Source of the DNA: Tubulanus polymorphus
Taxonomy: Eukaryota > Animalia > Nemertea
NCBI RefSeq assembly: GCF_964204645.1
Contig: NW_027437438.1
Span: forward strand, 1 to 64,000
Direction of reading: 5' to 3'
DNA length: 64,000 bases
In this document: in pieces, positions 1-64,000 of the stretch
How positions within the stretch are numbered: position 1 is the stretch's first letter
How the letters are laid out: every line of letters begins with the position of its first letter
The notes under the pieces: model-generated
Databases searched by the model: none
What the model was told of the DNA's origin: nothing
What the model saw: only the letters and a program-made list of their open reading frames with translations
Position numbers and translations under genes: made by a program

Positions 1-1382
1 TTTTTCAACTTGTCTTACTTGTCTTTTGTTAACAGTTCCAGAGTTTCAATTACAATCAAATCCAAATTGGCTAAAAAGTACATAGGACTAAATGAAATGA
101 ACCGTTAGTTACTGCAAACCTATTCCAGTGTTATGTCGATCGTGTTGAATCACTTTCCCTGAGTTAAAAGAATCAGATCTTCTATGGTACAACATCGGTC
201 GAAGAGAGATATCTTGGTGTTGATGGTCCTTGACCATCTAACTTCATGCGTTTGACATTGGAATCAGCATCATACCCATTTGAACTGCAAAATATTCACA
301 CAACATGAAAACCTACAGTACATGTATACAGTAATCAAACTTTCACCGATGTTGGATATTTGAATGAACATTAGGTTTATTTCAGTATTCTAAAGCAGGA
401 AATAATAAGCCCAATCAATAGGCCCTATTCCCATTGGAACAATTGTATAATGCATACAGCTGTACCGTACACTTATCAGTCAAGAATGGAGAAATTGGTA
501 TACCAAACCTACGAACAGCAAAATGTACAGGCCTACAATGATTTCTGGTATACAAGCCGTGACCACATGAACGTTTTGGTTTGACTAATAATGTCAGCAG
601 GTCAGAAAAGGCCTGGCCAAACTTAATCACATGGCTCAAATCAATTAGCCTTTCTGCGTGTGAATATTTCACTGTATTGTTTTAAAAATAGGCCTATCGA
701 GTGAATTAGTACATAGACTGAATTAGACTTTAGGCTAGTCATGACCAAATCCTATCCATGTTATAATGGCACCAGTTAGGCCCTATAGTAACATCACTGT
801 GTAGGGCCGATGAGAGGGAAAAAGTTGTGTTTGTAGTACATAGGCATGGTAGGCTTGTCGTACTCACGTAATACTTAAAACGCTGTTGTTACCTGTACGT
901 GACTGTACGGTGATTTCTACAGGTTAGCCGTATGTGAGTACGTTGATGCTCAGACTTGCAATATTGGGATTCGAAACCAAACGAAAAAAAAATCCAGTTG
1001 AAGTCCGGTGATTTACCCACTGTACCACAGAACGTAACTGCAGGGTGGATGAAATTTGATTTACAAATAGCCTAGCCTCACCTCCCCAAACTCTATTCTT
1101 TCACGCATGCGCGTTTGCAGAATGTCGGCCTAGGAACTCACGTACGGCGTTTTTAGGGAACTCACGAACGGTTAACCTGTGGATATCACCGTACAGTCAA
1201 GTACGGGTAACAACTTCGTACTTAAAAAATGGTATTGGCTACTAGGAACTCACATACGGCGTTAGTAGGGAACTCACGTACGGTTAACCTGTGGAGATCA
1301 CCGTACAGTCACGTACGGGTAACAACTATGTACTTAAAATGCTATTGGGTACTATATAATAGGCCTATCTATATAGACAAAT
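1..1382. repeat. Left arm of a large imperfect inverted repeat (partner 5345-7241)
   Basis: 1-~575 is the reverse complement of ~6667-7241 (e.g. ttgtcttacttgtc...aacagttccagagt vs actctggaactgttaac...gacaagtaagacaa); ~576-1382 matches ~5345-5986. May extend beyond the window start. Confidence 0.9.
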
Positions 1383-4300
1383 AAATACCGGTAGGTAGGC
1401 TTTCTTGCTTAGCTTCCACACTTCACAACCGAACCAACTGACCAACCAGTATATTTATTCCCAGTACGCACCAACCGGCACAGGCCTAACACTGTTTGTC
1501 AACTGTGTGTACCGTAGTAGGCTATCGATAATCACCTGATACTTTTCTGTCGTTTGTTGAGCTCAGACCACTATTCCAAAATCTTCTATATCCTATAGTA
1601 AAAACAAGAAATTCGAGAGTTTAGTTCATATATAAGCGCGTAAATTCAGGGGAAATCCTGCTTATGGCTCATAGGCCAGCATCTTAACTACGCATTGAAG
1701 TGGTTTTCGCCCCACATACCCAACCTAACTTTTGAAATAATCAAACCTTTAGAAAGGAGGGGTATCCCAGTACAGGTATGCCAGTACATCCGAGCCAAAT
1801 ATCTAAGGGAATCCCCCACCGTGTTTGGTACCCTTACTCCAAGCAAAAAAAGTCCAGGGAATCCCTTATTTCATCATCAATCTGTCTCTCAGGATCAATG
1901 GATTTCATACATATAACCGAAATTCGTTACCTATCCCATTTGCAGAAATTATGGCAACATTTATGGGGGACCTCTTCTTCACTCTAGGTACTATTTTTGG
2001 GGTCCGGTCCTACGCATCTTCGAGCTACTAACCTAATTGTGGTCTGATGCCAGTTTTCTCTCTGAGACGAACGTAATTCTAGTAGCCCTCCGCGACTCAA
2101 CGACCTTGATTTAAACTTGATCAATTCAAAATCTGTTTATTGACGCTTTTGGTTACATGAACTGATCAGCAATATACTTAAATGAAATAACCGGAATAAC
2201 AAGAAATCAAAAATATTAAAGAGGTAACAAACAAATTCCCGTAAACCTGTCAGACACGCGAACGCCGGACTCGTAAACTCTTGGACTCGGACACGCTGAG
2301 CAATAAATTCATAAAATTGACTTTGAAATTGATTGTGGAGAAGAGAGGGAATTATTCGATAGCTCTTCCTCGAAAAGAAGAGAGAAATTTCTGAAAGAAA
2401 ACACAACATGGCTACTAATTGAACGCAGCCAAATTTCCGATGTTTACGGCTTGACAGTGCCTTTATAACGTGGATTTATCATCATTCCCATGCAGTATCT
2501 GGAGATTGAAGTGAGCTGAAGGATATCATGCCGATTGTATCGGCGACAGCGGTAAGGTAAGGAAGCCTTTACAATTTTAACAAAAACTGTGTGGAAAAGG
2601 GAAAAAAAAATAATAATAATCACGCGAATTTCAATAGGGTTTTCTGTGAAGAAATAGAAAACCCTAAATATGAAAATAACCATTAGGCCTACATATTATC
2701 ATTAATATTCAGCGGAATTAATGTCGACGAAGGTCCAGAAACAGAAAGGATTGAAAATGACTGTGGAGAGAAAAGTGTTTAGGGTAGGCTAATGGTTTTG
2801 TTCGGCTTTTCCTCAACAAATAAAACATAAAACAATCTATCTTTCATTGTAGGACCTGATAAAAACTTGCTTAACATTAAACGACGGTGATATTGCAAAA
2901 GCAACGAAGGAGGTAAAGAAATGAAACTTTTATGATATATAATCTGCCTTCTACACTGTTTCGATTTTGATATATCGCAATTCATGAATCATCTGAGTTA
3001 TTTTCAATATGTAGACAAGATATTTCTCATGAATCATTCATTTTTACAGATTGAAAGTGAACTTAAATCCCGAGCAATCATCATAAGTCCCGTCATAATA
3101 TTAAAAGAGGTCAGAAGTTATAAGAAAAACCAGCGGGACACCCAAGCAAGGTAGATTTTGATATGGGATTGAATTATGGAATTTAGGTTAAACATGATAG
3201 CCAATACTCCAATTAATATCGGTATAGGAAATCAAAAAAAAACGAAGGACAAACCTTTACAAGCAATAAAATCTTTAGAAGGGCACAAACTATTTGAAGC
3301 GTATTTAAAGGAAGAAAAAGAAGGTAATGTCATCATTACAGTAGACCAATGAAATTAAATTTGTATATTCTAAGCTCATGTACATAGTCATTTATGCCAT
3401 TGTAATTATTTTCATTTTCCAGATGGAAACAAATTGGTCACTATCAATGTGACAAACCTCGGAATGTTAATAAAGCCAACATGGCGTATAGGTTTGAATG
3501 TTTTGGTGGATAAGGATTACCATTTAATTTTATAACTGTAATGATTATGTCTTCGCTGTATAAATTAATTATGTTCTATCTAATCACTTATTTTTCAAGT
3601 TAATTTGATCCCACTTACCACATGCTGCACTGTTCCCATTTATCGTGGAATTTCTTGAGCACTTGAAGATATTTTCTTTGATGCTGGGTTTTTCCATTCA
3701 TGGTAGTTTCTGAACTCCAATAGGCTTGCGTTGATGAAGAACGTCATGATTTTCATATCTTGATCAGGTGCCAACAACTGTTTTTCTGCCTCAGATGATT
3801 ATTCATAGCTGCGTAGTTGACAAATAGGTACCGGTTCTCTGCTCACGGGTTTCCACCAATTTAACAACACTAATGTCCTAACTTGGTTTTCGGGGATGCT
3901 CCAACAATTTTAAATCACAAAATTAGCCCGCATTTAATTCTATAAAACATACATATTACATATACGCACTCAGAACGTGGGGAAGTATGACACTAGTGTG
4001 CGGCCAACCTCAGAACAAATACTTCCAGGTATGCTCCTGTAAAAGTAAGTAAGCAAAGATTAAAACATTAAATAGATGACTTAATTTTTAATATTGGTCA
4101 TAATAGGATAAACAGACCAAGACAGGCCTTTGAAAATACCTATGATTGGAATTTGGTTTTAAATAATTTCTAAGTCAATTATAAATTTCTTTATGCTTAT
4201 TTCGCCCTTTTGCAGAGTGAAAACAAGTAACAACAACCTCACATGTTGGAACAAGAATTTTGTGGAAAATTAATAAATGTACGTACACAATATCAATCAC

Positions 4301-5099
4301 AATGTACTTTGAAGGAGGTATTGAATAATTGAAATCAAATCCTTATTCAACTTAATGAAAAAGACATTAAAGCATTGAATAAAATTCATAATTTTATTTC
4401 AGAGACAGAGTGAAAGAGGATTGAACAAGATCGGGGCGTTCATATGGGCCATGGCAATATCAAAGAAATAAAGTAAAGAGGCTTACAAAAAACTGCAGCC
4501 ACACTTAAGCAAGCTCAAGGTATGTATATAACAAGATGACTTAAATGTGATATTAAGTTGAATTAAAAGAAAACTGTATATTTCAAATTATTACAAAAGA
4601 GGTCACCAGGCAGAATGATAAAAAGATTTTTTGTTATCTACAGTGCACTTGGCTTAGCTGGATCCTAGTAGTCACCATTAGCAGCTAACACAGGCCTATT
4701 AATTTTTCTAAGCAAAATACATGTAGGCCTTATGTCACATCATCTGGATCTACTAGTAATTTGATTTCCTTCAGTTGGGTTGTCACTATATATCCTATCC
4801 ATTTGAATTTGAATTGAATAAATTGAATTGAATTGCACTTAAAGCTAAAAATTATGAAAGAAAAATCTTTTTACTTGTATTTCCATTTCCACGAGTTATT
4901 ACAAGGATTCATGTACTTACCCTGCTTACAGAACTATAGAACTATAACGGAATAGTTCTATGACAGAACACATAAACTTTGATCAAAGTTACCTCGTGAA
5001 AAGTAGCGAGCTCGCATTAAGTTTATACACATTACAAGAGAAAACGCGGTAGCCACCTATTACGCGGTAAAATTCCTAGAAATCGATTTGATGACGTCA

Positions 5100-5331
5100 C
5101 GAATGTGGAGCGTCGGAAATTTGTCGGTTATTCGGCGGTTGTATTTATCGACAATTTATCGACCATTTTCTGACATCCTGAAGCGTCGGTAAATTGTCGG
5201 AAAAGCGGTTAGGTTTTTCGACAATTTACCGACGACTGAACCGCTCATGCGACGATTTACCACCGGAAAACCGCTAAAAAACCGAATAAGATAACCGCTC
5301 ATTTTCCGACGATCAAAATTGGCCATTAGTG
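5100..5331 (-). mobile_element. CACTA/EnSpm transposon terminus with subterminal repeats
   Basis: Ends in TAGTG (5327-5331; CACTA on minus), preceded by dense short direct and inverted GTCGG/CCGAC/ACCG repeats. Matching other end not found. Confidence 0.6.
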
Positions 5332-5344
5332 TACCGTTATTGCC

Positions 5345-7241
5345 TATTTGTCTATAGGCTATTATATAGTAGCCAATACCATTTTAATTACGAAGTTTTT
5401 ATCCGTAAATTACGAAGTTGTTATCCGTACGTGACTGTACGGTGATCTCCACAGGTTACGTGAGTTCCCTACAAATGCCGTACGTGAGTTACTATAATCT
5501 ATATACGCGCATGCGTGAAAGAATAGGGTTTGGGTAAGGTGAGTCTATTTGTAAATCAACTTTCATCCACCCTGCAGTTACGTTCTGTGGCTCAGTGGGT
5601 AAATCACTGGACTACCGCTGGAATTTTTTTTCGTACTCACATACGGCTAACCTGTGGAAATCACCGTACTGAGTCACGTACGGGTAACAACAGCGTTTTT
5701 AGTATTAAGTGAGTACGATAAGCTACCATGCCTACGGCCACGTACTACAAACATAAACTCTCGTCGGCCCTACACTGATGTTACTATAACTGGTACCGTT
5801 ATCACATGGCTAGGATTTGATCAGGACTAGCCCAAAGTCTAATTCAGTCTGATGCACTATTCACTCGATAGGCCTATCATTAAAATAATACACTGAAGTA
5901 GTCACAGGCAGAAAGGCTAATTGATATAAGCCATGTGATTAAATTTAACCAGGCCTTCTCTGACCTGCTGATATTAATAGTCAAACCTAGACGTATCGGC
6001 CCCACTCCGCGCGGTTGCGCCACCGCGCGGGATTTACGCGAAGCAGCAGAACACAAACACGGCCACTCTCTCAATTTTCAATGATAGATATCGTGTGTGT
6101 ATTTCAATTATTTCGGCTGTTAGGGTTTTAAGGCACGATATAAGTTGATGATGTGATATGGCGATGTTAATTAATGATAATTCCGCAGTGAAGCTAGTCA
6201 CGAACGGTTCCGATTGAGTGTACAGCTGCCAAAAACACTGAAATGTGCGTAGTTGCGTAACTATTTGCAGTGAATTGCAGACGAAACACGAAGCCTTAAC
6301 GGCCGTTTAAAAAAAAATTATACCAATCGCAATTGTAAAATAAAAATGAGATAGAACCTAAGTTAAAATTCTGGCCATTTCTAAAATGTTATTAATTATT
6401 ATTACTAATCTTTAGTCAGTGCGGAACGTTTAGTTTTCCAACAATAATGAGGGGTGGTAGGTAGTCATGCAATTCAAGTCATCATTTATTACACGTTACT
6501 TCCGTGTTGTTGAAAATCTCGCGAGTCCTGGACTAAACCCCAATGAACAATGTGATCTGTGTGCTGGCCACAAATGCACACAGATCACACTACACTACCC
6601 ATTACACACTCCAGTACCCACAGCTTTCATATATCCATCCAAATATTTAGTGGCTTTCTTCCTGGATCCAAAACGTTAATGTGGTCACGGCTTGTATACC
6701 AGAAATCATTGTAGGCCTGTACATTTAGCTGTACATAGGTTTGGTATACCGATTTCTCCAATCTTGACTGATAAGTGTACGGTACAGCCGTACGCATTAT
6801 ACAATTGTACCAATAGGAATAGGGCCTATTGATTGGGCTTATTTCCTGCTTTAGAATACTGAAATAAGCCTAACGTTCATTCAAATATCCAAAAATCGGT
6901 GAAAGTTTGATTACTGTATACATGTACTGTAGATTTTCATGTTGTGTGAATATTTTGCAGTTTACGTGGATATGATGCTGATTCCAACGGCAAACGCATG
7001 GAGTTAGATGGTCAAGGACAGTCAACACCAAGATATCACTCTTTCGACTGATGCTGCGCCATAGAAGATCTGATTCTTTCAACTCAATCAAAGTGATTCA
7101 ACACGATCGACAATAACACTGGAATAGATTTGCAGTGACAGTTTATTTCATTTAGTCCTATGTACTTTTAGCCAATTTTGATTTGATTGTGATTGAACTC
7201 TGGAACTGTTAACGAGAGACAAGTAAGACAAGTGGAAAAAA
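5345..7241. repeat. Right arm of the large inverted repeat, interrupted by the insertion at 5987-6666
   Basis: Collinear reverse complement of 1-1382 with scattered substitutions and indels. Confidence 0.9.
5987..6666 (-). mobile_element. Non-autonomous Helitron-like insertion
   Basis: Absent from the other IR arm. Minus strand starts A|TC and ends with hairpin CCGCGCGGT-GGCGCA-ACCGCGCGG (6007-6030) 16 nt before a terminal CTAG. The 3' flank is G rather than the canonical T. Confidence 0.55.
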
Positions 7242-8005
7242 CACAAGTTATTCTTGATTCTCATATTCAAATCGAATTCAAATTCAAATTTATTTTATTA
7301 CATCATATTTACAAAGCATATCATTGGTTCATGCAGTAATAAAAATAAGGACAGAACAAATATTATAATAGAATTTTCAAAAAGGTAATGAATTTCTATA
7401 ACTAAATGAACATTACTTTTCTAATAACAAAGATCAAGAGTGACTCTTCGTTTATTAGGAAACACACGCAACTAGTGGAATAGGTTTGATATTAACACAC
7501 ATGTTGCAGGTATAAATTGTTTATCATTATACAATTTGTAAAACATAAAAGCCGCAATCAACATCGGTCGAGACCCAGACCAAATCAATTCATAATTTAT
7601 TGATTGGATCTAAACTACAATATATGTATTTATTCAAATATTTCAATAAAAACATTAACTTCTTAAATCTATCCATTTTTAGCGTGGTGATAATATTGGA
7701 TCATGATGTTTGAATGCCAAAATAAATGCCTGGTCGAATAAATTCTTATTTGTTGATTGTATGTCCGCGTATGTTCGGTTTCAAGGCTGAATCACATTTG
7801 ACGTTTACACAGTGGTTGCATATTAGGTTCGAATCTGTCAATGCATTTTATTCTATGTATCAGTATTTCAATTTACTACAATTCCCATCATCCTAGTGAA
7901 TGGCTTTGGAGAAAACCCGCCATCGCTACTTTGCAGCTATATTTAGCAATACTATTTCGCACAGCTATAGCGATACCGCCCATTTACTAATGGACAATTC
8001 ATGTC

Positions 8006-8226
8006 AGTAATAGGGATAATAGGCTTTCATACCAAAGGTCGAGGGGTCGAGCTCGTAAAAAAATGAAAATAAAAATAATTTACAGTTGAATTAGTCGCGC
8101 ACACTCCTAATCCAACTGTAAATTATTATTATTTTCATTTTTTTACTCACTCGCCCCTTCAACCTTTGATATGAAAGCCTATTATCCCTATTACTCTTAA
8201 AATATTCATATACATGAATAACATTT
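8006..8226. repeat. Left TIR; 8006-8195 is itself a fold-back palindrome
   Basis: agtaatagggataataggctttcat...atgaaagcctattatccctattact. 8157-8226 is the approximate reverse complement of 29468-29540. Confidence 0.9.
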
Positions 8227-8240
8227 AAAAGTGTAAGCTC

Positions 8241-8885
8241 TTATAAAATAGATATATAGATAAATTTACAACAATATTTTATAAACTTATATTCATAGGG
8301 AAATTGTAGTCTCAGTAATAATTTTGAACCTTTATTATTCTTTAATTTATTCATATATTCATCATGTAATTCAGTAGGTATAATTTGATTTTCTTCCAAT
8401 GATTGTTGCATAGATTTTCTATCTTTGTTATAAAATAAAACAAGAAATCTTATATTCTCCCTAAAGTCTTTAACAATTGAATTATATTTTTGATTTAAAA
8501 CCCATGTTGTTATCCCGAAATGTCTTCCAGAGAAAGCTAAATAACATAACTCACTTTCTCTCACTTTTGAATCATGTAAATTAGCGCAATCATCTACAAT
8601 GAATAATGTATTTGATCCTTTATAAGTATCAATTGCTATTTTTATACAATTATCCAAATTTTCTTTTACTATTTTAGGATCTAATATAATAAACTTTTTC
8701 ATCTTAACTATATCTCTATTATATGTTTTATTCATTTCATAAATAGGACAGAATAATATTATATTATCAAAATGATTCTTATAAATAGTTTCTAACAAAT
8801 CTAATATGAAATGTGTTTTACCACAGTTTGTTACTCCAGTAACTAACATATTATGCGGTTCAAATATAAATAAATCTTTATTCAT
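8241..8885 (-). CDS. A32/FtsK-like DNA packaging ATPase
   Basis: Walker A GVTNCGKT, Walker B FIVDD, arginine finger SGRH, motif C VLNQ; 214 aa open. Confidence 0.92.
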   Translation of the reverse strand: MNKDLFIFEPHNMLVTGVTNCGKTHFILDLLETIYKNHFDNIILFCPIYEMNKTYNRDIVKMKKFIILDPKIVKENLDNCIKIAIDTYKGSNTLFIVDDCANLHDSKVRESELCYLAFSGRHFGITTWVLNQKYNSIVKDFRENIRFLVLFYNKDRKSMQQSLEENQIIPTELHDEYMNKLKNNKGSKLLLRLQFPYEYKFIKYCCKFIYISIL

Positions 8886-9969
8886 TTATTCTTTTAATTT
8901 TACTAGATAAAATCCATTCATTAAATTTATCATCGTATCCTTTATATTTCACCAAAGAATACTTTTTTCCTTTAAGAGTTTTTAATTTCAATACTTTTTC
9001 TATTTTGTATTCTATTTCATCTCGATTTGGTACAAATGATAATTCTTGTTCATAGAAATAACCTAACATTTCTTCATCTTTTAGATCTTCTAGTTTATAA
9101 ACAAATGGTTTAGTTAATATTATCTTTTTAATCTTGAATATTTCTTCTGTAAAATTTGGGGTATAACCTTTATAAAATGTTTTTCTATATTTAGATATTC
9201 TAACGTGTTGTCCAATTTTAAATTTAGGTTCACCAAAATCATGTGTAACAAACGCACCATATAAATTATTCCAAACTATTTCTGAATTATCTTCTTTTCT
9301 AGCTTGTATAGGTTTCATATTTATAGAACTATGTTTAGAATTATTATAACCTTTCACTAAATCATCTAACACATCGATATATTTATATGTTTCATTAGCA
9401 GTAAAATATTTCCACATTCTAGTTTTCAATGTTTTATTAAATCTTTCTATAATAGATGCTTTTTTAACTGAATGTGTTGAAAAATATTCCACATCGTTAT
9501 CAGATAATAGTTTTTTAAAATGTTTGTTATAGAATTCCTTACCTTCATCAAATTGTATCTTATCTGGAATGGCTTCTTTAAATATAGATTTAAAAGCATT
9601 TGTCACTTCTTTTCTAGTTTTATTTTTGATTGGAATTGACCATGCGTATCTACTGAATATGTCTATAACATTTAATATCCAGAAATATCCTTTGTTGTAT
9701 TCTTCTAAGTTCTTCATATCAATTAAATCTGCTTGCCATTGTTGATCGATATATGAAACCATAACTTTTCTTGTTAAATAAGTTTTATCCATTTTCTTAT
9801 GGATTTGATATGTTGGTTGATTTTGTAACCATGATTTTAATTCATTATATTTTATATCACCATTTTCATTATCAGATTTAATTTTATTCCATAATTCTGA
9901 AACGTTAGAATATGATACTTCACTTTCTGGATTGTAATATAAATCTCTTAAATATTGTTCTTTTTTCAT
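8878..9969 (-). CDS. Retroviral-like (rve, DDE) integrase with C-terminal chromodomain
   Basis: WQADLIDM, VIDIFSRYAW, QFDEGKEF, IERFNKTLK; chromo-like YKIEKVL...LVKYKGYDDKFNEWI; 363 aa open. Confidence 0.95.
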   Translation of the reverse strand: MKKEQYLRDLYYNPESEVSYSNVSELWNKIKSDNENGDIKYNELKSWLQNQPTYQIHKKMDKTYLTRKVMVSYIDQQWQADLIDMKNLEEYNKGYFWILNVIDIFSRYAWSIPIKNKTRKEVTNAFKSIFKEAIPDKIQFDEGKEFYNKHFKKLLSDNDVEYFSTHSVKKASIIERFNKTLKTRMWKYFTANETYKYIDVLDDLVKGYNNSKHSSINMKPIQARKEDNSEIVWNNLYGAFVTHDFGEPKFKIGQHVRISKYRKTFYKGYTPNFTEEIFKIKKIILTKPFVYKLEDLKDEEMLGYFYEQELSFVPNRDEIEYKIEKVLKLKTLKGKKYSLVKYKGYDDKFNEWILSSKIKRINE

Positions 9970-9977
9970 CTTATTTT

Positions 9978-10932
9978 AATCCATTAATAATAATTTAGAT
10001 TTAGTTTCAATGGCTGTATGATTTGACTTATTTTCTGGTATAATAGGTTTATTATCATTGGAACCATTATTGTTATAATCAGATTTATACTTATATTTAT
10101 ATATTACACCGGATAATATAATAACTGTTACTAATCCAATTGTAATATATAATTTATAATTACTTCCAGCATTAGAAGAATTAGATGGATTATTATTTGT
10201 ATCAATATCAGGTGATTCATTTATATCAGTTAATTTCTTTTTCTTAGCTTTTTTAATTCTGAAGATCTTTTACCTAATTCTCTTGCCCATTTAATTTGTT
10301 TCTCGGATCTAGCCTTTTTCTTAACGGTATCACTCATTTATTTTAGTTAATTTTTGTTCTGATTCATTTTCTGTTTCACCATTTGGTTGTAGTACATCTG
10401 TTTCGTTCTTACCTGATTTATATTCCATAGGCTTGATGTTCGAAAATGTTATGACGCCAGTAGAAATTAATGTCATAACCGATCCTAATTGAAATGAAGC
10501 ATAGCCGACCCATTTTTGTAATTCAGTCATAACTAAGTAGTCATTTTTCAAATCACTATATAATTTATTTTCATCATTAATTGTCATTAACCGGTTACAT
10601 AATTTTGAATAACATTTTATAATACTATCTGAAATAGAATCATTTATTCGAGCCAATCTAGCTTCTTCATAAATCTTAAAATATTTTATTACTTTATTGG
10701 GTTTCATAGAGTCTAGTTCTTGAAAAGTAATGGTCTTAGTTAAAAATTGTTTAGATTTTCTGCCTGCAATTAGTAACTCAAGATGGTGTTTACAATATAA
10801 ATAGTATTCATAATCAATATTGTTATTAACTTGAATAGAATTAGAAACAACTGGATCCTTATTATCACTAATACCTAAATCATCTAATGTTATTTCAATA
10901 TCAATACTATTCTTACTCGATTTCTTTGACAT
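9978..10932 (-). CDS. Polinton hypothetical membrane-associated gene(s): 200-aa ORF (10330-10932) plus a disrupted downstream reading with a TM segment
   Basis: TAAATG start and hydrophobic C-terminal part. After the stop the sequence continues ...KWARELGKRS, shifts frame, then reads LYITIGLVTVIILSGVIYKY...LLLMD*. Confidence 0.55.
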
Positions 10933-12169
10933 TTATATTAGAGAAAAAAAGCAAAAAAATATTATAAGTATTATAAAATGATACTAGATAGTTAAAGTTA
11001 AAGAATTCTAGTATTGACTACTGATACTAGCTATTTCAATTTAAAGAATTTCTATTTGAATCTATTCAAAATATAAAGTATTCTCTTTTGAAAAGAAAGT
11101 ATTAAAAATATAATAGAATTCACTAGCTAGTTGAAGTTATAGTTTTTTAAATACTTTTTATTTAAATTAGGATTTAATATCTCACTACTATTGTCTATCT
11201 ATTAGGAGCAGTAATTATAACTGTCCAGATAAGTCATTTCCGATCCTTGATAATAAATCCTAAAACTGAAAATAAATTCAAAGAAACCACTGATGGAAAT
11301 ACTATTTCATAACCACACATATATTTTATTCTACAATCATTATCGATTTCCACATTCCAAGCCGCTCGGCAGCCGAGCGGTAAGGTATGCGTGGAATGCA
11401 GGAATCAATAAAGTATAATACAACATCTGTCACTGTGTGTGACATTAACAACAGCTGAATGACGCAATTGAAATTTCGGCAAACGTAATGCATTGAAAGC
11501 CTATACAGTAAGGCTAAACTGCTACAGTCTCACGAGTTGAAATATCCATTATTTCTGATTCCACATCCATCTATCTTCACTTTCTTGATTCAATGGCCTT
11601 CATTTTGTTATCTAAAAGATAAATATCTAGCGTAGAATAAAACTAACTTGAAGTTGTAGTTGTAAAATATTAATTACAGCACTTAAACATGACCATTTTG
11701 TGGCGCATCTTACCAGGATAAGTTTTACATGTTTAGCGTTTCCCAACGCCTTAATAACAACAAAAACAGTACTTACATTTATAACTGTAAACTCCTAAAA
11801 TTGTGTTTATAGAGAGAATATCCTATACGTTCCTATGCTTATGTGCTGCGCGTTTATAACTGCCAGTTATTCACTAGCTAAACACTGTCTGGTGCAACAG
11901 ATGTTCCTTTGTAATGTTATCGATTAATCCTTTTTAACTGAAATAGAACATTCGATCAATATTCAAATGAGATACACCCCATTCAACTGAATATGAAATG
12001 CGGCACAGATGTTTTTGTAAACAACCTAATACAATTACATACAGGCGGTTTGACATAGATCGAGAGTAACCGGTTTTCTAAGCGTTTAACATTCAACGTA
12101 TTTTTCATTATGTGTTAAATTCCATAATTCAACAAATGTCTTTGCTTTATCCAGTTGATCTAAATATAA

Positions 12170-12739
12170 CTATGAATCTAGTTTGTTAGATTTAATTATG
12201 TTTTCCTTCTTTTCTAAAGGTCTTAAATTCTTCCAACTCCAAATAAGTTTTTTATTGTATTCATCATTCATGTTAAATCTAGATATTGGTAACACGTGAT
12301 CAATATGAAAGTATTCACCATAATTATCTATATTCATTTTATCATCGAATTGAAATATAATCCATGATTTGAGAAATTCATCTGAACAACCCAATAAATT
12401 AGATAATGTTTCTGAATGTGTTTCTTTGTTGAATAATTGTGTTAATCTAGATCTTAAGCATTGTTTTAATCTAAAATTAATATCTGTTTGATATCTTACT
12501 CTCATATCTTCTGTCATATAATCATTGTAAGCTTCTCTATTATCTTCTCGATATTGTTTGGTATATAGTTTAGTACAAGTTTTACAGCAATATTGAAAAC
12601 CATCTTTGCTAATCTTACGCTTACTAAATTCTGTTAAAGCTAATTTATCTAATTCACACTTAGAACACTTCTTGTAGTATATATTTATGACGCCAGTGTT
12701 ATTTCTAATATTTATAGTATGTGGTTGTTCTGATTCCAT
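12170..12739 (-). CDS. HNH endonuclease with N-terminal Cys4 zinc ribbon, copy 1
   Basis: KKCSKC...CCKTC; LLGCS...QFD.KM...NYG..FHIDHVLP...NLRPL...EN..K.NK, a pattern I recognise from NCLDV/phage HNH nucleases. The frame stays open ~27 codons past the TAG, so the stop is likely premature. Confidence 0.8.
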   Translation of the reverse strand: MESEQPHTINIRNNTGVINIYYKKCSKCELDKLALTEFSKRKISKDGFQYCCKTCTKLYTKQYREDNREAYNDYMTEDMRVRYQTDINFRLKQCLRSRLTQLFNKETHSETLSNLLGCSDEFLKSWIIFQFDDKMNIDNYGEYFHIDHVLPISRFNMNDEYNKKLIWSWKNLRPLEKKENIIKSNKLDS

Positions 12740-12896
12740 TTATTATACATATTTTTTTACTAAATTTATTTTAGAAGTTATTCATTTATATGTTATTCAT
12801 GAATATGTATGAATTATTTCAATAAAACTTTACTAACACCTTTAATGTTTAAAAATCTAACTCATACAAATATAAATATTGAAATATGTTTAAAAT

Positions 12897-12968
12897 ATAC
12901 CTATGTATTAGATACCCTATTAGATACCCTATTAGATACCCTAATACCTGATACCCTATTAGATACCT
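12897..12968. repeat. 12-bp tandem repeat ATTAGATACCCT, ~5 imperfect units (second copy ~17574-17645)
   Basis: Seen directly; intergenic. Confidence 0.85.
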
Positions 12969-13026
12969 TAATTACTTAAAACCCCCTTTTTTATTTACTA
13001 TTATTTTATACAATTTTCAACCTTTA

Positions 13027-13868
13027 TTACTTTTTGAGTGTTAGATAATTACTTTCTGAATCACTTTCATCATCACTCTCCAATTCATCATCAGACCCTA
13101 ACAATTTATTCAAATGCTATACCGTATCTTCATAAATAATTGGTTTATTGATATACTTATTAGTCATCTCAACTATATCTTTATTTTCTGATTTAAGTTT
13201 CATAGAATCTTTATTATCAATGCGCTTTCCTGTATTTTCATTATTATCTATATAAGTGTTTGCTCCTAATATTTCATTTACAGTGTTTGATTCTAATATT
13301 TTATTAGCATCGGTTAAATCTAATTCATCTTTATTAGGTGTTGCTAATAATAAATCTTTATATAATTCTTTACCATTTACTTTTTGATTTGAAACAAACT
13401 TTGTAACATATCTAAATGGGTGTTCTATAAATTCTTTTAAACCAACACGTTCTATAACATTATTTATATGTACCCTTGTATTCATATGTTTATTCCAATT
13501 TGATGTAGCGTTTGAAAATTCGCCTTTACAATAATCACAATAATTTATATTTTCACTAACATTTAATATTATTGCATTATTAGATGTAGAAGGTATTACA
13601 TTATTAGATGTAGAAGGTATTACATTATTAGATGTAGAGGGTATTACATTATTAGATGTAGAAGGTATTACATTATTAGATGTAGAAGGTATTACATTAC
13701 TTAAATTATCAACAACACCACTTTTATTATTATCGATTTCTATTAGTTTAGTTTTATAAATTTTGAAAATAGGATCAAATATCAAAGCTATATTACAAGG
13801 TATTACATAATATAAACCATCAATGTATCGATGTATGGAATATGTTTATATACTTTACCACCTTCCAT
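13027..13868 (-). pseudogene. Zinc-finger protein with NNVIPSTS x5 repeat and acidic tail, copy 1
   Basis: TAAATG-MEGG start at 13868, frameshift near 13825, 24-bp repeats 13575-13699, CDYC..H..T..H finger, premature TAG at 13117, then DDELESDDES to a stop at 13027. Confidence 0.7.
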
Positions 13869-13900
13869 TTATTATATATATTTTTATTAAAGTTAAAATT

Positions 13901-15138
13901 TTAATACATAACACTATTTAATTGAGAATTTACAATATTTAATTGCGCGTCAGATATAATATAAATGTGCATTTTAAAATTTTCGATTCCTTTATTCTTT
14001 GTCATGAATAATTGTATTCCATCTTTGTGTTGTGTAATTTTTTTCCAGAACCATGTAATGAATTATCCTCTGTTGTTCTAAAATCTAACCATAATGCATA
14101 TTTATTACCGGTATAATAATCAATTTGATTAATGTTACAATTTTCAGATGATTTTACTTTTTCATTCAAAAAATGTTTTCTAATTTCTGGCGATTGATCA
14201 ATCATTCTCATTCCTTGACAAAATATTTTATTTGCTATTCCTTCGATAGTTATTTCTACTTTTGTTATTTCAGGATTATAATAATTATCAACATTTATTG
14301 CACCATTAGTATATTTTGCAATGGTAAAAAATATTAATATACCTTTAATAGATCTTCTTGGGAAGTTCTCATTAATAATTTCATCATTTGCATTAATAGT
14401 TACAGTTTTAAATTCATCAATATAATCATATAATAATGAAAATCCTTGATTGTATAGAATTTGAATTATACTTGAAATATTTTCATCAGTTACTGTATCA
14501 TATTCTAAACATATATTCGATAATTTATAACTCATATCTTTATTAACGCTAGATATTACGATTTCATTAACAGGAGCAAATGTTATTTCGAATATAACGT
14601 CTTCTTGAATTGCATATTTATATAAAGGCGCATTGTTATTTATCAATTCAAAGTCTAATGGAATTTTATATTTGCTTCCATAAATCTTTTTAATCAAATT
14701 ATCTGTGGCACGAGTTACTATTGCGTCATTAGCTCCTGATCTTAATTTATTTTGGATTTCTGATTGGATTCCTTGAAATATCATATTATTTCTATTTTCT
14801 TTAGTTAACCATAAATCTTTATAATGCATAAATAAATTATAATCATCTAATGAGAAAACTGTTTCTGGACCAATCTTTATTGTTAACTTTTTAATCAAAT
14901 ATCTTCCAACATTATCAACAACATAATTATTATTATTACCGGTTACTTTTATATCGGCTGATAAATAAATACTATTTGGAACATAAAAAGTATTTTGTGT
15001 TAATCGAGGAATTCTAACATATAAAGTTTCATCAGGATTAATATTAGAAGGGTTATGAGTAATTATATGATGTGATCTTTCTGCTTTAGCATTAGATATT
15101 CTATGATTCTTAGAAGGATTGATATAACTCCCACTCAT
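13901..15138 (-). pseudogene. Major capsid protein (putative double jelly-roll), copy 1, frameshifted near the C-terminus
   Basis: ~410 aa when repaired. ITHNPSNI...LYVRIPRL, VDNVGRYLIKKLTIKI and YALWLDFRT are typical of invertebrate Polinton-like MCPs. 1-bp deletion at ~14026; the homolog at 38387-38698 shows the intact end KDGIQL...NSVMY. Confidence 0.8.
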
Positions 15139-15158
15139 TTATTTAACAAAAAAATTAA

Positions 15159-15650
15159 TTATTTATTTTTGATCATGTTTACTAAACCAAAAATAATAGC
15201 ACTTACAACTGTAATTAAAAATAAAATAATATGTTCAGCAGCAAAGTTAATAATGTTTCCTGCAGATTTCAATATAAAACCAACAATTGATGCAATAACT
15301 CCTGGCAATGCTGCAGCAGATTTCTTTGATAGTTCCCATAAATATTTTGCTAATTTCTTTAAACCATCCTTAACTTTATCTTGTGTAGAATTAATATCAT
15401 TCGGGGGTTTATCTGGTTTATTTGGAGTAGGTGTAGATTTCAAAGCATTTGATATTGCTAAACCAATTGTTGTAAATACCATAGTTACAGATGTTAGAAT
15501 GGAAAGAATTGTTATACCTTCTAACTTAAATAATAATCTTATTCTGTCTTTTAATGATATTTTAGAATTTGGTTTTATCAACAAATCTTTAAAAATAACT
15601 TTTAATTTTTTAATATGATTAAGATCATATGATTTTAATAATGTATCTCT
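15159..15650 (-). pseudogene. 3' fragment of the 529-aa membrane protein created by the duplication
   Basis: Matches 19836-20327; truncated at the duplication junction. Confidence 0.9.
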
Positions 15651-16846
15651 ATCTATGATACTAGATAGTTAAAGTTAAAGAATTCTAGTATTGACTACTG
15701 ATACTAGCTATTTCAATTTAAAGAATTTCTATTTGAATCTATTCAAAATATAAAGTATTCTCTTTTGAAAAGAAAGTATTAAAAATATAATAGAATTCAC
15801 TAGCTAGTTGAAGTTATAGTTTTTTAAATACTTTTTATTTAAATTAGGATTTAATATCTCACTACTATTGTCTATCTATTAGGAGCAGTAATTATAACTG
15901 TCCAGATAAGTCATTTCCGATCCTTGATAATAAATCCTAAAACTGAAAATAAATTCAAAGAAACCACTGATGGAAATACTATTTCATAACCACACATATA
16001 TTTTATTCTACAATCATTATCGATTTCCACATTCCAAGCCGCTCGGCAGCCGAGCGGTAAGGTATGCGTGGAATGCAGGAATCAATAAAGTATAATACAA
16101 CATCTGTCACTGTGTGTGACATTAACAACAGCTGAATGACGCAATTGAAATTCCGGCAAACGTAATGCATTGAAAGCCTATACAGTAAGGCTAAACTGCT
16201 ACAGTCTCATGAGTTGAAATATCCATTATTTCTGATTCCACATCCATCTATCTTCACTTTCTTGATCCAATGGCCTTCACTTTGTTATCTAAAAGATAAA
16301 TATCTAGCGTAGAATAAAACTAACTTGAAGTTGTAGTTGTAAAATATTAATTACAGCACTTAAACATGACCATTTTGTGGCGCATCTTACCAGGATAAGT
16401 TTTACATGTTTAGCGTTTCCCAACGCCTTAATAACAACAAAAACAGTACTTACATTTATAACTGTAAACTCCTAAAATTGTGTTTATAGAGAGAATATCC
16501 TATACGTTCCTATGCTTATGTGCTGCGCGTTTATAACTGCCAGTTATTCACTAGCTAAACACTGTCTGGTGCAACAGATGTTCCTTTGTAATGTTATCGA
16601 TTAATCCTTTTTAACTGAAATAGAACATTCGATCAATATTCAAATGAGATACACCCCATTCAACTGAATATGAAATGCGGCACAGATGTTTTTGTAAACA
16701 ACCTAATACAATTACATACAGGCGGTTTGACATAGATCGAGAGTAACCGGTTTTCTAAGCGTTTAACATTCAACGTATTTTTCATTATGTGTTAAATTCC
16801 ATAATTCAACAAATGTCTTTGCTTTATCCAGTTGATCTAAATATAA

Positions 16847-17416
16847 CTATGAATCTAGTTTGTTAGATTTAATTATGTTTTCCTTCTTTTCTAAAGGTCT
16901 TAAATTCTTCCAACTCCAAATAAGTTTTTTATTGTATTCATCATTCATGTTAAATCTAGATATTGGTAACACGTGATCAATATGAAAGTATTCACCATAA
17001 TTATCTATATTCATTTTATCATCGAATTGAAATATAATCCATGATTTGAGAAATTCATCTGAACAACCCAATAAATTAGATAATGTTTCTGAATGTGTTT
17101 CTTTGTTGAATAATTGTGTTAATCTAGATCTTAAGCATTGTTTTAATCTAAAATTAATATCTGTTTGATATCTTACTCTCATATCTTCTGTCATATAATC
17201 ATTGTAAGCTTCTCTATTATCTTCTCGATATTGTTTGGTATATAGTTTAGTACAAGTTTTACAGCAATATTGAAAACCATCTTTGCTAATCTTACGCTTA
17301 CTAAATTCTGTTAAAGCTAATTTATCTAATTCACACTTAGAACACTTCTTGTAGTATATATTTATGACGCCAGTGTTATTTCTAATATTTATAGTATGTG
17401 GTTGTTCTGATTCCAT
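16847..17416 (-). CDS. HNH endonuclease, copy 2
   Basis: Protein identical to 12170-12739. Confidence 0.8.
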   Translation of the reverse strand: MESEQPHTINIRNNTGVINIYYKKCSKCELDKLALTEFSKRKISKDGFQYCCKTCTKLYTKQYREDNREAYNDYMTEDMRVRYQTDINFRLKQCLRSRLTQLFNKETHSETLSNLLGCSDEFLKSWIIFQFDDKMNIDNYGEYFHIDHVLPISRFNMNDEYNKKLIWSWKNLRPLEKKENIIKSNKLDS

Positions 17417-17703
17417 TTATTATACATATTTTTTTACTAAATTTATTTTAGAAGTTATTCATTTATATGTTATTCATGAATATGTATGAATTATTTCAAT
17501 AAAACTTTACTAACACCTTTAATGTTTAAAAATCTAACTCATACAAATATAAATATTGAAATATGTTTAAAATATACCTATGTATTAGATACCCTATTAG
17601 ATACCCTATTAGATACCCTAATACCTGATACCCTATTAGATACCTTAATTACTTAAAACCCCCTTTTTTATTTACTATTATTTTATACAATTTTCAACCT
17701 TTA

Positions 17704-18545
17704 TTACTTTTTGAGTGTTAGATAATTACTTTCTGAATCACTTTCATCATCACTCTCCAATTCATCATCAGACCCTAACAATTTATTCAAATGCTATACC
17801 GTATCTTCATAAATAATTGGTTTATTGATATACTTATTAGTCATCTCAACTATATCTTTATTTTCTGATTTAAGTTTCATAGAATCTTTATTATCAATGC
17901 GCTTTCCTGTATTTTCATTATTATCTATATAAGTGTTTGCTCCTAATATTTCATTTACAGTGTTTGATTCTAATATTTTATTAGCATCGGTTAAATCTAA
18001 TTCATCTTTATTAGGTGTTGCTAATAATAAATCTTTATATAATTCTTTACCATTTACTTTTTGATTTGAAACAAACTTTGTAACATATCTAAATGGGTGT
18101 TCTATAAATTCTTTTAAACCAACACGTTCTATAACATTATTTATATGTACCCTTGTATTCATATGTTTATTCCAATTTGATGTAGCGTTTGAAAATTCGC
18201 CTTTACAATAATCACAATAATTCATATTTTCACTAACATTTAATATTATTGCATTATTAGATGTAGAAGGTATTACATTATTAGATGTAGAAGGTATTAC
18301 ATTATTAGATGAAGAGGGTATTACATTATTAGATGTAGAAGGTATTACATTATTAGATGTAGAAGGTATTACATTACTTAAATTATCAACAACACCACTT
18401 TTATTATTATCGATTTCTATTAGTTTAGTTTTATAAATTTTGAAAATAGGATCAAATATCAAAGCTATATTACAAGGTATTACATAATATAAACCATCAA
18501 TGTATCGATGTATGGAATATGTTTATATACTTTACCACCTTCCAT
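17704..18545 (-). pseudogene. Zinc-finger/repeat protein, copy 2
   Basis: Duplicate at +4677 with the same lesions. Confidence 0.7.
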
Positions 18546-18577
18546 TTATTATATATATTTTTATTAAAGTTAAAATT

Positions 18578-19815
18578 TTAATACATAACACTATTTAATT
18601 GAGAATTTACAATATTTAATTGCGCGTCAGATATAATATAAATGTGCATTTTAAAATTTTCGATTCCTTTATTCTTTGTCATGAATAATTGTATTCCATC
18701 TTTGTGTTGTGTAATTTTTTTCCAGAACCATGTAATGAATTATCCTCTGTTGTTCTAAAATCTAACCATAATGCATATTTATTACCGGTATAATAATCAA
18801 TTTGATTAATGTTACAATTTTCAGATGATTTTACTTTTTCATTCAAAAAATGTTTTCTAATTTCTGGCGATTGATCAATCATTCTCATTCCTTGACAAAA
18901 TATTTTATTTGCTATTCCTTCGATAGTTATTTCTACTTTTGTTATTTCAGGATTATAATAATTATCAACATTTATTGCACCATTAGTATATTTTGCAATG
19001 GTAAAAAATATTAATATACCTTTAATAGATCTTCTTGGGAAGTTCTCATTAATAATTTCATCATTTGCATTAATAGTTACAGTTTTAAATTCATCAATAT
19101 AATCATATAATAATGAAAATCCTTGATTGTATTGAGTTTGAATTATACTTGAAATATTTTCATCAGTTACTGTATCATATTCTAAACATATATTCGATAA
19201 TTTATAACTCATATCTTTATTAACGCTAGATATTACGATTTCATTAACAGGAGCAAATGTTATTTCGAATATAACGTCTTCTTGAATTGCATATTTATAT
19301 AAAGGCGCATTGTTATTTATCAATTCAAAGTCTAATGGAATTTTATATTTGCTTCCATAAATCTTTTTAATCAAATTATCTGTGGCACGAGTTACTATTG
19401 CGTCATTAGCTCCTGATCTTAATTTATTTTGGATTTCTGATTGGATTCCTTGAAATATCATATTATTTCTATTTTCTTTAGTTAACCATAAATCTTTATA
19501 ATGCATAAATAAATTATAATCATCTAATGAGAAAACTGTTTCTGGACCAATCTTTATTGTTAACTTTTTAATCAAATATCTTCCAACATTATCAACAACA
19601 TAATTATTATTATTACCGGTTACTTTTATATCGGCTGATAAATAAATACTATTTGGAACATAAAAAGTATTTTGTGTTAATCGAGGAATTCTAACATATA
19701 AAGTTTCATCAGGATTAATATTAGAAGGGTTATGAGTAATTATATGATGTGATCTTTCTGCTTTAGCATTAGATATTCTATGATTCTTAGAAGGATTGAT
19801 ATAACTCCCACTCAT
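18578..19815 (-). pseudogene. Major capsid protein, copy 2, same frameshift
   Basis: Duplicate at +4677. Confidence 0.8.
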
Positions 19816-19835
19816 TTATTTAACAAAAAAATTAA

Positions 19836-21425
19836 TTATTTATTTTTGATCATGTTTACTAAACCAAAAATAATAGCACTTACAACTGTAATTAAAAATA
19901 AAATAATATGTTCAGCAGCAAAGTTAATAATGTTTCCTGCAGATTTCAATATAAAACCAACAATTAATGCAATAACTCCTGGCAATGCTGCAGCAGATTT
20001 CTTTGATAGTTCCCATAAATATTTTGCTAATTTCTTTAAACCATCCTTAACTTTATCTTGTGTAGAATTAATATCATTCGGGGGTTTATCTGGTTTATTT
20101 GGAGTAGGTGTAGATTTCAAAGCATTTGATATTGCTAAACCAATTGTTGTAAATACCATAGTTACAGATGTTAGAATGGAAAGAATTGTTATACCTTCTA
20201 ACTTAAATAATAATCTTATTCTGTCTTTTAATGATATTTTAGAATTTGGTTTTATCAACAAATCTTTAAAAATAACTTTTAATTTTTTAATATGATTAAG
20301 ATCATATGATTTTAATAATGTATCTCTTTCTTCTTTTTGTAATTTTATGTTATATTTTAAATCATCTGTTTCTTTTTCTAAAGCTAACTTTCTGCTTTCA
20401 TAATTAGCTTCCTCGATTGATTGAAGATTTTTATCTAATTTTAATTGTTCTAATTTTTCATTTGCGATAGCAAATTCTTTTTCTAACATGGTTATTTTAG
20501 AAAATCTCATATTAATATTAGCATTTTCATCAGCTGATTCTTGAATACCTTTAATTTCTCTTCGTGTTTGTTCAGGAAATGCTTCCAATTCATCATCAGT
20601 TAATTTAAGAAATCCTTTTTCTAGTAAAGATTGTATTCGATTTATTCCAGTTTCAGTGCCGGGTGTATCTAAAATACTATTCATCTCTTCGTCAAATGAA
20701 TGAACTGCATCAAACATTTTATCATAATGTTTCACTAATTCTAATTGATTTGAATCATTATCAATTTGTTGAATATCTCTTCTCGATGTTTCTGGTGTTG
20801 AAGATCTTAATTTATTTAATCGATCTCTATACTCTTCCATTTCTGTTTCTGAATTTGTATTTATCATTTTTAATAAGTTATCAATTCTTTCACTGAATAC
20901 TCCTATATTATCCTTTCTTTCTTCTTTTGTAATATCAGTTATTTCATTACTAATACTTATTCTCTTAATTCTTTCTGTTTCTAAATTTTTCAAAGTTGAT
21001 TCCGCTATTATTTTAGGTAGTTTTGTTCTATGATCAGTGATATCAATATAATAATCACCATCCAAATTATAATAACATTTACCTTTAAAAAGTTTTAAAT
21101 CTTCTATTAAAAGTTCAGCACCTCTATTACTTATATTATACCCAGATCTTTCAAATGCAGGTTTGAATTTATAAATATATTCATTATAATCTAATCTTTT
21201 TTTTACTAAACCTGGGTCAAAATTTTCAGTAGGTATTCTCGATATAGTTCTTCTATCATGTTCTTCTGTTGATGTGGCTTTAGAACCACTATCTGCTAAA
21301 TTAGAATTATATTCTATTTTATTATCATTACTAAAACTTGTTTCATCAAAATCAGGTGGTTGTTCATCACTTATACCGGGTTCATCTAAAGGATCCAATG
21401 GAATATCTTCTCCACCTTCTGCCAT
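19836..21425 (-). CDS. 529-aa protein: acidic N-terminus, coiled coil, multi-hydrophobic C-terminus (putative virion membrane/entry protein)
   Basis: Open ORF with TAAATG start; hydrophobic segments GITILSILTSVTMVFTTIGLAI, AAALPGVIALIVGFIL and IILFLITVVSAIIFGLV. Homolog in element 2. Confidence 0.75.
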   Translation of the reverse strand: MAEGGEDIPLDPLDEPGISDEQPPDFDETSFSNDNKIEYNSNLADSGSKATSTEEHDRRTISRIPTENFDPGLVKKRLDYNEYIYKFKPAFERSGYNISNRGAELLIEDLKLFKGKCYYNLDGDYYIDITDHRTKLPKIIAESTLKNLETERIKRISISNEITDITKEERKDNIGVFSERIDNLLKMINTNSETEMEEYRDRLNKLRSSTPETSRRDIQQIDNDSNQLELVKHYDKMFDAVHSFDEEMNSILDTPGTETGINRIQSLLEKGFLKLTDDELEAFPEQTRREIKGIQESADENANINMRFSKITMLEKEFAIANEKLEQLKLDKNLQSIEEANYESRKLALEKETDDLKYNIKLQKEERDTLLKSYDLNHIKKLKVIFKDLLIKPNSKISLKDRIRLLFKLEGITILSILTSVTMVFTTIGLAISNALKSTPTPNKPDKPPNDINSTQDKVKDGLKKLAKYLWELSKKSAAALPGVIALIVGFILKSAGNIINFAAEHIILFLITVVSAIIFGLVNMIKNK

Positions 21426-21440
21426 TTACATAATAAAAAA

Positions 21441-22753
21441 TTAAAATTTAAAATATAATATTCCTCCGATTACAATTCCTATACAAGTTAAAGCTAATTT
21501 AGTATTTTCATGGGATTTATTATCATCATTAGTTTTGATTATATCATGTTGAATATTATCAGTTTTTATATTTTCTGATGTATTGTAATCTTTTATTTTA
21601 GAATCATTATTTAATTTAATATTATTAGTTTTAGTTTCAGTTGATTGAATATGTTTTTTATTTTTTTCACCTTCCATTAATTTTGGAGCAGTAATTATCT
21701 TTTTATTTATATCATTCAATCCAAATGAATTATTTATTGTTGCAGTTTTAATTAGATTATTGTAACCAATTATATTTCCCATCTTTAATACTAAATCATT
21801 AGAAATAATGAATAGATTAGGGCCTATACAATAATTTAATCTAATATGTGATTTATCTAAATAATTTTGATATCTTACCATGTTTTCTGGAATCGATCTA
21901 TTTTTATCATTATGAATTGAATCTTCGAATAATACTTTGAATTGTTTCTGCGCATCGAATGAAGTGTTATCATTTCCAATTATTGGGGATCTTGTTTCAA
22001 CTTGCGCACCTAAAATACAAATTAAATAAGTTCTAATAGATTGATTTATTCTTTGTATACCAGCTTTAGTAAAACCTTCACCATTTTCTAAAATGAAATT
22101 AACCCAACCATTATTGTTTTGTTGTTGTATATTATTATAATATTTTGGTAATTCATTCCAATTTAGAGTTCTTATATCTGAATTTGTCATTATTTTTCCA
22201 AATTCTTTAGTATATAATATTCCTAATCCACCCATTGTTCCAATTTTTGCTCTAAAATCTTTATTTGAATTAATATTAAATTCATTACATATTTTATAAA
22301 ACCTAGAAAAATTAATATTATTATTCAATTCTTTAAAATATTTTGAACCTGGTAGAGGACATTCTAATTCATCTAATATTAATTTTATTTGAAAATATGT
22401 ATGAAATCTAAAAAGTGATAACATCAATAGTAAACTTGGTTTGTTTAAATGATCATTCCAACTAATTCCACATCCTATTGTTGCGCAATAAACAGCAAAA
22501 TTTAATTGGTTCTGCCAATACTTCATATTAGATTTTAATAACCATTGTTTTGCCTCATTTAAATCTATTTTCCATCTTTACATGAAAATTATTACTTTCA
22601 GTAACATAAAAGTAAGTAATAAGTAATATATAAATCAATTAATGAATTTAACACTTCATTTCTATATGTAATATCTTTATTAAAATCTATTGCTGGAATA
22701 TTATATTTAATTGATTTATTATATTGGAAAGCTTTTGGAAAACTATCTGCCAT
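21441..22753 (-). pseudogene. Conserved Polinton hypothetical protein (WQNQLNFAVYCATxGCG motif) with C-terminal TM anchor; N-terminus disrupted
   Basis: 361-aa ORF 21441-22526 plus upstream TAAATG-MADSFP start at 22753, which matches MEDSFP at 34620. Confidence 0.7.
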
Positions 22754-22769
22754 TTATATAATTAAAAAA

Positions 22770-23158
22770 TTAATAATTTATTAATTCTTTTAATAATTTA
22801 TCTTGTTCTTCAACTGTTATATGGCCATTTAAACTTATTATATAATCTAGTGTATTCTTTAATTTATTAATTTCTTTTATATTAGTTTTAATTCTTTCTT
22901 TATTACTTTTTATATTCAATTTTGAACTTATACCAGTTAAAACACTTGAACTTAATCCTAACACACCAATTGATATAGCTAAAGGTGTTAATGGGCTGAA
23001 TATTGCTAGAAATGTTATTACAGAACTAATTGTAACCGAACCACTTATAATCAAATAATATATAATTTTACTTTTTAAATATTTTTTCTTTTTTATCTTT
23101 AAGTCACTTTCAAATTCTAATATTTGTTTGATATTCTGTTATCAACTTTATCATCCAT
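22770..23158 (-). pseudogene. Two-TM coiled-coil small protein with internal deletion
   Basis: Homolog of the intact 144-aa ORF 34170-34604. Confidence 0.7.
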
Positions 23159-23178
23159 TTATTTAGCCAAAAAAATTA

Positions 23179-23599
23179 CTAATTAGTAAACTTATAAGCA
23201 ACAAATATAACTGTTCCACCTAAAATCCAAATTATTTCATATTTCTTCTGTTCATTACTTGGGGTATAATAATCTGATAATTTAGGTTTGAATAGATGTA
23301 ATTTTTCTTTATTGGTTACTGCGTTATATAAACTCATTGCATCATCAACTGATTGAAAATCTCTATGTGAAATCTGCTGATCATATAATTCTTTATTGAT
23401 GTAATCCATATAGTTTTGTCTCTTTTCTCTATATTCTTCTGCAGCTTTATTATATTTTTCTAATGCTAAGTTATGTCTTTTTTGTTCTGATAATGATCCA
23501 TTTTTATCAATATGCTTAAATAAATAAATAACCACCACCAGTAAATGCTAAAGCGTTAACAATTGCCGATCCTATAATAGTTATAACTGCAGAAGCCAT
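23179..23599 (-). pseudogene. ~140-aa protein with N- and C-terminal hydrophobic segments, frameshifted
   Basis: Homolog of intact 33728-34150 (MASA...VNALAFTGG, EQKRHN, KPKLSDYY). Confidence 0.75.
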
Positions 23600-23623
23600 T
23601 TATTTAGTAAAATAATTACGCAT

Positions 23624-23830
23624 TTATATGGGAGGAATATATTTTTGTTTCTCCAAATAATCAATAGTTAAATTAGATAAAGTAACTGCTAATGTTAATT
23701 TTAAAATATCATTTATATCAAATCTATCAACATTAACACTTCCCATTTTGAATACTTTTTTTAATACCATTGAATAACCAACGGTTCCAACTGATAGTAA
23801 GCTCCATTATATAATCCAGTTATTATCCAC
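23624..23830 (-). pseudogene. ~70-aa small hydrophobic protein
   Basis: LSVGTVGYSMVLKKVFKMG...LTIDYLEKQKYIPPI*; conserved at 33512-33703. Confidence 0.55.
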
Positions 23831-23847
23831 TTATTATCACTGATTTA

Positions 23848-24201
23848 TTAATCAAAAAAATTACTATTTTCAAAATATTTAGTTAACTTATTTATGATTA
23901 ATTCAACATTTATTTCATTACTAGTTTCATTTGTATATATTTCAATTATTATTTTTTTAATATCATCTATAATAAAATCTTCATCTAATTCATAAAATCT
24001 TAAAGATTCTCTAATTAAATTAGTAATCTTTTCTACATTAAAAGTTTCTTTATCTATTGTTTTTTCATACTCAAATGTTGTTTCATTAGAAAATGTAATA
24101 TTTTTGATATGTGTAATTACATCAGTAATGTTAAATTTCATTTCTTTCTCATGTTTAAAATCAAATCCAAAACATATGCTCGGCCCAACAGTTATATTCA
24201 T
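23848..24201 (-). CDS. Hypothetical 117-aa protein
   Basis: Open ORF with TAAATG start and tight spacing in the gene row. Confidence 0.6.
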   Translation of the reverse strand: MNITVGPSICFGFDFKHEKEMKFNITDVITHIKNITFSNETTFEYEKTIDKETFNVEKITNLIRESLRFYELDEDFIIDDIKKIIIEIYTNETSNEINVELIINKLTKYFENSNFFD

Positions 24202-24218
24202 TTATATAGTGAAAAAAA

Positions 24219-24977
24219 TTACTCTCTACATCTTATAACTAATTCACATATCACAGGAAAGTTATTCAAATCAATTAAATAACCATTATGATTTCTTATT
24301 TCTAATTTAAAATTATTAAATTTAGGAATGCAAGGTTTAAAATCACATTCTGTTAAATTATAATTTATTTGAGTTCCAAATTGTTTAACATTTTTAGCGG
24401 TAAAATATTTAGTATACTAGAATTACAAATTGTTTCTTTAGTTGCTTCGAAAGTTTTTGTAGGCTCGATTAAATTGCAATAAATATAAAAGTGTGTAAAA
24501 GGTATTATATTTGAATTACCATCTACGTTTCCTGTAACAGTATCTGGTGCAATTCCTAACAGTTTAGCTATAGGTTTTTTTTACCATAAATGCATGTTGA
24601 CTTTCATCATATACCTTTATTTTAATTTTATTTGTGCTATCACTTTTTATAAATCTAATCAAAAATGTATCTTCTCTTCTAATTTTCAACCGTGCTCTTC
24701 TATTAATTTCTTGAGCTAATGTTTCTAAATTATATAATCCTGGTTTTAAAATTATATGAAACCATTTATTTACATTTCTAATATGAATTAAAAAAGTATT
24801 ATCTTCAATAGTTTTATCCGTTATATTATAAAAAGAATTACATAAACTTATATTTACTAATTTTAAATCTACACAATTCTTAAATTCTCTATCTAATTGA
24901 ACTAGTAAATTATGTGATTTATAATTTGTAAGTCTTCTAGAATCTACAAATATTCTGTATTCTTTTAATTCTACCAT
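24219..24977 (-). pseudogene. Minor capsid (penton-like single jelly-roll) protein, frameshifted
   Basis: NSFYNI...NTF...LKPGLYNLETL...LLGI...FYIYCNLI...LEIRNHNGYLIDLNNFPVICELVI, the motif order of Polinton minor capsid proteins. Confidence 0.7.
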
Positions 24978-24994
24978 TTATTTTACATATTTTC

Positions 24995-25348
24995 TTATTC
25001 GAAATCTATTTCATGGTGCCCCTTTTCATTCTTACTTTTGTATACGAAATAGAAATCACCAGAACATAATTCTTCTAGGTCTTCACTTGATAATCTATGA
25101 AATCTATCTGGTAAATATGTTCTGAATTTATGTGTATTTCCTTTTAATCCTTCATATTCTAAGTGTATAACTAATTGATCTCCATAGTTATTAGTAACTG
25201 TATCAATATTTGTAATTAGATATTTCTTATGAATTGTTAATTCTGTTAACTTTTTGAATTTATAATCTACAGATTTTACATTTGTAGTATCTTTTATTCT
25301 ATCTAGAAATAATTAGTTTTTCTCACTGTGCGTCTGTTTACTCTCCAT
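24995..25348 (-). pseudogene. Small putative OB-fold ssDNA-binding protein with one in-frame stop; not in the ORF track
   Basis: 118 codons, TAAATG start, TAA at codon 12; FKKLTEL...YLITNIDTVTNNYGDQLVIHL...FRTYLPDRF; immediately downstream of pPolB. Confidence 0.5.
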
Positions 25349-25377
25349 TTATAATACATATTTTTATTAAAATTTGA

Positions 25378-28300
25378 TTAACACGTTAGAATTCTTTTCA
25401 TTATCTCGTTCTCTTTTGTTTCTTCTCTTTTAAATTTTAAGTATTCATCTAAATTACAACCATAAGCAACTGTATGAATTCCATCATCTAAAATATATCT
25501 TTTATCATCAAATGGGTTTAGACTTATCTTTTCAATTTCTTCAATAAATATTTCATGATCTTCAGATCTTAAACATCTCATCTTATGTTTTCTAACTTCT
25601 TCATTGAATATACAATTGATGTAATCTTTGAAATGAATATTCTTTTCTACTACACTTTTGGTTATTCCTTTTAACTTTTTAGTTTCATGAGTTTTAGTTT
25701 AATATGAATACAATTTAGATCTAATACCTATGAACTCTATCATTTCTTCACCACCTAATTCATCTTTGAATTTACCGGGAACTTTTTTATTATCATTGCT
25801 AAACAATTCATGATCTTTAGGATAGTTACTGAAATCAAAATGATGTTTTAATGTTTTTAAATCATCAGTTATGTTATCAGTTTTTATCTTTAATATGTAA
25901 GAATCGGTATCAAAATATAATATTTCTATATGTTTTTCTTCAAAAAGTGGTTGTAATACATTATAATAGAATTCATACATTAGTAATTTTGATAATTCTA
26001 AAACTGAAGCGCCAACATAGATTGGTTTATTAAATTTCATAGAAGTTCTCCTCATTTTAACTGCGGCTAAATTTTCATCAAATATTCTGTTACCTAAGAA
26101 CTTAGGATATGATTGTAAATGCCTTATCCTTTTACCATTACTAACTAACTCAATATCATTTCTATTTCTAATATTTTCACAAGTCTTACCATAGAATGCA
26201 TTATTCATTAACTTGAAGAAATCTTTTTCGAAATCAGTTTTAGCTTTAGTTCTCTGTTTGGTGTTGAAATCTATATATTTTTCTAACCACTTAGATTGAC
26301 TAAATGAAATATATCTATGTACTTTTTTTAGAATCATTCCTTGATTCAGATAAAACTTTAACATTCTATAATGTACTACATAATTATATTTATCTTCTTA
26401 AGTTACCATTAACTTTTCTGTATGAATATGATTTTCGGGTTTAATTCTTTTTTGGTAATTTGATAATTCTTCATGAGTTACAGTTTTATGTTCGGGACAG
26501 TAAGCTAGATTTCTAGATTTAAATTTAATATGTTCAGGATATTCCAAGTCTACAACAAAGAAGTAACCAGTATCTGAATCATCTGCAATATCTAGGATTC
26601 TTTTCTTCCAATCAAATTTATCATTATTTTCATTCTGTAAAACTTCACTTATTTCAAATACTCCATAAGGTTGTGGTTCCATCATTGCCCAACCATACAA
26701 ATTATTTGCATCTATATATAATAACTTATATCCAGGGTTATCATTTGCATTGAAATATCTATCCCCTAATACACCTGAAACTCCTCCTCTTATAGATTAT
26801 TCAAATAATAGTAATTGATCTATATCTGTTAACAAATCCATTTTTATATCTGTAAATCTTAATCCACAATCCCATGTTAAACCTGGACTTGAATAACAAT
26901 GACAAGGATCAATGTTAAAATATTTTAGGTTTACATCTCTAAACCTTTCGAATATATCAGTTAACAATAATACATCTGATTCTAAATATAAATCTACTAA
27001 TTGTCCATGATTTTCTATTTTGAAATGATTCCAAATATTCAATGTTCTATTATATACTTCATCTTTAACATATTCATTTTTAAATTCATCATAAAATTGT
27101 TCTTTCGATAATTCAGTAATGTTAAAATCATTATGATTTTCATAGAAAGAATATGGAATTGCTCCTTTATATCTCATTAATTGAAAATCATCATTATTTG
27201 GGTAATATTCTTTTAATATCTTTAATTCATCATCAACTAATGATTTTGATAAGTTATCTAATGAACTATTTAAAAATCTATATGAATCTATAAATCTTAG
27301 GCAACCAAATTGGAATTATATATAATTCTCAGATGTTTTAGCTAACATTCTAAATTTATAAGTTGGTATTTTATCTTTTGATCTATTTGAATTTAATCTT
27401 TCTATTTCATTATTGATTTCTTCTATTTTATGACAAAACTGTTTGATGAATAAATGTGCATCATATCCTGATAGATTATGAAATATAACTGGTACAAAAT
27501 TAATTTTCTTAGCTTGTAAGTTACAATTCTCATGTGCAGCGCCTCTAAACTTTCCATTCAAATGATCATGGTCTCTTACTTTTTTATCTTTATAATTAAA
27601 TATCTTTTCACAATAATAACATTTATCTGCAAACGCAAATTCTTCTTTATCTTCTTCTGTCATTATAATTTCTTTATTTGTATTCAATAATTTACTAAAT
27701 CTTATTTCATATTCAATTAATAAGTCACAAAAATGATTGATAACATTTTCATTTCTGTAATTATAATATTCACTTTCAATTAGTTCTGGATAATCAGATT
27801 TTATATATAACCCGAAGGCTGCAGCTGATTGATGAATCTTTTTAATAGTATTTGTTTTTGGTGGTTCATCTGAAAAATCATTTTCATTAGAATTTAATTT
27901 CTTTCTTTTATAATATATTTCTTTTCTATCTTGATCAGTTAGTTCTTTATTTAATGATTCAAAATCTCCATATATAACAAATGGAACTTTATTTTTGTAA
28001 TCATATTTTTTGAATTCTAATATTTTATCTTTTTCATTTGGTAAAACTTATTTACAATAATCATGATTTTCACATAATTGTTTATGATTTAATAATGTAC
28101 TTTCATTACTGAATCTATGTAAACATTTTCTACAAAGATATATTTGATTATGGTGATCACTTTCTGTTCTAAAGAATAAATCTATTTGTTTAATCTACAT
28201 ATAATGATTCTCATAATATAATATATCTATAACATCGTTTGAATCATAATCTTTTGATAGATATAAAGGTTCTAATGTATAATGTTTTATATTGTTACCT

Positions 28301-29418
28301 TTTGTATTTGGTAATTTGATTAAATCAAATACATTTATTCTTAAATTAATATCTCTTTCTATTTTTGGGATGTTTTTAATTCTAACAGGATACTTATCTA
28401 TCTTATAATTATTTTCAAATGGTTTATAATGAGTTAATCTAAAACTATGTGTAATATCTTCTGTTGGATGTAAGCAACTTATAATTGTCCATAGAAAACA
28501 TTTATCATCAAAATTTTGTACATTTATAACAGCATTAGTTTTAAATGGTAGTTTAATATAACTCGATGCTTCAATATCTGGTTCTTTATAATATGATACA
28601 TTATTTTCATCAATTGGTTTTGATTTAGTTAACTTATTATATTTTGTGTCATAAACATGTAAAGTCATGAATATTATTTCATCAAATATTAAACCAGACC
28701 CTTCAAAATATTTCTCTTCTATTTTAGTTTTTACTTCATTATAACATTTATCTAATTTATCATCTATATGTTGTTTAGATATAATATGTTGTGAATGAGA
28801 ATTTATATTATATATTGGTTTATCTTCAGATTTTATGAATTTAACTTTAGAAGATATACTAATTTTAGGGTATTCAACATCAGTTATTATTTTTATTATT
28901 TCTTTCATATTTTCTAAATGTTTTTTATTTTCTTCTAATGTTTTTCCTTTATGAAACTTAAACTCGATAGCTGCTGGACCAATATCACTTTTAAATGCTT
29001 CGGTTATTTCTATATCTTTTTTATTATCTAATGAATTAATATAATTTCTTACATCTTCCATGTATGGTCTTTTATTGTTTAATTTATTTCTTATTCTTTT
29101 AATTGTCTTATGTTTCTTATCATTATCATTATCAAAATAATCTTCACCTAAAATATCATTATTCATATTTCTAATATGACTTTTAGATTTTAAATGTTCT
29201 TTATAATATCTTTTATCACTGAATGATTGATTACATGTATCACATTTGTATGTTTCTTTTTCATTCTTTAATTCCTCTAATTTAGTTTCTAAAATATCAT
29301 CTTTATATTCTAGTTTCAATTTATTCTCTAAATGTGTTTTAGTTTTATTGTGTCTTGCTTTTTGGGATTTATCTATATTGATATTACATGTTGGACAGTA
29401 GTACTTATTTGCTTCCAT
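25378..29418 (-). pseudogene. Protein-primed family B DNA polymerase (pPolB) with N-terminal zinc fingers and an EndoVII/HNH insertion
   Basis: One 1347-codon frame with six internal stops (28195, ~28048, 27316, 26797, 26398, 25699). ExoI YGDFES, RDHDHLNGKFRGAAHENCN, ExoII FHNLSGYD, ExoIII YLESDV, IRGG, YIDANNLYG, KLMNNAFYGK, YFDTDS, KLYSY. Confidence 0.95.
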
Positions 29419-29467
29419 TTTAATACTAAATTTTTTATTAAAATTGATTTTAGAAGTTCAATGATTT

Positions 29468-29907
29468 ATATGTTATTCATATATGTGAATATTTTAAGAG
29501 TAATAGGGGTAATAGGCTTTCGGGTTAAAGGTTGAATGGTCGAGTTCATTAATAACATATATTAAAAGTAATTAAAAAACTATAATATATTTTCATAACC
29601 GTGTGTATTTCAGTTGAACAATAGAATAATTATTATCATTTGAATATATTTGATTATATGAATTTGTGTATTGTAATTAAATCAATTGGTCGCGGAGCGG
29701 AGCGGTAGCGAAGTGGAGCGACCAATTGATTTAATACAATATGCTTTTTATATTATTGATATCTTAGAATAAATATTTAGTTTTAATATAAAATACACAC
29801 GGTTATGAAAATATATTATAGTTTTTTAATTACTTTTAATATTTTGTTTTTTAATGAGCTCGACCTTTCGACCTTTGATCTGAAAGCCTATTACCCCTAT
29901 TACTACT
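29468..29907. repeat. Right TIR; 29499-29904 is a ~400-bp fold-back palindrome with a GC-rich centre
   Basis: agtaataggggtaataggctttc...gaaagcctattacccctattact(act). Inner arms aaaagtaattaaaaaactataatatattttcataaccgtgtgtattt and its complement; centre caattggtcgc...gcgaccaattg. Confidence 0.9.
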
Positions 29908-30007
29908 GTGATAGGTCGAGAGACAGTTCAGTACTTCATGGTTCATGATTATGGCAAGTACACTTTGTTGAATTTGTATTGCAGGTAAATGCTCGTCACG
30001 ACATGCA

Positions 30008-30166
30008 GTTGTATATTATTATAAAATTTAGGTAATTCATTCCAATTTAGTGTTTTTAAATCTGTATTTGTTGTTATTTTACCAAATTCTTTAGTATATA
30101 ATATTCCTAATCCACCCATTGTACCAATTTTTGCTCTAAAATCATTATTTGAATTAATATTAAATT
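30008..30166 (-). pseudogene. Third Polinton fragment (WQNQLN-family gene), left part; continues at 33359-33507
   Basis: FNINSNNDFRAKIGTMGGLGILYTKEFGK; resumes collinearly (ELECPLPGSKYF) beyond the Penelope element. Confidence 0.85.
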
Positions 30167-30233
30167 TCCGAATAACCATAGAAGCGATAACATTAAAAAC
30201 CTCATTTTCTAATGAGTAAATACAGTTTATTAA

Positions 30234-30270
30234 CACGAACGTTTTCGAGATCATATCCCCTCATCAGGTG
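30234..30270 (-). ncRNA. Minimal type I hammerhead ribozyme (3' pseudo-LTR)
   Basis: Same motif; one C>U change converts a stem II G-C pair to G-U. Confidence 0.8.
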
Positions 30271-30383
30271 AAATACAAGTGAATCAAATGATTAAACTAC
30301 AGGTTTATATACAACATAAGTTACAAAATTACAAGTGCTAAATTCTAAGCTAATTACCAACCAAGTATTTAATAACAAACTAA

Positions 30384-32846
30384 TTATTTGAATACATTTA
30401 GGATAAAGGATGAGCCGTTTTGAAATAATTGTTGATTTAAAGAGGGTCGTTGCGCTTTAATAAACAGGGCCTCCCTAATTTTACAGTCGAGATCAGATGA
30501 ACCTTTGTCTAGAATTTTGAATTTGTTGTTACTGAATTCCTGATCACAAGTGTGACAAATTGCGAGATGTTGTCCAATCGCAGAAGTCTTTGATCTGTGT
30601 TCCTTAATCCTGATGGCCAAATGTCGTTTAGTTTTCCCAATATAGGAAGTGTTTATATCACATAAACAATTAAATTTATATATGACTTTAGCCTTCAGCG
30701 ATTTAGGGGTAGCACATTTCAAAGAGAAAAAATTCTTAATTTTAGTCGTAGTGAATGCACATTTCAAGTTGATTTCAAAATTCCTTTTAAATAGATATTT
30801 TAATTTTCGGGCAAATAGGATTGACGGGTTACCAATATACGGTAATGAAATGAATAGATCAATTCCATCTTCAACAGGTTTCGGTTGAGGTTCTGAGTTC
30901 TGTTTTGATTTCAAAAATCTATTAATACATTGATCGATGACATGAATAGGAAACGCATTAGATTTAAACAGATTTTTCAAGAAATTGATTTCTTCTGAAA
31001 AGATGGTCCAATCACTGCAAATATTGTAGGCACGAAAAAGCATGGTATTGATGAGTCCTATTTTCCATTTATACGGACACATGGCGTTGAAGTTCAAAAG
31101 TAGGCCTGTGTTGGAAGCTTTCCTGTACACTCGAGATATAAAGTCACTACCGGTTTCTAACGGAATTTGTATTTCGGTATCGAGAAAAGGTAATAGATTA
31201 GGACCTAGTTCAAAAGTGAATTTAAGGTTAGAATGGAGGCGATTCAATTCTTCAAAAAATAGTCTATAACTGGATACATTTCGAAATATGCCGAAAATAT
31301 CGTCCACGTATCTCAGGTATAATGTCGGTTTGTAATTAGTTTTGGAGAGGAGCAAGTTTTCAAAATGGGCAAGACAAAAGTTCGCTAAGGTTGGGCCTAA
31401 GGGGCTGCCCATGGTGACCCCATCAACTTGCTTGAAAATACGATCATTGTACATAAACAAACCCGAAGTTGCGATTTTAAGTAATTCTTTGAATGTAGCC
31501 TGATCATATGTAGGTTTAGAGTCGGAAGCATATATATAATCGGAAACTATATCAATGGTTTCTTTCAATGGAACATTAGTGAAAAGTGACTCTACATCAA
31601 AACTTATTAGAATATCAGAAGGTTTAAAAACGAATTGTTTCAGTTTTTTAAGGAACTCCCAAGTGCTATTTAACATGAATTTAGACGGTATATGTGGTTT
31701 AATGATTTTATCGAGATATTTGGCCAGGTTATATTCAGCAGTGTCGATCATTGATACAACGGGTCGAAATGGAAAGTTATCTTTATGCACTTTGCACAAA
31801 CCATATAATTTACCAGGTTGGCTACCGCTTGGGTAGATAGAATCAAATATTTCTGAACTTACATACTGTTTCACATGTTTTCTCAGAAATCCGCAGATTT
31901 TGGTTTCATTAGATATGACAGGGTGATTCTTTCTCACATTTTTGATTTCAGTAAATTTACTTTTATCAAATACAATTTTATCTAATTTATCGAAATATTC
32001 GTTAGAGTCCAAAATAACAATGCCGTTGCCTTTGTCAAATGAGCAGATCTTAATGTCCTAGTTTTTTCGAAGTTTTTCAATCGTACGGTAGAAACGTCGG
32101 TTCCAGGTCGAGCCACATACTGATTTAGCGCTGTTGATAAATGAGATGGTCGCATGTCTAATACTTTCAAGGAAAGAGTTATTCACATTCGGTTCGCCGC
32201 CAGATATAGTCCTATTTTTGTGGTAAACAGTTTTTTCAATACGTGATTTAAGGTCGATTTCGTTGATATTTTTCGGAAGAATGTGATGCTTTAAGCCGTA
32301 ACGTAGTATCTCAGTTTCTTCTAGGGATAGTTGATAATTTGATCTATTGATTAAGCAATCCGGTGCTGGGTGACGCTGATCTTTCCACAAGTTTAAAAGC
32401 TTGCGTTCATGACGTTGCTGTGTTTCCGAAGTTAGTTTCCTGCCTTTCTGGTTAAGTCTAGTGAGCCAAATGATTGTTTGAATCCAGGTCAATTTCTCGC
32501 ATAAATCGGATTTGATTTTCTTCAATTTACTGTTGGTTTTAGATAATTCGGTTTTAACATTTTCGATTTGATTCTTCAAGATTTCGAGTTTGAGATTATC
32601 ATTACTTGCATACGCTCTCAGTTTCGGAGGTTTGAATAATAAAAACTTCGGGCAGATTCGTAATTCCATGCATCTTTGAAAGTAAGATAAATCCAAGCGT
32701 AGTTTAGTCCATTTGAGATACAGTTTTTCACATTTGCGGAAGTCTTTGACGTACACATCTCTCTGTTTCGCACAGTAGAAATAGATCTTAGGAAGAGAGT
32801 TCAAATATCCGAATAACCATAGAAGCGATAACATTAAAAACCTCAT
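30384..32846 (-). pseudogene. PLE reverse transcriptase + GIY-YIG endonuclease; single ORF with one TAG at 32058
   Basis: The two track ORFs are in frame. DKG, YGLCKVHK, RPVVS, SFDVESLFT, GVTMGSPLG, RYVDD, PFLD, VIY...YIGKT.R.L..RIKEH. Confidence 0.95.
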
Positions 32847-32874
32847 TTTCTAATGAGTAAATACAGTTTATTAA

Positions 32875-32911
32875 CACGAACGTTTTCGGGATCATATCCC
32901 CTCATCAGGTG
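32875..32911 (-). ncRNA. Minimal type I hammerhead ribozyme (5' pseudo-LTR)
   Basis: Minus strand CAC-CUGAUGA-G-GGGAU-AUG-AUCCC-GAAA-ACGU-UC-GUG: conserved core, stem I, stem II and palindromic stem III. Confidence 0.85.
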
Positions 32912-33727
32912 AAATACAAGTGAATCAAATGATTAAACTACAGGTTTATATACAACATAAGTTACAAAATTACAAGTGCTAAATTCTAAGCTAATTACCA
33001 ACCAAGTATTTAATAACAAACTAATTATTTGAATACATTTAGGATAAAGGATGAGCCGTTTTGAAATAATTGTTGATTTAAAGAGGGTCGTTGCGCTTTA
33101 ATAAACAGGGCCTCCCTAATTTTACAGTCGAGATCAGATGAACCTTTGTCTAGAATTTTGAATTTGTTGTTACTGAATTCCTGATCACAAGTGTGACAAA
33201 TTGCGAGATGTTGTCCAATCGCAGAAGTCTTTGATCTGTGTTCCTTAATCCTGATGGCCAAATGTCGTTTAGTTTTCCCAATATAGGAAGTGTTTATATC
33301 ACATAAACAATTAAATTTATATATGACTTTAGCCTTCAGCGATTTAGGGGTAGCACATATATATTAAATTCATTACATAATATTAAATTCATTACATATT
33401 TATAAAACTTAGAAAAATCAATATTATTATTTAGTTCATTAAAATATTTTGAACCTGGTAAAGGACATTCTAATTCATTTAATATCAATTTTGTTTGAAA
33501 AAATGTTTTAATTATACAATGGAGCATTATTATCAGTGAGAACTGTTGGATATACAATGGTATTAAAAAAAGTATTCAAAATGGGAAGTGTTAATGTTGA
33601 TAGATTTGATATAAATGATATCTTAAAATTAACATCAGCAGTAACTTTATCTAATTTAACAATTGATTATTTAGCAAAACAGAAATATATTCCTCCTATA
33701 TAAATGCGTAATTTTTTTGCTAAATAA

Positions 33728-34150
33728 ATGGCTTCTGCAATTATAACTATTATAGGATCGGCAATTGTTAACGCTTTAGCATTTACAGGTGGTGGTTATT
33801 TATTTAAACATATTGATAAAAATATTTCAATAGCAGAACAGAAAAGGCATAATTCAGCGTTAGAAAAATTAAATAAAGCAGCCGAAGAATATAGAGAAAA
33901 GAGGCAAAACTATATGGATTATATCAACAAAGAATTATATAATCAGAAAATTACACATAGAGATTTTCAATCAGTCGATGAAGCTATGAGTTTATATAAT
34001 GCAGTAACAAATAAAGAAAAATTACATTTGTTCAAACCTAAATTATCATATTATTATACCCCAAGTAGTGAACAACAGAAATATGAAATAATTTGGATTT
34101 TAGGTGTAACTGTTATTGTATTATTTGTTGCATATGAATTTACTAATTAG
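33728..34150 (+). CDS. 140-aa Polinton membrane protein
   Basis: Open ORF, TAAATG start, hydrophobic N- and C-termini. Confidence 0.7.
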   Translation: MASAIITIIGSAIVNALAFTGGGYLFKHIDKNISIAEQKRHNSALEKLNKAAEEYREKRQNYMDYINKELYNQKITHRDFQSVDEAMSLYNAVTNKEKLHLFKPKLSYYYTPSSEQQKYEIIWILGVTVIVLFVAYEFTN

Positions 34151-34169
34151 TAATTTCTTTTCTAAATAA

Positions 34170-34604
34170 ATGGAGGATAAAGTTGATAATATTGATATTA
34201 TTCCTCATGATATAAATAAAACTAAATTAAAAATATATTTGGAAAAACAAATATTAGAATTTGAAAGTGACTTAAAGATAAAAAAGAAAATATATTTAAA
34301 ATCTAAAATTATATATTATTTTATTATTAGTGGATCGGTTACAATTAGTTCTGTAATAACATTTCTAGCATTATTCTCACCATTAACACCTTTAGCTATC
34401 TCAATTGGAGCTTTAGGTTTAAGTTCAAGTGTTTTAACCGGAATAAGTTCAAAATTGAATATTAAAAGTTATAATGAAAAAATTAAATCTAATATAAAAG
34501 AAATTATTAAATTAAAGAATACATTAGATTATATAATAAGTTTAAATGGTAATATAACAGTTGAAGAACAAGATAAATTATTAAAAGAATTAGTAAATTA
34601 TTAA
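34170..34604 (+). CDS. 144-aa two-TM coiled-coil protein
   Basis: Open ORF with TAAATG start. Confidence 0.7.
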   Translation: MEDKVDNIDIIPHDINKTKLKIYLEKQILEFESDLKIKKKIYLKSKIIYYFIISGSVTISSVITFLALFSPLTPLAISIGALGLSSSVLTGISSKLNIKSYNEKIKSNIKEIIKLKNTLDYIISLNGNITVEEQDKLLKELVNY

Positions 34605-34619
34605 TTTTTTATTATGTAA

Positions 34620-35978
34620 ATGGAAGATAGTTTTCCAATAGCTTTTCAATATAATAAATCAATTAAATATAATATTCCTGCAATAGATTTTAATAAAGAT
34701 ATTTCATATAGAAATGAAGTTTTAAATTCATTAATTTATTTAGTTACTGAAACTAATAATTTTAATGCAAATATGGAAAATATATTCAATATTTACGTAA
34801 TCAATTTTAAAAATTTAAATGAGGCAAAACAAGGGTTATTAAAAACTAATATGAAGTATTGGCAGAACCAATTAAATTATGCAGTTTATTGCGCAACAAC
34901 AGGGTGTGGTATAAGTTGGAATGATCATTTGAATAAACCAAGTTTACCATTAATATTATAACTTTTTAGATTTCATACATATTTTCAAATAAAATTAATA
35001 TTAGATGAATTAGAATGCCCTTTACCAGGTTCAAAATATTTTAATGAACTAAATAATAATTTTAATTTGTCTAAGTTTTATGAAATATGTAATGAATTTA
35101 ATATTAATTCAAATAATGATTTTAGAGCAAAAATTGGTACAATGGGTGGATTAGGAATATTATATACTAAAGAATTTGGTAAAATAATAATAAATACAGA
35201 TATAAGAACACTAAATTGGAATGAATTACCAAAATATTATAATAATATACAACAACAAAACAATAATGGATGGATTAATTTGATTTTAGAAAATAGTGAA
35301 GCTGGAATACAGAGAATAAATCAATCAATTAGAACTTATTTGATTTGCATGTTAGGTGCACAAGTTGAAACAAGATCACCAATAGTTGGAAATGATAATA
35401 CTTCATTTGACCCGCAGAAACAATTTAAAGTTTTATTTGAAGATTCCATTCATAATGATAAAAACAGATCGATTCCAGAAAACATAGTCAGGTACCAAAA
35501 TTATTTAGATAAATCTCATGTAAGATTAAATTATTGTATAGGACCCAATTTATTAATCATTTCTGATGATTTAGTATAAAAGATGGGAAATATAATTGGT
35601 TATAATAATCTAATTAAAACTGCAACAATAGATAATAAGTTTGGATTAAATGATATAAATAAAAAGATTATCACTGCTCCAAAATTAATGGAAGGTGAAA
35701 AAATTAAAAAACATATTCAATCAACTGAAACTAAAACTAAGATTATCAAATTGAATAATGATTCTAAAATAAAAGATTACAATACATCAGAAAATATAAA
35801 AACTGATATTATTCAGCATGATATAATTAAAACTAATAATGATAATAAATCCTATGAAAATACTAAATTAGCTATAACTTGTATAGGAATTGTAATAGGA
35901 GGAATATTATATTTTAAATTTTGTTTTTTATTATATAAATGGATGAAGAAATTCCATTGGATGAAATGGATCCTTTAG
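34620..35978 (+). pseudogene. WQNQLN-family protein homolog, broken
   Basis: Three track ORFs collinear with 21441-22753. Confidence 0.8.
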
Positions 35979-37638
35979 ATGTCCCAGGTATAATTGATGA
36001 ACCACAACCTGATTTTAATGAAACTAATATTGATAATGATGATGGATCAGCATATAATAATAATTTAAATAATGATGAAGATGATTCTAGTGGGCCTATA
36101 TTATATGATTATGATGAATTTAAAGATGATACTGAAACAAGTGAAAAATTAATAGATTATTTAAGAACCCGCGATGAGATAATAATTAAAACTAGACAAG
36201 AAAGAAAAGAGTTAATTAATAGATTAGAAAGAACAGAAAACCCTGAATTGACAGAAGAATTATTATACATAAAACGTAGTGTAACAAATACAGTTATTGA
36301 AGAATTATTACCAAAAAATGTAACAGCTAACATTGAACCAGAAGATATTTCAGAACAAATTAGAAAAGATGACATACATTTCATGAATAATTTAGAATTT
36401 AAAAATGATTCATGGTATTATAATGTTGAATTAAATAACAAAACTGGATCAATTCAATTATCTTAAATGGAACAAGAAGATCTGTACCATCCTGAAATGT
36501 TAGCAAGATCTACAATTGAACGTTCAAAAGGTGGTTCAGAATTTCTCAGAATTATATGGAATGCACTCGATAGAATAAATGAAGAAGAACCAAATGTCGG
36601 TATTGATATTAACAAATATTCACCATTTAAAAATCCAAATTTAAATCCTACTTATGTTGATCCAGAAATGGAAGAGTATGGAGATCGATTGGATAAATTA
36701 AGAACTTCAACACCAGAAACATCGAGAAGAGATATTCAACAAATTGATAATGATTCAAGTCAATTACAATAAGTAAAACCTTTTGATAGCATGTTAGATA
36801 CAGTTCATTCATTTGAAGACGAGATGAATAGTGTTTTAGATACACCCGGTACGGAAACTGGAACAAATCGAATGCAACTTTCATTAGAAAAAGGATTACT
36901 TGATTTAAATGAAGAACAATTAAAAATATTTCCCGAACAAGCACGTAGAGAAATTAAAGGTATGCAAGAATCAGCTGGTGAAATTGCTAATATTAAGATG
37001 AGATTTTCTAAAATAGCCATGTTAGAAAAAAAATTAACTGATGCAAAGAATTAAAACAATTAGAATTAAATAAGGATCTTCAAGTAATTGGTGATGCTGA
37101 ATATGAATGCAGAAAGTTAGCTTTAGAAAAAGAAATTTATGATTTAAAATATAAAAAAGAATTACAGGAAAAAGAAAGAGATATATTATTGAAATCATAT
37201 GATCTTAATCATATTAAAAAATCAAAAGTTATTTTTAAAGATTTAATAATAAAACCGGATTCTAAAATATCATTAAAAGATAGAAACAAATTATTCTTTA
37301 AATCAGCAGGTATAACAATTCTTTCAATTCTAACAGCTGTAACTATGTTATTCACAACAATAGGTTTAGCCATATCAAATTCATTAAAATCTACACCTAC
37401 ACCCAATAAACCGGATAAACCCCCTAATGATAATAATTCAATACAAGATAAAGTTAAAGATGGTTTGAAGAAATTAGCAAAATATTTATGGGAACTATCT
37501 AAAAAATCTGCTGCAGCTTTACCCAGAATTATTGCATCAATTGTTGGTTATATATTGAAATCTGCAGGAAGTATTATTAACTTTGCTGCTGAACATATTA
37601 TTTTATTTTTAATTACAGTTGTAAGTGCTATTATTATT
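35939..37638 (+). pseudogene. Homolog of the 529-aa membrane protein with divergent N-terminal third, broken
   Basis: Similar at EIPLD..DPLD.PGI and from EMEEY.DRL onward; unalignable by eye in between. Confidence 0.8.
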
Positions 37639-38698
37639 GATATAAAAGTAACTGGTCATGATAATGATTATGTTGTTGATAATGATGGAAGATATTTGAT
37701 TAAAAAATTAACAATAAAGATTGGTCCAGAAACAGTTTTCTCATTAGATGATTATAATTTATTTATGCATTATAAAGATTTATGGTTAACAAAAGAAAAT
37801 AGAAATAATATGATATTTCATGGCATCCAATCAGAAACCATAATGAATTAAGATCAGGAGCTAATGACGCAATACAGTAACTCGTACCGCAGATAATTTA
37901 ATAAAAAGATTTATGGAAGCAAATATAAAATTCCATTAGACTTTGAATTGATAAATAATAATGCACCTTTATATAAATATGCTATACAAGAAGATATTAT
38001 ATTTGAATTAAAATTTGCTCCAGTAAATGAAATTGTATTATCTAGCGTTGTAAGATATGGGATATAAATTATCGAATATATGTTTAGAATATGACACAGT
38101 CACTGATGAAAATATTGCTTGCATAATTCAAACTCTATACAATCAAGGATTTTCATTATTATATGATTATATTGATTAATTTAAAACTGTAACTATTAAT
38201 GCAAGTGATGAAATAATTAATGAGAATATCAACTTCCCAAGAAGATCTATTAAAGGTATATTAATATTTTTTACCATTGCAACATATTCTAATGGTGCAA
38301 TACAGGTTGATAAGTATTATAATCCTGAAATAACAAAAGTAGAAATAACTATTGAAGGTATAGCAAATAAAATATTTTGCCAGGGAATGAGAATGATAGA
38401 TCAATGGCCAGAAATTAGAAAACATTTTATGAATGAAAAAATAAAACCATCTGAAAATTGTAATATTAATCAAATTGATTATTATACCGGCAATAAATAT
38501 GCATTATGGTTAGATTTTAGAACAACAGAGGATAACTTATTACATGGTTCTGGGAAAAAATTACAGAACACTAAAGATGGGATACAATTATTCATGACAA
38601 AGAAAAAAGGAAGTTTGAATTTCAAAATGCACATTTATATCATATCTGACGCCCAATCAAATATTGTAAATTCTCAATTGAATAGTGTTATGTATTAA
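37639..38698 (+). pseudogene. Major capsid protein homolog, N-terminus deleted and fused in frame to the upstream gene
   Basis: ...VVSAIII|DIKVTG...; several frameshifts; intact C-terminus. Confidence 0.85.
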
Positions 38699-38730
38699 AA
38701 TTTTAATTCAAATAAAAATTGTTATGATAA

Positions 38731-39805
38731 ATGGAAGGAGGAATATATGAAATACAAAGTCCAAGTGAAATGATATCAGATATATATTATATAATACCTT
38801 ATGATGAATATAGTAAGTATTTTGGAGAAAACTTTAATCAATTCAAATATAGAATAAGTAAAATAGATAATAATGTTGAACCTAAAATAGAAAATAATAT
38901 TGAAACTAAAATAGAAGATAATATTAAAACATAAATAGATAATAATATTGAATCTAAAATAGAAGATAATATTGAACCTAAAAAAGAAGATAATATTGAT
39001 ACTAAAATAGAAGATAATATTGAAACTAAAATAGAAGATGTAACAGCATCTACTTCTAACTATAAAATAGAAAAATCAAATGTTAAAGATATCATTAGAT
39101 GCACATATTGTGAAGAAGATTTTGATAATTATAATGATTATTTATTGCACATCAAAAAAGATGAACATATTTTACAATTAGTAAAAACATCTTTATATTA
39201 AAAGATAAATGCAAAGAAGACCAAAATTATTGTGCCTTCTGTAATGAATGTATAGCAAAGACTAATTGGTCAAAACATTATAAATTAATAAACAAAAGGT
39301 GGAAATGATTCAGCCCATGCAATACTGGTATTTAAATCTTGGTGTGAAAAATGTAAAGAATATGTAATATATGATAAACAATTGAATCATAAATACTCAA
39401 TTAAACATATAGGTACAGATAATGTAATAGAAAATCCATTAATTATAAATCCAAAATTTAATAAAGTGAATATATTAAATTATCGGTGGTATAGAAAAAC
39501 ATTTATAGATTATTTCTCGAATAATGATATAGTTACCATATTGAAAAAGTTAGATAACTTTAAACCAAATGTAACTCATGCAATGAACTTATTTGAACTT
39601 TAAATATGATGATTTTAGAGAATTTTTAAATAAACATCCATCTAAAACTGAAATCGAAAATTATAATCCAAAAATATTTTCGAGAGCAACATTCAATAAA
39701 TATAAACTCGGGAATCATTTAGGAACTATACCAATATCGATGAAAAGGAGTATATTGTTAGAATATAATAAGCTTAAAGAAAAATATGAAAATGAAAAAG
39801 ATTAA
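38731..39805 (+). pseudogene. Zinc-finger protein with IEDNIETK-type repeat x~7, broken
   Basis: MEGG start, YYIIP, 24-bp repeats ~38860-39039, CTYC...HIKKDEH, CAFC and CEKC motifs. Confidence 0.6.
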
Positions 39806-39825
39806 TTTCTATTTACGTATTGATA

Positions 39826-40140
39826 TACGAGTGTACGAATGGTACGAATGGTACGAACTGTACGAGTGTACGAGTGTACGAGTGTACGAGTTAATAATAT
39901 ATATATTTCACTTTTAAACATACGAATTGGAAGAATAGTACGAGTATGAATATAATATTTGTATTCTATATTAAATTTAGCATAATATATATATTTTATT
40001 AGTTAAAAATATGAATATGATAAATCTGTGGAGACATAGGGGTTATTTGAATATAAGACCCCCCTCTCGTACCCTCGTACACTCGTCCATCCGTTCCATT
40101 CGTACAACTCGTACAATTCGTACACTCGTACCATCCATAC
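39826..40140. repeat. Two oppositely oriented arrays of 8-9 bp GTACGA-core repeats (39826-39890 and 40066-40140)
   Basis: gtgtacgaatggtacgaatggtacgaactgtacgagtgtacgag... and ...ctcgtaccctcgtacactcg...ttcgtacaactcgtacaattcgtacactcgtac. Confidence 0.85.
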
Positions 40141-40209
40141 TATTCAAAATTCTATAATATTTCAAATTTTAAGTAATAAGGTACCTAATACATAAATGCT
40201 TAAAATACC

Positions 40210-40819
40210 TTATTTTATAAATTTATATTCATAAGGAAATTGAAGCCTCAGAAGTAATTTTGAACCTTTATTACTTTTTGATTTATTCATATATTCATTA
40301 GTAAGTCAGTAGGTATAATTTGATTTTCTTCCAATGATTGTTGCATAGATTTTCTATCTTTATTGTAGAATAAAACTAAAAATCTAATGTTTTCTCTAAA
40401 GTCTTTAACAATTGAATTATATTTTTGATTTAAAACCAATGTTGTTATCCCCAATGTCTCCCAGAGAAAGCTAAATAGCATAACTCACTTTCTCTAACTT
40501 TTGAATCATGTAAATTAGCACAATCATCTACAATGAATAATGTATTTGATGCTTTATAAATATCAATTGCTATTTTTATACAATTATCTCAATTTTCTTT
40601 AACTGTTTTAGGATTTAATATAATAAACTTTTTTATCTTAACTATATCTCTATTATATGTTTTATTCATTTCATAAGTGGGGCAGAATAATATTATATTA
40701 TCAAAATGATTCTTATAAATAGTTTCTAACAAATCTAATATAAAATGTGTTTTACCACAGTTGGTTACTCCAGTAACTAACATATTATGCGTTTCAAATA
40801 TAAATAAATCTTTATTCAT
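40210..40819 (-). pseudogene. Packaging ATPase homolog, broken
   Basis: GVTNCGKT etc.; collinear with 8241-8885. Confidence 0.9.
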
Positions 40820-42142
40820 TTATTATCTTAATTTTACTAGATAAAATCCATTCGTTAAATTTGTCATCATACCCTTTATATTTCACCAGAGAATACTTTT
40901 TCCTTTAAGAGTTTTCAATACTTTTTCTATTTCATATTCTATTTCATCTGGATTTGGTACAAGTGATAGTTCTTGTTCATAGAAATAACCTAATATTTCT
41001 TCATCTTTTAAATCTTCTAATTTATAAACAAATGGTTTAGTTAATATTATTCTTTTAATTTTAAATATTTCTTCAGTAAAATTTGGAGTATAACCTTTAT
41101 AAAATCTTTTTCGATATTTAGATATTCTTTCATGTTGTCCTATTTTAAATTTTGGTTCTCCAAAATCATGTGTCACAAATGCTCCTTATAAATTATTCCA
41201 AACTATTTCTGAATTATCTTCTTTTCTAGCTTGTATAGGTTTCATACCATTACTTGAATGTTTAGAATTAACATAACCTTTCACTAAATCATCTAATATA
41301 TCAATATATTTATATGTTTCATTAGCAGTAAAATATTTCCACATTCTAGTTTTCAGTGTTTTATTAAATCTTTCTATAATAGATGCTTTTTTTATCTGAG
41401 TGCGTTGAAAAATATTCTATACTGTTTTCAGATAATAGTTTTTAAAAATGTTTATTATAAAATTCCTTACCTTCATCGAATTGTATCTTACCTGGGATAG
41501 CTTCTTTAAATATATTTTAAAAGCATTTGTAACTTCTATGCCAGTTTTATTTTTGATTGGAATACTCCATGCGTATCTACTGAATATATCTATAACATTC
41601 AGTATACAGAAATATCCTTTGTTGTATTCCTCTAAGTTCTTCATGTCAATCAAATCTGCTTGCCATTGTTGTGTATTCAAAGGTTAACCATAACCTTTCT
41701 TGTTAAATAATTTCTATCCATTATCTTATGGATTTGATATGTTGGTTGATTTTGTTACCTACGATACCAGCGATACCGAGGATACCTGTCTCACGGCCTG
41801 TGAGATCCCAGGTTACCTACGATACCAACCATACCGATGATACCCACGATACCCCTCTCATGGCCTGTGAGACCCCAGGGTACCTATGATACCAACGATA
41901 CCCGTCTCATGGCCTGTGAGATCCCAGGTTACCTACGATACCAACGATACCGATGATACCGCGGATACCCCTCTCATGGCCTGTAAGACCCCAGGGCACC
42001 TATGATACCAACAATATATGAAACCATAACCTTTCTTGTTAAATAATTTCTATCCATTTTCTTATGGATTTGATATGTTGGTTGATTTTGTAACCATAAT
42101 CTCAGTTCACTATATTTTATATTTTCTTTATCAGATTTAATT
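40812..42142 (-). pseudogene. Integrase homolog, broken, interrupted by satellite and 5'-truncated
   Basis: WQADLIDMK..., DFGEPKFKIGQH...; insertion at 41753-42013. Confidence 0.9.
41753..42013. repeat. Displaced copy of the start of the GATACC satellite
   Basis: Nearly identical to ~42861-43120. Confidence 0.85.
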
Positions 42143-42849
42143 CAACGAGAGGCCGCCAGTTGCTCCTCAATCGGTTCGACATAAGCCGGCTGGCGACGGC
42201 AACGCGACGCCTACCGACGCCTACCGACTCGTCGCAAGCCGTATCCGGCTAGTTGCCCATGTTCTACTCCGGCCTACGGTAGGCGGGCAGTTGCTTTTGA
42301 TCGCAGCCGACATAAGCTCATCTGCGATGCGACAGAACTGAGCGCAGGGGTTCCAGCCAATGAGAGACCGCATATACATAGTAAAATTATCACCGCTAGT
42401 TAGCGTCATTCGTAATTAGTCATAAACTTTCAAATTCAAGTAGTTCAAAACGTAATCCAAACCTTCAGCACGGCAGAGGACTGGACCGAAGATCTAGAAA
42501 CGAAATTGGTAGAATTATGGTGTGAGCGGCCATCTTTATAGATGTCGCCAGCACGTTGTATTCAAAACAGAATCAGAAAGATCAAAGTCTTAAAGAAATA
42601 GCTTTTCTAATAGAAATATATTTCCTAATAATTCAAATTTCACGTGACCATGTGAGCCGTTACAGTTGCTAGTAATTGCAACTGACATAAGCAGGGAAGC
42701 AACTGGGAGGATCTCATATCCCGCTAGTCGGCCTCAGTTGCTGCGAATCGGAGCGCAGTCGACAAAAGCTGGGCTGCGATCGCGGTTGCTCTCAGTTGCG
42801 TCGGTAGGAGTCGGTAGGCGTCGCGTTGCTTGTCGACATAAGCCAGCCT
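42143..42849 (+). mobile_element. PIF/Harbinger-like remnant with a MADF/Myb-SANT fragment
   Basis: Inverted ends gcaacgcgacgcctaccgac / gtcggtaggcgtcgcgttgc; right end ...agccagcc followed by TTAA. 42482-42615 reads WTEDLETKLVELWCERPSL(fs)DV...Y...K...LKEIA. Confidence 0.6.
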
Positions 42850-42857
42850 TAAAACTT

Positions 42858-44105
42858 CAGGTTACCTACGATACCAGCGATACCGAGGATACCTGTCTCA
42901 CGGCCTGTGAGATCCCAGGTTACCTACGATACCAACCATACCGATGATACCGAGGATACCCCTCTCATGGCCTGTGAGACCCCAGGGTACCTATGATACC
43001 AACGATACCCGTCTCATGGCCTGTGAGATCCCAGGTTACCTACGATACCAACGATACCGATGATACCGCGGATACCCCTCTCATGGCCTGTAAGACCCCA
43101 GGGCACCTATGATACCAACGATACCGAGGATACCTGTCTCACGGCCTGTGAAATTCCAGGTTACCTGTTATACCTACGATACCCAGGTTGCCCGGGAGTA
43201 ACCTATGATAGCAACGATGCCGAGGATACCTGTCTCACGGCCTGTAAGATCCCAGGGTACCTACGATACCAGCGATACCGAGGATACCCGTCTCACGGCC
43301 TGTAAGATCCCAGGTTACCGACGATACCTACGATACCGAGGATACCTGCCCCATGGCCTGTGAGACTCCAGGTTACCTAAGATACCAACGATACCGAGAA
43401 TACCTGTCTCACGGCCTGTGAGATCCCAGGTTACCTACGATACCAACCATACCGATGATACCGAGGATACCCCTCTCATGGCCTGTGAGACCCCAGGGTA
43501 CCTATGATACCAACGATACCCGTCTCATGGCCTGTGAGATCCCAGGTTACCTACGATACCAACGATACCGATGATACCGCGGATACCCCTCTCATGGCCT
43601 GTAAGACCCCAGGGCACCTATGATACCAACGATACCGAGGATCTGTCTCACGGCCTGTGAAATTCCAGGTTACCTGTTATACCTACGATACCCAGGTTGC
43701 CCGGGAGTAACCTATGATAGCAACGATGCCGAGGATACCTGTCTCACGGCCTGTAAGATCCCAGGGTACCTACGATACCAGCGATACCGAGGATACCCGT
43801 CTCACGGCCTGTAAGATCCCAGGTTACCTACGATACCTACGATACCGAGGATACCTGCCCCATGGCCTGTGAGACTCCAGGTTACCTAAGATACCAACGA
43901 TACCGAGAATACCTGTCTCACGGACTGTGAGACCCCCGGGGTACATGATACCAACGATACCGAGGATACCCGTCTCACGGCCTGTGAGATCCCAGGTTAC
44001 CTACGATACCAACTATACCGATGATACCGAGGATAAGTCATGTCGCACGGCCTGTGAGCCTCCTGGCTACCTGCGATACCCATGATACTGAGGATACCCA
44101 CGATA
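42858..44105. repeat. Satellite with ~47-75 bp monomers and a ~511-bp higher-order repeat
   Basis: Monomer CCAGGTTACCTACGATACCAACGATACCGAGGATACCTGTCTCACGGCCTGTGAGATC; the variant order starting at 42901 recurs at 43412. Confidence 0.92.
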
Positions 44106-45234
44106 TCTTGGAGATTCCCGAAACCTGGACGGAGCGCTCCTGATGTCGTACGTTGGTGAAGCTATCGTTTTGTAGCGTCCTCTTGTGGAGACGCCATTTT
44201 GAATCTGTGTCGAATTACACTGGCTTATAACCGTAGTAGCTCGTATGCAACTCATTTCAGCGCTTCGTCAGATGGTCGTGAGTTAGGTTTTTTTCGCGAG
44301 CTGTCGTGTCCAGTCTTGAGACCTGACATGCAGACAGACCTAAATGACTCTTGGCCAAGCCCAAGGCCAAAGGATCTTTGATTTTGGACAAATGCAAGCA
44401 AGTAAGCCTAATTGAAGTAGTTTAATGAACGCTTCACCACAGCCAATAACCATCTTAGGGGGTAATAGTGTAGATCCGCACCTCTCGTAAATGCACAGAC
44501 AGGGACCTGACAAAAAAATTTTTGACCCCAGTATCCTACGTAGGGTTTTCAAGTGAAAATTTTCCAAACACTATACAAACAATTTAAAAGGCCTAGATGA
44601 AAGAAGGGTTTAATATAAGATCATAGCCATTTACAGAACTAAAATCGTTCAAGCCGTTCAAAAGTTATGAAGGAATTTGTCGGCTGAAAATCGCGCTTCT
44701 CAGCCATAGAGAGTCTTCATTAGGAAATGAACTGAAGGTCACAAGGTCAAATGGTGACCAAATGATCAATTTCTTAGTAAAGAAATAATTGAAAGTAGAA
44801 AAGAAACTTGTAGGCCTATATCTTTGGGAATTGCAGGGTTCGTCGCGGGCAGTGAAAGCAGTGAATAGCAGCGAATTGAAAAAATTCTATTCACGGCTGT
44901 TAATAGCAGTGAATTTTTTAGAAAGGCAGTGGAAATGGGAAAAGGGGCAGTGAATTCGGAAATTTGTTCAATTTTGTCTGAGATTGGCAATTTTAAAATG
45001 TCACGAGAAATTTCGATGAGTTTCGAACAAAAAAATATACGGACGATGTCATGCCGGCGGCAATTCAATTTCATTTTATTCATCGACGTGCCAACCAATT
45101 CAATTTTATTCACGAGTTTTCATTTTTATGGTTGCCATGGCTACCTGGTCCAGGCACCTGTTTCACAAAATTGCAAATGGCGGTGGTTTGCGTTCGGATT
45201 TTTAAAAATCTCTGGCCCGTTACACTGTGGAAAA

Positions 45235-45400
45235 ATGGGAAAGTGTACATTTTAAGATTGGTGGCTTCATCATCCGGAGTACCGTAGCTGGATTGAACGT
45301 GTTCCGAATTGTATTCATAAGTTTAGATGTAGAATTTGCATGAAATCGTACGAACTTGGAGCCGGTGGTTTGGAGCTTTGATATCTCACATGAAAAGTAC
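45235..45400 (+). pseudogene. hAT-type transposase N-terminal zinc-finger remnant
   Basis: MGKCTF*DWWLHHPEYRSWIERV...CRICMKSYELG...ISHMKS. Confidence 0.45.
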
Positions 45401-45726
45401 CCTACACCTATCTGGTGGTTCGATAGTTAAATTAGATGATATGTTTGGCAAAAAAGATCTCAACAACAATCGCTGTGGGAAGTGTGTGCTTTTGAAATGA
45501 CCGTTTCTTCTAAATAATGATTAATGTTTTCATTTGCGTTCAATTATACTAAAGTGGCTACCCATACGTGACTACATACGCACATCATGCGTGAAAGAAT
45601 AGGGTTAGGGTTAGGTGAGGCTACATATAAATTAACTTTCATTGACCCTGCTGTTTTCTATGACTACTGCCATATATTTTTTTATTTGGTTCCGAATCCC
45701 AATCCGGCATTTAGATTTTATTTGGC

Positions 45727-46725
45727 TTTTTAGTCCCAGCAGGCAATTGCGTTCACTTTTCGTCCATCTTCCGTCCGTCCGTAGACGGAATCCAGTTATT
45801 TTGGGAAGTTTTGAAGACGCTTCAATCTAATGTCTTGATATTTGGGTTACACATGTAGGCTACCCTAGACACATCTTCAGCCCAAAAACTGGCCCTGTCA
45901 GAATCAAGATGGCCGACTGGCAGCCATTATTTTTCGCTAAAATCAACACTTTTTACACATTTTTGAACTTTTTGAGGGAAATTTTGAAGACGTTTTGATC
46001 AATTACCTTGATCATTCGGGTGTATGTGAATCCCCCCAGGACCCATCAGCATAACAAAAATTGGGTCAATCGGACTCAAGATGGCCGTCCTAAGACCTTT
46101 TTAAGTGCCCAAAAATGTCAATTTTGGCCCGAATTCTGAGTCCTGTAGCTTCCTACTGGTTTGCCATTTCTCATTGCAATTTGTGATGGGTATTCTTTGA
46201 AAAGGGATGTTTTATAGGCCTACCTGAGACAGGTATTTTTGTTCAGCCAATTATGACGCAATTGGCGGCCATCTTGGTGTCATCAGTACTCATTCGTAGG
46301 TGGGAAAAAGTTTTTCCACATTATAGGCCTATTGATACCTACCGGTAAGCGTATTTTATTACCACAATCAATTAGAAACTTGTAGCACATAATGTGTTCT
46401 ATGATTGTGGTGAGTTTCAAGTTCATTGGTTTTTGTATATGGCCACCAGGGGGCGTTGAATAATACAATATCTTAGTATTTCTATATTATATTCGTATCA
46501 ATGCATATTTTGTAACCACAATCAATTGCAAAGTTGTAGCTCATGACATCATCTATGATTGTGGCAAGTTTTAAGGCCATTAGTTATTCTATATGTTCAC
46601 CAGGGGGCGTTGAATTGTAGAATAACTTAGTATTTCCTATTATTATATTGGTGCCTTGGCATATTTTGTTACCATGATCAATTACAAAGTTATAGTTCGT
46701 GACATGTTCTATGATTGTGCACAAA
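45727..46725. mobile_element. Non-autonomous repeat(s), Helentron/HINE-like, with internal tandem units
   Basis: TTTTTAGTCCC start, (CCGT)n tract, repeated CAAGATGGCCG, and ~156-bp units containing CACCAGGGGGCGTTGAA. Confidence 0.4.
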
Positions 46726-47763
46726 GCTAACACCACCGCAGTTTGATGTGTCTAGTTTAAATTCTGATATAATCTCATTCAGGGTTGATTGTTTACACAA
46801 AAGGACGTACTTTGGTGTGGCAGTAATATTATTGGGATCATGTCTTTTTTCCCAGTGGTTCCATGTTAATATTGTATTTACGGGTATGGATTCACATAAA
46901 TTTTGGATGGTTTTAGAATGATCACCACATTTGTCACATGTTTTTTCGATACAGGGGGGTAAATGAAAACGTGCACCATGGATCGATAACGCGCGCAACT
47001 TGTATCTGACGTTCTGGCAGTACACACATTCACACGTTTCTAATGTGGTGTTTAATTTTCGGACATTCTTAGGACGTAGCAAAGTGAATTTTGTTAGGCC
47101 AATTTTAACGTCAGGATTTTCCTTATGGAATATTTGAAAGGCCGTCAAAATTGATACTTGCATTGAATATCCGGGACCATGTTTGTTCGCATATCGCTTC
47201 GATGGAAGAACACGAGAGATGTCCTCCCGATGATAGAACGATATAACCTTGTCGATATTTATTGCGCTCAACGCATCAGATCGTCTATTGCGCATTCCAC
47301 CGCGCTTGACTGCGCGGCTTATAGTTTTCCAATCGATTTTATAAACACGAGCCAAGTAGCGGTAACTGGATTTAATTCTAGCGATATATCGTAATGCGGC
47401 ACTGCTATAGACTTTCTTTACTTTAGCCCGACGTATGGGAATTTCTCGGCCGACCATTTTCGTGTATAATGATTTTATGATTTTTCTTCTTTTACTCGGC
47501 GATTTTGGGAGATTTTTCTTCGCTCGCGAAAGATCATCATATTTTGTTTGTTGTACCCTATACGAAGATGATTCTGCCGGTAAATGAGTGTCGGGACTAG
47601 CTTTTGATGTTTGAATTACATCATACAATTGTTTTTTTGCATGATAGCGCCGACGCTCTTTTTCGTTTCTACGACGCTTTTTCTGCGCCGACTGACGTGC
47701 TCTTAATTCTCTTTGTCTTATTTTCCAGTACTTTCGTTTTTGATCGACAGTTGACCGGGTCAC
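46726..47763 (-). pseudogene. N-terminal half of a Sola-like DNA transposase, truncated before the catalytic domain
   Basis: Basic N-terminus, LPKSPSKR, V..FY..DISR.LP.K, IG.TKF..LRPK.V, CxCxxCxN, CxxCG. Superfamily assignment is from recall and tentative. Confidence 0.55.
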
Positions 47764-47902
47764 ATTTTGTTTGTTTTTTTCTTTTGGTGTCAGTTTTATT
47801 ATCGGAAACCTGCCCGCAGGTGCTTGAGAGGCAGCACTGGCTAGTTTTTTTTTTCTCTAGACTTTCTATTTCGCTCCCTGGCGGCAGCTAGGTCCCTTTC
47901 TT

Positions 47903-49803
47903 TCCAACAGCTTGTAACTCACGAACTACGCCGCGCATCAATATGGAATTTTCAACACAGTACAAGATGCTTATTATCTTTCCTCGAAAATTTAGTTCAA
48001 GTAAATCGGATGACAATTATAAGATTTATCAAGTTCATAACTTTTGAAGTGGGAAAAAACGGCACTATGGCCGGTTTTGGTCACGTGATCTGAAAACCCT
48101 ATAAATGGGTCAAAGGTAAAAGTGCAGATCCGCACCTCTCGTAAATGGTTCAATTACATTAAAATTACATGCAATAACTCTGTTTCAGAGTCGAAATTTT
48201 AGTCGGATTTTGTCTCGAGATTGTCACGATATTTGAACCAGACACCATAGGCCTATTGGATGGGTGAATCTGAAGTGAAGATTTGTTTAGGACATTTGCT
48301 GAAACAATGTTTCATGAACTACTCAATTTGAGGAAGAAAAATAGAAATTTCTTATAAATTTCAACGAACATATTAGACAAATTGGCTAGAATTAATAACC
48401 CCAGTGACAGTTGGCAAAAAAGTGATGAGTTTTATGCACTGGTTTCATCAAAAATACTTTAGACAAATCTTCACTTTTGATTTACCTATCCAATATGGCG
48501 TCCTTTTGACAAATCATCCCGATTCCGAGGTAGAAACCTCGCCAAAATCTACTTTCTAGTGAAGATATCATAATATAAATCACTGCATTGGATTCCGTGA
48601 GACATTCTGAAGCTAGAACAGTATATAATAATTCAGTATATATTCCTTTAGTCTGAATACCAGTCGTTGTTACGGTCCCTACAACGTCTGACGCTAAAGT
48701 ATCATGTAGAGGTTAACTCCTGTTAATTGCAATGCATCAACTGATTTTAATGTCAAATCAAGCCTTTGTACTAAAAGAAATTAATTAGTTACCTTTTTGA
48801 CTTTGAAAACGTGTTTTATAATAAAAATTTTGATGATTTAAATCGCGAACCGGAGAATTTATTTATTTGAATTGAATTGATTGCCACAATCGGGATTTCC
48901 AATACGGACTAAATTAATAAAATGTGAAAATTCAATATGTCTCTCTAAAATTACTCTAAATTATATTTTTTGTTCATGAAACGCATAAATTTTGGTCAAT
49001 TTTAACCTTAAGAATTTGAAACAAGAATAATATCTGCATTGGCATCAAGGTCAGTCCGTGTTTAAGCCCGAATCCGTCATTTACACTCCCATCATGCACC
49101 ACGAAAAGCCGCCATATTTGTTATGTTGCTTCACTTCAACTGTTTTTTGAGGCGATTAGTCAAAAGTTTTGAGCTACAACTATCGTCAAAAGCCACTTAG
49201 GATTACAAATTTATGCACAAACAATAGTTAACTTCCATCCGATTACAGAACAGTCAGTTTGAGGTAAGTTGATGGTGTTTTAAGGGGTGAAATAGACGCT
49301 CAAAGCCTCGTCCCTCAAAATGAGGGATGAAAATTAACCTTATATGAGCACTTTCGCCAGACGTTGTTTGAGGAACAATGGCTAGGTACTAGACTAATAT
49401 TCCTTGTATATTGTATCTTCGGACGATAATGTCACGTGATGACTCGCTGGGTGCTAGAGCAAACTCCGAATGCAGAAAAACGTAGACGGTACAAACTCGC
49501 GTACTTTGTGGCGGACTGTTATGGTGTTATTGCGTCAATCACGTGAGGTGCAGATCTGCACTTTTACTGGTTCGTGCTGATTCAAATATCCAAAGTGGAT
49601 ATTTAACGGTTTTCAGATCACGTGATCAAAATCGGCCATAGTGCCGTTTTTTCCCACTTCAAAAGTTATGAACTTGATAAATTTATTAATTGTCATCCGA
49701 TTTACTTGAACTAAATTTTCGAGGAAAGATAATAAGCATCTTGTACTGTGTTGAAAATTCCATATTGATGCGCGGCGTAGTTCGTGAGTTACTAGCTGTT
49801 GGA
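47903..49803. mobile_element. Non-autonomous element with ~195-bp TIRs; nested MITE at ~48241-48502
   Basis: 47903-48098 is the near-perfect reverse complement of 49608-49803. Confidence 0.8.
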
Positions 49804-50018
49804 CTCAACTTAAAATTGTTGATTGACAGTTGCGCGTGTACTCTTCACCGCGGATTTCGAAAAATGCAGTTTTGAGATGCCCATCTTCTAGGCTATCCTG
49901 CAGAAAAGGGGCAGGACTAGGGATCACAAAACCTTCACAGGTGTTTTCAAAAGTTCTTGATTGACATCCAGGTATGCCGTACTTGTTTGTACCGGCAATT
50001 TTACAGGTTTTACGACTC

Positions 50019-50679
50019 TTAACTCTTTCGATGTCGTCGGCGAACCAGTTCGCCGAGAATTGATGTGAAATTGGTTATCTTAGAACGCTGTTGGCGAAAA
50101 TATTCACCGATGTCAATCAGGTGACACGGTCGCTGATTGGCTAGTCGTTAAAGCTATTCGAAGCATCTAAGCCAATCACCCACATGTAGGCGGTTACTAC
50201 TAGCTGAGCTTCCATGAATTTCAATGTCACTACACGTGTTTTGAATGGTTAGATGCACTGACATACATACTAACTGTGTTAGTAACTAGGCGCTTAGTGC
50301 ATACATATATGAATGTATACAATACGCGGCTACAGCGTTATATAGACTCGCATACATTTATAAGCGTCTGCAGTTATTTGAAACAATCATGGCAAACAAA
50401 CGTTTTACAGCTGAGCAAGTCAGAGATCTCGTTTTTGATAGCGGCAATGATGATGATAATGTAGATAAAAGTGATAATGAAAGTGAAAACACATTTGAAA
50501 GCGATGAAGCAAGTCAAAGTGACGAGGAAGCACCACCAGCGCTTCCTTCAGACAGCTCTGGAAGTGAACACCGATCCAGTCGTACCTGCTCCAGCTGTCA
50601 CTGCTCCAGCTAGGGGTCGAGGTCGTGGTCGAGGCCGTGGAGGTCATCAACAAGCCCTGCAGCCCGCTCGTCAATGGGT
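50019..50679 (+). mobile_element. piggyBac-like left end with acidic transposase N-terminus
   Basis: TTAA-CTCTTT terminus; ORF at 50389 MANKRFTAEQVRDLVFDS...SDNESE; cut off by the next element. Confidence 0.55.
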
Positions 50680-51446
50680 CAGAGATGCTAGTTTTCCGGA
50701 AATATCCGGAATTCCGGAAATTTAGGATCGCCGATGTCAATTCCGGAAATTGGGTGAGAATTCCTCGCGGCGACCAGTAATGGCACGGACCGTAAAAGCG
50801 TTCGTTTGTTTGTACTCGTCGTCGCTTCTGTGTTATTTTATCTTGGTCTCTGTTTCCGAGGACGTTCTGCTAAAATGTGTATATGTGTGCTTGTTGTGGT
50901 ATCTGTGCTTGCATAGGCGGAGCGCCACTGTTGTGACGCCATTTCCAATTAAAAGTCAAATCTTTACGCGCCGTTGTACATCGTCCCGCTGACGGCTAAC
51001 AATGTGAAGATGCACGTGGTAATAATTAAGATGATATTTAATAAATATCATCTTAATTATTACCACGTGGGTGCTATGTCCTGAGGCATGCAGTTTTGTA
51101 ACTTTCTTTTTACCTGCAGCTCTCAAGCGGGACGGTCTGCAAAATGAGCACGCACGGAAAGATTGTCAGTCGGGAGTCAGCCGATATAAAGGCAATTGAC
51201 AGCGGTATAAAAAATAAATTTTACTGGCACTGGCTAGAGTGTAAGGACAGTAACGGAGACTACTTATCGAACTACATTCGTAAGTTAGACTTTGCTGGCG
51301 TGGCGTACTGCGTCGTTTGTAAAGACCAGGTCAAATACGGTAGTGGCGAGAAAAAAGATATTCTTCGTCACCCGGATAGCGCGCGGCATAAGAAGGCAGC
51401 GAGGGGTATGAAGCACAACGAATGCCGAACTTTTTATCGACTTTAG
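50680..51446 (+). mobile_element. hAT-like left end with N-terminal zinc-finger fragment (ORF 51144-51446)
   Basis: CAGAGATGC start, TTCCGGAA subterminal repeats; KNKFYWHWLE...AYCVVC...YG...I.RH...H. Confidence 0.6.
51013..51069. repeat. Perfect 57-bp palindrome (28-bp arms, 1-nt spacer)
   Basis: cacgtggtaataattaagatgatattta-a-taaatatcatcttaattattaccacgtg. Confidence 0.95.
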
Positions 51447-51617
51447 CTATAAGGCCACATACATTCAGCGTAGAAAACTTTAATGATGATTTGATACAAG
51501 GCATTTCACTTATGTTTGCTGCGTTTGCTGTACTAGTGACATTTTGCTTATTTAAATCAGAAGTGTCAACATTTCGCATATTTACATCAGAAATGACAAT
51601 GTTAGGAGTGACAATGT

Positions 51618-52057
51618 ATGACATTATTTTCCGTCATGGCCATTTTCCCACATATTCTTGGACATTTTCCCATATGTTTTTCATTGTTTATTTTATAATA
51701 CTTTATTTAGACATTATTTAATGGCTGGATATCTGAGAGGAGTGAAAATGAAATTTAGGATTAGTTTTTGAATTTATTGAGTAAATCATTCATGTTCACT
51801 TCATTCATGTTCAATATCAATAGATCAAAGAAGTCAATTTTGCTTTGATCTACCAAACCTTTGTATCAAACCTAATATTTTTCTTTTGTCACATGAGTGA
51901 AATTTGAGCTGAAGTCAGTTTCCCAATTAGGCCTAGGCAATTTTGCTTTTAGAAGTAAAATTTAAATATTATAAAGAAAAAAAAATTATAAAGAAAAACA
52001 TGTGGGAAAATGTCCAAGAATATGTGGGAATATGGCCATGAGGGAAAATAATGTCAT
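51618..52057. mobile_element. MITE with ~63-bp inverted repeats
   Basis: atgacattattttcc...cccacatattcttggacattttccca vs tgggaaaatgtccaagaatatgtggg...ggaaaataatgtcat. Confidence 0.7.
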
Positions 52058-54215
52058 ATGGGAAAACGTCCATGTGGAAAAATGTCATGTTATATCAGGT
52101 ACATGATCGTTACGAGGCCTATTAACATCAGGGTATGTATCTACCGTATGAGAATTTGCATGTGAGCCAATGATATTTCTATTTACATTTGGATTACTGT
52201 CACATAAATTTACACTATTTACAAATTCAATAACATAACAACAACTTTGAGATACGAGAACAGTCCGGTCTACGAATTGTACGCATTGTTCCTTCCGCTG
52301 GTTCCTAGTGGCTGTCCATCGGTACGCGGTCACGGTTTTCGCGGATAACTAGTTTGTCCCGAACAAAGAAAGCTTTTTTTCTGTTTGCTTTCGCGGCTCT
52401 CAGCTAAGGGAGCTTTTCGCGTCGTGTCGCTGCCCATTCCTCAGGCACCTGTTCATTTAGTCCTAAAGGCGAGCCCGCCAGATTCTTTGCAACTGAATGT
52501 ACCAGTTCACGATCTTTGAAAAACTTGAATTTTGCAAACATTGAGCGCAGTTTTTTCTACTGCGGAGCTCTGATGGTAGCGCCCTCGTTTTAGTAACACG
52601 TGTAGCTCACCAAAATCATTGAAGCCGTTTATCTTTAGATAAAGGATTATCTATTGATAGAAAAAGATTTGTTTGAAAATATTTGAACTAAAATTAATTA
52701 TGCATACGCCCGGGGTCATCTTGACGAAAAAAACGTTTGTGTCGATATGCAGATGAATTTTAAACAATGCTAATTTGCATTAGAAATACCGTACTGGTGG
52801 ACCAACATTGTGTAGTATATAGTTGAAATCAAACGAGGGAATTGTTGGGGCTCGTTATCTATGATACCACCTCTGTGCGGGTATTGTCTTGATAAGCCTC
52901 TACGTCATACTTGCACTACGATATAATGTTAAGGTATATTGATGAGATCATTACATAACAGAGTAGCTACAATTGATGTGGCAACTACGAGGGAACGTAG
53001 ACTTAGTTCTGATCGGTGTACAAGTTTCATTCTCAAGTTCATTTTTACCCTGAATTCCAAGACCTGTAGCTTCAGAATGGTTTCCCATTTTTCATTTTTC
53101 ATTTTCCAAAAATCGAACAAATTTGCTAACAAATGAGGTTATAACTTTGACACGAAGTCATGCAATCTACTATGTTTATGTGCAAAATGTAGCTTCATCA
53201 TGCGGCTAAAATCTGTTGGAAATGGAATTTTGTATATCGCATTCACTTCAGAGAAATAGACGAATTCGTGGCGATTTTTAAAGAAATTTCAAGAAGCTTT
53301 TTGTTTCATAAAACGGCTAGAAGGCTGATGTAGAACGTTACATTGAAGTTAAATAACTGCTCGCTACGGTTGGCTGAGCTCCCGCTGTCAATCAATGTAA
53401 AAGGGCATATTCGATTGACGCAGACAAATTGGTCTTTTAATCTTCTCATCTATTAATCTGCTCGGTTCTAGTTTCTCATTTCCCAGTCATGGGAGAGTCT
53501 TTCGATTCGGTCTCCCCATATTTATTTCATTATGCAAATAACCGATTCAATCGATACGCTACTTCACGGAAGATTATGCGCGCACAATCGAATAGGCCCA
53601 AACCTCGTGATGATTGCTGATTAGATTTCGATGATGTTGTTCACCGAAATCAGCAGATTTTACACATCCATGAAGTATTCAAGGAAAACCTTAAAGATGC
53701 ATCAATCAGATGGCGCCCATACATTACAAAGATAACATTCTGCGCCCGAGATATTAAGATCCGTGGATCTCTTGTTGTTGGTATACTATGGGAAGGGATC
53801 TTAAACATTACACAATTGTGGCTTATCTTGAGCATCTTTGTCTGCACGAGGATGCTTTCCTGGACCCATTTTTCACTAAAAATTAACGTGAAATAACAAC
53901 GGAATGTCACAATGCAAATCTCGTGCTATGAGCTGGTTACCATTGGTTACTTATTTGTTTGCAAGGCTCTTTTCAGTATAGTCTTAACAAACTGCTTAAT
54001 CCGGGTTTTGGTCTAATCTGGACAATATCTGCAGTCCATTTGTTTATTAATATACAAGAAAATGACTTACCGGGTAATCGGCATTTCCCGTAAACCGGAT
54101 GAATTGTGTTGGACAATAATGATCTGAATTAAACAGGTTCTACTGTGGTAAGTTTATATAATTATGTTTACCCATCATTTTTCAGGACCCAATGGTTTAA
54201 TCAGTATTTTGCAAA

Positions 54216-54633
54216 ATGAGCAATCATTCAAATATAGCAGTTACCCAGCATGTACGACAATTGAAATTGGATGGAGCTGCTCAGCAACGAGTTTGTTTAC
54301 AGCTACTTCCACCGAAGGTTTCTTCCCTAAGAAATTTGAAAGAAAATTCCGATTTATTCGTGAGACCAATGAATTCTGGCTTGGATGTAAGATCAACTGC
54401 TTTTAAAAATGAACAGGGACTTTTAACTGATGAAGATAAAGATACAGCAAACAATATATGTGGAGTATTGGCATCAACATCTAATTTAAAAGCATCTGGT
54501 GTGCGCCTAATTCCTAATTCAACTAGTGATTATTCAGGAAAATTGGAACCAGTTATTCAAGGGCAATCTACTGAAATAGGAAAAGTCATTTTATCGCCAT
54601 CAATGAATGATCCTGAAGTTGATTCAGGCACAG
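54216..54633 (+). CDS. Possible upstream coding exon of the zinc-finger gene
   Basis: Acceptor ttttcag at 54185, ATG at 54216, donor G|GTAGGT at 54633/4 (phase 1, compatible with the exon at 59722). No recognisable domain. Confidence 0.3.
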
Positions 54634-55718
54634 GTAGGTGAAACATTTTGCCATCATAGAATTTCCAATTTCGGCGTATTCTACTGTTTTATCATTGGTT
54701 TTTCCCTGTTCAGTAGCAAACCATTGCATTGGATTATTAATCAGGCTTTCTGCTGCCTTCATTGAAAACCCACTTGATAATCTTTATTATAAGGGTTTCT
54801 GCTGCTTCGCCGAAACCCTCTTGTAATTCGGTTGATCATTATTATTACTTGTCCCATTTCCAGCCAAAAATTTTTCAAGAAATGAAACGCCTCTCAGATT
54901 CGACTACTAACAGCCTGTAAACGTTATCTTCAATTCGCAGAGATATATAACCTATCGATGCACTGTTTTAAATTTGCGTTTTGCTATATATTATGAATTA
55001 ATCTCGCGTATTTACTGGGACTAAAAAGCGACAAGAAAACGCAAAGAATCGTCATCCATTGATAAAAGTGCACCCAGAGAAAGCCTAAATTTACCGGAAG
55101 ACCTTGAGCATCTACTCAACCGTAAGTCAGGGATTCGGACTCACATTAGTCCGGACACGTCAATTCTCGCCATCTGATTCATATATGACCGATTCAAAAA
55201 GCAAATGTTTTCGCAAATCAAGTTATCGGACTGATATAAGTCCCAATCCGTCATTTCCCGTTTCTGATTCATCTATTGCCGCCATTTTGTACCATCTTCC
55301 GTTTGGCAGATGAACTCAACATTACCTAAATCACTTCAAAGACGTCGACGCAGTTGATGCCACATCATGTTTGAATCCCGACAATGCTATAATTTTAGTA
55401 GTAGTAGTAGTAGTAGTTAGATGCATGAGCCAATTGGCCCTTTCATCCTCATTGTCCTCTTCGTGTCTCATTGGGCATATGTGGTTCGCCTTATAGTCGC
55501 AACTTTGTACAAATTTTATACATATAAATAGTTTGTGAGTGATTGTTAGTATATAAGGACGAAAAGGATTCCCCCACTCGTGTGACACCCAGCTGTGGAT
55601 CTGGCAACACCTCTATGACTTAACCAATTACTGAACAAGTCTAGGCGCACGGAGTAGACAACTACCCCACCGACATGCACCCTGGGTATACCATTCCGAA
55701 TGAGAGCATCATTTCATG

Positions 55719-55880
55719 TTGCTAGATCTAAGTGCTGCATTTGACACAATCGACCATGACATTCTACTTAAACGCCTCGAATACCGTTTCAGAGTGACTG
55801 GAGTCGTACTGGATTGGTTTAAAACATTTTTGTCAGAACCAACAACAAGTTGTTCTAAACAGGCAGTCATCTTCAATTTT
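55719..55880 (+). pseudogene. L2/CR1-type LINE RT fragment
   Basis: [21 protein letters not shown]...[10 protein letters not shown]. Confidence 0.8.
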
Positions 55881-56436
55881 TAGGCCAGCCTTAGGCTCAG
55901 CCTATTACTATACAAATGGAGCGAATTTAAATGACATGGTTTCCAGAGTAAAGGCTCTTTAACTGTGCAACTGAGCATATATTCATACAAATCATTCATT
56001 AGAGCATTATCCATTTGCCAAACTCTACGTAGCTGAATTTTGAAAGAGGGCCTCGTTAAAATTTATATGAGCTTTTTAGCGAATATCTGATCGCAGAATT
56101 ATTGGTTTTGAAAAGCCAATCAGAAAGCAAATGCTCCTCTATGATTGGCTTAGCCGCAGAAATGAGCAGGCATTCACGTGAACCCGCGGTATCGTCTACC
56201 GTTTTACATCTGGGTTTTATTTTCAGATCTAAAATTGTATTTCAAGATCGATTTCTGTGAAAGCTTTAGTTGATTTGGTTTTTGGGAGGAATATTTTTAT
56301 TAGCACTACAGAAAATATCATTGACCATTGTGCAAAGTCCGGGAAAAATTGCTTTTTCTTAAATCAGATAGATGACCTTGATATGCTAATTAGCCATGTG
56401 CTCGAACTACAAATTCAATCAAATTTTATTCTCTAA

Positions 56437-56972
56437 ACTGCAATAGTCTGTTACTTGGTACAAGTCAGTACAATATAAAAAAGTTGCAGATTATCCAAAA
56501 CTCTGCTGCCCGACTTGTAACAAGATCAAAAAAGTTTGACTCGATTACGCCAATATTTGCTGAGCTACACTGGCTTCCAGTTGCTAAACGCATTGATTTC
56601 AAAGTTCTGCTCATGGTTTTTGAAGTATTGAATGATTTGGCACCAAGTTACATTTGTGATCTAATCACATTATATACTCCTACCCAGATCCTTACGATCC
56701 ACTTATACAATTTTACTAAATCTGTCTCATTTAACACCAAATTTTACGGCCACCGCGCCTTTGCCTCAGCAGCTCCAATCTTATGGAATGCTTTACCTTT
56801 TAGAATAAGATCCTGGAGTGATGTAGTTACTTTTAACACTGAGCTGAAAACTTTTCTTTTTAGGCAATATTTTAATTGACTGTTCAAATTTGTTTTTATA
56901 GCCTTGTATATTTGTAAACCGCGCTGAAATGTATACGGAGCGCGGTATATAAGAAATAAATGTTATTATTAT
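56437..56972 (+). mobile_element. L2/CR1-type LINE 3' end
   Basis: CNSLL...LQIIQNSAARLV...LHWLPV..RI.FK...APSY...RAF..AAP.LWN.LP; 3' stem-loop ccgcgct...agcgcgg, AATAAA and (TTA)n tail. Confidence 0.9.
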
Positions 56973-59721
56973 TTACAGTGCTTCATCTAGCATTAAAAAA
57001 GTGCAGGGTGCTGATTTGAAATAAGGGCATTTTTGTGCGTGATTCCATTGGAGGAACCTGCAATGTTCCCTATTGTATAGAATCGAGGTACCCCCTACTA
57101 CGATTGAGGACTAGAAACTATGTTTAACTCTGATTTTGCCATGAGTGGCAAACTTGACCACAGTACATCCTTACACCTATGCCTGTCAATGAACAAAAGT
57201 TAATCTATTGATAGGGCTTTCAAAATGATTTGGAAAACCAGTTGCATATTTTTAATCTTAGAAATATCAAATTAATTGATGTCAATTGATAGTGTTAGTG
57301 ATAGGCAAGTAACTGTTGATAATTGGTAAGCAGCCAGCTTAAGAACACATTATTGCTATTAGGTTACTCAAACTAATTGTCTCTGCGAGTCTCTCTGTGA
57401 GTTCACCGAAAAAAGTTTTTCACTTTGTATATATAAATTTGTCTAATAGTCTAGATAAAAAGATCCAGAGCATCACGATGTGTTCAAAACGAAACAATCC
57501 ATTGGATATTCACTACTAGCTTTACAACGGCAGTCGCTAGAGTGATTGGCAGTAGTTTGGAAGTCACCCAATTTCCTGGAAACTTAAACTAGGCCACGCG
57601 TACGAGGCACGTTTTCACACGATGCACACTGACTGCAGTACATTTAAATATAACCACTGATCACATGAGCTACTATCGTTGATATCATATGAGATATTTC
57701 ATAGCCGTCGCAGGATACTTACTAACAGTGGGATGCGAAGGCTTATTTTGAAAGCCCTGGCTCATTACTCGTGACTGACAACGGCAGGAGGGTGGCACAA
57801 GGGCCAGCATGGGACACATCTGAAGGGCACAAGGGCGGCTATTTTCGGGGGCGGGGCAGAACGCACCTCTGTTTTTGGCTAGATGAAGCACTGATTTATT
57901 ATCTAGGAGGTGCCGTACAGGTCACACTTGTAAAATCTTTCAATTGCTACTAGTCCTACAATCATTATCTGATATTGACAAAGCTTGGTTTGTAGATGCT
58001 ATGGGCCAAGGGCTAAAAAGTTATAGAGCTGTTTTCTGGATTTGAACTCTTGAGAGTGCTGTGTAGGTGGTCCTTGTAAAATCTTATCATAAAACAGCGG
58101 AGCAATATCTACCGATAGCCTGCTTAATTAAAATCGTTGTTTATTTCTGAATGCAAATTCTTCACTGAACAAATTGATGCATAAAGGTAGATCAACCTAA
58201 TTAACAAAATTAACAACCATTAACAAAATTATTGATCAAAACGCGCAAGTGCGACAGACTAGTCCATGCAACTGCCACCAGGGGACTTTGAAAGAACCAT
58301 ATGTTCTGTTATGCTATTTTGGTACATCGATACTTTTTACGTGGTAGCCCTTGTTCGAGCTGGATCATATCCAGCCGATTGTTGACCCAGGTTGCGCTTA
58401 TTGGAAATAAGTTATAATTTATGGAATGTAGAATTATTTTCGATGACGCTTCCCAGTGCGATACCGGGTATATAAACCAGTTAGGCAGAAAACCCGTTAT
58501 CGCTGCTATGCAGCTATATTTATTAATAGAATTTATTATTATTATCTGTATACGAAACTATGTACCAAATAGTGTCGCCGTGAAGAAGAATTGGGCCTTG
58601 AAATTTTGTGTGGTAGTCAATCATTGTATAAACTAATGCCACGGGTACAAACGGGTGTGAAAATGTTTATAGGGGGCCAAATAGAGGCAGACAAAATTTC
58701 AGCCAATCACTAAGCAGGAATTCTAATCATAGACTCTTACTGCATTAAAACAATTCTACAGTACAGTAACATGCAGTCACAATGGCCCAGTGAGTAGAGG
58801 TCAGGAGGTTGAGTCCTGCACAGATCCGCATATATTTTGTTTACCTCCAATAGTTACCGGTCTCCGGTACAGGTCATCAAAGCTTATAGGGTCTCCACAG
58901 GCATGGCCACATAGATTTGAAACCATTCTGTATCACAAGTACTAGGCTGCATTGACAAATTCTGTACATAATATTAATCAGAATTCCACTGTTTACTCAC
59001 TGTGAGCCTCTAAACATTGAAATTTAAGCCCGATTCAAAAATGGTCACCGGAAAACGTTATGTATTTTCCATTTACTGGTCGACATACACTCGGGGTGTA
59101 TTTTACACTCAGGCATTTCACCTGATGTTGGGAGCATCAGTTGTCTTTAGTAACATTCTAGTTATAACTTTGCTGCATTTGGGTTAAATGCTGAAATTAG
59201 GTCAGGAAACAGGAAATTTGAAGTCTGGATGCCACTCAACGACATGCTGATGGAGATAACCAAATGTATCTTCAGGTTTTCAGCCTGTCTGTATAGTAAA
59301 TTTAGATTAGGGGTGCGCTTTGGATCAAGGGCTGTTAACATATATTTCAATTATTTGATAATTTCATAGATAGCTTGAACTCATATCAGAAGTCAATATT
59401 TAATGTTCTTCCAATATCAAAGCCTATTTTCAAGTGATCATATGGCATATATCTGTACATTTTTCTAGAGTGATACATATTTAGGAAGTATTGTTTTCAT
59501 TTATTTATAACCCAGCTTGATTTAATGATAGCTAAAATTTTCTTAATTTAGTTTGAAATCTGTGGTTAGTTGAAAAGTGTAGTTTTTCCTTGACAACCAT
59601 TATCCCTTTCGGGCTCCCATATTTAGTGATTGAACTACTTTTTCCAGGTTCTTGGTAACCATGGTATTTCTTATACTATTGGAATGTGTTTATATATATG
59701 TATAAATATTCTGTTTTCCAG

Positions 59722-60716
59722 ATTCTGACTTTGTTGCTGCCATGGTTACAATATCGACTCAGCACTCACAGACTGAAAGTTCTGATATCCTTGCAGTTCA
59801 GGATGATTCCCCAGCACTTAATTTGCCTCAGCTTGTGAGTCGATTGAGTGCACGTGAGAAAGTAGATTCAAGTCCCACAGTTCTTTACCCATGTGATCTC
59901 TGTGGTAAAACTTATGCATCTCGCAAAAACATGAGACGTCACAGAGTGATTCATGAAACACCGTCGCAGCATACTTGCCGTCTGTGTCAGAAATCATTTC
60001 TACGGTCCGATGCCTTGCGACGACATTTAAAAACTCATGAAATTGATGTTAATCATCCTCAAAAACAGAAGATAGCAGCAATGTCCTGTTTAGAAGATGG
60101 TGAGGTAATTCTTCGAGGTAAAGGACGCCCACTTATTTGTAAAAAGATTGGAAATGTAAATGATGATATTAGTATGGCTGCTGCAGTGATATTAATGGAA
60201 AATCAGGAGGACAAACGTAAGGCAGCTGCAGAAGCTGAGGAAAGAAAAAAGCGGCTTATTGCTCGCCAAATCCAAAATACTATAACGCTTGCGATGAAAG
60301 AAGACAAAAAAACCAAAGTGTTTGAACAGGGAGAAGTGGAAGTTAGACAGAGGTCAGAAAGCAATTTTGCAATGTCTTTAGAAGTTGGAGGCAAATCCAA
60401 AGGGCATTCAAGAAAAAGACAACAGGAAAAGGAGATTGAGGAAAGATTATTACGTGAAGAAGAAGAACGGTATGAGGAGGCAAAACGCTTAAGGTTAGAG
60501 CAAGAGAGAATTGAACAGTTGCAGGCAAATTCTGATTCAGATGCTGAAACTTCATCTGCTGCTGCAGTTATAGCGGAAATGAATGTCAACCAAACAAGCT
60601 ATAGCCATGATATGTTACAAATGATTCAAAAGCAAGGGAAATCTATGAAATCATCAAAAAGAAGCACATGTAATATTCTTAAAAGGCGTTCCCCTCGGAC
60701 TATAAGTAATAACTGA
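59722..60716 (+). CDS. Exon encoding two C2H2 zinc fingers plus charged coiled coils (host gene or TE cargo)
   Basis: YPCDLCGKTY.SRKNMRRHRVIH and HTCRLCQKSF.RSDALRRHLKTH; acceptor ttttccag at 59721; 324+ aa open. Confidence 0.75.
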
Positions 60717-62103
60717 TTTTTTGTACCATGTTATTCCTTATCAATATCATCAGAAATAGTGAGGCAAAATGAGGAAGAATTGTGGGTTTTGGTGAATGTA
60801 CCCAAGTTGGTATGTATAATGCAATGATTTTTCCACAAAGCCTTTTAAATTACTTTTTGGTCCACTTAAATGTTTTCATTAGAATATTTCAATTGTATGA
60901 CCATCATGGTTTTCCATCTAGTTACTTTTAGAAGTTATGTTCATCTCAATTTTCAATCTAATGATTTGCAAAAAAGTTTTTTCGTTTCTTCCATCACTTG
61001 AATATAATTCATCACAATTCTACTTCTTTTTCATATTCTACAGTCCTTGCCAGGTTTCATGTAGAAAATGCTCAGATGAAGAAAAAAAAAATTACCTTCC
61101 ATTTAAAGTACCTGTCATAGAAAAACTTTTTTCATTTCATTATTTTTTCCCGCTGCGCCCTCCCACTCTTATCTTGAAATCTCCGAGTTATTAAAAAAGG
61201 GCTGATTCCCATTTTGCACAAAATTCTAAATGATTGCCACCAAAAAATGAAATTGAACATAAAACAATTGGGCTGAATTAAGTCTGGCTTGGGATTGTTT
61301 ATGAGGATTTAAGGGGATTGAATACTGATGCTTACCTTATTTGGGATGTCAGGCTCCGATGTCTGTACGCAATTGGCTTGACAAATGGGCGATTCACCTG
61401 AGCATTTCTGAAACAAGGTAGGGTAAAGTTCATCCTGAGAAGAATTGCATTTTGAAAGTCATTGAGGTGCATAAATTATGTATCATTATTTAACCCCTTC
61501 CCCCTTTGTACACAATTGTATGCAATTTAATGAAAACTCCCTCCCCACAAAGCGTATGTAATAAATGGGGGTAGGTCTGAAACACGGCCCCGGTCCCGGC
61601 CGCGGCCGCACACGTCTATAACACGGCCCAGGCCCCATTTACGATAATACAAAATGCTAAAGTTGTAAATACTAATACTTTTGCGAGTTTATGTATCGGT
61701 TACAGTTCTATTTGAATTTACTTTGCACAGTTTGGTGAATCAACTTGCCATCATTTTTACACTGAACTCGTTGAAAATGTGACAAATCTCCAAGCAATGA
61801 ACACGGAAAGAGTACAGCTAGGGATAAGTTGATTTTTGTATGTGAGAGAAAGTGCATGGAAGTGTGAATTAACCCTTTTCTTCTCTTATGTAACATTTCT
61901 TTTTTGGGTGGTATATCCTACAAGCTATGCTTTTTTATATCTTCTCTGATAAATTATGTAAATTTATACGTAATTTTTGCAAAAACATCATAATTTATAA
62001 TAAATTTATATTAGGCCTATTTGCTATAAATTGCTATAATTTTCAGAAAATGGACAAACAAACAATTATAGTGTTCGTTTTATCCCACAATGATCAACTA
62101 GTA

Positions 62104-62898
62104 CAGTCTACCTAGGATGTAACGTAGCAGTCGGGACCAGATAATTTATATGTTATAACCGAAATACGGTATACGTATAAACCGTAGAAACTTCGTTATA
62201 TCCGAATGTCATTTAAAGGCCGACTTCAAGTATAAAAGGTCCATCATCTGTCAGACATGGCAGTATCTCTGAACCCATGGAGCAGTCAAGAGCTCCAGCG
62301 TTGAAACTGGTATTTCCCTAACATCTCAGTCAGCTTACCGATTTGGACCCTCCTTTTTTGTCAGGGATATGTGTAAACATGTAATATAGTCATATCTATG
62401 GCTTAAAATTTAGTTTAAGCCCTCCTTTCCAATGAAGTTTAGATAGCTTGCGTGTATGCCTATGGTAGCCCTGGCAACAGTTGACGTTGGCGTACATGAT
62501 TCACGAGCTATGCTCATGTAGAAATCTATTTAGGTCAGCACACCATAAACCGTGATATAACGTATATGTTAGTTTTGTGATGGAAACTATCGATCACTCG
62601 ACATGACACGAGTGCGTACAGCAGTAGGGATATTACACTGTATTAACATTTTCGTTTTTAACTGTTATTTTATTTCTAATTTTTTAATTTATGCGATACA
62701 TTATATCCGAGGATAATTACGTTGATTTTACTAATTGGGACCGAATAATTTATACGATATAAGCGTCTACGTTATAAAAAGTATGGTATATTCAATGTTT
62801 TTTTAAGGCCTAATAGAAGGAAAAAAGTTTGGACTGGAAATGATACGATATAAGTGAATCTACGGTAAAGCCAATGACGTTACATCCAAGGTAGACTG
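62104..62898. mobile_element. Tc1/mariner-pogo-type MITE with TA target duplication
   Basis: TA-CAGTCTACCTAGGATGTAACGT ... ACGTTACATCCAAGGTAGACTG-TA. Confidence 0.8.
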
Positions 62899-64000
62899 TA
62901 GATACATAATAATCAACAACAAAAAAAAACAGGCAACAAAACATACTCTCACCCAAATAAGAATCACCAGTTGAAGGAGGTAAATAACTCAGTTTCCCTA
63001 AAGTAAATTATCCACACGAGCTTTTCGGGTATTGTGTTGGTGATACATTTAAGGTAGAAAAGTTGATTTGTTGGCACAAAGTAATGCACTCTTAATGCAG
63101 GTCTTAGGTTATTTGTTATACTTAACCTAAGAACCAAAAAAACCTAAGGCCCCTGAAATATTGAGCTGCTTCTTCCTACCTTAGGGAATATTGGGTATTT
63201 TTTCATGCATTCTATTTTGGTTTATTTTAAACGAAGACGAAGGTTTTTTTCAAAAGTTTCAATTGTAATTTTACCATTTATTCATTGAAATATTTAGCCC
63301 AGATATATTTTGCTTGCCAGTTGATTACTGCTGATGATGTAAACAAAAGAGACATCGAATATTTTGTCAATTGCAAGCTGTTGAGCTCTTAGAGAAGTTA
63401 TGTTCATCTCAATTTTCAATGTTTATCTCGTTTGAATGCCAGACAATTTTGGTATCCCTACATCGAGAGCAAGGGCTCGAGACTACACTAAGTTCACGTC
63501 GACAGTTCCACAACCTTCATGATAAGGGAAGTAGGCTAGACCTAAAGTCTATCCTTGTGGTTATGATTGCGGTGCATCAAACAGTTCATATCATCGCAGA
63601 TCTGGAACCCTGTGGTTTCTATGTGCTCAACTCTGCAAGTAACTGAGGTCAGGCAACAACTACATTCGGGAGTGAATAATACTAAAGTTTTCCCATTCTG
63701 GTCATTCACTTCTCTTTATTCCTCTAGATTTGGTTTTTTCTTGTATATTCTCAAAGTACACCGATTACTTAAAATGTATTTAAGCATGGAATTCATGTTT
63801 TCGTGGATTAATTTCTTATTTTGTGCACTTAACAAAGCTAGACATGCGCAAATGACTATTTGTGGATTTGATTATTGTCTCATGAGTCGTACGTACTGTG
63901 CTGCTCTTTTGCTTAAACACCGTCCAAATATAATGTTTCAACTTAAAAATTAGTTCTGACACTTTCTAATGTAAACATCGACTTGGGTATCCTCGGAAAA

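Follow-up and report, generated by a model that had tools for sequence, protein, structure and literature searches.

TAAATG start signals in a Polinton-type endogenous virus of Tubulanus polymorphus as candidate promoters for a helper virus

Nearly every gene of a Polinton-type endogenous virus in a 64,000-nt stretch of the Tubulanus polymorphus genome (contig NW_027437438.1; this whole stretch is called the window) begins at the hexamer TAAATG, which raises the question of what transcribes the element. The wider issue is how animal Polintons live: as autonomous nuclear viruses, as transposons or as parasites of giant viruses. The element (element 1; 8006 to 29907, genes on the minus strand, GC of about 22 to 27% outside an insertion) is decayed and carries the Maverick/Polinton hallmarks, namely, pPolB, an rve integrase with a chromodomain, an A32-type ATPase, a double jelly-roll capsid and terminal inverted repeats. 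At the left terminus (8006 to 8195), a 77-nt terminal inverted repeat lies inside an internal inverted repeat, and 8006 to 8080 matches 29828 to 29904 with 83% identity over 77 nt; the right terminus (29499 to 29907) also has an internal inverted repeat. Target-site duplications of Maverick/Polintons are about 6 bp long. The flanks of element 1 did not match each other; both ends have decayed, and rearrangement has altered the right flank.

The leftmost gene encodes an A32-type packaging ATPase (8241 to 8885; Pox_A32, E = 3e-12) and overlaps by 8 nt the end of the integrase gene (8878 to 9969; rve, E = 1.5e-10; the Chromo match, E = 1.2e-4, lies under the cut-off for that domain). A broken gene for a small predicted membrane protein (9976 to 10337) overlaps its upstream gene, which encodes a conserved 200-aa protein without an assigned function (10330 to 10932). 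A tandem duplication of 4677 bp (10978 to 20331; units 10978 to 15654 and 15655 to 20331, 99.8% identical), either real or an assembly artefact, holds an HNH endonuclease-like gene (16847 to 17416; copy at 12170 to 12739), a broken gene for a zinc-finger-like protein with a 24-nt repeat (17794 to 18545) and the major capsid protein gene (18679 to 19815), whose frame ends early relative to its relatives; the paired gene starts are 12739/17416, 13868/18545 and 15138/19815. The genes beyond it encode a 529-aa coiled-coil protein (19836 to 21425) with C-terminal membrane helices predicted from the hydropathy of its homologue in locus L001, a conserved protein of about 440 aa (21441 to 22753, broken) with a C-terminal membrane helix and a confident fold that matched no known structure, a predicted membrane protein (22770 to 23158, broken), a protein hydrophobic at its N and C termini (23179 to 23599, broken), a small protein of about 75 aa (23624 to 23845, start decayed), a 117-aa protein without assignment (23848 to 24201), a candidate minor capsid protein labelled from size and position only (24219 to 24977, broken; 254 aa in L001) and a protein of about 114 aa, again without assignment (24995 to 25348, broken). 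The DNA polymerase B, a protein-primed enzyme (pPolB; 25378 to 29418), has C2H2 fingers at its N terminus along with an endonuclease VII-like domain, and one piece of this broken gene matched PF03175 (E = 4.6e-6). Membrane helices were predicted in six element proteins. The pPolB gene contains six internal stops, and this copy of the element is dead; the initial annotation's description of it as a defensive virus is therefore unsupported.

A structural model of a 74%-identical relative of the major capsid protein (P0002; pLDDT of 89.6) matched iridovirus and PBCV-1 capsids (E of about 1e-16), and through this relative the element 1 protein is predicted to have a double jelly-roll fold. In the same search, Sputnik and mavirus capsids ranked 46 to 49 (E = 5e-11 to 8e-11), below capsids of nucleocytoplasmic large DNA viruses (NCLDV), and an Adintovirus entry ranked 21st with 11% identity. 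Judged by resemblance, the element may belong with outlying cnidarian-type capsids. Scans against Pfam and PHROGs gave no significant family match for the minor capsid candidate or for several other conserved element genes. Adintoviruses (Starrett 2021) are defined by an adenain protease, an OTU domain at the N terminus of PolB and a hexon that BLAST recognises reciprocally with the reference adintoviruses. Neither an adenain protease nor an OTU domain on PolB was found by Pfam, a search that remote homologues could escape, and no virophage-type cysteine protease was detected.

TAA directly precedes ATG in 13 of the 15 distinct element 1 genes with an ATG start, a count in which duplicated genes enter once and which comprises 12 of 14 scored starts and, in addition, the gene whose start is 21425. 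One more small gene, the 16th, lies near 23.8 kb and is the one with the decayed start; it was left out of scoring, and its homologues start at TAAATG in 4 of 4 clade loci. Only the integrase (AAG before ATG) and pPolB (TAAA before ATG, giving TAAAATG) deviate, as the initial annotation had listed; each start coordinate that it gave does have TAA abutting ATG, and it had overlooked a further TAAATG start at 10337. For most genes, the chosen starts match the N termini of intact relatives. The enrichment over background that had been proposed as a check is strong: TAA precedes 12 of the 14 scored starts and 22 of 377 other coding-strand ATGs of element 1 (Fisher P = 2e-12). Counted across the window as a whole, TAAATG shows only slight enrichment (131 occurrences versus 106 ± 9 in shuffles), and the signal is therefore positional. 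A more decayed and rearranged sister copy (element 2; 33512 to 42133) has TAAATG at six of six starts (33728, 34170, 34620, 35939 and 38731 on the plus strand and 40819 on the minus strand), as had been claimed; its identity to element 1 is about 90%, so this is not independent evidence.

Related loci gave the same picture. TAAATG was found at 53 of 59 starts in 14 loci. In the 11 AT-rich loci among them, TAA stands before 44 of the 48 starts (background, 75/1690); in the three of 36 to 44% GC, it stands before 9 of 11 (background, 8/370). Pooled P values across loci overstate independence, the loci being related; the within-element counts are free of that problem. The TAAATG-bearing loci group as one clade, among whose members the signal is kept even where capsids share only 48 to 55% identity. 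The signal is absent from more distant relatives (0 of 8 starts in L015, L018 and L019), and L020 shows the form AAA-ATG at four of four gene starts. The initiator is thus lineage specific, and the signal is kept across the clade at any GC content.

Alignment of 73 starts from element 1 and the 14 loci resolved a two-part signal, in which a core running from A to T at positions -18 to -10 precedes a TAAAT initiator fused to ATG. A is found at -18 in 55 starts, T at -12 in 64 and T at -3 in 66; TAA-ATG occurs at 65 and TAAAT within -7 to +2 at 69. GC content falls to 0.06 at -18 to -11 and 0.03 at -7 to -4, compared to 0.24 to 0.28 at -40 to -29, -23 to -19 and -10 to -8. Between core and initiator, at about -9 and -8, lies a relaxed spacer, and a weaker AT band is found at -28 to -24 (GC, 0.13). 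In loci of at least 30% GC, core and initiator still stand at 0.11 and 0.06 versus 0.34 to 0.38 in flanking bands.

The TAA forms a stop codon in the reading frame of the ATG, no hexamer is commoner at -5 to +1 than AATAAA (29/60), and a T-tract often follows the preceding stop in the window; all three would suit a signal acting on RNA, either stop-restart translation of a polycistronic transcript or a poly(A) signal of the upstream gene, made up of AATAAA plus a U-rich element. The position of the motif argues otherwise. Same-strand spacers vary between -140 and +325 nt; at only 1 of 34 tandem junctions (spacer of zero) does the TAA serve as stop codon of the gene upstream. The motif also lies inside upstream coding sequence, with overlaps of up to 140 nt, and TATAAA (22/60) is nearly as frequent as AATAAA. 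Seven head-to-head pairs, with no same-strand gene upstream, carry TAA at 13 of 14 starts, and in five of them only 19 to 30 nt separate the two ATGs. The motif is fixed to the ATG and not to the upstream stop; this, together with the short shared spacers, makes either RNA-level explanation highly improbable. The T-tract noted in the initial annotation is likewise present, but it is tied to the ATG rather than to the preceding stop.

No RNA polymerase, capping enzyme or VLTF3 was found in the element by Pfam and PHROGs scans, in line with the initial annotation, which had seen no polymerase or capping gene. The element could nonetheless transcribe itself or steer host machinery through an unrecognised protein, or the motif could be a relic of past helper dependence. 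Several conserved genes without family matches, one of them folding confidently into no known structure, would leave room for such a protein, as would the conserved zinc-finger-like gene and the VLTF3 described in some coral polintoviruses (available text of PMC11131425). However, the unassigned proteins reach at most 529 aa, six have predicted membrane helices, and none matched VLTF3 or a polymerase in these scans, while conservation of the signal across such divergent capsids speaks against a relic. We therefore regard these explanations as improbable.

The signal is shared with viruses that do encode a transcription apparatus. Two giant-virus bins, G001 and G002, which encode RNA polymerase and VLTF3, have TAAATG at 4 of 14 and 10 of 34 starts (backgrounds, 28/685 and 33/1299); these counts were taken in stretches not selected by motif, the bins themselves having been found through a motif search. 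Clear enrichment was seen in only 2 of 39 loci. At some starts of the two bins, the bidirectional spacers are short and near-identical. Both bins are icosahedral, and the nearest matches of their capsids are iridovirus and a second capsid entry. The motif had initially been described as a poxvirus-type late initiator; as these irido/marseille-like bins share it, it is not poxvirus specific, and we rejected TAAATG as a poxvirus diagnostic.

One alternative is that host RNA polymerase II reads the signal, as a compact promoter or short-leader element, with TBP bound to the AT tracts of an autonomous nuclear virus resembling adenoviruses. The integrase lends weight to this explanation by implying access to the nucleus. 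The weaker AT band at -28 to -24 lies near TATA distance from the ATG. Mid-GC relatives that carry TAAATG show mild avoidance of AATAAA (21 versus 29.2 expected; 8 of 300 shuffles as low), as host processing predicts. Ordinary RNA-seq shows expression of hallmark genes of coral polintoviruses, elements that may lie outside the TAAATG clade, and the available text of PMC11131425 mentions no helper. This expression, the mild avoidance and the nuclear phase required for integration all count against a helper virus. On the other side, in the AT-rich clade, AATAAA occurs about once per 200 coding bases and is not avoided (56 versus 54.5 expected in the element; 111 versus 113.5 in its closest relatives), and the divergent spacers of 19 to 30 nt are too small for two ordinary promoters plus leaders, unless transcripts start inside the opposite gene. 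With T at -3 in 66 of 73 starts, the Kozak context is poor for an animal. At +4, G is found in 34 of 51 starts, compared to 48 of 228 internal ATGs; T stands at -3 in 47 of those 51 starts. Translation context thus seems to be selected at +4 yet overridden at -3. With the same signal present in viruses that have their own polymerase, we consider host transcription unlikely.

These patterns suggest that the signals are probably per-gene promoters that the RNA polymerase of a co-infecting large DNA virus, rather than that of the host, would read, as happens in virophages; we hold this reading with moderate confidence. The initial annotation's proposal is partly supported: the motif, bipartite and bidirectional, behaves like a per-gene promoter of large-DNA-virus late type acting at the DNA level, but the poxvirus link is not supported. 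A pox-like helper is doubtful; an irido/marseille-like or other large DNA virus is a somewhat better, still tentative, candidate. In the mechanism we envisage, the element would integrate through its own integrase; when an NCLDV infected the cell, its post-replicative factors would bind the AT core, transcription would start inside the AAA of TAAAT, and slippage would add a nontemplated poly(A) leader. Owing to that proposed leader, the T at -3 would be absent from the mRNA and the AUG context improved; selection at +4 with -3 overridden is then expected, because -3 would not be transcribed. Copying and packaging of the element would then fall to its own pPolB, ATPase and capsid genes.

The two-part shape fits the vaccinia late promoter, in which a T-containing core lies about 5 to 7 bp before TAAAT (PMC5294985), and poxvirus intermediate/late promoters resemble the element signal in TAAATG fused to the start codon, an AT core ending about 6 nt upstream and T at -3 (available text of PMC5294985 and PMC4542343); unlike them, the signal stands before about 90% of genes, including those for replication, and the element has no detected RNA polymerase. 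Every mavirus gene has the late promoter of the helper upstream of it (PMC6723459). Mavirus and Sputnik share with the element a double jelly-roll capsid, the lack of an RNA polymerase and one motif before nearly all genes, and mavirus shares integrase and pPolB (same source, as available). They differ in that the late motif of CroV is TCTA, and in that the element has no detected protease, a capsid fold that ranks NCLDV capsids above virophage ones and probably an animal rather than a protist host. Polinton-like viruses associated with entomopoxviruses have likewise been proposed as parasites of an animal-infecting large DNA virus, but they have an adenovirus-type protease and no rve integrase (PMC11296320); in the main text of that paper, as available, "promoter," "TAAAT" and "motif" do not occur. 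The iridovirus-like (Pimascovirales) bins G001 and G002 resemble the element in TAAATG at about 30% of starts, AT-rich upstream sequence and short bidirectional spacers, and the DNA polymerase promoter of IIV-6 has an essential AAAAT at -19 to -15 followed by a T-rich stretch, like the element core (PMC5294985, in part). However, capsid genes of the two bins start TAAAATG and TAACAATG, not TAAATG, and the bins are not tied to this host. The likeness to viral promoters could be convergent, the motif being short and AT-rich.

Animal Maverick/Polintons and adintoviruses share pPolB, rve integrase with chromodomain, ATPase, capsid and terminal inverted repeats with the element (PMC8502044, PMC11071296, PMC10120064 and PMC11131425), which differs in lacking detected adenain or OTU and in its six predicted membrane proteins. 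The word "promoter" is absent from the available text of these four papers, and in the Polinton literature as available we found no earlier report of such a promoter. Virions of endogenous polintoviruses have so far not been observed directly (PMC11131425, as available). The conserved, precisely placed signal makes helper dependence directly testable, and it widens the candidate helper groups from poxviruses to irido/marseille-like viruses. If the reading is true, helper-dependent endogenous viruses extend from protists to animals, and promoter type could pair elements with helpers. More broadly, and with slightly less than even confidence, we propose that an animal-integrated Polinton clade may consist of provirophages of irido-/pox-like viruses, the start signal (TAAATG, with AAA-ATG or TATAG-like forms in sisters) serving as a barcode of the helper family. 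Invertebrates would then carry mavirus-like, helper-triggered endogenous viruses that could be mapped from genome sequence alone.

The initial annotation had proposed that almost every gene of element 1, a decayed Polinton, begins at TAAATG. TAA indeed preceded ATG at every start it had listed, and a further TAAATG start was found at 10337; counting duplicates once, 13 of 15 ATG-start genes displayed TAA before ATG. The predicted enrichment over background was confirmed (12 of 14 scored starts versus 22 of 377 other coding-strand ATGs; p = 2e-12). One element 1 start was missing from the scripted context, homopolymer and composition counts and was added from a direct start listing. Relatives were collected by capsid alignment (19 metagenomic loci and two from genome contigs); near copies (L003 of L002, L011 of L012), the fragmentary L021, and open reading frames (ORFs) that were 5′-open or, following a break, began at an internal ATG were excluded from the counts. 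Across 14 scored loci whose capsids showed 48-74% identity, TAA-ATG was present at 53 of 59 starts. The AT-rich relatives contributed 44 of 48 starts (background, 75/1690), and those with 36-44% GC still contributed 9 of 11 (background, 8/370); therefore, base composition does not explain the motif. These loci and the window form one capsid clade (support 98/94), and the TAAATG start signal is real and clade-wide. Outside the clade, TAA-ATG was found at none of the eight starts of L015, L018 and L019, several of which showed a TATAG-like word by eye, and L020 used AAA-ATG at all four gene starts, the same form as the pPolB of the window. These differing start words in sister lineages suggest lineage-specific promoters. 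IMG/VR protein scans returned no relatives, nor did plasmids or phages. Capsid homologues filed as Bartonella sp. assemblies, one bacterial and one archaeal metagenome-assembled genome (P0047 cluster; L020, L021) are probably eukaryotic contamination.

Alignment of 73 starts showed A at -18 in 55, T at -12 in 64 and G at +4 in 49; the spacer around -9 and -8 was relaxed and was followed by W-W-W-A-T-A-A-ATG. In the two signal blocks, GC content was as low as 0.06 and 0.03, compared to 0.24-0.28 in adjoining bands, and both dips recurred in GC-richer loci. The distance between signal and ATG was constant regardless of the upstream sequence, with tandem spacers ranging from -140 to +325 nt, and TAA doubled as the stop of the upstream gene at 1 of 34 tandem junctions. 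In seven head-to-head pairs, TAA was present at 13 of 14 starts; five pairs were spaced by 19-30 nt (two of the loci, L009 and L010, are closely related), and the near-palindromic core of these spacers could drive both divergent genes. The ATG-fixed distance and the head-to-head pairs therefore argue against a poly(A) signal and, together with the rare stop coincidence, against stop-restart translation. G was enriched at +4 (34 of 51 starts versus 48 of 228 internal ATGs; p = 8e-10), and 47 of the 51 starts had T at -3. This pattern fits a -3 T that would be part of the DNA signal, its place in the mRNA being taken by an A leader that arises by slippage, as we infer; such leaders are described for poxviruses in the accessible text of PMC4542343 and PMC6831550. 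A division into two promoter classes (A-core enzymes and T-core virion genes, compare poxvirus intermediate and late) was not upheld: the split seen in the close clade (13 versus 18 promoters, p = 0.001, the promoters not being independent) gave p = 0.5 in distant relatives and p = 0.22 when tested per gene family. A 31-nt upstream cassette (12735-12765, 13864-13894 and 25344-25374; repeat family D20) was common to three unrelated genes, namely the HNH gene, a zinc finger gene and the gene starting at 25348, with 77-100% identity, and the region 5′ of pPolB resembles it by eye; this likeness suggests copying of promoters between genes.

As the initial annotation had noted, no polymerase or capping gene was detected, nor VLTF3, in Pfam and PHROGs scans of the proteins of the window and its relatives. 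The best, and a fairly probable, explanation of the signal is in our view a promoter that would be recognized by a large DNA virus acting as helper. A host Pol II promoter, the main rival, appears rather unlikely. Speaking against the helper reading, standard RNA-seq shows expression of coral polintovirus genes (accessible text of PMC11131425). AATAAA was mildly avoided in mid-GC members (21 versus 29.2 expected) and in outgroups (6 versus 10.1 and 3 versus 6.7 expected), but AT-rich clade members showed no avoidance (56 versus 54.5 and 111 versus 113.5 expected); the AATAAA counts thus point both ways. Regarding the nature of the helper, vaccinia late promoters comprise a T-containing core 5-7 bp upstream of TAAAT(G/A) (accessible text of PMC5294985), a layout that the Polinton-clade signal shares. 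The proposed poxvirus-type initiator is right in its architecture but not specific to poxviruses. An IMG/VR motif scan pointed to two giant-virus bins, both of which encode RNA polymerase, VLTF3 and an icosahedral capsid. In stretches not chosen by motif, TAAATG occurred at 4/14 and 10/34 of their ORF starts versus 3-4% background; neither bin is linked to the host of element 1. Both capsids matched that of Singapore grouper iridovirus best (6ojn/8hif; E 1e-116 or better), followed by entry 7yjl, with PBCV-1 far lower. Entry 7yjl is presumably a marseillevirus, and both bins would belong to Pimascovirales. In IIV-6, the DNA polymerase promoter requires AAAAT at -19 to -15, followed by T-rich sequence (accessible text of PMC5294985). 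Judged by sequence, the signal is of a large-DNA-virus type and not a signature of poxviruses, because the two icosahedral bins share TAAATG starts and the IIV-6 promoter resembles the core; a poxvirus helper is no more plausible than an irido/marseille-like one. Among the 39 loci of the motif scan, which used a second pattern, TAAATG enrichment was clear in L059 and L054 only, and weak enrichment (3/9) in L052, which is iridovirus-like by its Pfam families. These three and L066-L068 are irido/marseille-like contigs with TAAATG starts and bidirectional spacers of 21-50 nt. L022, the one match to a bidirectional-promoter pattern, was attributed to chance, as TAAATG was found at none of its ORF starts. 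Our literature search found no description of a TAAATG promoter for irido/marseille-like viruses. The HNH gene matched one bin (G002; 36% over 105 amino acids) too weakly to demonstrate gene exchange; names of HNH homologues were uninformative. The poxvirus early terminator TTTTTNT was depleted in coding strands (7 versus 19.5 and 6 versus 16.4), as were A-runs and plain T-runs equally, and this depletion is general homopolymer avoidance, so that a terminator is not proposed. A5/T5 runs were ~1.2- to 2-fold depleted versus synonymous shuffles in genes of the TAAATG clade, with no clear depletion in the small outgroup sets.

Element 1 (8006-29907) has a GC content of ~22-27% outside an insertion, compared to 33-46% for most of its flanks. 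Its genes include an A32-type ATPase (domain search), an rve integrase whose chromodomain match (Pfam) is weak, a pPolB bearing an endonuclease VII-like domain and six conserved genes for predicted membrane proteins. An intact relative of the capsid protein (74% identity) is predicted to adopt a double jelly-roll, and a fold search placed iridovirus and PBCV-1 capsids nearest to the model. Terminal inverted repeats are present, and each end (8006-8195 and 29499-29904) is in turn an inverted repeat, with self-complementarity of 86% and 78%, and could form a long hairpin. Element 1 has the core Polinton features and is not assigned to adintoviruses or virophages proper. The copy is dead, because pPolB contains six internal stops and several other genes are broken; the idea of a defensive virus is without support for it. 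A 4677-bp block is present twice (99.8% identity), and the ~1.1-kb block at the duplication boundary (10978-12100 and 15655-16777; GC 0.32; no further copy in the window) is probably a foreign insertion. A sister copy, element 2, lies at 33.5-42.1 kb (~90% identical). Polinton fragments between the two surround a Penelope-like retroelement (RT and GIY-YIG; 30162-33102) that contains a direct repeat (at least 300 nt, 99% identity). GATACC-based short repeats occur in an intergenic gap of element 1 (12911-12983 and 17588-17660), a large GC-rich tandem array with GATACC follows element 2 (41690-44105), and flanking sequence encodes a tandem C2H2 protein. This protein and the Penelope-like retroelement point to a probable animal host.

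No protease was detected among the element 1 genes. The largest unknown soluble domain, a conserved 442-amino-acid protein (21441-22753; 2996-4324 in the close relative L001), had 1321 homologues and a confident model (pLDDT 84); BFVD gave no match, PDB representatives a best Z of 4.0 and an atlas search no usable match. C94, C99, H122 and E162 were nearly invariant, and the protein might be an unrecognized maturation protease. L001 also carries a deoxynucleoside kinase gene with a TAAATG start (10340-10981; E 1.7e-31).

The literature search, covering main texts in open-access journals, found no report of a TAAATG motif in Polintons. The word "promoter" was absent from the accessible text, supplements aside, of PMC11296320, PMC11131425, PMC11071296, PMC10120064, PMC8502044, PMC11161782 and PMC10748475. 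The start signal thus appears to be so far unreported in Polintons. The entomopoxvirus-associated Polinton-like viruses of PMC11296320 are a parallel to the element 1 clade, and the accessible main text holds no promoter analysis. Mavirus carries the late promoter of its helper on all its genes (accessible text of PMC6723459), and the Polinton clade, with one signal per gene, may be likened to it, helper use here being predicted from sequence. The helper, initially taken to be a poxvirus, should be widened to a pox- or irido/marseille-like virus.
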